A stretch of DNA of 64,000 nucleotides from Rhynchopus sp. YZ270_cl-10 (Eukaryota). The position numbers and the translations under genes were made by a program. Positions 1-64,000 of the stretch are shown here, in pieces (position 1 is the first letter of the stretch; each line of letters starts with the position of its first letter). The notes beneath the pieces are model-generated. The model was not told where the DNA came from. It was given only the letters and a program-made list of their open reading frames with translations, and made no database searches. The DNA is taken from assembly GCA_964035575.1 (NCBI GenBank), contig OZ037846.1, positions 744,001-808,000 on the forward strand. The letters run 5' to 3'.

Positions 1-228
1 ATGTCGGTACATTGTACCATGAAAATACATGAGAGATGTAGGTGACAAAGATGCAAGAATTATTTCATATACATTCTTTTATGAAAGAAGCAAAAAGCAG
101 ATCTGCACATAGACTATCGATCGCAGACATTCATTTAGTTCATCACAAAAGAGAATGAAATAATAAAAGCATAAATTGAAATAATCAAAATAGTATTCTT
201 ACAGAGGCATCACAGCAGAAGCATTCGC

Positions 229-3200
229 TCAGTCCAAAGAGGACCCCGATGCAGAGGAGTCACCGTAGTCAGAGTCTTCCTCCATAGGGGGCAACGGCGG
301 CAGTGTTGGCAGTGGTGGGAGGGGCGAGGGTGTGGCAGTGGCAGGTGCTCCAGAGGGAATCACAGCCGATCCAGTGGCAGGTACTGGTGATGCAACAGCC
401 GATCCAGTAGCAGGTGCAGGCGATGCAACAGCCGATCCAGTGGCAGGTGCGTATGTTGGAACAACAGCCGATCCAGTTGCAGGTGCTCCAGAGGGAATCA
501 CAACCGATCCAGTGGCAGGTGCGTACGTTGGAACAACAGCCGATCCAGTTGCAGGTGCAGGCGATGCAACAGCCGCTCCAGTTGCAGGTGCAGGCGATGC
601 AACAGCCGATCCAGTGGCAGGTGCGTACGTTGGAACAACAGCCGATACAGTTGCAGGTGCTGTCGATGCAACAGCCGATCCAGTTGCAGGTGCGTATGTT
701 GGAACAACAGCCGATCCAGTTGCAGGTGCAGGCGATGCAACAGCCGATCCAGTTGCAGGTGCAGGCGATGCAACAGCCGATCCAGTGGCAGGTGCAGGCG
801 ATGCAACAGCCGATCCAGTGGCAGGTGCGTACGTTGGAACAACAGCCGATACAGTTGCAGGTGCTGTCGATGCAACAGCCGATACAGTTGCAGGTGCTGT
901 CGATGCAACAGCCGATCCAGTTGCAGGTGCGTATGTTGGAACAACAGCCGATCCAGTTGCAGGTGCAGGCGATGCAACAGCCGATCCAGTTTCAGGTGCA
1001 GGCGATGCAACAGCCGATCCAGTTGCAGGTACTCCAGAGGGAACAACAGCCGATCCAGTTGCAGGTGCTGGCGATGCAACAGCCGATCCAGTGGCAGGTG
1101 CTCCAGAGGGAACAACAGCCGATCCAGTTGCAGGTGCTGTCGATGCAACAGCCGATCCAGTTGCAGGTGCAGGCGATGCAACAGCCGATCCAGTGGCAGG
1201 TGCGTACGTTGGAACAACAGCCGATCCAGTTGCAGGTGCAGGCGATGCAACAGCCGATCCAGTTGCAGGTACTCCAGAGGGAACAACAGCCGATCCAGTT
1301 GCAGGTGCTCCAGAGGGAACAGCCGATCCAGTGGCAGGTGCTGTCGATGCAACAGCCGATCCAGTGGCAGGTGCGTACGTTGGAACAACAGCCGATCCAG
1401 TTGCAGGTGCAGGCGATGCAACAGCCGATCCAGTTGCAGGTACTCCAGAGGGAACAACAGCCGATCCAGTTGCAGGTGCTGGCGATGCAACAGCCGATCC
1501 AGTTGCAGGTGCTGTCGATGCAACAGCCGATCCAGTTGCAGGTGCTCCAGAGGGAACAGCCGATCCAGTGGCAGGTGAGTACGTTGGAACAACAGCCGAT
1601 CCAGTTGCAGGTGCTCCAGAGGGAACAACAGACGATCCAGTTGCAGGTGCTGTCGATGCAACAGCCGATCCAGTGGCAGGTGCGTATGTTGGAACAACAG
1701 CCGATCCAGTGGCAGGTGCGTATGTTGGAACAACAGCCGATCCAGTGGCAGGTGCGTATGTTGGAACAACAGCCGATCCAGTTGCAGGTGCTCCAGAGGG
1801 AACAACAGACGATCCAGTTGCAGGTGCTGTCGATGCAACAGCCGATCCAGTGGCAGGTGCGTATGTTGGAACAACAGCCGATCCAGTGGCAGGTGCGTAT
1901 GTTGGAACAACAGCCGATCCAGTTGCAGGTGCAGGCGATGCAACAGCCGATCCAGTGGCAGGTGCGTACGTTGGAACAACAGCCGATCCAGTTGCAGGTG
2001 CAGGCGATGCAACAGCCGATCCAGTTGCAGGTACTCCAGAGGGAACAACAGCCGATCCAGTTGCAGGTGCTGGCGATGCAACAGCCGATCCAGTTGCAGG
2101 TGCTGTCGATGCAACAGCCGATCCAGTTGCAGGTGCTCCAGAGGGAACAGCCGATCCAGTGGCAGGTGAGTACGTTGGAACAACAGCCGATCCAGTTGCA
2201 GGTGCTGTCGATGCAACAGCCGATCCAGTGGCAGGTGCGTATGTTGGAACAACAGCCGATCCAGTGGCAGGTGCGTATGTTGGAACAACAGCCGATCCAG
2301 TGGCAGGTGCGTATGTTGGAACAACAGCCGATCCAGTTGCAGGTGCTCCAGAGGGAACAACAGACGATCCAGTTGCAGGTGCTGTCGATGCAACAGCCGA
2401 TCCAGTGGCAGGTGCGTATGTTGGAACAACAGCCGATCCAGTGGCAGGTGCGTATGTTGGAACAACAGCCGATCCAGTTGCAGGTGCAGGCGATGCAACA
2501 GCCGATCCAGTTGCAGGTACTGGTGATGCAACAGCCGATCCAGTGGCAGGTGCTCCAGAGGGAACAACAGCCGATCCAGTTGCAGGTACTGGCGATGCAA
2601 CAGCCGATCCAGTGGCAGGTGCGTATGTTGGAACAACAGCCGATCCAGTGGCAGGTGCGTATGTTGGAACAACAGCCGATCCAGTTGCAGGTGCAGGCGA
2701 TGCAACAGCCGATCCAGTGGCAGGTGCAGGCGATGCAACAGCCGATCCAGTGGCAGGTGCGTATGTTGGAACAACAGCCGATCCAGTTGCAGGTGCAGGC
2801 GATGCAACAGCCGATCCAGTGGCAGGTGCAGGCGATGCAACAGCCGATCCAGTGGCAGGTGCGTATGTTGGAACAACAGCCGATCCAGTTGCAGGTGCTC
2901 CAGAGGGAACAACAGCCGATCCAGTTGCAGGTGCAGGCGATGCAACAGCCGATCCAGTGGCAGGTGCGTATGTTGGAACAACAGCCGATCCAGTTGCAGG
3001 TGCTCCAGAGGGAACAACAGCCGATCCAGTTGCAGGTGCTCCAGAGGGAACAACAGCCGATCCAGTTGCAGGTGCAGGCGATGCAACAGCCGATCCAGTT
3101 GCAGGTGCTCCAGAGGGAACAACAGCCGATCCAGTTGCAGGTGCAGGCGATGCAACAGCCGATCCAGTTGCAGGTGCTCCAGAGGGAACAACAGCCGATC

Positions 3201-6200
3201 CAGTTGCAGGTGCTCCAGAGGGAACAACAGCCGATCCAGTTGCAGGTGCAGGCGATGCAACAGCCGATCCAGTTGCAGGTGCTCCAGAGGGAACAACAGC
3301 CGATCCAGTTGCAGGTGCAGGCGATGCAACAGCCGATCCAGTTGCAGGTGCTCCAGAGGGAACAGCCGATCCAGTGGCAGGTGAGTACGTTGGAACAACA
3401 GCCGATCCAGTTGCAGGTGCAGGCGATGCAACAGCCGATCCAGTTGCAGGTGCTCCAGAGGGAACAACAGCCGATCCAGTTGCAGGTGCTCCAGAGGGAA
3501 CAACAGCCGATCCAGTTGCAGGTGCAGGCGATGCAACAGCCGATCCAGTGGCAGGTGCAGGCGATGCAACAGCCGATCCAGTGGCAGGTGCGTATGTTGG
3601 AACAACAGCCGATCCAGTTGCAGGTGCAGGCGATGCAACAGCCGATCCAGTGGCAGGTGCAGGCGATGCAACAGCCGATCCAGTGGCAGGTGCGTATGTT
3701 GGAACAACAGCCGATCCAGTTGCAGGTGCAGGCGATGCAACAGCCGATCCAGTTGCAGGTACTGGTGATGCAACAGCCGATCCAGTTGCAGGTGCGTATG
3801 TTGGAACAACAGCCGATCCAGTTGCAGGTGCTGGCGATGCAACAGCCGATCCAGTGGCAGGTGCGTACGTTGGAACAACAGCCGATCCAGTTGCAGGTGC
3901 AGGCGATGCAACAGCCGATCCAGTTGCAGGTGCTCCAGAGGGAACAGCCGATCCAGTTGCAGGTGCAGGCGATGCAACAGCCGATCCAGTTGCAGGTGCT
4001 CCAGAGGGAACAACAGCCGATCCAGTTGCAGGTGCAGGCGATGCAACAGCCGATCCAGTTGCAGGTGCTCCAGAGGGAACAGCCGATCCAGTGGCAGGTG
4101 AGTACGTTGGAACAACAGCCGATCCAGTTGCAGGTGCTGGTGATGCAACAGCCGATCCAGTGGCAGGTGCTCCAGAGGGAATCACAGCCGATCCAGTTGC
4201 AGGTGCAGGCGATACAACAGCCGATCCAGTTGCAGGTGCAGGCGATGCAACAGCCGATCCAGTGGCAGGTGCGTACGTTGGAACAACAGCCGATCCAGTT
4301 GCAGGTGCAGGCGATGCAACAGCCGATCCAGTTGCAGGTACTCCAGAGGGAACAACAGCCGATCCAGTTGCAGGTGCTGGCGATGCAACAGCCGATCCAG
4401 TTGCAGGTGCTGTCGATGCAACAGCCGATCCAGTTGCAGGTGCTCCAGAGGGAACAGCCGATCCAGTGGCAGGTGCGTATGTTGGAACAACAGCCGATCC
4501 AGTTGCAGGTGCAGGCGATGCAACAGCCGATCCAGTGGCAGGTGCAGGCGATGCAACAGCCGATCCAGTGGCAGGTGCGTATGTTGGAACAACAGCCGAT
4601 CCAGTTGCAGGTGCTCCAGAGGGAACAACAGCCGATCCAGTTGCAGGTGCAGGCGATGCAACAGCCGATCCAGTGGCAGGTGCGTATGTTGGAACAACAG
4701 CCGATCCAGTTGCAGGTGCTCCAGAGGGAACAACAGCCGATCCAGTTGCAGGTGCTCCAGAGGGAACAACAGCCGATCCAGTTGCAGGTGCTCCAGAGGG
4801 AACAACAGCCGATCCAGTTGCAGGTGCAGGCGATGCAACAGCCGATCCAGTTGCAGGTGCTCCAGAGGGAACAACAGCCGATCCAGTTGCAGGTGCAGGC
4901 GATGCAACAGCCGATCCAGTTGCAGGTGCTCCAGAGGGAACAACAGCCGATCCAGTTGCAGGTGCTCCAGAGGGAACAACAGCCGATCCAGTTGCAGGTG
5001 CAGGCGATGCAACAGCCGATCCAGTTGCAGGTGCTCCAGAGGGAACAACAGCCGATCCAGTTGCAGGTGCAGGCGATGCAACAGCCGATCCAGTTGCAGG
5101 TGCTCCAGAGGGAACAGCCGATCCAGTGGCAGGTGAGTACGTTGGAACAACAGCCGATCCAGTTGCAGGTGCAGGCGATGCAACAGCCGATCCAGTTGCA
5201 GGTGCTCCAGAGGGAACAACAGCCGATCCAGTTGCAGGTGCTCCAGAGGGAACAACAGCCGATCCAGTTGCAGGTGCAGGCGATGCAACAGCCGATCCAG
5301 TGGCAGGTGCAGGCGATGCAACAGCCGATCCAGTGGCAGGTGCGTATGTTGGAACAACAGCCGATCCAGTTGCAGGTGCAGGCGATGCAACAGCCGATCC
5401 AGTGGCAGGTGCAGGCGATGCAACAGCCGATCCAGTGGCAGGTGCGTATGTTGGAACAACAGCCGATCCAGTTGCAGGTGCAGGCGATGCAACAGCCGAT
5501 CCAGTTGCAGGTACTGGTGATGCAACAGCCGATCCAGTTGCAGGTGCGTATGTTGGAACAACAGCCGATCCAGTTGCAGGTGCTGGCGATGCAACAGCCG
5601 ATCCAGTGGCAGGTGCGTACGTTGGAACAACAGCCGATCCAGTTGCAGGTGCAGGCGATGCAACAGCCGATCCAGTTGCAGGTGCTCCAGAGGGAACAGC
5701 CGATCCAGTTGCAGGTGCAGGCGATGCAACAGCCGATCCAGTTGCAGGTGCTCCAGAGGGAACAACAGCCGATCCAGTTGCAGGTGCAGGCGATGCAACA
5801 GCCGATCCAGTTGCAGGTGCTCCAGAGGGAACAGCCGATCCAGTGGCAGGTGAGTACGTTGGAACAACAGCCGATCCAGTTGCAGGTGCTGGTGATGCAA
5901 CAGCCGATCCAGTGGCAGGTGCTCCAGAGGGAATCACAGCCGATCCAGTTGCAGGTGCAGGCGATACAACAGCCGATCCAGTTGCAGGTGCAGGCGATGC
6001 AACAGCCGATCCAGTGGCAGGTGAGTACGTTGGAACAACAGCCGATCCAGTTGCAGGTGCTGGTGATGCAACAGCCGATCCAGTTGCAGGTGCTCCAGAG
6101 GGAACAGCCGATCCAGTGGCAGGTGCGTACGTTGGAACAACAGCCGATCCAGTTGCAGGTACTGGTGATGCAACAGCCGATCCAGTTGCAGGTGCGTATG

Positions 6201-6879
6201 TTGGAACAACAGCCGATCCAGTTGCAGGTGCTGGCGATGCAACAGCTGATCCAGTGGCAGGTGCTCCAGAGGGAACAACAGCCGATCCAGTAGCAGGTGC
6301 TGGTGATGCAACAGCCGATCCAGTGGCAGGTGCGTACGTTGGAACAACAGCCGATCCAGTTGCAGGTGCAGGCGATGCAACAGCCGATCCAGTTGCAGGT
6401 GCTCCAGAGGGAACAGCCGATCCAGTTGCAGGTGCAGGCGATGCAACAGCCGATCCAGTTGCAGGTGCTCCAGAGGGAACAGCCGATCCAGTGGCAGGTG
6501 CGTACGTTGGAACAACAGCCGATCCAGTTGCAGGTACTGGTGATGCAACAGCCGATCCAGTTGCAGGTGCTCCAGAGGGAACAGCCGATCCAGTGGCAGG
6601 TGCGTACGTTGGAACAACAGCCGATACAGTTGCAGGTACTGGTGATGCAACAGCCGATCCAGTTGCAGGTGTTCCAGTGGTCACAGGAACATAGTGTCCC
6701 TCAGTTGTGTCAGAGGCGTCACTGGAACTTGAAGATGAATACGATGCACCCGCGTCACCCGAGTCAGAGCTGCCATCCATTGGCGGCAGAGGTGTGGGTG
6801 ATGCTGAAGAAGTGGGCACCGCTGTAGCCATGCACAGCACAGGCATCGTTAGGCACAACAGAGTGAGCGACGTTGTCAT
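229..6879 (-). CDS. Secreted mucin-like Ala/Pro/Thr/Ser tandem-repeat protein (~2216 aa)
   Basis: Uninterrupted ORF. ATG at 6879 is followed by a hydrophobic signal-like peptide (MTTSLTLLCLTMPVLCMATA). About 190 copies of 11-12 aa units (PATGSAVASPA / PATGSAVVPTYA / PATGSAVVPSGA) follow. Unique N- and C-terminal flanks are in the same frame. Confidence 0.8.
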   Translation of the reverse strand: MTTSLTLLCLTMPVLCMATAVPTSSASPTPLPPMDGSSDSGDAGASYSSSSSSDASDTTEGHYVPVTTGTPATGSAVASPVPATVSAVVPTYAPATGSAVPSGAPATGSAVASPVPATGSAVVPTYAPATGSAVPSGAPATGSAVASPAPATGSAVPSGAPATGSAVASPAPATGSAVVPTYAPATGSAVASPAPATGSAVVPSGAPATGSAVASPAPATGSAVVPTYAPATGSAVASPVPATGSAVVPTYAPATGSAVPSGAPATGSAVASPAPATGSAVVPTYSPATGSAVASPAPATGSAVVSPAPATGSAVIPSGAPATGSAVASPAPATGSAVVPTYSPATGSAVPSGAPATGSAVASPAPATGSAVVPSGAPATGSAVASPAPATGSAVPSGAPATGSAVASPAPATGSAVVPTYAPATGSAVASPAPATGSAVVPTYAPATGSAVASPVPATGSAVASPAPATGSAVVPTYAPATGSAVASPAPATGSAVASPAPATGSAVVPTYAPATGSAVASPAPATGSAVASPAPATGSAVVPSGAPATGSAVVPSGAPATGSAVASPAPATGSAVVPTYSPATGSAVPSGAPATGSAVASPAPATGSAVVPSGAPATGSAVASPAPATGSAVVPSGAPATGSAVVPSGAPATGSAVASPAPATGSAVVPSGAPATGSAVASPAPATGSAVVPSGAPATGSAVVPSGAPATGSAVVPSGAPATGSAVVPTYAPATGSAVASPAPATGSAVVPSGAPATGSAVVPTYAPATGSAVASPAPATGSAVASPAPATGSAVVPTYAPATGSAVPSGAPATGSAVASTAPATGSAVASPAPATGSAVVPSGVPATGSAVASPAPATGSAVVPTYAPATGSAVASPAPATGSAVVSPAPATGSAVIPSGAPATGSAVASPAPATGSAVVPTYSPATGSAVPSGAPATGSAVASPAPATGSAVVPSGAPATGSAVASPAPATGSAVPSGAPATGSAVASPAPATGSAVVPTYAPATGSAVASPAPATGSAVVPTYAPATGSAVASPVPATGSAVASPAPATGSAVVPTYAPATGSAVASPAPATGSAVASPAPATGSAVVPTYAPATGSAVASPAPATGSAVASPAPATGSAVVPSGAPATGSAVVPSGAPATGSAVASPAPATGSAVVPTYSPATGSAVPSGAPATGSAVASPAPATGSAVVPSGAPATGSAVASPAPATGSAVVPSGAPATGSAVVPSGAPATGSAVASPAPATGSAVVPSGAPATGSAVASPAPATGSAVVPSGAPATGSAVVPSGAPATGSAVVPTYAPATGSAVASPAPATGSAVVPSGAPATGSAVVPTYAPATGSAVASPAPATGSAVASPAPATGSAVVPTYAPATGSAVASPAPATGSAVASPAPATGSAVVPTYAPATGSAVVPTYAPATGSAVASPVPATGSAVVPSGAPATGSAVASPVPATGSAVASPAPATGSAVVPTYAPATGSAVVPTYAPATGSAVASTAPATGSSVVPSGAPATGSAVVPTYAPATGSAVVPTYAPATGSAVVPTYAPATGSAVASTAPATGSAVVPTYSPATGSAVPSGAPATGSAVASTAPATGSAVASPAPATGSAVVPSGVPATGSAVASPAPATGSAVVPTYAPATGSAVASPAPATGSAVVPTYAPATGSAVVPTYAPATGSAVASTAPATGSSVVPSGAPATGSAVVPTYAPATGSAVVPTYAPATGSAVVPTYAPATGSAVASTAPATGSSVVPSGAPATGSAVVPTYSPATGSAVPSGAPATGSAVASTAPATGSAVASPAPATGSAVVPSGVPATGSAVASPAPATGSAVVPTYAPATGSAVASTAPATGSAVPSGAPATGSAVVPSGVPATGSAVASPAPATGSAVVPTYAPATGSAVASPAPATGSAVASTAPATGSAVVPSGAPATGSAVASPAPATGSAVVPSGVPATGSAVASPAPETGSAVASPAPATGSAVVPTYAPATGSAVASTAPATVSAVASTAPATVSAVVPTYAPATGSAVASPAPATGSAVASPAPATGSAVASPAPATGSAVVPTYAPATGSAVASTAPATVSAVVPTYAPATGSAVASPAPATGAAVASPAPATGSAVVPTYAPATGSVVIPSGAPATGSAVVPTYAPATGSAVASPAPATGSAVASPVPATGSAVIPSGAPATATPSPLPPLPTLPPLPPMEEDSDYGDSSASGSSLD
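330..6672. repeat. Coding minisatellite of 33/36-bp units
   Basis: Core ACAGCCGATCCAGT(T/G)GCAGGTG recurs throughout with a few alternative linkers. It includes an internal higher-order duplication with an offset of about 1752 bp. Confidence 0.97.
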
Positions 6880-7488
6880 TGTGCAGAATTGAGTATCTGT
6901 GTTGGTGTTTGGAGGTCGGTGTGAATACTGTGACAAACCCACTGTGACTGTTAGGGTGAACCACTACACCGTCACTGGGGAAACAATGGTCGTTGATACT
7001 GACACCTCCGACCCACTGTACGCCAAATGAAATATTGGAAGGCATTAAAAAGTACAGCAACCATGAAAGCCGAATGCTTCTCCTGCACACTGTGAAAAAA
7101 GAAGACTTTGTCTGGCTGGAAGAGCTCTCTGAGCAGGATGCGACTTGGTTTGTGCAGCATCAGCTCCTGATTTTCAAATGACCTAGTTGGAAGGGGTTAA
7201 AAAAAAGTACAGAAAATTTGAGTGAACACCTCTCCTGCACACAGTAAGGAAAGACGGACATTTTGTTTTGAAATATTCAGGTGAAGCGGGGGGAACTTTT
7301 TTTTTTTTTCTTTTTTGAAAACTTGGTTGTATTAGTGTAGCCACCCTAGAGTGTGCTCCACTATCTTTTTTTTTTTGTTTCTTTCAGCTGGAAGAGCTAT
7401 CTGAGCAGGATGGGAATTGATTTTTGTGCAGAACAAGATAACAACATCGGTAGATGTGTCACTTCTCTGACCTCGTGAGAGGGGGGGC

Positions 7489-9929
7489 CTAGGGGCCGTA
7501 ATGGCCTTAAGGAAGGGTGAAGCCAAACCACAAAAAACGGGAAAAACTACTTTTGACCAGGGGAAAATGCCAAAATCCACCTCAAAAACACCCTGGGACC
7601 CCCTGTCGGGCAAAAATTGGCACCAGAACCATGAAAAATGCAAAAAAAATGGTGAAATATGGTGAAATATGGTGAAATATGGTGAAATATGAGGTAAAAT
7701 GGGTGAGGGTTGGGAGGGTACTTTTTACAAATTTTCTGATCCCCCCCGTCTCCCCTCTTATGCACAAAACTGGCTAGATATGTTATGTGCCCCTCCCCCT
7801 CTTCCCCTTTCCCCTTGGTCTGTGCACTCTCAGTGTCTGCTTGTCCGATGGCGGGGTGTACGTCTCCGTGGCAATAGCCTTGGCAACGTCCTTCTTCAGT
7901 AGTGGCTGAGTAGCAGGGAGCCCCAATTTCTCATACTGTTCACGAAGCTCGTGGGATTTAAACTTCTTAGCGAGTCTGTTTTCCTCCGCCACCTTAGTGT
8001 CCACTGCGTGTATCCTCTTGTACACTTCTCGGATTGACTCCACAGGCTCCTTCTGTGCAGCAACTATGTCTTTCATTTTTAATGGGATGTGGGCCAATGA
8101 TTTGGAGTTGTATCCCCACATGGCCAGGCCGAGAACAGTGCATGGGTTCGTCTGATTCATGAGCCTGCCAGAGACCCAAGCAAGGTAGCCGTTAAACCCC
8201 TCGACATAGTCGTTGGTGCATGCGGTAGCGTTTCTCTGGGCTTCTGTGGCGTTCGAAGGCTGTGGCCAAGAAGAGAGGTAGCGGGTCCACGTTTCCTCCA
8301 TCTCTCTCGCAGTTTCCTTCAGGAGCTTCTTGAACTTCACGACGTTACCCTTTGTTGTGGCTATTGTTTTGGCCTGGGTAACGCCGAACAGCTCCTCAGA
8401 CACCCACTCAGGAAACACCCCCTTTTTCAATACAGAGATGAGCTCTGTAATGGCAGGGTACCCAACTTCTTCGGCGTACTTGGAGTTTTTAACTCCGTCC
8501 TTCTTCAGGTACTGCAATGCCTTCAGAAAAAAGGCATTCACAAGTGTGAGCACCGCAAGCACAAGGCGGGTTTCCCTGTCTTCGAGGAGGTGCTCCAGGG
8601 CATCATTCTCAATGGTGAGATGTCCCTTAGCCACCAAGTCCTTGTACCTGCCAGTGTGGTGCAAGATACGGGCAGCATTCGTACTAATGTACGCAAAACG
8701 GCTGCCGACTTCACGCTGCAGAGTGTGAGCGCGTTCGCGACTACGCCTCGACGAACAGGTAGCCGGGTTCTTGCATGGGGGAACATGCTCGCAGGCCATC
8801 TTAGGGGGCATAGTGATATCTGTACTCCTGACGTGAAGGGTGGAATGCGAGGGGAGGACACAAAAGGGAGGGAAGGATTTTTTTTTTTTTTGTGGCGGGA
8901 AGCAGGTTTGGTAAGCGTCCGAAAGTGTCCAAGCGTCTCTTGCATTGGGGTTTGGGGTGCATCCCTTAACGTACTTTCCCCGAAACATGGTGGGTTACAC
9001 CCCCCAGGAGGTGGCAGGATGACATGTGGGGGTCCTTGGAGGCCAACGACGTGTACTTACAACTTTAACTTGAAAAAAAATATGAAAAAATACGCAAAAA
9101 ACGCAGCAAAATCGGGCTAAAATTGGGCCTCGGAGCCCAAAAAACCCAAAAAAATGTCATATTTTCGACTGATAAAGCCCCAAAAACACATATAAACACC
9201 CTGATAACCCCAGAAAAATCATTTTGGGTGTGTTTTGGACACTTTAGATGACGCTACAGCACTTTGGGTGGTCATGCAACACATGCGGGGTATTTGAGGG
9301 AAAGGTGCGTTTTGCAACCGTTACGCAACCGTTACGCGATGCAAGAGTGGATTTTGGGGCGCATCCCTCGACGTACTTTCCCCCAAACATGGTGGGTTAC
9401 ACCCCCCATGAAGTGGCAGGATGACATGCGGGGGTCCTTGGAGGCCACAGACATGTACTTACAACTTTAAATTGGATTTTTTTTTGAAAAAAAACTCAAA
9501 AAAAACGGTAAAATTGGGCAAAAATGGGGCCTTCACGGCCTTTTGCCACAAAAATAAACCCATTTTCGACGAAATTTTCCCCAAAATCACATAGAAATAC
9601 CCATACAAACCCCAAAAAAATCGATTTGGGTGTGTTTTCGACACCTTAGACGACTCCAAGTCACTTTAAAGTTCCATGCAAGAGTAAGCCTTAAATCGGC
9701 CTTTTTCCGTAACATTTTTGTAACATGTTTTGGAGTCATTTTTTCAAAAAAAACCAAATTGTTTTTGTCCCTAAGTCGTCCATTGGTGGTTTCAGTGGGT
9801 TCTCTGACCTAGATCGTAGATCCCAGGGTGTACCCCGCCGGTTTTTTGCAGATTTATTAACTTTTTCCGGGAAAAAAGTGAAAATATTCAAAAAGCTTCA
9901 CCCTTCCTTAAGGCCATTACGCCCCCTAG
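7489..9929 (-). mobile_element. Mutator-like (MULE) TIR element, probably internally deleted
   Basis: 35-bp TIRs CTAGGGG(C/G)CGTAATGGCCTTAAGGAAGGGTGAAGC at 7489 and 9895-9929 (1 mismatch). Once the adjacent MITE is removed, the flanks read AGGGGGGGC / AGGGGGGGG (8 of 9 match). There are ~300-bp diverged direct repeats at about 8960-9260 and 9361-9660. Confidence 0.75.
7783..8811 (-). CDS. Transposase-like protein, C-terminal portion (342 aa)
   Basis: The ORF lies inside the TIRs. CTNDYVEGFNGYL resembles the TNxxE.fn motif around the catalytic Glu of Mutator/IS256 transposases. A SAP-like segment (SHELREQYEKLGLP...LKKDV) and a basic tail follow. The resemblance is by eye only. Confidence 0.55.
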   Translation of the reverse strand: MPPKMACEHVPPCKNPATCSSRRSRERAHTLQREVGSRFAYISTNAARILHHTGRYKDLVAKGHLTIENDALEHLLEDRETRLVLAVLTLVNAFFLKALQYLKKDGVKNSKYAEEVGYPAITELISVLKKGVFPEWVSEELFGVTQAKTIATTKGNVVKFKKLLKETAREMEETWTRYLSSWPQPSNATEAQRNATACTNDYVEGFNGYLAWVSGRLMNQTNPCTVLGLAMWGYNSKSLAHIPLKMKDIVAAQKEPVESIREVYKRIHAVDTKVAEENRLAKKFKSHELREQYEKLGLPATQPLLKKDVAKAIATETYTPPSDKQTLRVHRPRGKGKRGRGT

Positions 9930-9931
9930 AG

Positions 9932-10560
9932 CAGTGCTGTAAGAATACGTAAGAATACGTTGATTTTCGGAATTGTGGATACGGATACGTATCCGTATCC
10001 CTTGTTTTCATCACCTTAAAAAGCCACCCGCCCATTTACCCCATACCCCACCCAACATAAGACAAAACTCGGTACAGAGCGTGTGGGAGAGACAGCTGCG
10101 GGGTCTTGTTTGGCACGATGTTGCGGGGAGCTGGAGGACTGTGACTCTTGCTAAAACTTGCTGGACTGGGACTCTTGCTCGTACAGTGACTCTCTCACTT
10201 CACCCTCTCTGTCCTGACTCTCTCTCCACTCACGCCGCTCTGCTCACGGTGCCCCCTGCACTACCCCAACTCCACCGGGGTACTAGCGACAAGTGCGCCA
10301 TACTTGTCTCGTGTCCGAAAGCACTTGCCTTGAAAAAGAAGACAGAGGGCCTCGAGGCGAGTACTTCGCTGCTGTTGCACAGTGAAGGTGGGAAGCATCC
10401 CAACACACTTCAGACACTAGCCGTACTGTGTGACGCTGGGCGAGTGCCGCTGGTTGTGAGGACTCCCCTGTACTTTTTAACCTTACGTATTCTTACGTAT
10501 TCTTAGTAAAAAAAATGAAAAAGTGGATACGGATACGTATCCCGTATTCTTACAGCACTG
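9932..10560. mobile_element. hAT-like MITE
   Basis: 18-bp perfect TIR CAGTGCTGTAAGAATACG; 8-bp TSD CCCTAGAG at 9924-9931 and 10561-10568. Confidence 0.9.
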
Positions 10561-10894
10561 CCCTAGAGGGGGGGGGTCTGGGTGGTGGGGGGGGAGTGGG
10601 ATGGTGGAAGGTACTGTCTTTATTTTGTACTCAATGATTTCTGTTGTACCTTAAGCACCCACCTTTATGGGGTCTGGTACTCAATGTTTTCCAAACGGAA
10701 GGTACAGACGCAGTTCGCCCTCAGCCGCTAAGACCAACTTCTACCTAAATGGGCTTCCTGGGGACCTCTCATGGTATTCACTGTTAGAGGGAAGGAGGGG
10801 GGAAGAAGAAAAAGAGAAAAAGGCAATGAGACAGTATGCGCCTGACCCCTCATCCCTGAGAGGTAGAGCTGACTGCATGAGGGGAAGGGGGGAG

Positions 10895-12104
10895 CAGGGC
10901 GCGCGCTAACTTTTCGGAAATTTCCCGAAAAAATGGATATCGGGTCCAAAAAAATGTACCTACAGGAAGTATGTGAAGGGGGCAGAAAAATCAGGGTCAT
11001 GTTACATTTCCGAGAAAATCCCGGGCTGTGGTGGGGGATATACGGAAAAATGGACAAAATTTTGGTGACTTAAATTTTCACAAAATATGAACCCATACTC
11101 GTAAACAAGGGTCATTTTCAGGTCTTTCGGACAGCCAGTACACAGTACACAGTACACAGTACACAGTACACAGTACACAGTACACAGTACACAGTACACA
11201 GTACACAGTACACAGTACACAGTACACAGTACACAGTACACAGTACACAGTACACAGTACACAGTACACAGTACACAGTACACAGTACACAGTACACAGT
11301 ACACAGTACACAGTACACAGTACACAGTACACAGTACACAGTACACAGTACACAGTACACAGTACACAGTACACAGTACACAGTACACAGTACACAGTAC
11401 ACAGTACACAGTACACAGTACACAGTACACAGTACACAGTACACAGTACACAGTACACAGTACACAGTACACAGTACACAGTACACAGTACACAGTACAC
11501 AGTACACAGTACACAGTACACAGTACACAGTACACAGTACACAGTACACAGTACACAGTACACAGTACACAGTACACAGTACACAGTACACAGTACACAG
11601 TACACAGTACACAGTACACAGTACACAGTACACAGTACACAGTACACAGTACACAGTACACAGTACACAGTACACAGTACACAGTACACAGTACACAGTA
11701 CACAGTACACAGTACACAGTACACAGTACCCATTACCGTGACTTCACCGGCCAACATCGGAAAACACCGGCAAACCCGCAAACCCGAAACATGGTCAAAA
11801 TCAGGTGGAATATACATAAGTACATCATGGGGGGGTAGGGAACAGGTAGCGCCGCAGGCGCACGGTACCCAACTTTTTTCTTTTTTCTTTCCCCTTTTCT
11901 CTGCTTTCTTTTGATTGCGCGAGCCGATTGCTCTCCACGGTGGGGTCACATGTGTGTTCAAAAACTATCTGAAGTGCCCTTACTGTACAATATGGGATTC
12001 TCTGATTTTCTAAAGGAAATCGTGTAATCAAAAAATTTTTGTACCGCGACCGAAAAAACCTCGAAAAAACCGGGTGTGAGGGTGTGGATTTAGCGCGCGC
12101 CCTG
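10895..12104. mobile_element. hAT-like non-autonomous element carrying a (CAGTACA)n array
   Basis: 15-bp TIR CAGGGCGCGCGCTAA; 8-bp TSD GGGGGGAG on both sides. Confidence 0.88.
11136..11729. repeat. (CAGTACA)n heptamer array, ~85 units
   Basis: Perfect 7-bp tandem repeat. Confidence 0.99.
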
Positions 12105-13297
12105 GGGGGGAGGGGAAGAAAAAAAAAATTTTTTTTTGTGGCTGAATGGGGGTTGCGTACTTCTTGCGCACTTCTTGCGTACTGTGTGCGCCCCCATTCC
12201 ACCATACCAAATAAAGAACAGTGGTTGTAAGCTGCATGTGTCTCTTGTGCACATACATCTGTGAAACAAAGATACGTTGAAATGTGCAAAACGCCGCACC
12301 GTTCAATCGGGCAGGACGCAGGCACTAACTCTCCGCAGATAAGCGAACCCCCAGAGAACACTTCATTGGCAACACGGTTACCACGAGGCAGGTTGTAAGC
12401 AGGTACATAAGCATTGCCCTATCCGGAACGGGAGGTATCTTATCACGTAAAGAAGTTTAAAAAAAGGTGGCTTTGAAATACAAAGCTCATGACAATGTAC
12501 CTTTAGTGCAGTACTGAAAAAGGAATCTGCCCTATCAGTAAAAAGCAAGAAATTCATTAAAAAAAAAAAAGAAGAAAAAGTTGGTTGTATGACTTTCAGT
12601 CGTACTTCGTCACCTTGAAAAAAAGGTGAAAACAAAAACAAAAATCTGGTTGGACACCCGCCCGCACCCGTACCCCGTTTTTTCTTTTTTCATTTTTCTT
12701 TTTTTTCGTTTTTTTTTAAATGTGTTAGAAGTAATTTTTGAACGTGTAAACGTTCGCTAATTCAATCAGGCACTCCGCTAGGTACTAAAGTTCTGTTGAT
12801 TGTCAACAGAACTTTTTGAAAATGGGGAAAAAAAGAAAAAAAAAAAAAGTTCTGCTAAGTGGTTCAGACCCGTTCTACCTGTCAAAAAAGCTCAGGAGAA
12901 GAAGATATGGAGAGGTGAGTGCTCAAACGTCCCAAAAAAGTCAAAATCGGGCGTTGGTAAAAAAAAAAGTTGCGCACCGTGCGCCTGCGGCGCAAGCATG
13001 TACCCCACCAACGTGGACCATCAACAGAATATTTTCAAAATCGGAAATCCTAGCGGAGAGCCTGAATTCAATACAAAAAAAGAAAAAAAAGAAAAGAAAA
13101 AAAAAAGGAAAAGAAGAAGAAATTGTCGCCATGGCAATTGTGTGTGAACACTCTGAGATTTTATCCATTTTGAGCAATTTAAAAAACACAAAACCACCCC
13201 CACCCACCCTTTCCCAAAAACACACACCCTCCCCCCCTGAGAGTCCCCTCCCCCCTCCTCCCTTTGGGTAATATTCCTCACAGGAATTATCTATAAC

Positions 13298-13465
13298 TGG
13301 TGCTCCTGAAAACCCCATTTTGCGTACTTGTTACGTACTTGCTGCGTACTTGTTGCACACTTTGTGCACGAAAAAAAAAATACAGGAATACCCTATATTG
13401 CGTACTTGTTGCGTACTTAGTGCGTAGTTGTTGCGTACTTGGTATTTTTTATTTCAGGAGCACCA
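13298..13465. mobile_element. MITE with TGGTG...CACCA ends and 5-bp TSD
   Basis: 14-bp TIR TGGTGCTCCTGAAA; TSD ATAAC on both sides; internal GCGTACTTGTT repeats. Confidence 0.85.
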
Positions 13466-13532
13466 ATAACTGATATTTCAAATTCCCTTTTCCTTTTCCC
13501 CCTCCCACTCACCCCCTCACTTCCTCACCCCT

Positions 13533-14159
13533 TTATTGAAAAAATGAAGTTCGCGCTACGTCAGAGAAAGGGTCTGGATATTCTTGTTTTTCCTCTCTCA
13601 GGCACATGACATCTTCTCTCAAATCGTTGAGGGAGCAGTCGAGCGCCTCCACGCGGGCGAGGATGAGGATGAGGAAGTCTCTGTTGTCGAGGTTCGCGAG
13701 TTTGTCAGCGCTTTGCTTGCGCTGTTGTATGTTGGTGCCGAAGCCGAAACGTGGTGCTGTGCTGTCGCTCAGAACGCTTCGCCTGCGGTGGTTTGTATCC
13801 GCCGTAAATAAATCCCCACCACCTTCCAGGTCATTGTCAACTGCGGCAGCTTCCATCATTTGGAGCACACTCTCTTTGTTGCGTCGTCCCCGCGGACTAG
13901 AGGCTTCAGCCATTTCAAGGTGATCGAGGCGGGAGAGTCGTTCAATTTCCTTCTTTCTGTGATGAGGGGGGGAAAAAAGCAAAATAAGAAAATTCAGGAT
14001 ATGACAGTGAAGCATAAATGAAAGACAAAGAAAAAGTACTTTTTTTTCGTTTATCGCACCATTAAAAAGGGCCTGACCTTGATAGCTTGACTGGGAAAGG
14101 GGAAGATTATTTTTGTTGAACGCCAAAAAAAAAAAAAAAAAAAAAAAAAACAAAAAAAC

Positions 14160-14190
<31 letters not shown>

Positions 14191-17100
14191 ATTTATTCAC
14201 CTCCTTTTAGCGGGGTTTTATTTTGCGATAACTTCACGCATTTTTTTCCCAGGCGAGGGCTACTTAATTTGCCGAGCGAAGCGAGGCAAATTGAGTGCAC
14301 GAGCCTGGGAAAAAAATAAGTGAAGTATCGCAAAATAATCCGCTAAAAGGAGGTGAATACGTAATTTTATTTCACGGGAAATAAAGTATACGAAAGGATT
14401 TGGCACTTTTAGCGGGACTCATTTATTGTGCAATAACTAACGAGAATGTGTCCCTCCAGGTAGCTCTCATTACCCTCCCGCTAGCTTTTGCTCGCTGGGA
14501 ACCTGCAAAAAACTGGTGAATTGGGCCCATACCCTGGTATGTGGGGTGGGATACGCATTTTTGGGGTGGCAGAACCATGTGTGAGCCACAGGGTGGTGCA
14601 CGTGTGACCCCATGCAGTACCACACAACCCACGTTTTTACACACACAACAACGGCATTTTGCGTGTAGCGCGTACAGTATGTAGCCTAAAAAGCCCACAC
14701 CACGTGTACGCATAGCGCGTAGCGCAGCGTGTGGTCGGGTTTGGAAAGCTGCCTCAACGGTACACAAAGCTACATCCCGACCTCTCGCCACCTCAGTGTC
14801 CCCTCGGGTGCTAGCGGGAGGTCGGGAAATGGCTGTCGTGCAAGAGCGAGACACATTCAGAAGATCCCCGCCCATCACAGAATATCATGCCAGCCACCAC
14901 CTTCCTCACAATGAAGTAAAGGGGGTGGTGTGTCCTTCGTCTTGATAGTGAGATCGTCACGGAGATACACTATGTACGAAACGAAGTCGGCTTCCGTGGG
15001 CTTACCGTCAGGCTTGCCAATGAATTCCTTAAAAAGCGGTCCCATTCACGGACGTACGGTGTCGACAATGCTAGTCCTTCAGCAAAACCACTGTAGTGCT
15101 TGTCCATCTCCTGTCGGAGGACCGTTTGCGTCTTACATCCTTCGGCATGTTGCATGTGTCAGAAAAAAAATGGGAAAAGGGCAAAAAAAATTCGAAATTT
15201 TCAATTTTTAGGTGGGTGGTGGTGCAGGATGTACCAAAATTTAGCGTGAAGTTATCGCCAAATAAAACCCCTGTTTTAGCGTGAAAAAAACAAAAATAAA
15301 ATCCCGCTCTGAAGGAATTGCAGTGAAATAAAGTGAAAAACGCGTGAAATAAAGTTCAATGAGCGGGTTTTTAATTTGCGATAAAAAAACTGCGTGAAAT
15401 TATCATTAAAAAGAATCCCGCTAAAAGTGCCAAATCCTTCGTATACTTTATTTCCCAGTGGAATAAAATAACTATTTAAAGGGGGGACCCGTCGATTATT
15501 TACCTTTTGAAAAGGTAAATAATACACGAAAGGTAAATAATACATGGAAGGTAAATAATACAATATTTGGACTTTATTAATGCAAAAGGTAAATAATATA
15601 CGGTTTGACCTATTGCGGGTAAACGGTCCTGTTTTCGATGCACACCCACTAGACCCCCGACTCACTGCACAACAGATTTTCACGCCCCGCCCTTCCCCCT
15701 CCCCGGAACCCCTCTCGCCGTCATGTTGAACGCCTCGACCCTTGCAGAGCTGAACCACCAGTGGGATGAGGTGCGCCGTGGCCGCTGCGAGGTGGTCGTC
15801 GGCCTCGACGAGGCAAGCGTGGCGAGCCTGGACCTGGACGTTGAGAGCTTCAGCGACACGTCCAGTGCCTCAGAACTTCACCCAAAAAAAGCGGGGCGGA
15901 AAATTAATTAATTAAATGCCAATTCAAAAGGTAAATAATACACGAAAGGTAAATAATACAATGTTTGGCATTAAAAAGGTAAATAATACACGAAGGTAAA
16001 TATTACAATAGGTAAATAATCGACGGGTCCCCCCTTTATTCACCTCCTTTTAGCGGGGTTTTATTTTGCGATAACTTCACGCATTTTTTTCCCAGGCGAG
16101 GGCTACTTAATTTGCCGAGCGAAGCGAGGCAAATTGAGTGCACGAGCCTGGGAAAAAAATAAGTGAAGTATCGCAAAATAATCCGCTAAAAGGAGGTGAA
16201 TACGTAATTTTATTTCACGGGAAATAAAGTATACGAAAGGATTTGGCACTTTTAGCGTGACTTATTTATTGTGCAATAACTAACGAGTATGTGTCCTCAC
16301 AGGAAGCTCTCAGGGGAAAAAAAAAAAAAGAGCGTGAAAAAAAAAAAAAAAAAAAAAGCTCTCATTACCCTCCCGCCAGCGCTACCGGGTCCCGCGGACC
16401 CCTAGATAGGCCCGCTGAGGGGCTGGCGGGATTGAGGGGGCTAAAAAAGGCTGGACGGTCCCTCCAGCCCTACTATCTACATGTACCAAAATTTGGCGTG
16501 AAATTATCATTAAATAAAATCCCGCTAAAAGTGCCAAATCCTTCGTATACTTTATTTCCCAGGGGAATAAAAAAAAAAAGTCAGAGATCTGAATTGGCGC
16601 AAAGTGATTTAACGGGAGAACACATACCGGAGTTGAGCTTCTCGTGCATCGGAGAAGTTTGCGCCAAGGATAATGATGGGGAACGCAGCTATGAGAATGC
16701 CTGTGAACATTGCTGCTGCCCCCACGAGGTAGCCCTGTGTGGTGTGTGGTTGATGTCTAGTGAGGGTCGTTCTTGCGCAGAATATGGCCCTTAATGTTGT
16801 GTGCGGTGATTTAAAATCGGTGTTTGGGCAATTTCTAGGCCCGGGAATATGGCCCAAAGTGTGATGTGTTAGAAAAGCTGTGGGGTCATTCCTGAGATCG
16901 GAATATTGCCCAGCCATCTTCAGCCCAGAAGACTGAAGATGCTTTAAAAAAATATCATAATTACCCTAGCCATACCGGAAGCGTGACGGGAATCATATCA
17001 CCATAACCCACTGTGGTGATTGTGACGAGGCACCACCAGAAGGAGTGTGGGATGGATTTAAAGTCGTGTTGGCGGTTGGCCCCACCGTATTGGGAGTCGC

Positions 17101-18055
17101 GCACCCAGGTTTGGTTGATTGGGTCAAAGGTGGCTGCGCTTTGCTCGGCAAAGAAGACGGCGGAGCCGAAGATTACCACGGTGATTGTTGTGAGGAAGAG
17201 AAGCAACGACAGCGCATCGGACGACCGCCGCAGGGCAATCCCTACCACCTGAATGCCTTCGGAATACTTCGACAGTTTGAACACCCGAAACATCCGTGCA
17301 AGCCGCACCACTCGCAGAACAATAAAACCACGCCCCGTACCACTCCCAACCCACGCCTGAACCATAATATCAATATAAAACGGCAGCACTGCGACCATAT
17401 CAACCCAGTTCAGCACATCCTTCAGAAACCTCTTTTTGTTCGAAGAAGTGACAAACCTTGTTGCCATCTCTAAGGTGAACCATGCGATGCAGACTGCCTC
17501 GATTATGAGGAATGCGGGCAAATCGCGTGAATAGTACTGCGGCAACGACTCAACTGTGAACACCATGACACTGGTGATAATCAACACCAGCGTTAAGACA
17601 AACGTCCCTGTCGCAAGCACCCAATACTTCTCTGCAAACAGCGTCTCCCCAAAGCCTTCCGCCTCAAAGAGCGCATGGATCTTTTGCTTTAAGCTCAGAA
17701 GCGCGATCTGCTCCTCCATGATGTGTGATGGTGTTGAGTCGAGGTCCTGCTGTTCAGAGGCGGCGGCAGAACCCATCGGTGAACGTTGGGGTGTTGAGTT
17801 GAGGGTGGTTTGCAGTCGCCTCGTGAGCGGGTTGCTTGGTGCGCGCCGTGGGAAGATCGTGTTAGGTGGCCTGCTATTGTTTGATCGGGTGCTCGCCTTC
17901 AGCGCGCCTGCGGACTGCCCTTTCGCAATGACCCGTGGAGAGCGTTCAGAAGTCACGTCACTCTGTTGGCGTTCCATCTCGCTAGCGCGAGGGTTCCGTG
18001 AGGCACGTACAGTGTGTGTCGCAACGGATTCGGCACGTCCGCTGTCGGACATCAT
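13533..18055 (-). CDS. Voltage-gated K+ channel (6TM Kv-like), 3 exons
   Basis: Exons 18055-16976, 16734-16628 and 13956-13533 are joined by phase-consistent GT-AG introns. S4 is LRVVRLARMFRVFKLSK, the pore is FWWCLVTITTVGYGD, and S6 is GILIAAFPIIILGANF. The 5' end may extend further. Confidence 0.92.
14188..15470 (+). mobile_element. Crypton-like element (end palindrome + subterminal inverted repeat) with recombinase relic
   Basis: Palindrome 14195-14360 is centred on GCCGAGCGAAGCGAGGC. Block B (~14366-14418) is inverted at ~15414-15468. There is no TSD, and the element sits in an A-run inside Kv intron 2. Confidence 0.7.
14870..15110 (-). pseudogene. Frameshifted tyrosine-recombinase-like N-terminal fragment
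   Basis: Reads ...LSTPYVREWDRF(frameshift)KEFIGKPDGKPTEADFVSYIVYLRDDLTIK..., similar to the Y..W..F / te..f..Y...L pattern of the core-binding domain of tyrosine recombinases. Confidence 0.5.
15471..16570 (+). mobile_element. Short Crypton-like copy, head-to-tail with the preceding copy
   Basis: Same palindrome and B/B' ends as 14188-15470; 16037-16570 is nearly identical to about 27907-28450. Confidence 0.75.
15479..16036. mobile_element. MITE with TA TSD inserted in the head of the second Crypton-like copy
   Basis: 27-bp TIR AAGGGGGGACCCGTCGATTATTTACCT. Removing it plus one TA restores ACTATTTATTCACC, as seen at 14188 and 27902. Confidence 0.85.
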
Positions 18056-19475
18056 CGAGTCAGTGTCGCTGTCGCCATTTCGGCTGTGAAGGGTGGTTTG
18101 TTTGAAAAGGGTTGGTATGGACAGAGGTAATGACTGTCACTAAAAGATTTGGTATTTTGTGCGCTCAAAAAGCTGGTCATTATGAAAAAAAAAAAACACC
18201 ATGCGGTTGATTTCTTTTCTGTTTTGCTATTTCCCAACGCGCTCCAAATATTAAAGTAAAAGAAAAATTTTGATGTGAGACAACAAACACCGGTGGGGTA
18301 AAAAAGAAGGGGGGACAAAAAGTGGAAAAAGTTTTTTTTTTTTTTTTGTACTTTGTCACTCGAATTACCATATTTTCACGAAACGAAAGTGAAAGGGGAG
18401 GGGAAACACATACGTGGCGAAAGCAGCACTCACAGTCATGATAGACGCGGCCATCTTGCGGGGGGTACTAAACTAGGACGTCCAATGGCTTTACGGCACG
18501 CAATGCGGAATGCTTATTGCTACGAAAGAGAGAGAGAGGGAGAGGGGGAGGGGGAGGGGGAATGGAAATCGTCGGGAAGATGCGAACTGCCCAACGATTT
18601 CAGGGGAGTCAGCCCGGCTAGAGGTGCATTAGAAAACACCCGAAAACAAAGAAAGAAGAAAAAAAAAAAAAAGGGAAAAAGAGAAAAAAAAGCTTATCAA
18701 GATGAACCCTAAGCCTCTCTGTGCTGTCACCCTAAAGAAAAAGGTACAAAAAAAAAAAAAACTTAGGTGTTAATGTGGAAAAAAGAGGGGGATAAAAAGG
18801 AGATGGGTGGAGGAGGAGGGGGCAATGTGTCTGCACAGATTCACCGCCCGCGGAACGGGGGGTGCGGGGAAGCGCCTGTTTGGGTGGGAAGTGAAGTGTG
18901 TGTGATGATGTGTGGTTCAGCCCCCGCTGATATCGTATAAAATTTTTTTCGTTGCGGCGCAACAGAACTGGGGTATGAAAGTTTGTTTGTTTTGTATTTC
19001 AACGGAACTGGGGTAGGGAAGACGGGGAAAAAAAAAGTTTATAAGATGACCCTAAGCCTCACATACTTAGTCACCTTTATCACATTCGTTATCGCGCAGA
19101 AGGGGGAAAAAAAATGGAAATCCCGAAGTGAGTAATATGGTTCAAGAGTGTAGATATGTGGTACAGTGTTGAGATAAAATACAAATTTTGTTTGATTTGA
19201 GTTTTTTTCTGACGGAGGGGGGATTTTTTTTTTTTTCCATCTTTCAGTTCACTGCAACGGAAGTTTGCTGTAGAACACTAATAGGTTGGGGGTGAAGGGA
19301 AGAGCATTTAATTGCATATAGTGAACAATCTTTACACATAAAAGGATAGTTAAAGAGAGAGAGGGGGCGAATGGCTGAACACGAAATACAGCCATCATGA
19401 GGGGGGAAGGGGATGAATGGAAGGGAGTACAGTACTGAAGGTAGGTAAATGGTAATATTTTTTTGCAGACCCGAT

Positions 19476-19681
19476 CATACTTCATGGTCCGCCGGAGTCC
19501 GCCGGAGTTGTGACAGACTATGCCGGACTTCGAAAGTCCGTCTCGAGTCCACCCGAGTCCGTCTCAACTCAAAAGGTTCGCCCGAGTTGAGACGGACCCG
19601 AGACGGACCTGAGACGGACTTAACTCGGGTGGGGTCTTGGTGGTATTTTTTTTTGCGGACTCAGGCGGACCACGAAGTATG
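19476..19681. mobile_element. MITE with CATAC...GTATG ends
   Basis: About 25-bp TIR CATACTTC(A/G)TGGTCCGCC(G/T)GAGTCC; TSD is degenerate. Confidence 0.7.
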
Positions 19682-19684
19682 ACT

Positions 19685-20829
19685 CAGGGCTTCCCACAGG
19701 GGGGACCAGGGGGGACCACTGGTCCCCCTGGGGGAAAATAAAAATAATAAGGGGGGACCAGGGGGGACCAGGGGGGACCAGGGGGGACCAGCCTGCCCTT
19801 GAGTGTTCCGAGGCTGCCTATTAGGAATTTTCCACATTTTTTTTAATTTTTCCCACCCTCCCGTCCCCGCGCATCCAAATACAGGCAACTACACGACGGT
19901 GATGTACAGTACATTACAAGTGAAGTTACATGTAACGTTACAAGTGAAAAACCGTTACAAGTGAGTTACAAGTGAGTTACAAGTGGGATACATGAATTAC
20001 AGGCAAAATCAGGTTGTAACTGGTGGGTTACAAGTGAGTTACAAGTGAGTTACATGTAACAAAAGTTACATGTAACTCACTTGTAACTCCACTTGTAACA
20101 CCCGTTACATCACCGTCGTGTAACAGGGGGAAAAGATGGCACCAAAAAAGTCCTCCGGACCAAGACAGATTTCCATAATGGAATTTGCAAAGCGACCGGC
20201 GGAGTCCCAGTTATCGGCTCAGGCTCCGAAGAGGCAGAAAATAACGGTTGCAAAGAACCACGAGTATGCCTCATGGGCAAAGTGACCCCGTCACAGCCAG
20301 AACGCGACTCAATTGGTCAAACGCCGAAGGAAAAGGAAGCATGCAGCATGGCAAAAGAAAAAAGTAGCGTACCGTGCGCCTGCGGCGCAAGATTGCAAGC
20401 CACCCATGACATAGTGTGGCTGTAAAATGTGCAATTTTAATCACAGTATTTTGAAATGTTGCGTACCGTGGCTTCGCCAGGAACCTTTGCCATGACTGTC
20501 GTTTCTTTTTGTAGATGTCTATACGAGGAAACGTCTGCACGCTACCGACCTGACATATTTTTTCTTATTCCGCAAAGGTGGGGAACGTGAGATGATATGC
20601 AATATGCGAGTTAATGCAGCAGTTTTAACGGTTTGCCGGGACATTTTCGCCGAAGTCGAAAATTTTTTTTGACCACTTAAAGTGCGTAAAGGCGCGTAAC
20701 GTAACGTAGCGTCAGCGTTAATGCTACACACCACACAAATTAAAATCATTGAAAAAAAAAAAAAAATTCCACCTTTTTTTGGCTGGTCCCCCTGGGAGGC
20801 CAAAACCCCAGATCCTGCGGGAAGCCCTG
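19685..20829. mobile_element. CAGGG-ended non-autonomous element with 6-bp TSD
   Basis: TIR CAGGGCTTCCC(A/G)CAGG; ATGACT on both sides; shares internal motifs with 37433-38231. Confidence 0.8.
19892..20120. mobile_element. Nested MITE with TA TSD (Tc1/mariner-like)
   Basis: 15-bp TIR CACGACGGTGATGTA flanked by TA; internal GTTACAAGTGA repeats. Confidence 0.85.
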
Positions 20830-20945
20830 ATGACTGATACAAAAAAAAAGGGGGTTTTTTTTTTTTGCTTATTTGCAGATTTTGGGCTTTTTTTAATTGT
20901 GTTGAATTTGTGTTTGTTTTGTTTGTTTGTTTTGACAAAAAATTA

Positions 20946-21912
20946 GTTATATACTCCAGGGAGAAATTGAAGCTTTTTTTCCCCGAGGGGGGTGCAACTC
21001 CCAAGGATGTGTATTTCCCGAGCCGAAGGCGAGGGAAATACAAATCCGAGGGAGTTGGCACCCCCCAAGGGGAAAAATCTTCAATTTCTCCCAGGAGTTT
21101 GTAATTTTATTGCCTCCAAATAGTGCCGAAAGCCAAAATTTTAGGGGGTTTTGACCCACCGCGTGTGCACATCTGTTGGTGGGTGCTTGGGGTGCCGTAC
21201 AATAAGAAATGAAGCCGAAAACTAGGGGAGGAGGGTCTTTTTGTATGTCTGAATACTTTTGTTAGTGTTTTTTGTTGAGACGGCTGAAGTAACTCCAGAT
21301 GGTGTTCGACTTCAATTTCCGTTCTTTGTGCAAGTGATCGAAGTAGCGGTGTAATCTTCTCACGTGGCTTGCGGGACTTGATCTTCGACCATTTCAGAAA
21401 TCCTTGCAAAGCAATGTCATGGGTTTCTTTTGTGGGGGCCTTCTTCTGAGCATCCTCATAGATATCTGTGGCCTGCTTCTTGGTAGTCCTTGGCATGATC
21501 TTGTGTTTTTGACGTTAAAATCCCTCTGGGAAGTGGTTTTTGGGTGGAAAAAAACCTCAAAAACGCGTTTTAGACCCCTAGAAAGGCTCAAAACTGCTCA
21601 ATTCTTGCTGGAATTGCAAAATTGGGCACTTTTAGGGGTATGACCAAAAAATTTTTCGAGAGTCTAGTTAGTACGGAGGCGCACCTTAGAAGGCAAAAAA
21701 TCAAAAAAACAGCAGGGAAAAATAGACTTTTTATTCCCTGCCCCTTTTTAGCTGGGGTTCCCGGCTATTTACTATTTATTCCCTGCTCAAATTTACTTTT
21801 TTTCCCTCACCCCAGCCATTTACGGCTAAAAAATGCAGGGAAAAAAACCTACTTTATTTCCTGCCCCCCTAAGGCATTTTGGCTTGAGGCACAATATTTG
21901 GAGGCAATAAAA
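20946..21912 (+). mobile_element. Crypton-like element, second subfamily
   Basis: Palindrome 20953-21099 is centred on GCCGAAGGC. Block B TTTTATTGCCTCCAAATA (~21105) is inverted at ~21895-21912. Flanks are A-runs. An internal ORF relic at 21107-21496 contains APTKETHDIALQGFLKW. Confidence 0.65.
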
Positions 21913-23050
21913 AAAAATAAAACCAAAATGTAATACATTAGTGTAGATACCGATGAGAATCCGTCCCAAAGCTCAAATAATCGAGATGGTTGTTGTTTTT
22001 TTTTGTGGGGTTGCCAGTGTTTCCGAAAGGGCCCATATTGACAGGTCCTTGACATGTCCTTGACACAAGGTTTACAGGGGAAAATGACACACCCCCCCTA
22101 CAGTCCCGGCTATATTTTATAGGCTCTTAAATCGGTATTTTGTATTTATACGGGTTCCTATTTCGTGAATATTTAATTTATTTTTTTAGCGCTGCAAAAT
22201 TTTGCCAAATAATTATTTAATTTCTGTGGCGGGCCTGCTCGGGCTCGTCTGCCTGCGGCGCGACCGTAGGGAGCGCCGCAGGCAGACGGTACGGTACAGC
22301 TGGTGTACGCAGGTGTTGTTTCGCCCACGATTCCGAAACTGCGCGACACCCAGTACGTTGCTGAGGGTGGTGCGGATTTTCGGCGTGATGCCACGCGCAA
22401 GCGAAGCGAAGCGGGAGGCTGTGATCGGCCAGCCGAGCGAGCGGGTTCGCTGCGTGCCAGGCGCACGATGTAGGCTGCTGAAAGGGTGGTGCAGGTCTTC
22501 TGTCCTGTCGCTTCGGCAGCGACATTCTCCAGCAGCACCACGTCTTCAGCCTGCGCCTCGGCCACCTTAATAGCCTCTGCGGCCGTCCTCCCGCTATTTC
22601 AAGGGCGATGTCAATCGGATGTGTGGCTGTTCCGCTTATATTATAGTTTTGTGAAGGAGTGTGTGTGGGGTTAACGGTAGTAAACTGGGTTTCGTGGGTC
22701 ACTAAAAAACGAGGTTTTTATTTCATGAATAATTAATTAATTTTTGGCGGCTTCACGAAATAGAAACCCGGATTATTATAGTCGGGACTGTATATTGACA
22801 TGTCCTTGACATGTCGTTGACATGTCCCCGACAGCAGATCGGTAACACCAGGGGTGTGTTTGAAAAAAATCGGGTAGGGGGGAAGTTCCTGAGCGTAATA
22901 TTGTTCATAAAAGGAGTGTGGGGGTATGGTCGGTGCATCTCTGTATCGCTTTGCAAAGGGCACAACACAGGAACCTGACCGGGTCTGCGCTTGCGGGGAA
23001 CGCGTTCCTGCGTGTGAACGACCTGTCTGCGGAGGTGAAGGTTGACACAA

Positions 23051-25885
23051 CTAGTCTTTTTGCTTCTTCCGTGAGTCGATCTCTTTTTCCAATCGCTTCC
23101 GTGCTCCAAGTTTGAAACCAAGCTCCTGTTTTTTTAGTATTAGCGTAGACCCCCAAAGATGAACCCCACTATAATTTTTATAAGTTTTTTATCACAGTAT
23201 TTTTTTTTTTAAAAACGCACTACGTTGTGAACGGAAAGTGTTAACGTCGTTCACTCACCCCAACCGTGCTCCGCAACACCACCCAACAGGTGTGTGTGGA
23301 AGCGTCAACGCATCAAACAACTCTAAGAAAAGGGGTGGTGAGGGAAACGACACCACTTTTTTGCGTATAAAAAATTGTGAATAAAACAGTATTTTTAAAA
23401 TCATTAATACTCCACCTGTACAATTATGGGCTGGTATCTGTGAACAAAAAAATCTGACAGTACAATTTTCTCCACAAATCCTCCTGCCTAATAAGCAGTC
23501 CAATACACTCCTCGCCTCGTATGAACGAGAGTACAGGGTGTTATTCCTTTTTCACACCATGAAACAGAGCCGCAAGACACCTCACCATGAAGCAGTTCCT
23601 TGCGTACTTCAAGGAGTTGCACGAAGACGGGACCATGAAGGCATCATGCAGACGAAGTGGAGCATGACAAGCAGGATGCTGAGGGTGAGTTACCCTGCCT
23701 TCAAGGCTGGCTTTGAGTCAGTCTCGAAGGTGGGGAGATCTGACGGTAGAGAACGAAGGCGACATCCACAACCGACGTGAAGACGGCGAAAGGAAGACCA
23801 AGCTGGAAAGGCTTGTGAAGGAAGAGAAGGAAATGTGTTGGCGTGTCTCGTTCGCACGTTGCAAAAAAAAAAAAAAAAATCGGGATGCGCACGCGGACTC
23901 CTGTTATTTTGATCCCCTCCGGTTCCCTCTCACTGGTTTATGTGGTGGCATGCTTCCCTGCAGGTATGGAGTACTAAATTTTTCGCCTAGAGTAATTCAG
24001 GTGTAATTGTGTGTACGTAGACTGAACGTGTACCCAAGATAGGCACAGGTAGGTGCGGATAACCAGGTGTGCACGATTTGCGTTTGGGGTAAAACGTATA
24101 AGATCATTGTCAACCCAAAATTGCTTTACACAATACCCGCTAAAAGACAAATTTAACCTCAGCCTTGGAACCCCTCCCAACGATACCTTAAGATCGTCCC
24201 CGGTCAATGCGAGGAAGGTCGACTCATCGATCTTTTCTGAGACAAAGATACTTCGGTCTTCGTCGTCGATGTTGTTGATGGAGGCGAGCCATTCGGGGAA
24301 CTCTGTTTTCACTGCTGCGACGGGGGTCGCTTCGGGGGTAGGCTCTACAGGCTCCACAGGCTGTGCAGGCTGTGTAGGCTGTGTAGGTTGTGTAGGCTGT
24401 ACAGGCGCGACTGCTGCAGGGACATCTGCACCACCGTCACCACCTCCTGGCACCACATCTCCCGTCGCAGGCGCGACGTCACCCTCAGGTACCGCGCCCC
24501 CCGCCTCCTCAATCGGCACCTTCTCCTTACACTGGTTTGCCTCGTACCGTACCTTGTAGCGCTTCCGACTAGACCCGTATGTGTAGATCCCCTCGCCATG
24601 CATCATGTCGTTCTCCCACGCCCCGCTGTACGCGCTCGCGCTTGCGAAGACCAGCTCCCCTTGGCCGTGTTTTTTGTTCTGCAAAAACTCCCCGGTGTAT
24701 TTGTCGCCCTTCTTCGTCTGGAAGGTGCCCTTCCCTTCGCGTGACCCCTGCCGGTAGGTGCCCTCGTAGAATCCACCGTCAGCGTAGACATACTTTCCTT
24801 GGCCGTGTTCGTGGTCGTTGACAAACCCGCCTTCGTACATATCGCCGTTTTCGTATTTGAGGGTGCCGTTGCCGTGCTGTGATGTGGGAGGGGGTAACAA
24901 AATAATGGTGAAATCAATAAAAGTTGCTTGGTGCCAATCTGTAGGTTTCGGCCTACATTGAGTACAGATCTTTATACTACGCAGGGTGTAATGCGATTGT
25001 AGATGCAAAAAAAAACCTCATTTTTTTCTCAGAAACTCTGGTCTTAAAAAAATATCGTTTAGTTTTCCCTTTACATACCATGCAGTCGTTCTTCCAATCA
25101 CCGTCATAGGAATGCTCAGGACACTCATAATACCCTTTGCCATGCTTCTGGTCGTCAACCCAGTCACCCCGGTAGGAGTGTCCATGCGACTTGCTTGACA
25201 ACGTCCCCTTCCCTGTCTGGTGCCCCGCTACCCACTGCCCTTCGTACTTATTGCCGTGCACATCTACTAGCACACCAAAGTCTTGAAACAGGCCTTCCTT
25301 GAAGCCTCCTTTATAGACCTCACCTGATTTGAAGGTAAACTCACCCTGGCCCTCTTCAATTCCTTTGACGAAGGTGCCTTTGTAGGTTCCGCTGGCAGGG
25401 TCGGTGAGCTCTCCTTTTCCGTGGCGTTCGCCGTGTTGCCATTGGCCGTCGTAGATGACGCCAGTTGCTTTGCGTGTGTAGATGCCAGATCCGTGGCGTT
25501 TGCCGGCGTCCCAATGGCCTTCGTAGACGTCCCCTGTTTTGTTCCATGTGAATTTTCCGGTTCCTTGGATTTTTCCGTCGGAGACTTCTCCAAGGTAGGA
25601 GCCAAAGGAGAACTCAACCGCCTGCCCTTCGCTTCCGGCGGCAGTTGGCGCAGCTTTGATTTTTTCCTCCATCTCCTCATCCATCTGCTCCTGCTCAACG
25701 GCGCTCTGCTTCTTCTCGTCCTGCTGCTCGCGTCTGCGTTGTTTCATAAGCTTCTTCATCTCAAGCTTGCGCTTCCTCTCGTCCTCCTGCTGCGACCTCT
25801 CAATCTCCTCCAACTCCTTGCGCTGCTTCGCCTCCTTCTCAGACTCCTCAAGGAGACGTTGTTTGATCGCTGCTTCATCAGACAT
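23051..25885 (-). CDS. Coiled-coil + MORN-repeat + C-terminal SAM-domain protein, 3 exons
   Basis: Exons 25885-25079, 24876-24187 and 23125-23051 are joined by phase-0 GT-AG introns. There are about 12 YxGxWxxGxxHGxG repeats. The SAM-like segment EWLASI...FVSEKID...LALTGDDLK|ELGFKLGARKRL is completed by exon 3. Confidence 0.9.
23504..23700 (+). pseudogene. Frameshifted tyrosine-recombinase-like N-terminal fragment in MORN intron 2
   Basis: Across frameshifts it reads ASYEREYRVLF...LTMKQFLAYFKELHEDGTMKAS/MQTKWSMTSRML, resembling the Crypton recombinase N-terminal pattern. Confidence 0.5.
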
Positions 25886-26718
25886 TTGTAGGGAAGGGGG
25901 GGGGGAGTGAGGTGTGTGCCTGAGTGGAGTGGTGTTGAAAAGGAAAAGACTCTTTAAAGTGAAGTTGTTGATGCAGGCATCTCCGACTGACCCACGATGC
26001 CAGCCATCTGGATGAAAAGTGCAAAGTACTCTGCGGCCAACAGAAGATGTAAAAAAGGAAGCCTAATAGGCTTGCCCGTAAGAGAGCGAAGGTGGTACAC
26101 AACCGTTCGTCATCCGGCGGTCCACCTTTCGTTGAAGAGTTGTGAGCTTCTGCAGCCAGGAAAATGGATGTTCGTGCATACAGAGCTAAAAAAGAAAACG
26201 AAAAGGAACAGATCTATCCACCTGATTTTGGCATGGTAGTAACTTCTGCCAAACAAACGCCAAAATCGGGTCGAAAAATCAGGTGGTGCTTACATCGAGA
26301 ATACATCAAAAAAAAGAAAAAAGAAAAAGGATATGGGGTGGAACGTTTTCCAGAAACATGCATTGGAAATAAATTTAGAATTCTGGCGAGGCAAAAAAAA
26401 TATATATTTGGACCGTTATGCTATACCTTCATTCCCTTTTTTTTTTGTTGTGTCAACTATCGCCTAAGGACCCGCTTGGGGAACCTAGAATCTGTACTTA
26501 ATGTTGGCCGAAGCCTTTTGTACTATGGAAGGTATAGACGTCGGTCGTCCTCAACCCTCAAAAAAAGAGGGATATCCTGTCTTTCTCTTTTTTTTTTTTG
26601 TTGTCAGACCAGCTGTCTCGTATGCGAATCTGAGTTTACCTTTTATTCATTTCATCAGCAAACACACGCTAAGAATACCACGGTACAGGAAAGGGTGTGT
26701 GTGTGTGTGTGTGTGTTT

Positions 26719-27866
26719 CTACTGCCCTCGCCCCACTCTTGCTGTTATCACAAAGTCTACACCAGCGGGCATTACAGTTTCATCCTCACGCTTTGGCTCA
26801 ACCTGAGGGAAAAGAAGGGTGTGTAAAGGGGGCTCAACAGACTGGGTAGCTGCACGGTACTCTTATTGATGTATGCTCGTTGACGTGACCCATCCCCACC
26901 TTCAAACAAACTGAGAGGTGAGAAAGGCGCCACGACGGTACTCTTATTTGCTGTCGGTCAACAACAACAAAATTTGTATAAAATTGTAGCCTACGATCAG
27001 TAGATAGCAGGATTTTTTTTCTTCACAGGATCCTTAAAAGACAGCAAATAAAAGGAAGGTACGCTTTGCAGTAGGATGTCAACACCCTTTTTCTATTTTG
27101 AAAATTTGGTTGTATTAGTGTAGCCACCTAGAGTGTGTTCTACTATTCTCTATTTTGTTTTGGGGGGAGATTTGTTATGCATTATTGTCAACAACAACAA
27201 AAAAAAAAGGGGTGGGGGAATGGTTGATTCTCTCTGTTTTGCTCTGGTTTTATGCTTTAAAAAAAGAGGGGAAACGTTCTTATTTTCTGGGAGGACAGAG
27301 AGGATAGGGAGGGTTGAAAAATCATATATTTTTTTATCGTGCAATTTTTGACTCGTGTACAAATCCTTCAGGAAGAACCAAAAATTATAATCTGGGAGCG
27401 TGTAATTATTACCAAGCGTGTAATTATGAATCGTTAGCGATTTGCGACCAAAAATGTCAACCGTGTAATTATGGGTAATAATTACACGCTCAAACCCACT
27501 TTTGGTGATTCTAAGTCGCCAAAGGGAAAGGGACTCTGCAAAATTTTTTTTCCCCCCTATGAGCATACATGTTGGTACGTACGTAAAACGCGCAAAAATA
27601 ATCAAAAAACGCGCAAAATAATAAAAAAATGTTTTTAATAAAAAACGTCACAAAGACGTTTTGCGCGCTTTTGTTACGTTTTTGTGACGTTTTTATTAAA
27701 AACATTTTTTTATTATTTTGCGCGTTTTTTGATTATTTTTGCGCGTTTTACGTACGTACCAACATGTATGTATAAGGGTTAATTTCGACGATTTGAGCCC
27801 ATTCAAAGCAAAATTTGACCCATTTGAGCAGTTCTAGGCCCCTCAAACACGTTTTTGATTATCCGC

Positions 27867-27901
<35 letters not shown>

Positions 27902-30900
27902 ACTATTTATTCACCTCCTTTTAGCGGGGTTTTATTTTGCGATAACTTCACGCATTTTTTTCCCAGGCGAGGGCTACTTAATTTGCCGAGCGAAGCGAGG
28001 CAAATTGAGTGCACGAGCCTGGGAAAAAAATAAGTGAAGTATCGCAAAATAATCCGCTAAAAGGAGGTGAATACGTAATTTTATTTCACGGGAAATAAAG
28101 TATACGAAAGGATTTGGCACTTTTAGCGTGACTTATTTATTGTGCAATAACTAACGAGTATGTGTCCTCACAGGAAGCTCTCAGGGGGAAAAAAAAAAAA
28201 GAGCGTGAAAAAAAAAAAAAAAAAAGCTCTCATTACCCTCCCGCCAGCGCTACCGGGTCCCGCGGACCCCTAGATAGGCCCGCTGAGGGGCTGGCGGGAT
28301 TGAGGAGGCTGGAGGGAGGCTAAAAAAGGCTGGACGGTCCCTCCAGCCCTACTACCTACATGTACCAAAATTTAGCGTGAAATTATCATTAAATAAAATC
28401 CCGCTAAAAGTGCCAAATCCTTCGTATACTTTATTTCCCAGGGGAATAAAAAAAAAACCCACTTTTTCGGTTCAACATCCATACTTCGGCACATTTCCCA
28501 TACACCCCACATACACACTCCCATCATCGACATACAGTGACTGGAGGGTGACGGGGACTCGCCGGATTTGTACACTCGTCAAAAATTGCACGATAAAAAA
28601 AAAACTAATTATTGGTGTGGCTGACGACCCCAAAATAGCAGAAAATAGCAGAAAATCGCAGAAAATAGCAGAAAATAGCACTTTGGGGGGATTTTTTTGG
28701 GTTTGGTGGCTGGGTGGTGGTGTGGCTCCCGATGGACGAGGGAAGGAAACTTGGCCAGCCCGCAAACCCGGAAACCCCCTCCCACTCCACAAACGGATCA
28801 TAAGGTACACAGTACACAGTACACAGTACACAGTACACAGTACACAGTACACAGTACACAGTACACAGTACACAGTACACAGTACACAGTACACAGTACA
28901 CAGTACACAGTACACAGTACACAGTACACAGTACACAGTACACAGTACACAGTACACAGTACACAGTACACAGTACACAGTACACAGTACACAGTACACA
29001 GTACACAGTACACAGTACACAGTACACAGTACACAGTACACAGTACACAGTACACAGTACACAGTACACAGTACACAGTACACAGTACACAGTACACAGT
29101 ACACAGTACACAGTACACAGTACACAGTACACAGTACACAGTACACAGTACACAGTACACAGTACACAGTACACAGTACACAGTACACAGTACACAGTAC
29201 ACAGTACACAGTACACAGTACACAGTACACAGTACACAGTACACAGTACACAGTACACAGTACACAGTACACAGTACACAGTACACAGTACACAGTACAC
29301 AGTACACAGTACACAGTACACAGTACACAGTACACAGTACACAGTACACAGTACACAGTACACAGTACACAGTACACAGTACACAGTACACAGTACACAG
29401 TACACAGTACACAGTACACAGTACACAGTACACAGTACACAGTACACAGTACACAGTACACAGTACACAGTACACAGTACACAGTACACAGTACACAGTA
29501 CACAGTACACAGTACACAGTACACAGTACACAGTACACAGTACACAGTACACAGTACACAGTACACAGTACACAGTACACAGTACACAGTACACAGTACA
29601 CAGTACACAGTACACAGTACACAGTACACAGTACACAGTACACAGTACACAGTACACAGTACACAGTACACAGTACACAGTACACAGTACACAGTACACA
29701 GTACACAGTACACAGTACACAGTACACAGTACACAGTACACAGTACACAGTACACAGTACACAGTACACAGTACACAGTACACAGTACACAGTACACAGT
29801 ACACAGTACACAGTACACAGTACACAGTACACAGTACACAGTACACAGTACACAGTACACAGTACACAGTACACAGTACACAGTACACAGTACACAGTAC
29901 ACAGTACACAGTACACAGTACACAGTACACAGTACACAGTACACAGTACACAGTACAGCACCTGATCTATATCGGGACAAAATACATTTTTTTTTGCTAA
30001 AATTGATCTTATTTTTTACGCTGTTTTGCTCGAAAAAAACGTTGTCTGCATCTTTGGTAGGTGTTTTGGGGACTGGCTGGGGTCAGGAGTGCCTCATTTC
30101 CCCTCCCTTTAGCAAAAGCCCAAACCACGGCCAAAAAATAAAAAAAATCCAGACCCCCAAAATAGCAGAAAATAGCAGAAAATAGCAGAAAGTAGCAGAA
30201 AATAGCAGAAAATAGCAGAAAATAGCACCCCCCTTCAGCCACACCAATTATGTGAAATTATTACCAGATAATTACACTTAGGTGTGTTTTTTGTCACTTG
30301 TTCCCTAAACCCACTCGCTTCGCTCGTGGGTTTAGGTCACTCGTGACAAAAAACACACCTGCGTGTAATTATGGGGTAATAATTACCCAATAATTATATC
30401 ACACATTCTCCGAAATTGCGTATCATTTTTCAGATTTTTCACTCACTCGGCCCAGATGCATATTTTTTATCGTCCGACCCCGGAATTGAACGTTTCGAAA
30501 CCGCGCTTTCAAAAGAAATAAAAATCTCAAAAAAATAAAAAAAATCTTTTTTCTGAAATCACCGTGAGAGTTTTTACCTCCTAATCTCAGCAACAGGTGA
30601 GAAAAGGACAGATGCATAATTCTGTCTGAAAATGCGCGGAATGGTGTTTCCGGACTCCAAACTTTTCAAAGAAAAAAAAATCGAGCAATTTAGTCAAAAA
30701 ACTATTAAATTGGATTGGCTCCATTGTAGAACACCCATATACAGGGCAATTTGGCTGCAATTTGGGTGTAAAAATGGGGTTGGCTCCACCGAAACCTGGC
30801 TGACACATAGTATTTTTCCGGCGGAAAAAAATCGTCAGAATTGAAAGAATTGTTGAAAATAATTCCAAAGAAAAAAAAAATTGGCAACTTTTGATAAAAA

Positions 30901-33188
30901 CGTTTTTAGTGGAATAAGTCACCGAAGACCACCCAAAAAGGGGTTTCTAACCTGATCCCTTAGGAAAGTACAGGGAATACCTGAAAACGCCCCTCCCTCC
31001 CAAAATCCTTTGCGACATGAAGAGAGGCATAAAAAAAATCGTCCGACCCCGGAATTGAACGTTTTCACACCCGATCTTTCAAAATAAAAATAAAAATATT
31101 TTTTTTGGGGCGCGAGAAATTAGTAGGATCCACCCGTCAACGCACACAGACGTTTAATGACCTCAGGGTGCAATATTTTTTTGCAAAAAGGCGCGGAATG
31201 GCATTTCCGGAGCGATCTGAAAAAATTCCGGGGTCGGAGAATTTTTTTAGTGGAAAAATAGTCACTTTAAATTGGCTCCATGGTTGGTCACAAGTGATAC
31301 GCAGTTTCGGAGAATGTGTGATATATATTTGTTTTTGCTCTGGAAGAGAGTGAGTGAGTGACATACCGCCGCAACGACACCCAACGCATAGAGGGCCCCA
31401 CGCAACATGCCGGCAGGGAAGTACAACAGTGTGAGCGGGTTCAGTCTCGGAAGGGTGTCCTGTTGTGTGGTTGTTGTGGTATTGTCTTCTACACGTGTTA
31501 GACTCGTTGGTCCGTGTTTCAAGACGGGTAGTTAAAGGTCGCTATGTCAGGTGCCCACCCTACGTAAACTAATCTGAGATACACACGCCTCACCTGAACG
31601 CAGACAAATAGAGTAAAAATCGGTCATACCGTTGTGAAGTCGTCAAGCCCCAAAGGCACAGTGTGGCCTTCAATCAACGCTTCGAACTCGACGCCGTCTG
31701 ATGCTGAAACTATAGACTTGTTCACACCAGACGGCATCTGTTGACTCGTAATCACAAGCTTCAGGCCTGCGTGAAAGGTAACACCATCATGGATCACTTC
31801 TCGTGCCAACAGCCCTCTTGTACCAGGTGCATAAAGCTGTACACCTGCACAGCACACATGCTGTAAATACTTAAAATTTGCTGCTTTTACAATGAAAACC
31901 TGTAGAGAAGGGGGGGGTGTTTTTGCAGCTAAAACTGCAATACATTTTTTTTTTGTTATCTACTCAGGGTTTTTTCTAGGATTTTTTTTTTCAGATCTGG
32001 GGGGGGACGCAAAAAACCCGCCCAAAAAAAAAAAAAAAAATTTCGCAGGTGCAAGCAGGGTTTCCGCTTATCTTCATGGAAAAATTTTCCAAAACCGTGA
32101 AGATATGTCCAAAAAGGGGTCAAAATTTTTCGCGCTCCGCGCAAAAAAGCCCGTTCATTTCACGTAAATACGTGATAACGTGGGATGGTAACGTACATCA
32201 AGAACCAACCCTTTTTCTCATGTTCCACGGAACCTTCCCTCAGTACAAGAAGAAACGGCGGTCATGATATCAGAACTTTCTGGCGAAGCCACGGTACGCA
32301 ACATTTCAAAAAATTGTGACCTAAAATTGAACATTTGTACAGCCAAACTATGGTAGAGGGCTGTGGGATTCCGCTCATAAGTTTTGAGTTGCGCCGCAGG
32401 CGCACGGTACGCTACGTTTTTGATTTTTGCCGATCCCTTATTCTCACTCTTTGTTCGGCCCGTCAAATGGTGCAAAGATTGAGTGAATTGGGGCACGGTC
32501 TGAAACTTCACCTCGCTTTTTCCTCTTCACAATGATGCCAGGAAGGGGATAAGACGCGCTTCGCGCGCGCTCGACTCCCTGCCTCCCCTTTTTTTCTGGT
32601 GCGGGTTATGTACGTGGTGTCCCAAATGGGGGGTCTGTGCGGGTGACCCCAACCACCCCCCATATCCTTTTTTTCCCAAGTCAAAATGCGTCCCCCCCCG
32701 TCCCCCCCTAGAAAAAACCCTGTCTACGCTTGAGACACTGTATTTCACGCCCCTTAACAAATTTGCCTCGGGCTATTTTTTCACCAAAAAAACAGCCTAA
32801 TAAATTCACACCAATAATATATCGCATTTTTCTTCAAAAATTGAAACCTTTAGAGGGTAGATTACATCCTACTTTAATTCTATTGACATACATCGCCTTG
32901 TTTGTTCATTTTCAGCGCATCCATAGGCTTCTTGAACGCAAAGGGCCAGAACTCTCTACACAGATACCGCACAGCCTCTTTGGGCTCCTCACGCCGGGAG
33001 AGCTTCAGGAGAGACCGTTCCTTCATGAGACGCTCCATGATACCGACGCCTACGCGGAAGCCCATTGCCTCTTGCCGTCGTACGAGCACGTCGTCTGTGC
33101 CACCCTGCTCCACCACGTTCTTCAGCAAACACTGCATAGACTCTGTAATAAGCATCAACATCGCACTCTCAGATATTTCTTTCGGCAT
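26719..33188 (-). CDS. TRAPPC6: TRAPP complex subunit 6 (Trs33-like), 4 exons
   Basis: Exons 33188-32892, 31899-31630, 31459-31367 and 26802-26719 are joined by phase-0 GT-AG introns. Motifs: EAMGFRVG..IMERL, YLCREFWPFAFKKPMDALKMNKQG, YFPAGMLRGALYALGV. Confidence 0.9.
27564..27770. mobile_element. Fold-back MITE (CATAC...GTATG), almost entirely palindromic
   Basis: About 95-bp near-perfect inverted arms; flanks TATGAG / TATAAG. Confidence 0.85.
27900..28450 (+). mobile_element. Short Crypton-like copy
   Basis: Near-identical to the copy ending at 16570; embedded between A-runs. Confidence 0.8.
28613..30246. mobile_element. TGGTG...CACCA element with 5-bp TSD carrying a (CAGTACA)n array
   Basis: 12-bp TIR TGGTGTGGCTGA; TSD ATTAT; subterminal (AAAATAGCAG)n at both ends. 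Confidence 0.85.
28805..29957. repeat. (CAGTACA)n heptamer array, ~165 units
   Basis: Perfect 7-bp tandem repeat. Confidence 0.99.
30398..31322. mobile_element. Non-autonomous TIR element in TATA context
   Basis: TIR ATCACACATTCTCCGAAA(T/C)TGCGTATC; shares internal GTCCGACCCCGGAATTGAACGTTT with 34932-35842. Confidence 0.8.
31491..31529 (-). other. ~39-nt fragment of LSU (28S) rRNA in TRAPPC6 intron 2
   Basis: Minus strand reads ACCCGTCTTGAAACACGGACCAACGAGTCTAACACGTGT, matching the conserved LSU segment just 3' of the D2 domain (NL4/LR3-type primer site). Confidence 0.85.
31965..32722. mobile_element. CAGGG-ended MITE in TRAPPC6 intron 1
   Basis: TIR CAGGGTTTTTTCTAGG; flanks TCTACT / TCTACG; inverted near-identical copy of 37433-38231. 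Confidence 0.9.
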
Positions 33189-34931
33189 GGTGCGCTACCC
33201 CCTCTTTTGTGTAAACCCTGTGAAATAATTGGATTTTGTTTGAAAAAGAGAAAAAAAATCTGGAAAAAAAAATTGAGATTGGAGACGTTTTTCTGAATCC
33301 AAAATGCTTTTATGGGGGGATCTTTTTTTTGTTTGTTTGTTGTTTTTTTTTTTTTTTCCCTAAAAAAGAAATACATATGAACGGGGTAGGGGGGGGGAAA
33401 AAATGGGGGGGAGAAGTTGATGAGAATATACGGGAGAAGGGAGAAAAGAAAAGTTTATAAGATGACCCTAAGCCTCCGTCGCTTAGTCACCTTGAGAAAA
33501 AATGTGCATGTGTGTGAGGGTGGGGGTGGGGGTGGGGAATGGTCTGTACTCTGTATATCCTGATGTCTTTTAGCTGGCAGAAACAGTGCTACACACTACA
33601 CAAAGAATACGGTACAGTCCGTAAAAACCTAGTGGTTGGCTGTAATATGATAACTGCCCATCATAATACATCATACACATCACAATACAGCTGTATTGTG
33701 ATACTATGCATTATGACCGGCAACTATCACAATACAGCAACTATAAAAACACCCCCTAAAAGGTTGCCTTTTTGTTGATTTTTTTTTTGGTTCATAATAT
33801 TTTCTAATCAAAAACTTCTTCGTTTTCTTCATCTTTGAACTCAAAAACCACATTTCTTAGGGGTTCTTACAGACCGTACCATACTATCATTTGCTGGTTT
33901 CATCTGTTAGCTTAGTGTAGCTTGACATTGCAAAAAGTAGTACACTGTATTGTTGTTGTTATTCTTCTGTCAAATTGCCAATCACCTAAAGTACCTGCTG
34001 TGATGTGACGAAAGGGCTATAGACTGTACATAGCAATGGGAATACAGCAATTAATCTTTATTTTTGATAAATTGTTGGAGTAGTGTAGTTGTCCTTGGTT
34101 GTGTTGCCACAGTTTTGTGCAATCTCCACTTTTTTTGTGTATTCTGATCACAAATTCTGCTGGTAAAATTCATCAAAAAAAAAAAAGGTTACTTTTGTCT
34201 CTTTGTTGTTGTACGTTGTTGTTGCGTTGAAGCATCTACACACACACAAAAATACAGCCATTCAGTCAGAGTGGTATTGGATCAGGAAGAGGATTTTCAA
34301 TTTCTTTTTGAGGGGGAAAAAAAAATCATCAAACAAAATCAAGACACGATTTACTTTTATTTTCTCACTCGGTTGGGCGGAGGAGAGGTGAAAGTGGAGG
34401 GCTATGTCAGCAGAAATAAAATGACATTTATATAAACACCAACGCCAAAAGAGAGGGTATTTACCCTCCCACCTCACCCTCCCTTTTTTTGGTTCTGTCC
34501 TGAATATAAATTGCAAAAAAAAAATGGAAAATGAAAAAAAAATGAAAAAAAAAAAAAATTGTAAAGTATGCCACAGGGTTGGTTGTTGTTGTTTTTTGAT
34601 TATTATTTTTTTTTGATTGTTTTGACAATCTTTGTTTAAACCGAATAATCCGAGCTTGAACGACATTTTGCTTTGTTTTGAATTATTTTTTTAAAAAACT
34701 TTGTTGTATTAGTGCAACCACCATAGAGTGTGCTCCACTATAGTTTTTTTTATTTTGCTTTGTTTGTTTTGGTATCCACCCCTCCAAAGATGAGTTGTAC
34801 ACAAAGTCGCCCACAGGCTAAGCTTTTTTTCTCTTATTTTTTTTTCTTTTTTTAGTTTTGCGAAGAAAATATTTTTCGCATTTAGGTGAGGAAGCACGCG
34901 CAAAATAATAGCCCTCAAAAAAAAAATATAT

Positions 34932-35842
34932 ATCAGCCAAAATCTGCTTAGCCGTATACTTCGGGGCCTCGTTCACTTAATAAACCACAGATGCAAATTT
35001 TTGAGCCTACCGCATTTAACTCATTTCGATCCCCTGATTTCAATCCCAAAAAAATTTCAAAAAAATAAAAAAAAATTATTTTCTGAAATGACGTCGGCAG
35101 TTTTTTCACTTTTGCTCTCCGCCGCCTCAGGTGAGAAGTTATTTTCCAAACACCCCGAAAATGAGCGTATATGGATTTCCGAGCTCCCCGCGTTTCATAG
35201 AAAAAAAAAATCGACCATTTTAGTGGAGTAGAAGTCAAAAAAAAGTGGCTCCAATGCTTTGTGCATGTAATACAGGGGATTTTCAGTGCAGAAAGAGTGG
35301 TCGGCTCCACCAAAAGTTGCGTACCGTGGAGTGTGTTTCCAGTTGACAAAAATGGTCGCAATTGAAAGATTTGTCAAAAATAAATCCAAAGAAAAAAAAA
35401 TCGACAACTTTTGACAAAAAAAAATCAAATTTAGAGACATCGCTGTGTTGGACCCAAAGAGGAGATTTCCTCACCGTACAAAGTACACTGTATAGTACCC
35501 AGTACATAGTACCCATTCTCCCGCCGCCCACTCGCTCGCCCCAGATGCATATTTTTGACCGTCCGACCCCGGAATTGAACGTTTTCGCACCCTATCTTTC
35601 CAAGAATATTTTTTTTCAGAATGTGCCCGGGCCATAAAATCGATAAAATCCACCTGTCCATGGTCAAGTACATTTGAGAGGCCGGGGGTGTAATATTTTC
35701 ACCCGAAAAGGCGCGTATATGAATTTCCGGATCGATCTGAAAAAATTCCGGGGTCGCAACATTTTTTTGGCGGATTTTTTATCACTTTAAAGTGGCTCCA
35801 AAAACAGGCCATTATATACGGCTAAGCAGATTTTGGCTGATA
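34932..35842. mobile_element. Non-autonomous TIR element in TATA context
   Basis: TIR ATCAGCCAAAATCTGCTTAGCCGTATA is perfect at both ends. Confidence 0.85.
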
Positions 35843-37432
35843 TATAATTTGAAAACAGACTGCTCTCTCTGCTACCCTATGCTGTTGGAAATATCTCCAC
35901 TTTCATATTATTTTTTGTTGAGCAACTTAGTGAAGTAGTCTTTCGTTGATGAGACCATTTTTTTATGTTGTGCCTTTTTGTTCTTTTGATTCGCGCATAA
36001 TAATTCTCTAAAATGACAAAAAAAACCAAAAGTATAGGTTTCTTCTTGCATACCCAAAAAAAAAAAAAAATCATTTTCTTACTTACTACTTTAACAAACA
36101 GTAAGCATGCAAGGGTGTTTGAAAAAGTTTGTTTCAACTTTGTTTTATTTTTGTTCTTGTTTTTGCTACTCTGTTTGTTTTGTATTGCATTTCATTGTAG
36201 TACTTTGTAAGTTGAGAGGTGGGTGCGCTTCTTTGTTGAGATAGCGACTAATTCCTGTTGAAGCCTCACTACAAGAAAAGAAAAAGACACAGTAAGCATT
36301 CAAGGGTGTAACCGGGGGGAAAAAAGAAGAAAAAAAAACTTGTATCTCTTGTAACTCACCTACTACATGACACACATGATTTCCATAGTTTACAATCTGA
36401 AAACTAATGAAGGGCTCCGCACGCTGTCTCTCTCTCTCGCTTTGCTCCAAATAATCGGAAGGGGAAGGGGGAGTTTCTATCTAAATGGTGCCATGATGAA
36501 AATAATATTTGAATTTTTTTTTTCCCCCCTGCTGCCATCAACAGTCATCCTCCCGCAGTAGAAGAGAAAAAAAAAATGTGATATTATTTCTGAAACCTGT
36601 TTTTTTGTGTTGTGAATAAACTTCCACTTCTTTTTTGAAAATTTGCTTTGTATTAGTGTAGACACCCTTGAGGGTGCTTCACTTTTACTTTTTTTCTAAT
36701 TTGCTGATCTGTGGGGATGAGGGGGGGTTTAGTTGGATCATGGATATTGATATATGGATCATTGGTTTATCCCTTCTTAACCATCTATCACTCTCGTATA
36801 TAAAAAAAAGGGGTTTTTTAAAAAAATAAGTAGAAATAAATTTCCTTTTTATTTAAAACAAAGCGGGTGCTGAACCACTGGGGGGTTTGAAAAAGTTTGT
36901 TTCAACTTTGTTGTTTTTGTTTTTGTTTTTGCTACTCTGTTTGTTTTGTATTGCATGAACCACTGGGGGGGTCTAGTATTCTCCCTCCCATCCACCTTTT
37001 AAGAAGGGTGGGTTTAAAACCGTTTTTTTTTACGGTTGGTGTGTCGGGGAAGGGTTTGAATGGGCTCTTTTTTTTTTCCTGTGATGAATCTCTTTGTGGG
37101 TGGGTTGCCTGGGAATGGCTGTAGCATCCCTCATTTTGCCACTCAGATAATATTTCCCGCAGCTATTTTGTTTTGTTTTTTTTTGATTTTCTCAGGAACT
37201 TCATTCACATCATAGAAAAAGAAAAAAGAGAGAGAAAACAAAAACAAAAGCAAAAAAAAAAAAAAAAAAAATGGTGGGTGGGATGCGCTCACACACAATG
37301 CAAAAAGAAAAAAAAAGGGGGCAAAAATGGGAGGAAAATGAAAAGAAAAGGGGGAAAAAAAAAATGAAAGTACCTCAATTTCCAATTAGAACTCCTCATT
37401 ATTAATTCTTTGTTTTTGCAGGAATTATTGCC

Positions 37433-38231
37433 CAGGGTTTTTTCTAGGGGGGGACGGGGGGGGACGGCGTCCCCCCCCAGATTTTGGGGGGAAACGCGTC
37501 CCCCCCCGGGGGGGGACGCATTTTGACTTGGGAAAAAAAGGATATGGGGGGTGGTTGGGGTCACCCGCACAGACCCCCCATTTGGGACACCACGACGTAA
37601 CCCGCACCAGAAAAAAGGGGGAGGCAGGGAGTCGAGCGCGCGCGAAGCGCGTCTTATCCTTCCTGGCATCATTGTGAAGAGGATATAGCGAGGTGAAGTT
37701 TCAGACCGTGCCCCAATTCACTCAATCTTTGCACCATTTGACGGACCGAACAAAGAGTGAGAATAAGGGATCGGCAAAAATCAAAAAAGTAGCGTACCGT
37801 GCGCCTGCGGCGCAACTCAAAACTTATGAGCGGAATCACACAGCCCTCTACCATAGTTTGGCTGTACAAATGTTCAATTTTAGGTCACATTTTTTTGAAA
37901 TGTTGCGTACCGTGGCTTCGCCAGAAAGTTCTGATATCACGACCGCCGTTTCTTGTACTAGGGAAGGTTCCGTGGAACATGAGAAAAAGGGTTGGTTCTT
38001 GATGTACGTTACCATCCCACGTTATCACGTATTTACGTGAAATGAACGGGCTTTTTTGCGCGGAGCGCGAAATATTTTGACCCCTTTTTGGACATATCTT
38101 CACGGTTTTAGAAAAATTTTCCATGAAGATAAGCGGAAACCCTGCTTGCACCTGCGAAAAAAAAATTTTTTTGGGCGGGTTTTTTGCGTCCCCCCCCAGA
38201 TCTGAAAAAAAAAATCCTAGAAAAAACCCTG
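37433..38231. mobile_element. CAGGG-ended MITE with 6-bp TSD
   Basis: TIR CAGGGTTTTTTCTAGG; ATTGCC on both sides. Confidence 0.92.
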
Positions 38232-39713
38232 ATTGCCCCAAAAAAAAAAAGAAAAGTTTATAAGATGATCCTAAGCCTCTCGTGCTTAGTCACCTTTAAA
38301 AAAAAAACACAGTAGACGATAAGAGCACTGTCATGGTTCGTACCGCCCCTGTTCTGCCCCAAAAAAAAAAAAAAACAAACAAAAAAAAAAAAAATGATAA
38401 GGGAATTGGTCCAACTGGAACGCCCATTTATGGATAGTTGGACACAGCAGACCGATACCCTTGGTTTTTTTTCTTCTTTTTTTTTTTTTTTTTTTGGAAA
38501 AAAAAAAAAAACAAAATGATACCATGACCTCTCCACACAGACTGCTTTATTTTGAAACATTTGGTTTGTATTAGTGTAGACACCTATGATGAGCTCCACT
38601 ATTTCCTTTTCTTGATAACCCATGGGAGTAAGTGCAGCTGCCATTGAAACAGTCTTTCCACTCTTTGGTGATATTTGATAAATCATCCTATTTTTTTTTT
38701 TTTTCCAAAAAAAAAAAAAAAAAAGAAGCATGGATACGTACAGACGGCACACCTCATCCATAAGAGCGTGGCAGAGAGAGTTTTATTGAACGTTAGGAAA
38801 AAAAACAACCCTCTGGTCTGACCCTCAATATTTCTGAAAAACATTTCCCCTCCTTTTCCCCCTCCCCTCCCTCTCTCTCTCCTACACACATAAATACCCC
38901 CTCGCTACGCTTCTTTGACAGCGTGAAGGGAATCACTCCTCACAAGAGAAGAGTGTTGCAGAGAGAAAGAGAAAGAATTTTCATCATATGCAATCAATAA
39001 ATTGATAGTATATGGTGAGAGAACAACAAAAAAAAATGTTCCCATCTTTCTTGTTATGGCAAAAAATGGTTTAGGTGCTCCCCCTCTGATAATGGACCAG
39101 GAACTAATGTCTTGCGTATGTCAATGGTTAATGATACACAAGAATCAAAAAAAAAGGGGGGGGTAAATAACGCGACAAAGAAGCACTCTGTGCGATGAAG
39201 CCTAAACCTTGCGGGGCTGTTAGCCTTAGGGGGGAGGAACAAAAAAAAATATAAAATAAAAATAAAAACGGTATTGAACAAGCGGGAGGGTGAATGGTTT
39301 TAAAAAAACCCCCCCTGAGGGAACCTCTTATCTTTTTTTTTGGAAATTTACAAAAAAAAAAAAAAAAGGGGGGGGGTTTACGCATCCTCTCTCTCAACCC
39401 TAGATATCAGGGGGGATGGGGTTGAAAGAGGGAGCGGAGGGGAGGAGGAGGAGGGGGGGCAAGGCAAAATATAAAAAAAAAAAACGAAAAGTAAAACAAC
39501 AAGAAAGGGATGGAATCACGTACGTGCCATTTCAGGTGTAATGCAAAAAAAAATAACGTTTGTTTTCTTTTTTTTGTTTTGTTTTTCTTTTTTTTTTGCT
39601 TTTGTTTTTTTTGGTTTATTTAGCGAAAAAAAGGGGGTGATTTTAGTCAAAAAAAAAAAAAAAAATGGTTTCATTATCTTGTTAAACCATTGGGGTCGGT
39701 TTGTCGCGCCACA

Positions 39714-40904
39714 CTACGCCTCGAGCATGATCATCGGTACATTAGCTGGGGCACTGTTTCGATTTTGTGTGTTTTTTGTTTACATGTCCTCATTGAAAAA
39801 ACATAAGGTTACCTGATAGGTAGGGGAAAGAGGCTTTTTTTTTGTAGTTTCGACAATCACCTGTCCGAGGACGGGTTCTGTACAACAAAGTCGCCCGAAG
39901 GTTTTTTTTTTCGTTGATTGCTCAATACACAAAAAAAAAGGGGGAATGAGGGGGGAGGGGCTCTTGGGACATACGGAGTAGCACCGTTCCTCAGCTGCTC
40001 GGCGAAGGTTTCAAGCGACAGGACGAACCCAAGATTTGGGTTGATAATGGACCTGCACAGCCTCACATGGGAGAAGGCTGCGTCCAAGTCAAATAACCCG
40101 CTGTACATCAAATACGCAATCACTAACGCAGCAGACCTGCTGATACCACGTCTGCAGTGCACCAAACACTGTGGGGAAGGGTGGCGTTTGAATGGGTTTT
40201 TTATATAAAGATAAACGAACATTGCCCAGATGGGGTAGTGACGTTGTTTGATTGCATTTATTGTTCATAGAGCTGAAGAAGAAAAAAAGAGGTCAGCTAG
40301 GATACAGAGTGTGTAGTATTTCTTGTTGCAAATGGACATACCTTTTTGCCCTCACTTCTTGCTTTCTCGATGAAGGCGAAGGCCCTTTGGAACTCACCGG
40401 TGATGCTCTCATCAGCGGTGTCGGTCCAATCGAGCTTGAGGTACCACACGCAGTCCTTGGTGTGGCCCTCCGGCGTCTCACAGCCAGACGAGTCTGACGA
40501 CGTGGAGTCACCGCTCTCGCACTCCTTGGCAGTGTTCAAGACATACGTGATGCCCTTCTCCTGCAGGGCACGTGTGTTCAGTGCATCCCCGTGGCTGCCT
40601 AGGAACAGCCACGGCGTGATCTCAGACAGCGGCTCGCATGCGCTTCCACCACAACGCTCTGAGTCCTCGACCCGCACCACGGGCTTGTTATTCTGTTAGA
40701 GGGGGCAAAAGAAAAGAAATTGGTTGAGTTCTAGACAGTGTCCAGGTGTGCCTTGAGGGTTTTGTTAGAAAAGATTTTGGTTAATTATAGACTACTATCA
40801 CTAGGTGGGGGAAGTGGGGTGCATACCTCGAAGAACCCTGTGCTCAAAGGTGCGAGTGGCGGTTTTTTCCGCAGGCGTCCATTACGTGTACGTGCTACGC
40901 TCAT
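39714..40904 (-). CDS. Dual-specificity protein phosphatase
   Basis: Exons 40904-40827, 40692-40342 and 40168-39975, with a probable last exon at 39753-39714 (3' end uncertain). Motifs: EITPWLFLGS, KGITYVLN, active site VHCRRGISRS, AYLM, INPNLGF. Confidence 0.85.
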
Positions 40905-41105
40905 TTATACGGTACAGGGGTTTTTTATTATTGGATTTTTTTGTTGTTTTTTTTTTTTTGTTTTTTTTTAAAATCAAATTGAATAAAAGAGGGGCAAAAA
41001 GGGGTAAAAAAAAATGGGGAAAGAAAAAAAAGGGGGACTGAACGGAACGGAAAAAACGGAAAAAAACGGAAAAAGAAAAACTGATTTAAAAAAAAATGAC
41101 TTTTT

Positions 41106-41139
<34 letters not shown>

Positions 41140-43263
41140 TTTTGTTTGTTTTGTTTTTGAGAGACTAAGGGGGAGTTGTTGTTGTTTTTGTTTGTTTTTT
41201 TGTTTTCGAGAGTCGTACCGGAGTAGGTTCTCTAATGGGCTGCGATGGACGCGGGCATGGTACAGGCAAGAGCCATTTTTCCTTAGAGGAAGAGGAGTAG
41301 GGGTCTGTAAAGGGATTTTTTATTTTTTTTTATTTTGAAAACTTATTAGTGTAGACACCCGAGGATGAACTCCACTATATTTTTTTTCTGTTGCTTTTTT
41401 TTTGCTAATCAGTTTAGTGTTAGCCTGCAGTCTTCGCTCACTGCAATAAATTGTGTTGGGATTGTCCACCTGAACAAAAATGCTCCACTTCTTCTTGACG
41501 ATAACTTCAGAACAATGATAGTACACACCTTAAAGGTCTACGGCAAACCGGCCAGAACCAATGTCAATGTGTTTGTGGTGTGTGCGTCGACGGACTCTCC
41601 TCACTTCTCTTAACCTAGCTTCTGACTTGTGTTGTGTTAGCTTGAACAAAACCCTGCGTGGGGGGTGAAGAGGGAAGAGGGGGAGGGGAGGGGGAGGGAG
41701 GAGGGTGCATGTGCAGGAGTGATGGAGAATGTAAACTAATTTCCTTTTTTTTTGAAAACTTGGTTGTATTAGTGTAGCCACCCGAGAGTGGGCTCCACTA
41801 TATTTTTTTTTACTATTTATCGTGGCAAAAAAGGAAGAAAGAAGTACGCGAGCAGGATATTAAAAGGGAGGGGGGTGAAATTGATAGTGTTACAACGCTT
41901 ATGGGACGCAGGCACTAAAAATAAACGAAATGGTGTAGCTTCACATAGCCTGTTGACCGGGCTCGGGCAAAATTGGGAGAAGGGAGAAGGAAAAAAAAAG
42001 AGGAAAATTCCTTTTTTCGCCCGGGCAAAATCAGCCCAGCCTGAAAAACAAAGCTATTACCCTATTGAAATGACCAGGGGGAGAAAAAGTAGATGGTGCT
42101 CCGGGAGGGGTCGATTGACAGGTCACTGACACAGGGACTTTATACACACCCTTCCTGATATTGACAGATCGCTGACAGGTCGTTGACCGACTTCCGAAAG
42201 CACCAGTAGAGTTGAAATACAAAGGCGTCTCGTGACAGTGTACCTAAAAAAATACGTTGGGTTGTTGTTTTCTTCGTTCCAAAATAGAGAAAAACAAAAT
42301 AGGAAGAACCACGCTATGTTGCACAACAACAAAACAAAAGCTAGAGGCAGTAGAGGCAGTGACCTATATGGCGCGGAAATTATCTGCCAAAAAAAAAATT
42401 AACCGGGAGTCGGGCGTCACGACTGCCGCGTAGGCTACAGTGGAGGGGGAAAAAAACTTGGTAATATGAAAGCAGAACAGAACGCCCCTCTCTGTGGTGG
42501 CAAATACGTGACTACCCCACGTGTCGTGTTTTAATACGTATGTGCCACCCCAGCCCCCCTCCCTCCTGATGGAGGTATACAGTAAGACAACAAACATCGG
42601 AGAGGTAACAAACCCTCCTTAGAGTTTTGAAATCCCAAAATCCACCATAGTTATTACCCCTCCAGTGTTTTTTACCCCACCTATGTTTTACCCCACCGGT
42701 GTTTCTTGTCTCACTGTATATAAGCAAACAAAACAAGAGGAAGTGTCAGTGACACGTATCGCCGGATCACTACTGGTGGTCAGCGTAGCGCCTACGTGGC
42801 AGGTTGTAGTGCACGATGGTGAAGTAAATGGGTTGAATTGTGGTTTTACTTTGTTCTTGCTTTCACCGTTGTCAGCCAAAGGTGAAAACTACACAGTATA
42901 CTACAAGTCAAGTCATTTACTTCATCGTCATGTAGTGGGAAGAAAGGGGGTTGGGAGGGTTGGGGGTTGGTGGGGGGGATGAAGGAAGAAAACTTTGTAA
43001 TAGGAATGTGCTTGTACGCACACATCTTTTACCACTGTCGTTGTCGTTGCTGGAAACACGCTGAAAAGTTGGTACAATGGTACCGAAGTCTCACGTACCT
43101 GTCACCTTTTTAAAAACAAAATTGTTTGGCTATAGACTATCATCAACGAGATAGCAGCCACGTTTTTTTTTCTCCATCAAATCTAAGTTCACCTCTTAAA
43201 AAAAGGAGAAAAATATTGAAAGATGGAAATATGTCTCAAATAAGGACACATTTGAAAAAGAAG

Positions 43264-43400
43264 GGAGGAGGGAGGAGGGAGGAGGGAGGAGGGAGGAGGG
43301 AGGAGGGAGGAGGGAGGAGGGAGGAGGGAGGAGGGAGGAGGGAGGAGGGAGGAGGGAGGAGGGAGAGGGAGAGGGAGAGGGAGAGGGAGAGGGAGGGAGA
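43264..43400. repeat. (GGAGGAG)n + (GGGAGA)n purine tract
   Basis: Direct inspection. Confidence 0.95.
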
Positions 43401-43765
43401 TCTGAGATAGATAGAGAGTACCTAAAAGACCCGCGAAGGGCGAACAGCAATGATGAAAACGGAGAGGAGGGAAGGGGGATACTTTTATCTCGAAATAGGC
43501 GCTACGATGAGGGGGGCGAATGTGGAAGCCGAAACAACCCAAAACAAATTCCAACAAAAAATCTGATGAAGATGGTGTGGTGATTTGGTGAGGGTAGAGA
43601 CTGAAACATAAACGGACCCCGGCCAACCAGGACAAAGCCTGAGGAAAATCAAATAAATATTCTGCCAAATAGCAGTGTGCGTGCCATGTCAAATCAAAAG
43701 GACGGTAGTCTCTATCAAAGATCTCCCAACACGCAGCGAAGCTGCTCCGCTAAAGCGTGTTTCAG

Positions 43766-43836
43766 AGGGAGAGGGAGAGGGAGAGGGAGAGGGAGAGGGA
43801 GAGGGAGAGGGAGAGGGAGAGGGAGAGGGAGAGGGA
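43766..43836. repeat. (GGGAGA)n
   Basis: Direct inspection. Confidence 0.95.
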
Positions 43837-44127
43837 GGAGATCTGGTGTACAAATAGTGATCCGTCGATGAGGTCCTGAAAGCGCAACAAAAACAATGTG
43901 AGGAGGGGTTTCGTTTATTGTGACGTACGAGGGAAGGAAAAACACACCGGGGAAACAAATTTGTGGAAAAATTCCTGATGAAGGTGGTGTGTTTTGACTT
44001 TCCCGTTCCAACCTTTGCAGAGCAAAGAGGTAATAAAAGCAAAAATGGACCAAAGCATCTTATACTATCATCTACAGTAACACCAGATCTCCCCATGTCG
44101 CAGCAAAGCTGCTTTAACAAGTTAACT

Positions 44128-44666
44128 GGGGAGAGGGAGAGGGAGAGGGAGAGGGAGAGGGAGAGGGAGAGGGAGAGGGAGAGGGAGAGGGAGAGGGAGA
44201 GGGAGAGGGAGAGGGAGAGGGAGAGGGAGAGGGAGAGGGAGAGGGAGAGGGAGAGGGAGAGGGAGAGGGAGAGGGAGAGGGAGAGGGAGAGGGAGAGGGA
44301 GAGGGAGAGGGAGAGGGAGAGGGAGAGGGAGAGGGAGAGGGAGAGGGAGAGGGAGAGGGAGAGGGAGAGGGAGAGGGAGAGGGAGAGGGAGAGGGAGAGG
44401 GAGAGGGAGAGGGAGAGGGAGAGGGAGAGGGAGAGGGAGAGGGAGAGGGAGAGGGAGAGGGAGAGGGAGAGGGAGAGGGAGAGGGAGAGGGAGAGGGAGA
44501 GGGAGAGGGAGAGGGAGAGGGAGAGGGAGAGGGAGAGGGAGAGGGAGAGGGAGAGGGAGAGGGAGAGGGAGAGGGAGAGGGAGAGGGAGAGGGAGAGGGA
44601 GAGGGAGAGGGAGAGGGAGAGGGAGAGGGAGAGGGAGAGGGAGAGGGAGAGGGAGAGGGAGAGGGA
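44128..44666. repeat. (GGGAGA)n, ~90 units
   Basis: Perfect hexamer array. Confidence 0.99.
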
Positions 44667-45149
44667 AGATGAATGTGCCTCTCGTGCACATACTTTAAAA
44701 AAAATAAAAACAAGAATTGCCCTCCCGGTATTTCGCAGCACCTTCGGTGCAGAAAAGGGTTATGCCACGAACATCAGATTGGAAGATGAATAAACCTTGC
44801 GTGTTTCGTCACCTTTAAAAATATAAAAATATAAAAAAAAAAAAAAAAAACGTTACGTTGCAGGACACTCCACAAAAGTATCATCAATGCACTACTTTTT
44901 TTTTCCAAACGCTCTCACTTTTCTTATCGTTTTCCCCCTTTTTTCCCCCTTTTTTTTAAATTCGAAATCTTAGCTCAGTGTAGACACAAACACCCTTACT
45001 TTTTTTTCACACGAAACGAGAACAATAACAAAAATACACAGTATATCTATCGCATTTCCTATTAAATGCAGTTCATCTTTTTTTTACCCCTTTTATTTTT
45101 TTTCGTATAAATCTCAACAAAAGGAAATATGAAATTCGGGTCATTCAAT

Positions 45150-47318
45150 TCACGCAAAATATTGTACAATCAATGCAGTGACCCCTGCTAGGAAGCCTGC
45201 TATTCCTATGAAAAGCGTCGCATCAAAGCAGATGTCGTGCAGATGAAAGAACCCCATTTGCCAGTTTTGGGTGGAGGCAGCTACACCTTGAAGGTAGACG
45301 AGGGTGTCTGTCCAGGCCGCGAGATCGCCATGGCGTGACCCCTTGGCTTCGTCGGTTCTGCGGAACTCAAAATGGCTTGTGTAACGTTGCAGTGGGGTGT
45401 GTAGGGTACGTTTCCAGCCTCTCAGCGTTGAGGCAAAAATGATAACGCTTAATGCCGCAGCTAATGGAGGTAGGTATTTCAAATAGGTGTCCCTCGAGGT
45501 GCTATGGTGTGTCGCATATATTAACGCCCAAATCGCCCAACCTGCACCCAAAACCACGGCACCACATATGACAAACAGGACCTCCGCCCAATCCGTTGCG
45601 ATATGCAAAAAAAGCTGTCTCGCCCCTCCTGTGGTAGCGACCAACGGTCGTGCCCAGCTTTTGTAGGATGAACACGCAAAGTCTCGACGTCCTCCAGGAG
45701 TGTTTTCCAGAGGAGGTACACAACCTAACCAGATGTCATGTAATAGCAGAGAGGTCAGACGGAATTTGAGGAGAACGGTAAGCAACGATGCAGCAAAGAG
45801 TGGGAAAACCCCGAGAGAGAGAATGTATTTACGTTGGTCATGTGTTGAAAGGTCGTGGTGATTGAAGGCAACACGGATGGCGGGGTAAATAGGTGCCAAG
45901 ACTACCCCGCAAAGACATAAAACAGATAAAACCATGTTTTGTGGGGTTGACAATACGCAATGTGCCTGCCGGTACACCAACCCCCCACGGTATCCTACTA
46001 ATCGCACAAAGTTCGAGCGGAAGCTTTCCCTCTTCCAGACCATCGCTATATCGATTGTCAACGAAAAAAGCAAAAACGCTCCAACCGGGAGTACCCCATA
46101 TGGTGAATTCCATTGCGGCTCATTCCAATGCTTTGCGAGAAGGACCCAAAGGAGGAACACTGCGATGTTTAGAAGGACCCGCAGACCCGAAGCTATGGGG
46201 TGCGAGAGAATCCAGTCTGCACGGACAAGAGGGAGTGCGGAGGCTTCTTCTAAGAGGTTGTCGTCAAAATCCCTGCGGTTAAGATCAACCGGAAAGGTAA
46301 GAGAGTGTCCAAATGCAGGGCGACCAGAAGCTAGCTGTAGAGTGCTTTCTCTGGGTAGAAGGCCCCGCTCTTCATCATCCCCCTCGGTCGCGTGCTCGCT
46401 TAAATGAGAGCTGCGTTCGCTGCCGTAACTCCGTCTCGCTCCTGCAGATAGCCGTTTCTTTTCTGGGCGTATTGGAGCGGGAGAAACACTAAGAATCGGC
46501 TGAGCTGAAGAAAAACTTCCTTGTTGTGGTTGCGGGCATGTTGCCTCAAGATCTGGAGGAGGTGGTGAAATCCCAGCAGGAATCGCCCCCTCAGAGGTAG
46601 GAGTAAAATGCTGCGATCCATTCGAAATCTGAAACGATAAATTTGGCGGTGGGGTTGCGGCTGAGATAAGCCCGTTTACGTCGACGTACATAACAACCCC
46701 ATCCGCTGCGATCAAAAGCTTCGTTTTCTTTGTCCTCCCCAACAGCACCGCATCCAACAAAGGGACCGTCCCTGCACCTATCCGCATACTGCTTTTTAAG
46801 AGCTCCGCATTCGGATCGTCAATCCCTTTTACCTGAAACGCGTTTTCATTGGATGCCAGAAAAGCGACATCCCATATGAGCGACGAAAGCTTGACTTCTG
46901 CTCCATTAGCGAAAGGCGTGTCGGGGCTGCCCTCCTTCAGGATGAGCTGCATGGGGGCAGAGCGGTCGGAATCTAGCCATAGCGTAGAGAGAACGTAGGC
47001 TGCGAACGCGATGCCGTTCATTTCTGTTGCGAAGGAGAGGGAGTACACCGTGCCGGAGGCAAGACGCAGGTTGTAGTACGTCTGCGCCTTCACCCTGCGT
47101 ACCGTGAGCGGTTCTGCCAGGTCGTATCGGTAGTGCCGGATGCTCAGATAGTTGTCTGTCAGCTTGTCGTCGCCGACGCCGAGAAACACCCTATAATCCT
47201 CGTGTTCACGAACGTAGGCTACCAAGACGTCCCCGACGCCAAGTGCACCCCCCTCAGCATCAAATACACTCACCTCAGCATCAAACAGAATGGTAATAGC
47301 ATCCTCATCCCCGGACAT
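45150..47318 (-). CDS. Multipass membrane protein (722 aa): PH/EVH1-like + degenerate FKBP-like N-terminus, ~7 TM C-terminus
   Basis: Long intronless ORF starting at MSGDEDA. Soluble N-terminal half, then a Pro/Ser linker, then several hydrophobic segments. Domain calls are by eye. Confidence 0.8.
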   Translation of the reverse strand: MSGDEDAITILFDAEVSVFDAEGGALGVGDVLVAYVREHEDYRVFLGVGDDKLTDNYLSIRHYRYDLAEPLTVRRVKAQTYYNLRLASGTVYSLSFATEMNGIAFAAYVLSTLWLDSDRSAPMQLILKEGSPDTPFANGAEVKLSSLIWDVAFLASNENAFQVKGIDDPNAELLKSSMRIGAGTVPLLDAVLLGRTKKTKLLIAADGVVMYVDVNGLISAATPPPNLSFQISNGSQHFTPTSEGAIPAGISPPPPDLEATCPQPQQGSFSSAQPILSVSPAPIRPEKKRLSAGARRSYGSERSSHLSEHATEGDDEERGLLPRESTLQLASGRPAFGHSLTFPVDLNRRDFDDNLLEEASALPLVRADWILSHPIASGLRVLLNIAVFLLWVLLAKHWNEPQWNSPYGVLPVGAFLLFSLTIDIAMVWKRESFRSNFVRLVGYRGGLVYRQAHCVLSTPQNMVLSVLCLCGVVLAPIYPAIRVAFNHHDLSTHDQRKYILSLGVFPLFAASLLTVLLKFRLTSLLLHDIWLGCVPPLENTPGGRRDFACSSYKSWARPLVATTGGARQLFLHIATDWAEVLFVICGAVVLGAGWAIWALIYATHHSTSRDTYLKYLPPLAAALSVIIFASTLRGWKRTLHTPLQRYTSHFEFRRTDEAKGSRHGDLAAWTDTLVYLQGVAASTQNWQMGFFHLHDICFDATLFIGIAGFLAGVTALIVQYFA

Positions 47319-47753
47319 AGTGTGGCGCGCCTTTTGTGTTGTTCTGTGAAAAGGGAGGGGGGCTTGTTGGACGGGGTGGTTGAAAGTTTTTTCAGGAATG
47401 GCAAAAAAGCCACTCCCAAAAAAGAGAGAAACGGCACCACTGATATGACGTCGATCTGGTCCTCGTGGAGCTACCAGAGCATTAAGAAGCGAGGAAAGTG
47501 CCCAAGTAAAATAAAAGAAGAAGAAAAAAATCACTTTGTCTAGCCATTATATGGGTGTAAGCTTGTTCAGAGACGTGTGTGTTTGGTGTATCGGGTACTT
47601 TGCGCAGTTAATAAAAAACTCAAAACATAAAGGTATCGCTGCTGTAACGAACGACACAAGAAAAGAAAAGGGTGAGCGCAAAATCCTCGTGAACAAAACG
47701 GGTTTGCAGTTTGAAGCAAATGCCAGATGTAAATCTGAGCAAACACAACAGTG

Positions 47754-49484
47754 CTACTTCACGGAACACATCTGAGAGCAACACACAACACTGCACGTCC
47801 CAGAAGGAACTGCGTGTGCTGGTGTGCCAACCCCTCCCGCAGCTGTCCATGCCATAGCAACGTCAAGGTCAGACTGCTCACCACGCAGGTACCCACGCAC
47901 GGCAATGTTGTACTCCTCCCAATGCTTCTTCCCACCTATCATGTACATCCACTCGTCAACTGCTTCTGCTGCATCACTCAGCTGAGCCATCACTTCTGCC
48001 ACAACCTGTGCCTCACAATCAGAGGCAACCTCCACCTTGCACGGAAGCAGACGCAGCTGGTGTTCGCACTCAGCATCGCTGAAGCACATCCTGTTGCACA
48101 CCACATCACACCCCAGCATACGCCCCACACGTTCCAGTCCGTTCACATCACGCACAAGCTCCCCCACCATGCTGAACCGACGCATCACCTCACAACCCAT
48201 GTCACCACGCAGCACCTTCCCAGTCGCAACACCAGCATTCACCTTCTCACAAAAGCTGCTCGCACCCTTCAGAAGCAGGCTTGCTGCGTGCAGTGCAGAT
48301 GTGGCATGTGTCGCACACTGCTTCGAGGCGTTGAACGAACAGTGGATCCTGTCCCCGATGAACACGTCCACCATCCCACGTCTTGTCTCTGTTGCCTGCA
48401 GGGTCTTCAGGAGGAGAGTGGTGAAGAAGGAGGAGTAGGTCGCACTGTCCTTCTCCAGCAAATGCAGGGTGTCCTTCACGTTCAGTGTCAGCAGGGTTGC
48501 CTTTCCCGAGGACAGACCCAGTGGCAAGCACACTGGCAAGTTCTCATTTCTCAAATGTGAGGACTCTGTGGATGTGTCTGCTGTCTCTGTCAGGTCTCGC
48601 CCTTCGCTCTCTGAGTCCACCTTCTCCACCCCATCCTGAAACGGCAGACACGTCTTCGGGAGGTACGCTTTGTACATGCGCAGGTTCTTCTCCAGTCTCC
48701 ACAGGGCAGCAGTCATCCCCTCAGGCAGGTCACCCCCATGCACGTCCAGCATCTCCGCCACCTGCTCCACGTCGTACCCCGCAAGAAGCGACGCAATCTC
48801 CTGCACAACGCTGATCGTGCGCCTCATTGACTCCTGCTCCTTCAGCACGTTCTGCGCAAACCTGCGTGTCACGAAGAAGTCGATCAGGAAGACAAAAAGA
48901 CTGGAAATCAGTTCAAGTTGGGGAAATGGTGTCTTGCAGGGTAAGAACTCGCAGTCCGTCTTTTCTACAATCAACGCTCTCCTGCTGTGTTCACCTTCGT
49001 ACGGCAACAACCCAGGAAGGTCAAACAAGCCAAATCTGAAGGATTCCTCACATCCCATCACACACAGCCACACCATTGTCGCACCCACGAACCATGTACT
49101 GTACCGTGATGCGACTTGCATCACAAGCAACATGTCCACAACCACGATCAGAATTGGCCAGGCAAAGTAAGCATAAGTGCGTGCGTGCAAATCCCATATG
49201 AGGATGCCAATGCCAAACGAGTACATATACCCCACCACAAACGTGGTGTGCAGTTGCTGCTTGCAGAGCACCTTCACCATGGCAACAAACCCAGCTGCAG
49301 CAATTATGCAACCCCCGAGTTTGAAAACAATCTTACTCTGCCCGTCCTTCTTCTGCTGCATCAACAAAACAACCAGAGCCGAGACTGCTGAGGCCACACA
49401 GAACACAAACATGATGGTGCGCTTCTTAACCTCAGCAGCACTGAGAGACCCGTCAATGGTCAGTGCGCTGTTCAGGCATCGCAT
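47754..49484 (-). CDS. Membrane protein with degenerate class III nucleotidyl cyclase domain (576 aa)
   Basis: About 6 TM segments, then ATLLTLNVKD, GMVDVFIGDRIHCSFNA, GVATGKVLRGDMG and FSMVGELV. Confidence 0.85.
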   Translation of the reverse strand: MRCLNSALTIDGSLSAAEVKKRTIMFVFCVASAVSALVVLLMQQKKDGQSKIVFKLGGCIIAAAGFVAMVKVLCKQQLHTTFVVGYMYSFGIGILIWDLHARTYAYFAWPILIVVVDMLLVMQVASRYSTWFVGATMVWLCVMGCEESFRFGLFDLPGLLPYEGEHSRRALIVEKTDCEFLPCKTPFPQLELISSLFVFLIDFFVTRRFAQNVLKEQESMRRTISVVQEIASLLAGYDVEQVAEMLDVHGGDLPEGMTAALWRLEKNLRMYKAYLPKTCLPFQDGVEKVDSESEGRDLTETADTSTESSHLRNENLPVCLPLGLSSGKATLLTLNVKDTLHLLEKDSATYSSFFTTLLLKTLQATETRRGMVDVFIGDRIHCSFNASKQCATHATSALHAASLLLKGASSFCEKVNAGVATGKVLRGDMGCEVMRRFSMVGELVRDVNGLERVGRMLGCDVVCNRMCFSDAECEHQLRLLPCKVEVASDCEAQVVAEVMAQLSDAAEAVDEWMYMIGGKKHWEEYNIAVRGYLRGEQSDLDVAMAWTAAGGVGTPAHAVPSGTCSVVCCSQMCSVK

Positions 49485-50318
49485 CGTTGGGCTTTTGATC
49501 CTCACAAACCTTTGCTGTGTGTGGAGCAGGGGTGTGTGGATGTGTGTTGTGTGCTGGTGGGTGGGGGGTCTCTTTAGGATAAAATATGGGGGGAAAGGTC
49601 TTTTTTGGTTAATAGCGCCGAAAAAACGGCAGCGAGGTATGTGGTCATGAGGGCGAGACTGGGGAAACACAACACAAAAATACTGATGAAGGTGGTGAGA
49701 TTTCCCCGTAACGTCCTCAACCAACCTTGCCGAAGCAAGTGGTAAGCAATAACAACAAAAAGGGCACGTAGTAATAGATAAATGGTACGCGCAAAAAAAA
49801 TATAGCGAAAAAGGGGGAGGGGAAAAGACTTTCTTATTCGCGACATATGTTATCCTAGAGACCCCCCTGGCGTAGCAAAGCTACTTAAACAAGTTTACAG
49901 TATGTGAGGGTCCAGCGTTGGGAGATGGAAATGACCACCACAATTGAGGTACTTTGCACAGAACATAACCTCACACGTCAGAGAGTGCGCATTTTACTGA
50001 ACGATGGTTTTCGTGATGATGTGGATGAGTAAATAGTGTGTGTAGCAGGGGAGAGGATGGCAGGGACGACAGTACAATTGCTGTACCTATTTTTTGTGCA
50101 CAATGTGGCAAAGTAGTGAAAATATGGAACACGGCGAAAATGCAAACAACAGATCACGATCCGACATCAACTCTGATAAATGCTATGACGGCGGTGTTTG
50201 TGTGTACTGAAGCGAATAGGCAGACGTGCAGAGTGTGTGCGTGACATCAGCAATCACTAACCTCTACGACTGGGATGGGGTTCTATATTCGCCAGGTGTA
50301 ACGACTTTGTGCCCAATT

Positions 50319-51201
50319 CCTTAACACTCGGTGTTAAGGTCTTTAAGGTTGCTTCAACACCACACACCCACCCTCCCCTTAACACCCCCCCCCCCGGGGT
50401 GGGTTTCGGCCATTTTTTTTGAGGTCTCTAAACGTCCAAAGAGGTCAAAAAAGTGGATTCTTGGGAAGATAGGAGGTTTTTTTTAGGGTTTGCAAATGAG
50501 AAAGACCTCCAAACCCTGACAGACCCTGAAACCAGGGTGTCGCGAGTACCCCTTTTTTACACGTGTTTCTTAAGGCTTCTACAGGGTTATACAGGCAAAA
50601 CAGGCGTTTTGGCCAAAAACCCGGTTTTTCAGGCAGGTAACCGGGTTTGAGGCTTGGGAAACGTGCCAGAGCGGTGTGAGAACCATGCGTGGGGGTTTGT
50701 AACCACTCGTTGCGTTGGTTGCGTTGCCTTCGCTACGTTGCGTTCGTTACGTACACACCGGTTACGTTGTGTTGCATGCGTTGCGTTCGTTGTGTAGAGA
50801 TCGTTTTATACAGAGTGCAACGAACAGAGCGGTTGCGTTGCGTTGGTTGTGTTCGGTTGGTTACGTTCGTTGCGTTCCGATCGTTACGTACACATCGGTT
50901 GCGTTGCGTTGCATGGGTTGCGTTCGTTGTGTAGAGACCGATATATACAGATCGCAACGTACGCATAGGTTGCGTTGTGTTGCACGCGTTGCATTCGTTG
51001 CATACAGAACGCAACGTACACACAGGTTGCGTTGCATCCGTTGCGTTGGTTGTGTTTGTTTCGTTACGTTCTCATCGTCACGTACACATCGGTTGCGTTG
51101 CGTTGCATGCGTTGGTTGCATACGGATCGTAACGTATAGAGCGGATCCGTTTCGTTGTGTTCGGTTGCGTTTATCAACCACACCAGCCAGGAGTGTTAAG
51201 G
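50319..51201. mobile_element. TIR element with 3-bp ATT TSD
   Basis: TIR CCTTAACACTC; ATT on both sides; internal degenerate (GTTGC)n at about 50705-51170. Confidence 0.78.
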
Positions 51202-51436
51202 ATTGCCAAAAAAAACTAAATTTCACTACAAGCCCAAAAAATGCCCACTTCAGGTAGTCACCAATCTCACCTCACCTCTGCCACCATTTCCACCTGACCT
51301 CTTGTCTGAACGTCTGCTACAGCAGTATTCAAGTGAGGGAAGTACAAAACATAAGGATACAGCAGGGGGACTTCGACTAGGACATCAAATGGCAAAACAT
51401 TACTAATACTTCAGTTGTCTGAAAGCAGCTGGTTCC

Positions 51437-54325
51437 TCACAAAAGAACGTGTTTCGATGAAAGCGGCCCATTTGTCACAAAAGAACGCGTTTCGATGAAG
51501 GCGGTCCATTTTTCACAAAAGAACGCGTTTCGATGGAAGCGGTCCGTTTTTCACAAAAGAACGCGTTTCGATGGAAGCGGTCCGTTTTTCACAAAAGAAC
51601 GCGTTTCGATGAAAGCGGTCCGTTTTTCGCAAAAGAACGCGTTTCGATGAAAGCGGTCCGTTTTTCGCAAAAGAACGCGTTTCGATGGAAGCGGTCCGTT
51701 TTTCGCAAAAGAACGCGTTTCGATGGAAGCGGTCCGTTTCTCACAAAAGAACGCGTTTCGATGAAAGCGGTCCGTTTTTCGCAAAAGAACGCGTTTCGAT
51801 GAAAGCGGTCCGTTTTTCGCAAAAGAACGCGTTTCGATGAAAGCGGTCCGTTTTTCGCAAAAGAACGCGTTTCGATGAAAGCGGTCCGTTATTCGCAAAA
51901 GAACGCGTTTCGATGAAAGCGGTCCGTTATTCGCAAAAGAACGCGTTGCGATGAAAGCGGTCCGTTTTTCGCAAAAGAACGCGTTGCGATGGAAGCGGTC
52001 CGTTTTTCGCAAAAGAACGCGTTTCGATGGAAGCGGTCCGTTTTTCACAAAAGAACGCGTTTCGATGAAAGCGGTCCGTTTTTCACAAAAGAACGCGTTT
52101 CGATGGAAGCTGTCCGTTTTTCACAAAAGAACGCGTTTCGATGAAAGCGGTCCGTTTTTCGCAAAAGAACGCGTTGCGATGGAAGCGGTCCGTTTTTCAC
52201 AAAAGAACGCGTTTCGATGGAAGCGGTCCGTTTTTCACAAAAGAACGCGTTTCGATGGAAGCGGTCCGTTTTTCGCAAAAGAACGCGTTGCGATGAAAGC
52301 GCTCCGTTTTTCACAAAAGAACGCGTTTCGATGAAAGCGGTCCGTTTTTCACAAAAGAACGCGTTTCGATGAAAGCGGTCCGTTTCTCACAAAAGAACGC
52401 GTTTCGATGAGAGCGGTCCGTTTTTCACAAAAGAACGCGTTTCGATGGAAGCTGTCCGTTTTTCACAAAAGAACGCGTTTCGATGGAAGCGGTCCGTTTC
52501 TCACAAAAGAACGCGTTTCGATGAGAGCGGTCCGTTTTTCACAAAAGAACGCGTTTCGATGGAAGCGGTCCGTTATTCGCAAAAGAACGCGTTTCGATGA
52601 AAGCGGTCCGTTATTCGCAAAAGAACGCGTTTCGATGGAAGCGGTCCGTTTTTCGCAAAAGAACGCGTTTCGATGAAAGCGGTCCGTTTTTCACAAAAGA
52701 ACGCGTTTCGATGAAAGCGGTCCGTTTCTCACAAAAGAACGCGTTTCGATGAAAGCGGTCCGTTTTTCACAAAAGAACGCGTTTCGATGAAAGCGGTCCG
52801 TTTTTCACAAAAGAACGCGTTTCGATGAAAGCGGTCCGTTTTTCACAAAAGAACGCGTTTCGATGAAAGCGGTCCGTTTTTCGCAAAAGAACGCGTTGCG
52901 ATGGAAGCGGTCCGTTTTTCACAAAAGAACGCGTTTCGATGGAAGCGGTCCGTTTTTCACAAAAGAACGCGTTTCGATGGAAGCGGTCCGTTTTTCGCAA
53001 AAGAACGCGTTGCGATGAAAGCGCTCCGTTTTTCACAAAAGAACGCGTTTCGATGAAAGCGGTCCGTTTTTCACAAAAGAACGCGTTTCGATGAAAGCTG
53101 TCCGTTTCTCACAAAAGAACGCGTTTCGATGAGAGCGGTCCGTTTCTCACAAAAGAACGCGTTTCGATGAGAGCGGTCCGTTTTTCACAAAAGAACGCGT
53201 TTCGATGGAAGCGGTCCGTTTCTCACAAAAGAACGCGTTTCGATGAGAGCGGTCCGTTTTTCACAAAAGAACGCGTTTCGATGGAAGCGGTCCGTTATTC
53301 GCAAAAGAACGCGTTTCGATGAAAGCGGTCCGTTATTCGCAAAAGAACGCGTTTCGATGGAAGCGGTCCGTTTTTCGCAAAAGAACGCGTTTCGATGAAA
53401 GCGGTCCGTTTTTCACAAAAGAACGCGTTTCGATGAAAGCGGTCCGTTTCTCACAAAAGAACGCGTTTCGATGAGAGCGGTCCGTTTTTCACAAAAGAAC
53501 GCGTTTCGATGAAAGCGGTCCGTTTTTCACAAAAGAACGCGTTTCGATGAAAGCGGTCCGTTTCTCACAAAAGAACGCGTTTCGATGAGAGCGGTCCGTT
53601 TTTCACAAAAGAACGCGTTTCGATGAAGGCGGTCCGTTTTGCGCAAAAGAACGCGTTTCGATGAAAGAGGTCCGTTTTTCACAAAAGAACGCGTTTCGAT
53701 GGAAGCGGTCCGTTTTTCACAAAAGAACGCGTTTCGATGAAAGCGGTCCGTTTTTCACAAAAGAACGCGTTTCGATGGAAGCGGTCCGTTTTTCACAAAA
53801 GAACGCGTTTCGATGGAAGCGGTCCGTTTTTCGCAAAAGAACGCGTTGCGATGGAAGCGGTCCGTTATTCGCAAAAGAACGCGTTTCGATGAAAGCGGTC
53901 CGTTTTACGCAAAAGAACGCGTTTCGATGGAAGCGGTCCGTTTTTCGCAAAAGAACGCGTTGCGATGAAAGCGCTCCGTTTTTCACAAAAGAACGCGTTT
54001 CGATGAAAGCGGTCCGTTTTTCACAAAAGAACGCGTTTCGATGAAAGCGGTCCGTTTCTCACAAAAGAACGCGTTTCGATGAGAGCGGTCCGTTTTTCAC
54101 AAAAGAACGCGTTTCGATGGAAGCTGTCCGTTTTTCACAAAAGAACGCGTTTCGATGGAAGCGGTCCGTTTCTCACAAAAGAACGCGTTTCGATGAGAGC
54201 GGTCCGTTTTTCACAAAAGAACGCGTTTCGATGGAAGCTGTCCGTTTTTCACAAAAGAACGCGTTTCGATGGAAGCGGTCCGTTATTCGCAAAAGAACGC
54301 GTTTCGATGAAAGCGGTCCGTTATT
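51437..54325. repeat. 38-bp satellite, ~76 units
   Basis: Unit C(A/G)CAAAAGAACGCGTTTCGATG(A/G)AAGCGGTCCGTTTTT, head-to-tail with no spacers. Confidence 0.98.
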
Positions 54326-54900
54326 CCTTAACACTCTGTGTTAAGGTTTTTAAGGTTGCTTTTGTGGCGTACCCTGTACCCTAACCCCCCCCGACGGGGT
54401 ACCCCAAAAAATGACATTTCTCGCAGAGGCGCCAAAGTGTAAGATTTTTTCGGCATTGGAAAGATTGGGCCAAAAATCCAGCCCTTACCAAATTCTAGAA
54501 AACACTTGTGTTTTCTAGTTTTTAACCCCCTGCGCGTGGTTTAAAAAACTCCCCCTAAGTCACCCCCCCCCTCCCTGGTGGATCCGACCAAAATCGACCA
54601 AAAATCGGTTTTTTTTTCAGGGTGTAGAAGCTTCGCCCAGCTCAAAAAACTGTTTCTTTGGAAAGATCGGACACTTTTTGGGGGGTGTATAGGCTCAGCG
54701 AAGCGTTAAACCGTTAGAGACCCTGACACCAGGGTGTCACGAGTACCCCTTTTATACACGTGTTTCTTAAGGCTTCTACAGGGTTCTACAGGCAAAACAG
54801 GCGTTTTGGCCAAAAACCCCGTTTTTCAGGCAGGTAAACGTGTTTGCGGCTTGGGAAACGTGCCAGCGCGGTGTGAGAACCATGCATGGACCACACACGG
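54326..54900. mobile_element. Relative of the 50319 element; right end not found
   Basis: Same left end (CCTTAACACTC.GTGTTAAGGT.TTTAAGGTTGCTT) after ATT; 54717-54887 matches 50520-50688. Confidence 0.7.
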
Positions 54901-56159
54901 CACGAGTTGCAGCAGCCCACCGAAGGTGGGCTGCGTTTGGTAACCACACGATGCGGGTAACGCGCGTATCGCATATACATAGCGTTGTGTGTATCGTATA
55001 CGAAGACCGTTGTGTGTAACGCACGTGTAGACCGTTGCGTTATCACAACCACACGAGCCAGCAAAGTGTCACAGCGGCGCAGGTGTTGCGTTAACCCGAT
55101 GGAGTTAAACCCGTAGCATGTTTTAGCTGCACACGAAGCGTGTATCGCTTATGCATAGCGTTGTGTTTTTTTTTTTTTTTTTTTTTTTTTCTCTTTGGCC
55201 TTTAGTGGTCTTTTTATTGCGATAGGTTAGTACACAATGAACAAAAAGCAAGGTGGGCGCACCACTCAAACAAAATGAACAGAACACAAAAGGTGGGCAC
55301 GGCCCAGGGTATCTCATTACACCTCCCCTGACGTTGGTCTCCTGCTTGCTTGAGAGGCCGGGGAATCACTTTGGAGTCAAACAGCTCGTACGCGAGGATA
55401 CCTCCCCTAAAACTGGAAAATACAAATGGAGTGGTGCGCGCAGTAATGTAAGCGGTGTCGTGGCGTGCTTAGCCAAAGGTATACGCTTAAAAGTCACTCA
55501 AAAAAAAAAAAAAAAAAAAAATAAATAAATAAAAGGGAATATGCATTGTGTAAGTATAACTAGTGTGTATTTATATGGGGCGGTGTGGAAAGTGAAACGT
55601 AAGGCAGCAAATAGGGTACACACAGCTCGCCCCCATCACACGCTTTCCCCCTTTCATATCCCAAGATAGCACCCAGGGCGCAATCGATTTTAACATCAAC
55701 AAAATGCAGTGACTGGTGTGTTTGTGTGTCTTTAGGGGCGAGGGGGCGGGCAGAGTGAGAGGCAGGCATCTGTGGCAGTCGCAAACCCCCACCAGGAGCC
55801 CTGATCTCTTAGGTAGGTTTGTGTTGTGGCGGCGTACACGATTTGCCCTTGTTGGGGTGTTGGTGGCGTTCTTTTGGGGCATGTGGCTCGTGTTATTACC
55901 TATGAGACTCGGACACCCAGCAGAGGCGCAACTTCCACTTCAGGTACCCATCGCTCTCCCCACCCCTCCTCCCCTTGTCGTCGCATTTGCCTGTGCCGCA
56001 ATCGGGTGTGCTTAGGGTACTACATCGGGCCACGGGCAGGGGCTGAGTCTGGGGGTTGTCGTGGCAGAAAAATAAACTAGTGAGTAGGGCACGAGTAGTA
56101 CGTTCCCACATTGCGTAACGTATCTTACTTGCATATGGGGATAAGGGGGGTTAAATGGT

Positions 56160-57175
56160 AGTACAGGTGGCTCGCATCGGGGGTGTCGCTACGCACCCGT
56201 CTACTTTACAGTGACTGCTGCCGAAAATAAAAAGGTGGGAGGTTACAGGGGCGCGGTACCCACTGGCGCCTCCCCGCAAGGTGTTGATAGCGACAGGTTG
56301 TTTCAGTTTGCAATTGCGAAAAAAAATATTTTAAAATAAAACATTTTTTTTTTTAAAAATTAAAATTTGAGTTATTAAAGTTTTGTTTTGTTACAAATTG
56401 TAGAAGTGTGTGTCACTACCCGTGGGGGGGAAGTTTGGGGCTACTGCGGTTGACATAGTGTCCCATAAGAGTGTGCTGTTGTTTTCGCTAGTAGCGTACC
56501 TGGTGGAGCATGCAAGGTGGCCTAGTAGACTCCTACGCAGCTTCACCGGCACGTGTGTATTGTGTAAAGGGGGAAGGGTGAGGTGGGGGTATTAAATAGG
56601 GGAGTTGGGGAATTTGGGATTTTGGTGGGCGGGAAGAACGTCCGTATGGTAAGACGCGCCGCACGCCTCTTTGGGCACATGTAGTGTTTGTGCGTGCATG
56701 TGCTTGCATGTTTAGTCATAAGGGGGGTTTTGATGGTTGTGTTGGTAGCTCGCATCGGGGGTGTCGCTACGCACCCTTTCACCTAACAGTAATTGCTGCC
56801 GTAAAAGAAAAATAAATGATAAATGAAAAAGAGGAGGTTACCAGAGCGCGGTAGACACTGGCGCCTCCCCTCGAGGTGTTTGGTTGCGACAGAAAAGGTT
56901 ACATTTTGCATTTTAAAAGTTTCAAAAGAGGATAAGGTGTGAGCAGTTAAAGTAAAAGTGTGGGTCACTACCCTTTGAAGGGGAACAATGGGGTAACTGC
57001 AGCGCGGTAGTCGCTGGTGACCCTCAAGATTGTGTTGTTGTTTTGACAGGCAGCGTAATCGGTGGAAAATGCAAGGTGGCCGGGTAGACCCCTAAGCAGC
57101 TTCACCGGCACGTGCGTATTGTGTAAAGGGGGAAGGGTGTGTTGGCAGTATTAAATAGGGGGGGAATTGGGGCAC
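56160..57175. repeat. Diverged tandem duplication (~570-bp period)
   Basis: GCTCGCATCGGGGGTGTCGCTACGCACCC at 56170 and 56748; CAGCTTCACCGGCACGTG...GGAAGGGTG at 56538 and 57097. Confidence 0.85.
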
Positions 57176-58796
57176 GGGAAGAGCATTCGTAGGGTAGATG
57201 TGTGGTACACCTCCGTCCGCACATGTATAGTTTGCTTTAATTGATTAATGTACAGTCAGATGCTCCTAATCTACTTGTGTTTAACGACTGTTGACCTCCA
57301 AAAGAGCGGTAAATACATTGTGCTGTGGTACAGAGAGTTTAGGGAGTGGCGGCATAAAAAGGGGATAACTAGGTGCATAAAGAAGCGTCCGCTGGGTAAA
57401 ATGTGGAGTACGCCTCTCTGGGCGTACTTCGAGTGCGGAGGGACCTGGGGCTTCAATAGCGAGAGAGAATTATGCATCAGGGATTTCTACGGTGTGAGAA
57501 GTGTGGTAGAGATGTGGAAAAATGGGTAGGGGGAACGCTGAACGAGCGAACGAAAGGCTTTTGATTGGGTAACATGTGGGGAAAGACAGCAGAAAAGCAA
57601 CAAAATACCCGTTGTAAATAGGGGGACATGAATAACACGCTTGTTGTCAGGGGCTAGCAGCGCGACGTAAGTCGTACTGCAGCCTATGACACAAGATTAA
57701 ACACAGAACATAATAATATTAATCAACAACAACTCAGTCACGACTAACTACCGTTACGGAGGTACTCCTCAAGCGGGCCAGGCAGGAAACTCTCGCTGAC
57801 GAGGTACTTCAGGGCGGTCGCCGGCTCTCGCATGAGGAGGGTATGGAGGTCCGGGAGGCTTTCGCTACACGTTTGTCGGCAGGAGAAGAACAGGTGCTTC
57901 AGGGTGCAGGGCTTGTCGCATCGCAGGCATGTGGCAGTGTTCGACGAGGTGCGGAAGTCGAACGTTAGCTGGTTGCTGCCAGCTCGGAGGCTGCGGATGG
58001 TGGTTTCCCCCCTGCGGGTGAGGTCCGTGCAGTGGACGGGAGGTTGCAGCACCGCTACGTCCGCTCCGGCCTTCCTGGCGTACACCGTGTTCGTGCCGGG
58101 CTGCTCGACGGAAGGGGTGTTCGCCAGGTGACGTCTCGCACATGATCTGGCGGCAGAGAAGGACAGGCCAGGGCTCTGCACCATCTTGGTGCCTTCTGCG
58201 GCCGCAGCGTCAGCAGCATCATTGCCCAGGACCTGCACATGCGAGGGGACGTAGTGCAGTATTAGGTTTATGTTGTTGCCGGCAAGCCGGTGTAGTCCTT
58301 TCCAGAGTTTGTGTTCGAAGTCCTCTCTGGCCTTCTTGGGACCGCTCTCTAGCGCACGCAGGGACGATTGCGAGTCTGTGAGGATGGCGCAGGTGGCCCC
58401 AGGGGTTGCTTTGTCAAAGAGAAGGTCAATGGAGTGGCCTATGGCGATCATTTCGGCTTGAAAGCTGCTTGCGCCGGTGCCGGCCCCGTAGGAGAAGGAG
58501 CAGTTGGGTTCTCGCATCTCGGGGAGCTTGTACAGCACTACCCCAGCACCCCCGCTTTTGCCCTGGACAGAGCCGTCGGTGTAGGCGTGCCATTCGCAGG
58601 GGGGAAGGCGTTGGAGGGCCTCCTCTGTGAGGAGCAGGAATTTTTCGTCATCTGGCTCAGGGTCGGAGCGGCGTATCCCAGGTATCGTGGCGGTGATACT
58701 TAGGCGGGGCAGTACGTCACTCCAATACCACGGGTCTACAGGCAGGTGACGCTGCATATCTGCCATATGCACCCCAGGTCTGCGGAACTCCTTGTG

Positions 58797-59204
58797 CAGT
58801 GCTACCAACGCGACAAGAGATTCTAGTCGCGCGACAAAGTGCCACTTGTCGCGCTGTCGCGCCCAAAAAAAATTTTTTTTTTCGACATCACAAAAATTTT
58901 CACCAAAAAAAAAAATTTTTTTTTTTTTTGGGTGTGGGCGATTTTGGAAAAAAAAATCCAAAAAAAAAAATCCAGAAAAAACCATCGCAGACGGTACAGT
59001 AGCGACGTAAGCAAAAGCCATCATTTTTTGACCAAAATTTTGCTAAGTACCCGGAAAAAACGCGATTTTTCCTAACAAAAAAAAAAAAAAAAGTGTCTCA
59101 AAATGGAAAAAAAAATTTTTCGATTTTTGCGACAACTCATTTTGTCGCGCTGTCGCGGGTGGTTTGTCGCGTGTCGCGCGCGACTTGTCGCGTTGGTAGC
59201 ACTG
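58797..59204. mobile_element. MITE with 7-bp TSD inside the LINE
   Basis: 21-bp TIR CAGTGCTACCAACGCGACAAG; CCTTGTG on both sides. Confidence 0.93.
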
Positions 59205-59491
59205 CCTTGTGTGCCTCGGAGGAGAGTCGCTGGGCGGCGGAGAGCCAGTTGTTGAGCGTGAGGGAGGCGGAGGTGTAGCCGCAGGCCGCTTTCCCTGGCG
59301 TGTCGGTGTGACGCCGAAACAACTCGAACGCAGTTACGGCGTCCAATCGCATCAGGTCCACTATCGGGGTCAGGCGTGCCTCCCACAGCAATTTGGCGCG
59401 AGACGTAGGCAAAGGACATCCGGTGATGATACGCGCCGCGGCGTTGTGTTCGGCCTCCAGCTTGTCCATCAGGTGTGTTGACAGCTGTGGA

Positions 59492-59883
59492 CAAGGCGAC
59501 CACTCGACCACGTGGTCGACCATGAAAATGACCTCCTCGACCATGGTCGACCACGTGGTCGACCACGTGGTCGACCATGTGGTCGACCATGGGGTCGACC
59601 ATGAGGTCGACCACCGACGTGTTTTGGTGGTCATACTGGGCCAAAACCGCCAGAAACTGCACCCACGAGGTGTTTTGAGGTCCTACAACGGGTTCCACGG
59701 CTATATGGGTGTCGACCACCCAAGGTCGACCCAAAAAAAAATTTTGGCAAAGACAAAATCCGATTTTTAACCTGAAAAAAAAAAAAAAAAAAGTGTTTTT
59801 TTTTTTCACAAAAAAAAATTTTTTTTTTTTTTCGTGGTCGACCACGCCAAAATGGTCGACCACGTGGTCGAGTGGTCGCCTTG
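59492..59883. mobile_element. CAAGG-ended MITE, copy 1
   Basis: 31-bp TIR CAAGGCGACCACTCGACCACGTGGTCGACCA; left flank CTGTGGA, right flank CTTATAC. Confidence 0.93.
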
Positions 59884-61057
59884 CTTATACAGGCTACTGT
59901 AGACCAGAATCCTTGTCATTTTTCTTGAAATTTCTGAAAAAAATCAGGGAAAAATTCAAAATTTCAGAATTTTGTGACTTTTTGGGTATTATTTTTGATT
60001 TTTTGGCAATTTTTCAAAAAAAAACGGGAAAACGAGAAAAAAAACCGGACCCTAACCCACAGAATGAGCTCAATAGGCGAGCGAAGCGAGCCTATTGGGC
60101 GACTTTTGACCGTATTTTGGTTGAAAATTTGAGTTGAAAATTTTTTTCATAATTTGCCCAATCTGAGGTTTTCATTGGATTCTTTGGGCCATTTTATGAG
60201 GTACCACGGCAAATTTTGGGCGAAAAAAAAAAATTTTTTTTGGTCAAAAATCGCCTTGTATAGCCACTGTATTGGTGTAGGCTTGTGCACAGAAGTGTGT
60301 TTTGTGTAACCACAGATGGTCAAAACACCCGATTTTTGCGTTTTTTCGCATTTTTTGGTGCCCAAAAACCCAGGTCAGGGGTCGAAATTTTGCCGAAAAA
60401 AAAAATTTTTTTTTTGAGATTTTTCGATTTTTTGCTAAGGTGCTGGCCCATACAAACTGTACAGGGTGGATATTTTATACACAAAATGGCCAGGAAATAA
60501 ATATGTGATGCTCAAAACATCAAAATTTTTCGTTTTTTTGCATTTTTGGGCCAATCTGAGCCCAAAAAAAATTTTTTTTTCAGCTGAAATTTGTCTTTGC
60601 CAAAAAAAAAATTTTGGTCACTTTATCTCCCTCCTGCTCACTTTATCTCCCTGCTGCTCACTTTATCTCCCTCCTGCTCACTTTATCTCCCTCCTGCTCA
60701 CTTTATCTCCCTCCTGCTCACTTTATCTCCCTGGGGAGATAAAGTGAGCAGGAGGGAGATAAAGTGGGTAAATTTTACACCCTATAGGGAATAATTTTTG
60801 CGTAAGGGAGGGTATAAAGTGTACCCTGAGGGATACAATAGTTATTTATTCTACCCCCGGGGAGTCACTTTATCTCCCCCGAGGGAGCCAATATTTCCCC
60901 GAGGGCCCGTAGGGCCCGAGGGGAAATATTGGCTCCCGAGGGGAGATAAAGTGAACTCACCGGGGGTAAATATGTAATTTTGTATCCCAAAGGGTGCACT
61001 TTTGACCTCCCGAAGCAAAAAAAATGGCTTATAAGGCCTATGTAGGGTCTCTTATAC
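59884..61057 (+). mobile_element. Circularly permuted Crypton-like element
   Basis: B' (60816-60838) directly abuts the left end and palindrome (60841-60980), followed by B (60980-61002). The segment starts and ends with CTTATAC. There is a 20-bp tandem repeat at 60619-60732. Confidence 0.65.
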
Positions 61058-61461
61058 CAAGGCGACCACTCGACCACGTGGTCGACCATGAAAATGACCT
61101 CCTCGACCATGGTCGACCACGTGGTCGACCACGTGGTCGACCATGTGGTCGACCATGGGGTCGACCATGAGGTCGACCACCGACGTGTTTTGGTGGTCAT
61201 ACTGGGCCAAAACCGCCAGAAACTGCACCCACGAGGTGTTTTGAGGTCCTACAACGGGTTCCACGGCTATATGGGTGTCGACCACCCAAGGTCGACCCAA
61301 AAAAAAATTTTGGCAAAGACAAAATCCGATTTTTAACCTGAAAAAAAAAAAAAAAAAAGTGTTTTTTTTTTTCACAAAAAAAAAATTTTTTTTTTTTTCG
61401 TGGTCGACCACGTGGTCGACCACGCCAAAATGGTCGACCACGTGGTCGAGTGGTCGCCTTG
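61058..61461. mobile_element. CAAGG-ended MITE, copy 2 (direct orientation)
   Basis: Near-identical to 59492-59883 apart from one extra 12-bp unit; left flank CTTATAC, right flank CTGTGGA. Confidence 0.93.
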
Positions 61462-64000
61462 CTGTGGACCGTATATGCCAAGAGCATAGCGGATCAGGGG
61501 AAGTACGTATGTGAGATAGGTGGTGCGGAGGGTGTGTGTGTTAGCTCCCCACGTGGTTCCAGACAACATCTTCATCAGACCGAGCCTTTTTTGCACCCTG
61601 GTGATGACTGCGGTGGTGTGTGCCTCCATCGTCAAGGACGGATCCAGCGTCAATCCCAGGTATTTGGGTGTGGCGGAGTAGGGCACCCGAATACCGTTCC
61701 TCAGCCAAAGTTCTGTGTCGGCCGCTAACGGGTACTTGTTGAGGACGTTTCTTGTGCCGAAGAAGGTGAAGACGGTCTTTGTGCTGGAGAGGCGCATTCC
61801 GAGTGGCTCCATCGCCGCTGTGACACGGTTGATGACCGCTTGCGCCAATTCTTGCACTTCCCCTAATGTTTCCCCTTGCACGGTGACTGCCATGTCGTCG
61901 GCGAAGAATGTGGGATATGTTGCACTGAGGTCGTCGAGCGCTTCCGCAACTTCGTCCATAGCAGCGAGGAAAAGGAGGGGTGACAGTACTGTACCCTGCG
62001 GTACTCCAGCTCTCATCACGTACTGCGCACTCTTTGCTCCATCCACTGAAACACAGGCGGAGCGGTCACTGGTGAAGGCTTCAATCCAGTTGAGGTAGCG
62101 TGGTGGCAGGTGCTGCTTGTGCTTCAGCGCCTGGAGTATGCGCTTGCGAGACACAGTGTCGAACGCCTTTTCTACGTCGAAGAAGAGTGCGATGGTGGGG
62201 CGGTTCTTCCCCGCATTCACCCGCTGCATGAGCGCCGCGAGCTGGTCTATCGTGGAGAGACGACGGCGGAAACCTGCTTGTGTGCGGTGTGGGCCCCTGT
62301 ACTGCGGCAGGTCCGGACTGTCTTGCATCTGGGTGATGCGGCACTTGACCATCTTCTCCAAGAGTTTGCAGACGTTGCTCGTAAGAGAGATGGGGCGGTA
62401 CGACGCGGGGATGCTGGCGTCCTTCCCGTTCTTAGCGATGGGCACGATGTTGCTCTGCAGCCACGATGTAGGGAGTTCACCTTTGCACCAGGATAAGTTG
62501 AGGACGTGGAGTAAGGCGTCTCGTCCTTTGGGCCCAAGATGCAGCAAGAGCTCGTTGTGCATCTCGTCCAGCCCAGGTGCTTTGCCCAGCTTCAGCGAGC
62601 TCATCGCGTAATCGAGCTCCGGCAAGGTGAAGGGAGCTTCGCTTGCCGCTCCGGTGTAGCCCTCGCTCTGTGTGTTGTTGCGCCTAGCAGTACGCTGCGG
62701 GTTGGCGAGAGAAGGGGGCGTGCCGTCTCCACTCACTGCGGCGAAGTAGCGGGCCAGGGTGTTCGCTTTTTCCTGCGGTGTGTTCGTCAGAGGGCCCTCC
62801 GGGGTAGCGACTGCTTTGGTGATGGGTTTCACCCGGTCACCACTGAGCTCCTTCAACCTCCGGAAAGTGCTGCTGAGAGGTGGTGGTGTGGCGGCGTTGC
62901 AGCTACGCACCCATGCCTGCTGCTTCGCATCCATGATGGCACAGGAGGTGGCGACCTTCAGCTCTTTCAGCTTTTCGGCTTGGACGTCGCGTTCCGTCTC
63001 GTCCGCGGAGAGAAGTAGTTCCGTCACTGCGTTGCGTTCTTGCAGCAATTCATGGACCTGAGGAGTGAACCACGACTTCCTGACCCTTGGTGTGGAGGTG
63101 TGGTGGGAGAGTGGGATGTGTTTTTCTGCGATGTTCTTGCACAATCCCGTGAACCTGTTCACCGCATCTACACCACCCCAGTTGTGGGCCTTGGGGGCGT
63201 AACGCTCCAGCTCTGCCGTGTACGCCTCCCAATCCGCACGTGACCAGCACCATCTCAGCAGGTGTTCGGGCACTGTCGCGTCTTCGTCGCCTCCGTTCAC
63301 TTCCTCCCCTTCCGTCGGAGGTTGCACTGTGACTAGGATGGGGAGGTGGTCGGAGCCTCGTGCGCAAAGTGTGGTCCATGTGGCTTCTACGTTCCTGTGT
63401 ACCAAGGTGATGTCCGGTGAGGAGAAGACTGTTCCGGAGAAGCGCGTGACTGTGTTGGGGCAGTTGAGCACCTGCATGGCGTTGCGCAGCGACCACTGGT
63501 GTAGCTGTGACCCTTTGGCATCTGGCTTCGCTTGGAGGTCCCACGCAGGGTGGTGGACGTTGAAGTCACCGAGGATGATGGAGTCTTCGTCGGAGGGGAG
63601 GTCATCTGCAGAGAAGTCGTCCACACGCAGGTCATCAGCGCTGCTGCCTACACCTCCAGGTCGGTACAGGTTCGTCACCGTGTACTCCCGATGCTCCGTC
63701 GTCACCCTCACGTCAAGACGCTCCGTCACACTTGGCTCCCCGCTGGCCCAGGTGAGGGAGGCTTGGTGGCTTGTGTGCACCAGCGTGGCTATGCCGCCTC
63801 CGGAGTACAGGCTGCCATTGGGGGTGCGGCGTTGCGTGCGCTTCCGGAGGAAGGGGGTGTAGCCCGGGAACGCGGGCAGTGCTGTCTGCGCCTCCTTCAG
63901 CTCCTGCAGAGCCACCACATCGAAGTGCTCCGAGTTCAGTAACTCCTGCAGCTCCTCTTCCCGTTGCTCGGTCAGCCCGTTGCAGTTGAAGCTGATCAGC

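What the first reader, a model, noticed from the sequence alone, without database searches (positions are those of the whole stretch)
14188..30397. Family of palindrome-ended, TSD-less elements with tyrosine-recombinase relics (Crypton-like)
Seen: six elements (14188, 15471, 20946, 27329-30397 minus, 27900, 59884-61057) fall into four sequence-divergent subfamilies but share one architecture. Each has a 130-170-bp imperfect palindrome centred on a tiny GAA- or GTA-loop hairpin, immediately followed by a block B that is inverted at the far end. Most begin RYTATWTAYT, close the palindrome with GTAATTTTRT, and sit in A-runs. Two contain decayed ORFs resembling a recombinase core-binding domain. 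Inference: structure has been conserved while primary sequence turned over, which suggests folded ends recognised by a recombinase. I do not know of this being described in this lineage.
Basis: partly seen in the sequence, partly recalled or inferred. Interest (0 to 1): 0.8.

Follow-up and report, generated by a model that had tools for sequence, protein, structure and literature searches.

The report
Recombinase transposons that splint their ends
Six small jumping-gene copies from four unrelated-looking families carry a long one-strand DNA hairpin and a mirror copy of their own joined ends, and one copy sits with its ends already joined, which suggests they likely move as folded single-stranded circles cut by a tyrosine recombinase.

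Summary
The architecture is real, with corrected boundaries. Six copies in four families have a 125-166-nt hairpin followed by block B, which is inverted at the far end. Hairpin arm plus B is the reverse complement of the element's joined ends, apart from a small mismatched bubble. One copy (59884-61057) is circularly permuted, trapped between two copies of another transposon, so joined ends existed. All six tips read GA-stem-GNA-stem-GA on one strand (0 in 20 shuffles), and 13 of 17 two-by-two mismatches are all-purine against 1 all-pyrimidine, which fits selection on folded single-stranded DNA. Two relics each point weakly to the integrase SAM-like domain (Pfam E=0.006; ESM Atlas 0.90). No catalytic domain or autonomous copy was found, no genome was held, and no empty site was seen, so 'no TSD' is untested. 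Best reading: Crypton-like tyrosine-recombinase DNA transposons with DIRS-like end splints. Helitron2/Helentron shares the gross layout and remains a rival. Ten literature searches showed no such layout for Cryptons. This scan has noted it before on other DNA (39 notes, at least 9 genomes; unchecked).

The parts
14187..15468 (+). Family A copy 1 (A1), longer interior: hairpin 14194-14359 (tip GAA 14278-14280), junction mimic 14361-14370, block B about 14365-14417, B' about 15416-15468; 64-nt A-rich run on the left
14905..15148 (-). Broken ORF in A1, starting at an ATG about 320 nt inside the B' end, in three frames; likely N-terminal (SAM-like) piece of a tyrosine recombinase
   Evidence: Atlas 0.90 to phage-integrase SAM-like clusters; no Pfam hit
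15469..16572 (+). Family A copy 2 (A2), short interior, abutting the end of A1 so that a B'|start junction forms; hairpin 16037-16202
15479..16036 (.). Unrelated TIR MITE inserted in the first bases of A2, with TA on both sides (15477-15478, 16037-16038)
   Evidence: sequence
20944..21912 (+). Family C copy: hairpin about 20952-21099 (tip GAA 21025-21027), mimic 21101-21110, B 21105-21148, B' 21865-21912; short A-runs on both sides
21265..21496 (-). Broken ORF in C, starting at an ATG about 415 nt inside the B' end, one frameshift, ends at a stop; likely integrase SAM-like domain piece
   Evidence: Pfam Phage_int_SAM_5 E=0.0064 and SAM_1 E=0.022, both under the curated cut-off; noise band
23475..23740 (+). 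Third broken ORF resembling the C relic, with no hairpin or B/B' ends found around it
   Evidence: local score against the C relic reached by 6 of 3000 shuffles; no Pfam hit
27329..28601 (-). Unit F: 38-bp inverted ends with one GA/GA mismatch on the minus strand and A-run termini like B/B', but no terminal hairpin; holds A3 and an 81-bp perfect palindrome (27564-27770); possibly a family member that lost or shares its hairpin
27900..28451 (+). Family A copy 3 (A3), nearly identical to A2, in an A-run inside F; hairpin 27908-28073 (tip 27992-27994)
28608..30396 (-). Family D copy: hairpin 30385-30255 (tip GAA 30321-30319), B about 30250-30232, B' about 28626-28610, a 7-nt microsatellite of 165 units inside (28805-29957); a TIR element (30395-31325) abuts its start
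59884..61057 (+). Family E copy, circularly permuted: B' 60795-60836, joined ends at about 60838/60839, hairpin 60848-60972 (tip GTA 60909-60911), mimic 60974-60983, B 60980-61021; second short GA/GAA/GA hairpin at 60083; same 7-mer CTTATAC at both edges
59492..59883 (.). TIR element X, left copy; outer flank CTGTGGA (59485-59491)
61058..61461 (.). TIR element X, right copy (one extra 12-nt unit); outer flank CTGTGGA (61462-61468); X-E-X interrupts a LINE reading frame that is open across the site once the block is taken out

Best explanation
These are non-autonomous, internally deleted copies of mobile DNA elements whose internal hairpin-plus-B block mirrors their own joined ends; they are likely Crypton-like tyrosine-recombinase transposons and likely move as a folded single-stranded circle. 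On the GNA-loop strand the order is a - tip - a' - B ... B'. Shown: a'B pairs with both ends at once (a and B'), lining them up like a splint; in a circle, B'|a and a'B form one stem of about 100-120 bp with a mismatched bubble at the joint; joined ends exist in one copy. Inferred: an element-encoded tyrosine recombinase binds this folded stem as if it were a double-stranded site, exchanges one strand with an A-rich target through a few bases of homology, and host replication resolves the intermediate, as for integron attC cassettes and phage CTX. The GNA loop and tandem G-A mismatches would stabilise and mark the active strand, and the GNA tip might also prime second-strand synthesis.
For: Reverse complement of a'B aligns with the natural junctions A1|A2 and E, differing only in a central bubble 2-3 nt longer on the junction side; the same holds when C's ends are juxtaposed. 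Tip motif GA-stem-GNA-stem-GA: 8 in the window (6 at the element hairpins), 0 with other loops, 0 in 20 shuffles. Of 17 two-by-two internal loops in eight duplexes from the four families, 13 are all-purine (8 GA/GA) and 1 all-pyrimidine on the GNA strand, binomial p=0.002; single mismatches about 29 G-A against 4 C-T (rough alignment for D). GCGAAGC-type mini-hairpins are far more stable as DNA than as RNA and occur at ssDNA replication origins (PMC13037366 passages). E is permuted, with identical inner 7-mers, identical outer 7-mers and an open LINE frame across the removed block. Two relics in two families, same position and orientation, point by two methods to the integrase SAM-like clan. 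No Rep, helicase, RT or DDE hit among 137 six-frame segments that include the element interiors.
Against: No catalytic domain, no autonomous copy and no homologue found. The Pfam hit lies inside the noise band: unrelated segments reached E=0.0008-0.005. The Atlas hit has low recognition (2181, under 2300) and 67-79 shared features, and a third of shuffled proteins also get ten same-clan hits. A and C relics do not align with each other (2882 of 3000 shuffles as good). PHROGs, NCBIfam and PDB sequence searches gave nothing relevant; the relic model was poor (pLDDT 56) and had no fold match. The tip motif also occurs in a TIR MITE at 22266 and inside E, in phage DNA and, as a GAA-loop hairpin, in Fusarium Helitron2 ends, so it does not name the enzyme. 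Family D's bubble differs from the others. A tandem dimer would explain E as well as a circle.
Confidence: 0.6

Rival explanations
1. Tyrosine-recombinase elements in which the internal mimic is only a template for rebuilding or ligating the ends of a single-stranded copy (the DIRS ICR role), after which a normal double-stranded circle is integrated. They could then be non-autonomous partners of a DIRS-type retroelement.
For: [quoted passage not shown] DIRS-1 makes single-stranded cDNA, needs its ICR and leaves no target duplication. The relics are YR-like.
Against: The DIRS ICR is described as an exact complement, whereas here a mismatch bubble sits on the joint and G-A mismatches run along both helices. 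No long ITR pair, no gag before the relic ATG and no RT trace in the interiors. The GNA triloop favours DNA over RNA.
Confidence: 0.2
2. Non-autonomous Helitron2/Helentron (HINE-like) rolling-circle elements moved by an HUH Rep/helicase; the SAM-like pieces would be captured fragments or chance.
For: Same gross layout: one inverted repeat at a terminus, the other subterminal beside a hairpin, T-rich targets, internal microsatellites (PMC4067079, PMC11417382, PMC3627910 passages). Fusarium Helitron2 ends have GAA-loop hairpins, joined-end forms and self-insertions (PMC5148889 passages).
Against: Described repeats are 8-16 bp and palindromes 5-10 bp, with the subterminal repeat 20-60 bp from the end; here B is 15-53 bp, arms are 60-85 bp and the repeat lies 130-175 nt in. 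Two independent families carry an ATG-started SAM-like relic at the same place; no Rep or helicase trace.
Confidence: 0.12
3. Ordinary TIR MITEs (B/B' as TIRs) with a neighbouring fold-back made by template switching; the shared design is coincidence.
For: The window is full of TIR MITEs and perfect fold-backs; unit F has B-like inverted ends and no hairpin.
Against: The hairpin travels with B in three separate A copies; four unalignable families share the tip and three share the closing and opening motifs; mismatches are strand-biased.
Confidence: 0.04

Closest known systems
Crypton DNA transposons (Kojima and Jurka 2011, PMC3212892; abstract, parts 1-2 of 7 and word-search passages read)
   Same: Recombinase-like ORF as the first and only coding trace; non-autonomous deletion derivatives; no evident target duplication; proposed circular intermediate.
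   Different: Described Cryptons have 4-6-bp terminal direct repeats or no terminal repeats at all; the text has no 'hairpin' or 'palindrom'. Their circle is assumed double-stranded and the mechanism is undemonstrated (PMC13565253 passage). The catalytic domain was not seen here.
DIRS-like tyrosine-recombinase retrotransposons (PMC7192593, PMC3266345; passages read)
   Same: Internal block complementary to both termini in the same order; single-stranded intermediate; no target duplication; insertion into earlier copies.
   Different: No long ITR pair, gag or RT seen; the mimic is imperfect at the joint; it is fused to a GNA-tipped terminal hairpin.
Helitron2 / Helentron / HINE (PMC3627910, PMC4067079, PMC5148889, PMC11417382; passages read)
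   Same: Terminal plus subterminal inverted repeat beside a hairpin, T-rich targets, microsatellite cargo, GAA loops, joined ends.
   Different: Repeats and hairpin here are several times longer and form one continuous stem; relics are integrase-like, not Rep/helicase.
Integron attC cassettes and phage CTX attP (PMC4792948; passages read)
   Same: Works like: a site defined by fold rather than sequence, with unpaired bases favouring one strand, predicted to be used by a tyrosine recombinase with replicative resolution.
   Different: Eukaryotic host; the site is built from the element's two ends plus an internal splint; no attI platform or cassette array; no biochemical evidence here.

Membership tests
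Crypton | Encodes a tyrosine recombinase with the R-H-R-Y catalytic tetrad | tested here: inconclusive
   Only N-terminal SAM-like pieces, weak hits; no catalytic domain in the 137 segments scanned; no full-length relative.
Crypton | No RT, Rep/helicase or DDE gene in the element | tested here: inconclusive
   None in the six interiors, but these are deleted copies and the autonomous form is unseen.
Crypton | No terminal inverted repeats; short 4-6-bp direct repeats or none | tested here: not met
   B/B' is an asymmetric inverted repeat of 15-53 bp and a long hairpin opens the element. A shared AAAA at both ends of A and C could be the short direct repeat.
Crypton | No target-site duplication | not testable with these tools
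   No empty sites: no genome held and no reads available; A-runs would hide a duplication.
Crypton | Recombinase groups with CryptonA/I/F/S/V in a tree | not testable with these tools
   No catalytic-domain sequence and no Crypton reference proteins were obtained.
DIRS-like retrotransposon | Internal region complementary to both termini | tested here: met
   imperfect at the joint.
DIRS-like retrotransposon | Long inverted terminal repeat pair and gag, RT/RNase H genes | tested here: not met
   The two termini (a and B') are not inverted copies of each other; no RT trace.
Helitron2/Helentron | Rep/helicase gene | tested here: inconclusive
   No trace in the interiors; autonomous form unseen.
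Helitron2/Helentron | Asymmetric inverted repeats of 8-16 bp, short hairpin, subterminal repeat 20-60 bp from the end | tested here: not met
   Layout matches but sizes do not: repeats 15-53 bp, arms 60-85 bp (paper values).
Helitron2/Helentron | Insertion between T residues | tested here: met
   A1-A3 and C lie in A/T runs; D does not clearly and E cannot be judged.
Integron attC-like folded-strand substrate (works like) | Fold conserved, sequence not; unpaired bases favour one strand | tested here: met
Integron attC-like folded-strand substrate (works like) | Recombinase acts on the folded single strand | not testable with these tools
   Needs biochemistry.

The most novel reading that the evidence does not exclude
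A eukaryotic class of tyrosine-recombinase DNA transposons that moves by folded single-strand recombination: an internal splint aligns the two ends, the element leaves as a single-stranded circle, and the folded circle integrates by one strand exchange, a eukaryotic counterpart of integron cassettes and CTX. Copy E is a fossil of that circle, and the design may link Crypton ends with the DIRS ICR.
Probability: 0.45. Interest if true: 0.85.

Novelty: new variant of a known kind. Interest (0 to 1): 0.62.

Why it matters
How Cryptons move has not been shown, and their ends are said to lack structure. A defined end design (hairpin, junction mimic with a bubble, strand-marking G-A mismatches) gives oligonucleotide substrates and clear predictions, so the question becomes testable. 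If right, folded single-strand recombination by a tyrosine recombinase, known from integrons and CTX, also works in eukaryotes. It would also mean that hairpin-plus-asymmetric-repeat elements cannot be filed as Helentrons from layout alone.

Tried and rejected
No whole genome is held and no sequencing runs were obtained, so long copies and empty sites stay unseen. Protein searches with relic pieces found no full-length relative: no candidates; 4 candidates, none at E<=10; one hit, P0001, matching only the stretch over C's block B at 81%, i.e. another copy of the C end; chance hits; none in viral contigs. First Atlas search on the mostly off-frame C ORF gave only hits under 0.9. PHROGs and NCBIfam: nothing relevant. 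AlphaFold on a 56-aa piece: pLDDT 56, two helices; Foldseek no match. DNA pattern scans: viral contigs 0, 8 and 0 loci; metagenome contigs 30 loci; none of the 30 or the 8 has the long palindrome with B/B', and 50 of the 115 longer ORFs from these loci that I scanned held no recombinase. Rfam: no match in the window. My first palindrome scan missed the GAA-tipped hairpins because its filter needed a paired stem beside the loop; and replace it. The A read-through was mis-assembled; one search replaces it. One search added one extra A at the A junction and juxtaposed D's ends roughly; one search is the cleaner count. Alignment-based covariation across families was not run, since the families do not align (3 invariant columns) and the A hairpins are identical. 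Rejected: A1-A2 as a rolling-circle dimer (their interiors differ, so one inserted at the other's end); 27329 as D's far end.
Full report
Setting. The window is repeat-rich eukaryotic DNA with a few host genes and a LINE. No genome is held and no reads were obtained, so all copy-level work rests on the window.

The elements are real. Self-comparison and DNA folding give six hairpin-bearing copies: A1 (14187-15468), A2 (15469-16572, with a TA-flanked MITE in its first bases), A3 (27900-28451), C (20944-21912), D (minus, about 30396-28608) and E (59884-61057). The A copies are 97% alike over their first 280 nt; the four families do not align beyond short motifs. Fold z-scores are -10 to -16 on the listed strand. 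The closing motif GTAATTTTRT occurs 5 times in the window (0.45 expected), all at these hairpins; the opening motif occurs 7 times (0.99 expected), 4 of them at element starts. P0001 shows another copy of the C end on a separate long contig.

The design. On the GNA-loop strand each element reads a - tip - a' - B ... B'. The reverse complement of a'B is a copy of what the two ends give when joined (B'|a). Two natural joints exist, A1|A2 and inside E, and both align with their mimic except for a central bubble that is 2-3 nt longer on the junction side. C gives the same picture when its ends are juxtaposed; D fits less neatly. E folds as one continuous stem across its joint (-90.9 kcal/mol on the GNA strand, -84.3 on the other). 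So a'B can act as a splint that aligns both ends.

One strand is favoured. All six tips read GA, a 2-6-bp stem, GNA, stem, GA; the inner stem differs between families but stays paired. The window holds 8 such tips, none with another loop, and 20 shuffles hold none. Among 17 two-by-two internal loops in eight duplexes, 13 are all-purine and 1 all-pyrimidine on that strand (p=0.002); four of the 13 are the tips themselves. Random decay would give purine and pyrimidine loops equally (inference). GCGAAGC mini-hairpins hold a sheared G-A pair, are much more stable as DNA than as RNA and sit at ssDNA priming sites (PMC13037366, passages). This points to folded single-stranded DNA. It does not name the enzyme: two of the 8 tips are elsewhere, and Fusarium Helitron2 ends have GAA-loop hairpins too (PMC5148889, passages).

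Joined ends existed. E lies between two near-identical TIR elements X. The inner flanks are both CTTATAC, the outer flanks both CTGTGGA, and the LINE frame is open across the site when the block is taken out. The simplest histories are a circle of E carrying X that recombined with a resident X, or a tandem dimer of E moved between its two X copies. Either needs a B'|a joint. A1|A2 is not a rolling-circle dimer, since the interiors differ; one copy landed on the end of the other.

The enzyme. A1 and C each hold a broken ORF that starts at an ATG 320-415 nt inside the B' end and reads toward the hairpin. The C piece hits Pfam Phage_int_SAM_5 (E=0.0064) and SAM_1 (E=0.022), under the curated cut-offs; reading it through with X did not improve this (E=0.011). 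Among 137 six-frame segments, unrelated ones reached E=0.0008-0.005, so this hit alone is weak. The A piece, unaltered, drew phage-integrase SAM-like clusters in 9 of the 10 Atlas rows shown, at 0.89-0.90, with low recognition and few shared features. Two weak leads from two families and two methods agree on one clan, which I weigh at about 0.8 for a tyrosine recombinase. A third relic (23475-23740) resembles the C piece (6 of 3000 shuffles) but has no such ends; A and C do not align with each other. No catalytic domain or full-length relative was found.

Mechanism. Shown: the splint geometry, the bubble, the strand bias, a joined-end copy, A-rich flanks for 4 of 6. Inferred: the GNA strand folds when exposed, the recombinase joins B' to a and frees a single-stranded circle, the folded circle offers a duplex-like site with a mismatched centre, one strand is exchanged with an A-rich target, and replication resolves it. 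That is how attC cassettes and CTX work (PMC4792948, passages). How the circle is first released is the least supported step. Rivals: a DIRS-like template role followed by double-stranded integration (0.2) and Helitron2/Helentron (0.12).

Comparison with print. Cryptons are described with short direct repeats or no terminal repeats (PMC3212892: abstract, parts 1-2 of 7, word search; PMC13465315 passages), and their mechanism is undemonstrated (PMC13565253 passage). DIRS elements have the internal complement but also long ITRs and RT. VIPER and TATE of kinetoplastids have split direct repeats (PMC6681497 passages). Helitron2 shares the layout at smaller scale. Searches listed no paper whose title, abstract start or read passages describe a Crypton with a terminal hairpin and junction mimic. 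CryptonV is known to me only from a citing passage (PMC8869645); Repbase Reports, subscription papers and all supplements were not seen and may hold such a description. I therefore do not file these as Cryptons outright: the terminal-repeat test fails and the catalytic test is open. They work like a recombinase element with DIRS-like end splints.

Earlier scan notes. The scan has noted this design on other DNA: 39 notes in at least 9 genomes, several said to be coral or oyster and some said to include a whole recombinase. They are unchecked AI notes; I tested only the corresponding features in this window. I had the junction mimic before reading the notes that describe it. They raised my odds for a recombinase slightly and are not counted as evidence.

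Verdict. A real, well-defined family design with good structural evidence, a rare joined-end fossil, and weak protein evidence. New variant of a known kind; interest 0.62.

Noticed in passing
window 59485-61468: X-E-X block inside a LINE (endonuclease, RT, RNase H hits). X has 32-bp TIRs starting CAAGG and 7-bp flanking duplications, which from memory fits P-superfamily elements. A second TIR element (about 58800-59200) interrupts the same LINE.
   Followed up: partly
window 7480-9935: Element with 35-bp inverted ends and a 342-aa ORF with no Pfam or NCBIfam hit; three 97-99% identical 394-aa proteins exist in the database, so it is a recent multicopy element with an unclassified protein.
   Followed up: partly
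window 7329, 23137, 27112, 34706, 36650, 38568, 41343, 41766: Eight copies of a roughly 70-nt repeat, all on the + strand, with a small hairpin and a following T-run; could be a tiny Helitron-like or RNA-derived element.
   Followed up: partly
window 31946-38250: 755-bp inverted repeats (95% alike) enclosing about 4.8 kb that includes a TRAPP-family gene fragment (32883-33194, Pfam E=2.6e-10) and further MITEs: possible gene capture by a fold-back element.
   Followed up: no
window 22099-22792: TIR MITE with an internal 16-bp stem tipped by the same GA/GTA/GA motif (22246-22288), so the motif is not confined to the hairpin-ended families.
   Followed up: partly
window 11854, 12988, 20383, 32396, 37808: A shared GCA-loop mini-hairpin block recurs in several different repeats.
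   Followed up: no
window 33639-33738 and 42812-42932: Two other long imperfect hairpins without GNA tips (z about -7); the first has regular two-by-two mismatches of another type.
   Followed up: partly
window 11136-11729 and 28805-29957: The same perfect 7-nt microsatellite (85 and 165 units) lies in two different elements; a 38-nt satellite of 76 units lies at 51437-54322.
   Followed up: no
window 16961-18136, 23974-26062, 39857-40695, 47754-49880: Host genes: voltage-gated potassium channel, MORN-repeat protein, dual-specificity phosphatase, and a membrane protein without Pfam hit. The host is a repeat-rich eukaryote; a euglenozoan such as a diplonemid is my guess from memory, not tested.
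   Followed up: no
window 56141-57234: Two diverged tandem copies (68% alike) of a roughly 550-nt non-coding unit.
   Followed up: no
L002, L004, L007, L008, L011, L016, L019, L020, L023, L026, L027, L029 at the pattern match: A multicopy repeat in eukaryote-like metagenome contigs carries a doubled GA/GAA/GA tip without a long stem.
   Followed up: no

Follow-up and report, generated by a model that had tools for sequence, protein, structure and literature searches.

How could a transposon come to lie in rotated order, with its own two ends joined, between two copies of an unrelated element? The question is raised by a locus in the window, the 64,000-nucleotide stretch of a Rhynchopus sp. YZ270_cl-10 contig analysed here. 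The order at this locus, found in one instance, is CTGTGGA–MITE–CTTATAC–X–CTTATAC–MITE–CTGTGGA; a passenger, X, is flanked by two same-orientation copies of one MITE, the structure of a composite transposon or cointegrate. The first MITE copy, M1 (59492..59883, plus strand, 392 bp), is non-coding, with terminal inverted repeats (TIRs) starting CAAGG and an internal array of 12-bp repeats; the second, M2 (61058..61461, 404 bp), has the same orientation, and the TIRs of both are 32 bp long and perfect. The outer duplication, CTGTGGA, occupies 59485..59491, in LINE sequence, and 61462..61468, both assessed by a frame test (below); the inner one, CTTATAC, occupies 59884..59890, in X sequence, and 61051..61057, both assessed in contigs. 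The positions given by the initial annotation, which proposed nested duplications, hold for all four 7-mers and for both MITE copies, and by a rough estimate two exact 7-mer pairs would arise by chance with a probability of about 4^-14, or 4e-9. Two 7-bp duplications and a TIR starting CAAGG agree with the hallmarks of P superfamily MITEs, namely a target duplication of 7-8 bp and a TIR beginning CA. The sole differences between M1 and M2 are one 12-bp unit and a shifted boundary in an A/T run (A9T14 versus A10T13), both near the right end, about 15 bp apart and at slippage-prone spots. Longer homopolymers are identical, and there are no substitutions outside the one homopolymer boundary.

The target of the insertion is a young LINE on the minus strand (57744..64000) that encodes endonuclease, reverse transcriptase and RNase H (Pfam PF03372/PF14529, PF00078 and PF00075) in a single frame, as in LINEs of the ingi or I group; we presume that the label ingi-like applies. 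The LINE is split by two insertions, the composite and a second MITE, T (58797..59204), which has a TIR starting CAGTG and a 7-bp duplication, CCTTGTG. When both insertions were deleted and one copy of each duplication was kept, the LINE frame was open for 1287 codons. With both outer copies kept a stop appeared at codon 966, and with neither at codon 849. Because the frame is restored only when one copy is kept, CTGTGGA is a true target duplication. The same test did not discriminate when confined to the stretch of 93 codons that separates the inserts. Moreover, the uninterrupted LINE site was present in contigs of all four sequencing runs searched.

That X is circularly permuted had been proposed from its sequence, together with a search for copies in rotated order whose CTTATAC site is empty. 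We used Logan contigs, taking the rotation from four runs and the junctions at the ends of X from two. Such copies were found: in 2/4 runs (X1 and X2) the MITE-free CTTATAC site is crossed in the rotated order, by a joint from 61050 to 59884 (back 1167, with 7 letters fitting both sides) that is carried by one 388 bp contig with no differences. A second joint in the same two runs, from 61011 to 60507, is a forward deletion when read in the rotated order. The idea that X consists of two unrelated fragments is contradicted by these two joints. Positions 60914-61039 had no cover in runs X3 and X5, which we do not take as absence of X, since the filter drops records. In X1 the contig depth was about 755 for X and about 99 for one MITE flank; these values are not copy numbers but hint at several copies of X. 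The window itself holds no second copy. No contig bridged the end join of X or the junction of X with M2 in either of the two runs examined, and therefore the evidence for the composite locus as a whole is the assembly.

X is about 1.2 kb long and non-coding, and one of its ends forms a long hairpin. The right-hand part of X is placed first (59891..60838, plus strand; rotated positions 220-1167) and contains in its interior a small hairpin whose centre is of the GCGAAGC type (60068..60098). The interior (60107..60600) is common to a very abundant, more diverged repeat, with summed contig depths mostly of 2e4-4e5 versus about 1e3 at the ends of X (runs X1-X3), depth again not being equivalent to copy number. 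Further to the right lie subterminal 20-bp repeats (60615..60766), about 5.8 forward copies followed by an inverted stretch, which have a 15-bp motif in common with the hairpin arm. The right end of X is block B' (60795..60838, plus strand), an inverted copy of an internal block B (60980..61021, plus strand), and past 60838 other copies enter other flanks. The left end is a long hairpin, A-A' (60839..60974, plus strand), centred near 60910 and 85% self-complementary over 129 columns. The two ends meet in an AA (60837..60838) common to both: contigs of the right end stop at 60838 and those of the left end begin at 60837. The initial annotation was correct in seeing an end-to-end join here and in making B' the right end of X, but the join is two bases to the left of the proposed 60840/60841, and B' spans about 60795-60838 rather than 60816-60838. 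In other copies the ends of X run into differing A-rich flanks, and in the three flanks long enough to read, the termini have only AA in common, inside A-rich sequence.

Reverse-complemented, the end join B'-A reads as A'-B. An internal site matching the end join in this way was found for X and for three other families in the window, so that four families (X, Y, Z and W) have a layout in which the inverted repeats are asymmetric: one is terminal, and its partner lies just upstream of the hairpin at the far end. In sister family Y, two elements are joined head to tail in the chromosome (15468..15469, plus strand) in the same register as in X. The likeness of the two joins had been pointed out, and the register bears it out; the position is 15468/15469, not 15470/15471. 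This is the one join among the three copies of Y in the window, and it pairs unlike elements, of 1283 bp and about 544 bp. Thus, the Y tandem shows end-targeted insertion, but not the doubling of a single copy.

The locus had been interpreted as a trapped free circle. The duplications, the permutation, the empty site and the join all stand, but the free state of the circle does not follow: it cannot be read from the join, because a composite cut from a chromosomal dimer and the capture of a circle yield the same sequence. We favour, with a probability of roughly 0.45, a composite transposon cut from a head-to-tail dimer of a MITE-bearing X. The MITE would first have inserted into one copy of X at CTTATAC. 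The machinery of X would then have doubled the MITE-bearing copy head to tail, by re-insertion at X's own A-rich end or by rolling-circle copying. Finally, the MITE transposase, using the outer ends of both MITEs, would have excised MITE-X(right)-X(left)-MITE, and the composite would have inserted into the LINE with duplication of CTGTGGA. The nested 7-bp duplications, the open LINE frame, the rotated copies of X and its A-rich flanks are all consistent with an origin from a dimer, as are the chromosomal join in Y, in the same register, and the absence of substitutions between M1 and M2 outside one homopolymer boundary. Tandem insertions have been reported for Helitron-type elements (in the available text of PMC5148889). 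Three steps, each of a known kind and no more than a circle would require, appear to suffice, and no rare strike on a small transient target seems to be needed. The lack of bridging contigs (2/2 runs) argues weakly against a dimer, as it suggests that X arrays and MITE-bearing X are not abundant, although contigs drop rare branches; the differences between M1 and M2 would also fit two different parent copies. The join therefore records the end-joining chemistry of X under either explanation, and a free circle is not required.

Capture of a circle, if its two possible forms are taken together, is a credible but tentative explanation. A cut-and-paste MITE does not usually move by classical replicative cointegration, and fusion would instead be by recombination, by gap repair or by sister-chromatid hybrid-end insertion. 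A MITE-bearing X circle could have fused by homology, through recombination or as a gap-repair template, with a MITE already in the LINE, which yields the same nested duplications and would make M1 and M2 reciprocal chimeras of two parent copies. Both differences between M1 and M2 are at the right end, as expected if two parents had crossed over within the first 327 bp, and the join was bridged in 0/2 runs, in keeping with X arrays not being abundant. Joined-end circles are described for Helitron2-like elements (PMC5148889) and proposed for Cryptons (PMC3212892), in the available parts of both sources. We nevertheless consider fusion by homology rather unlikely. It requires two independent MITE insertions, circularisation and ectopic recombination over 0.4 kb, and no precursor junction of LINE with MITE or of X with MITE was present among the listed loose contig ends, where the consensus is mixed and does not resolve; nor was there any MITE substitution among the listed contig differences, which makes the family too homogeneous for chimeras to be recognised.

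Far less probable is that two sister chromatids, each with the MITE in its LINE, supplied one MITE end apiece, the left from one and the right from the other, and that these ends together entered a naked X circle at CTTATAC. Such an insertion after replication would open the circle and duplicate the MITE, as a eukaryotic counterpart of a cointegrate. It would derive both duplications from one prior MITE insertion, and would dispense with a MITE-bearing X, of which none was seen in contigs of two runs. Hybrid element insertion of P and sister chromatid transposition of Ac/Ds are described in the available text of PMC3744419, for the termini of two elements and chromosomal targets. However, a transient 1.2-kb circle would be a very small target, the literature search gave no precedent, and identical MITEs are predicted, yet M1 and M2 differ at two spots. 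Less probable still is an assembly artefact: through the MITE that both have in common, a MITE-bearing X that lies elsewhere, as a circle or in tandem, would have been misplaced within the LINE. A repeat graph would give exactly the observed geometry, and contigs hold none of the composite junctions, the best run holding 0.88 of the sampled words. On the other hand, tandem arrays of 2.9 and 6.3 kb are resolved in the window and a protein encoded there is recorded on a contig of 1,557,957 bp, both of which point to long reads, and M1 and M2 were not collapsed into one sequence. Even an artefact would require the end join and a form of X joined to the MITE to exist somewhere. We rejected the idea that neighbouring copies of X each received the MITE separately at an identical base, as the same site and orientation would be needed twice.

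Judging from its sequence, X may be mobilised by a tyrosine recombinase (Crypton-like) or by rolling-circle machinery (Helitron2-like). Pfam searches detected no recombinase, RepHel or transposase in 40 frames selected within and near the elements, and no tyrosine recombinase or RepHel among a chosen subset of 55 frames of the window. An autonomous partner was sought by the end pattern: none of 16 matches in viral contigs had the hairpin layout (-6 to -14 kcal/mol), a further search of viral contigs gave no matches, and 0/5 matches in metagenome contigs had the layout, three resembling bacterial terminators, one being a repeat-rich stem and another a nearly perfect foldback at the end of a contig. 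Some non-autonomous families labelled as Cryptons in Repbase or Dfam start with a long hairpin. Like Cryptons, X has no pair of TIRs at its two ends, and in the flanks that could be read it appears to have short end homology and no true target duplication. Crypton termini have direct repeats of 4-6 bp or none, and a circular intermediate is proposed, whereas a long hairpin or an internal copy of the join, as in X, is not among the features described in the available part of PMC3212892. Read on the minus strand, X resembles Helitron2/Helentron elements in having a 5' inverted repeat whose partner immediately precedes a 3' hairpin, in targeting T runs without duplication and in containing internal tandem repeats (PMC3627910, PMC4067079 and PMC5148889, available text); joined-end circles and tandem copies are both reported for Helitron2-like elements (PMC5148889, likewise). 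In contrast, the repeats are 38-60 bp here and 8-15 bp there, and the hairpins 130-190 bp as against palindromes of 5-10 bp (PMC3627910 and PMC4067079, available text). Plus-strand flanks are A-rich, equivalent to T-run targets, for X, Y and Z, but not for W. A 5' terminal hairpin appears to be weak or absent, with folds of 0 to -3.5 kcal/mol in six ends and no common place. In DIRS elements an internal complementary region matches the two joined termini. X likewise has an internal stretch complementary to its two joined termini, but lacks reverse transcriptase and long terminal repeats, and its internal copy adjoins one end. The DIRS region is named in PMC13465315 (available text).

The locus is a single case, a neat fossil and not a new system. 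It preserves an exact end-to-end join for a non-autonomous class and supplies primers and a predicted junction with which free circles can be sought; it also shows that the joined form of another element can be moved or captured by a small pair of MITEs, producing rotated repeats that confuse annotation. If a composite cut from a dimer is the true origin, this was an ordinary composite hop, and the rotated order by itself is no proof of a circle. If a circle was captured, the locus offers direct evidence, of a rare kind, that a circular intermediate existed and that a eukaryotic MITE brought about a cointegrate-like fusion. We can put forward only with some doubt the broader proposal that a eukaryotic cut-and-paste MITE joined the chromosome to a free circle, the intermediate of a class of hairpin-ended elements that carry the reverse complement of their circle junction pre-written in their interior. 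Were it true, the locus would be a sequence fossil of the X circle, and the layout of the four families would suggest that end joining acts on a folded single strand.

In composite transposons and cointegrates of bacterial insertion sequences, directly repeated elements flank a passenger, with duplications outside and inside. The present locus is alike in having two same-orientation copies with one outer and one inner duplication, and differs in that the MITE is eukaryotic, non-autonomous and of the cut-and-paste type, the passenger is a transposon with joined ends, and there is one instance. A motif search of the literature returned two matches, both unrelated. In the alternative transposition of P and Ac/Ds (hybrid, sister chromatid and reversed-ends), the ends of two copies likewise act as a unit with split duplications, and the outcomes described for the flanking DNA are deletions, duplications, inversions, permutations and translocations (PMC3744419, available text); our literature search found no report of alternative transposition capturing an unrelated end-joined element. 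As in permuted duplications that arise via circular DNA, where a rotated order is taken as the mark of a circular donor, X is rotated; those duplications, however, have microhomology or small indels at their breakpoints (PMC7450558, available text), whereas here a circle or a tandem dimer, either being plausible, was opened by a MITE and closed at the transposon's own ends.

The composite described in the initial annotation was present in the sequence at 59485-61468, in the order CTGTGGA, MITE M1 (59492-59883), CTTATAC, the non-coding element X, CTTATAC, MITE M2 (61058-61461), CTGTGGA. M1 and M2 belong to a family (M) with perfect 32-bp TIRs and are identical over their first 327 bp, including the A18 and T11 runs; beyond this, two differences separate them, a shifted A/T boundary and one 12-bp unit. 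The composite sits in a minus-strand LINE, its target, whose domains are endonuclease, RT and RNase H. Once the composite and another MITE, T, are deleted so that each duplication is left as one copy, the LINE frame runs for 1287 codons without a stop; a stop appears at codon 966 if both outer 7-mers are retained and at 849 if neither is. Moreover, in all four sequencing runs compared, contigs following the LINE reached 59492 with 0 differences and then departed from the reference rather than into the MITE, as at an empty site, the portion read extending to the departure point. Because of the frame test and this departure, we conclude that the outer CTGTGGA is a genuine, recent target duplication. 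MITE T (58797-59204) has its own 7-bp duplication, CCTTGTG. It interrupts this LINE, which is otherwise intact, at a distance of 280 bp from the composite, and has a 45-bp internal stretch in common with M (84%).

Matching Logan contigs came from six runs of three studies, and four runs (X1, X2, X3 and X5) were compared over 59213-61100; X1 and X2 are from one study, possibly the source of the assembly. Contigs of X1 and X2 jumped from 61050 to 59884, with 7 letters matching both sides, and the X1 contig across this joint (388 bp) had 0 differences. A second joint in the same runs, 61011 to 60507, corresponds in rotated coordinates to a deletion in the forward direction, from 173 to 836. Neither joint was found in X3 or X5, in both of which 60914-61039 was uncovered. 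Over 60770-61110, right-end X contigs of X1 and X2 ended at 60838 and continued into two distinct A-rich flanks, while left-end contigs began at 60837; in the only one whose flank could be read, an A run preceded this start. From the joints and these contig limits we conclude that other X copies are linear and in rotated order, and that the copy in the composite has its ends joined. The proposed circular permutation is thus borne out by the 61050 to 59884 joint and the X ends in other flanks. The suggested likeness of the end fusion to the tandem join of sister family Y held, the two being in the same register (GGAATAAAA joined to TAACTATTTA in Y; GGGATACAA to TAGTTATTTA in X), but the fusion lies at AA 60837-60838, not at 60840/60841. 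Contigs on 60507-61011 (X1, X2) also represent an X subfamily of ~0.5 kb that has diverged and lost internal sequence, and those on 59492-59883 (X1, X2, X3) a mini M with both ends and 20 other letters. In the runs compared, 60107-60600 and 60859-60903 of X were common to far more abundant repeat families.

Rotated X (1167 bp) starts with an A-A' hairpin of ~130 bp followed by block B; at its other end is B', which repeats B in inverted orientation, with 20-bp repeats before it. Because A'-B and the B'-A join are reverse complements of each other, the joined region is predicted to fold as a single 227-base stem (-90.2 kcal/mol; 60 shuffles, -30.4 +/- 3.4). This layout, a hairpin with split inverted repeats, recurs elsewhere in the window in family Y, which has three copies, and in families Z and W (14186-16572, 27900-28451, 20942-21912 and 30246-31327), whose hairpin centres have GNA-type loops. 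The second Y copy is interrupted, 8 bp in from its left end, by a MITE (15477-16036) whose TIRs are of the GGGGGGACCC type and which has a TA duplication; a near-perfect 207-bp foldback (27564-27770) adjoins the third copy.

The window is eukaryotic and rich in repeats; numerous small elements and long tandem arrays surround its ion channel, MORN, TRAPP and phosphatase frames. The arrays include one of 6.3 kb (362-6671), whose 33-36-bp units vary and which has ~2000-codon open frames on both strands, perfect arrays of the single 7-bp unit CAGTACA (11136-11729 and 28805-29957, the second between 10-bp AAAATAGCAG arrays) and a 2.9-kb array of a 38-bp unit (51437-54326) with a repeated 180-bp stretch on either side (50511-50692, 54708-54889). 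Two inverted copies of a 755-bp element (31946-32700 and 37507-38250) are 95% alike. At 45150-49880 are two long, intronless-looking frames without a Pfam match, the second from a large gene family (398 matches among 7995 candidates scored).

The end join must derive from X's own end-joining, as circle or tandem, and three routes yield exactly the observed sequence. We tentatively favour, at a probability of about 0.45, a three-step composite hop, in which the structure would have left a chromosomal dimer of MITE-bearing X; the chromosomal tandem join of family Y counts for it, but is between unlike copies. Rather less probable is a four-step route in which the LINE already carried a MITE and a MITE-bearing X circle recombined with that MITE or repaired a gap there; it is slightly favoured by the two differences at the right ends of M1 and M2. 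Insertion of sister-chromatid hybrid ends into a naked X circle, also three steps, is modelled on a mechanism in PMC3744419, but the target would be tiny and we consider it improbable. The remaining probability goes to mixed routes, for example a hop from a concatemer that was extrachromosomal.

No contig of X1 or X2 bridged the X end join or the X-M2 junction by depth bookkeeping: the two end contigs wholly account for depths of 423.6 and 809.2 at 60830-60841, and empty-site contigs do so for the 755.2 and 2523.5 found at 61034-61045. This result counts against X arrays being abundant and against MITE-bearing X having been amplified; single copies are compatible with it, because rare branches get dropped from contigs. 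The composite therefore rests on the assembly. An assembly graph artefact is possible but unlikely, since multi-kb arrays were resolved, a protein encoded in the window is on record on a 1.56-Mb contig and the MITE copies were not collapsed.

The ingredients, namely composite elements, alternative transposition, the joined-end and tandem forms of Helitron2-like elements, and rotated order as a trace of a circular donor, are all known singly, and the composite is a single instance. No eukaryotic case of a permuted element with joined ends between MITEs came up in a search of titles and abstract openings, mostly outside the subscription literature, which also took in neighbouring mechanisms. Neither a mobilising enzyme, among the window frames scanned, nor an autonomous partner of X, by end-pattern scans, was found. 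Both the free X circle and a tyrosine recombinase acting on X are putative. Some Crypton-labelled database families presumably start with hairpins like that of X. For the hairpin layout itself, the Helitron2 analogy was the only one found in the literature searched. In the parts of the sources available, the direct repeats described at Crypton ends are short or absent (PMC3212892; PMC13465315; PMC8969392), and some CryptonV target microsatellites, with nothing further on ends (PMC8869645, PMC5753468). Replitrons fit X less well, their terminal repeats being short and direct in the portion of PMC10288648 available. Excerpts on Helitron2-like elements report joined-end circles and tandem copies (PMC5148889), and rotated order is given as a sign of circular donors in part of PMC7450558. 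We file X under neither Crypton nor Helitron2. Compared with Helitron2 as partly described in PMC3627910 and PMC4067079, minus-strand X matches in topology and T-run target but differs in size.
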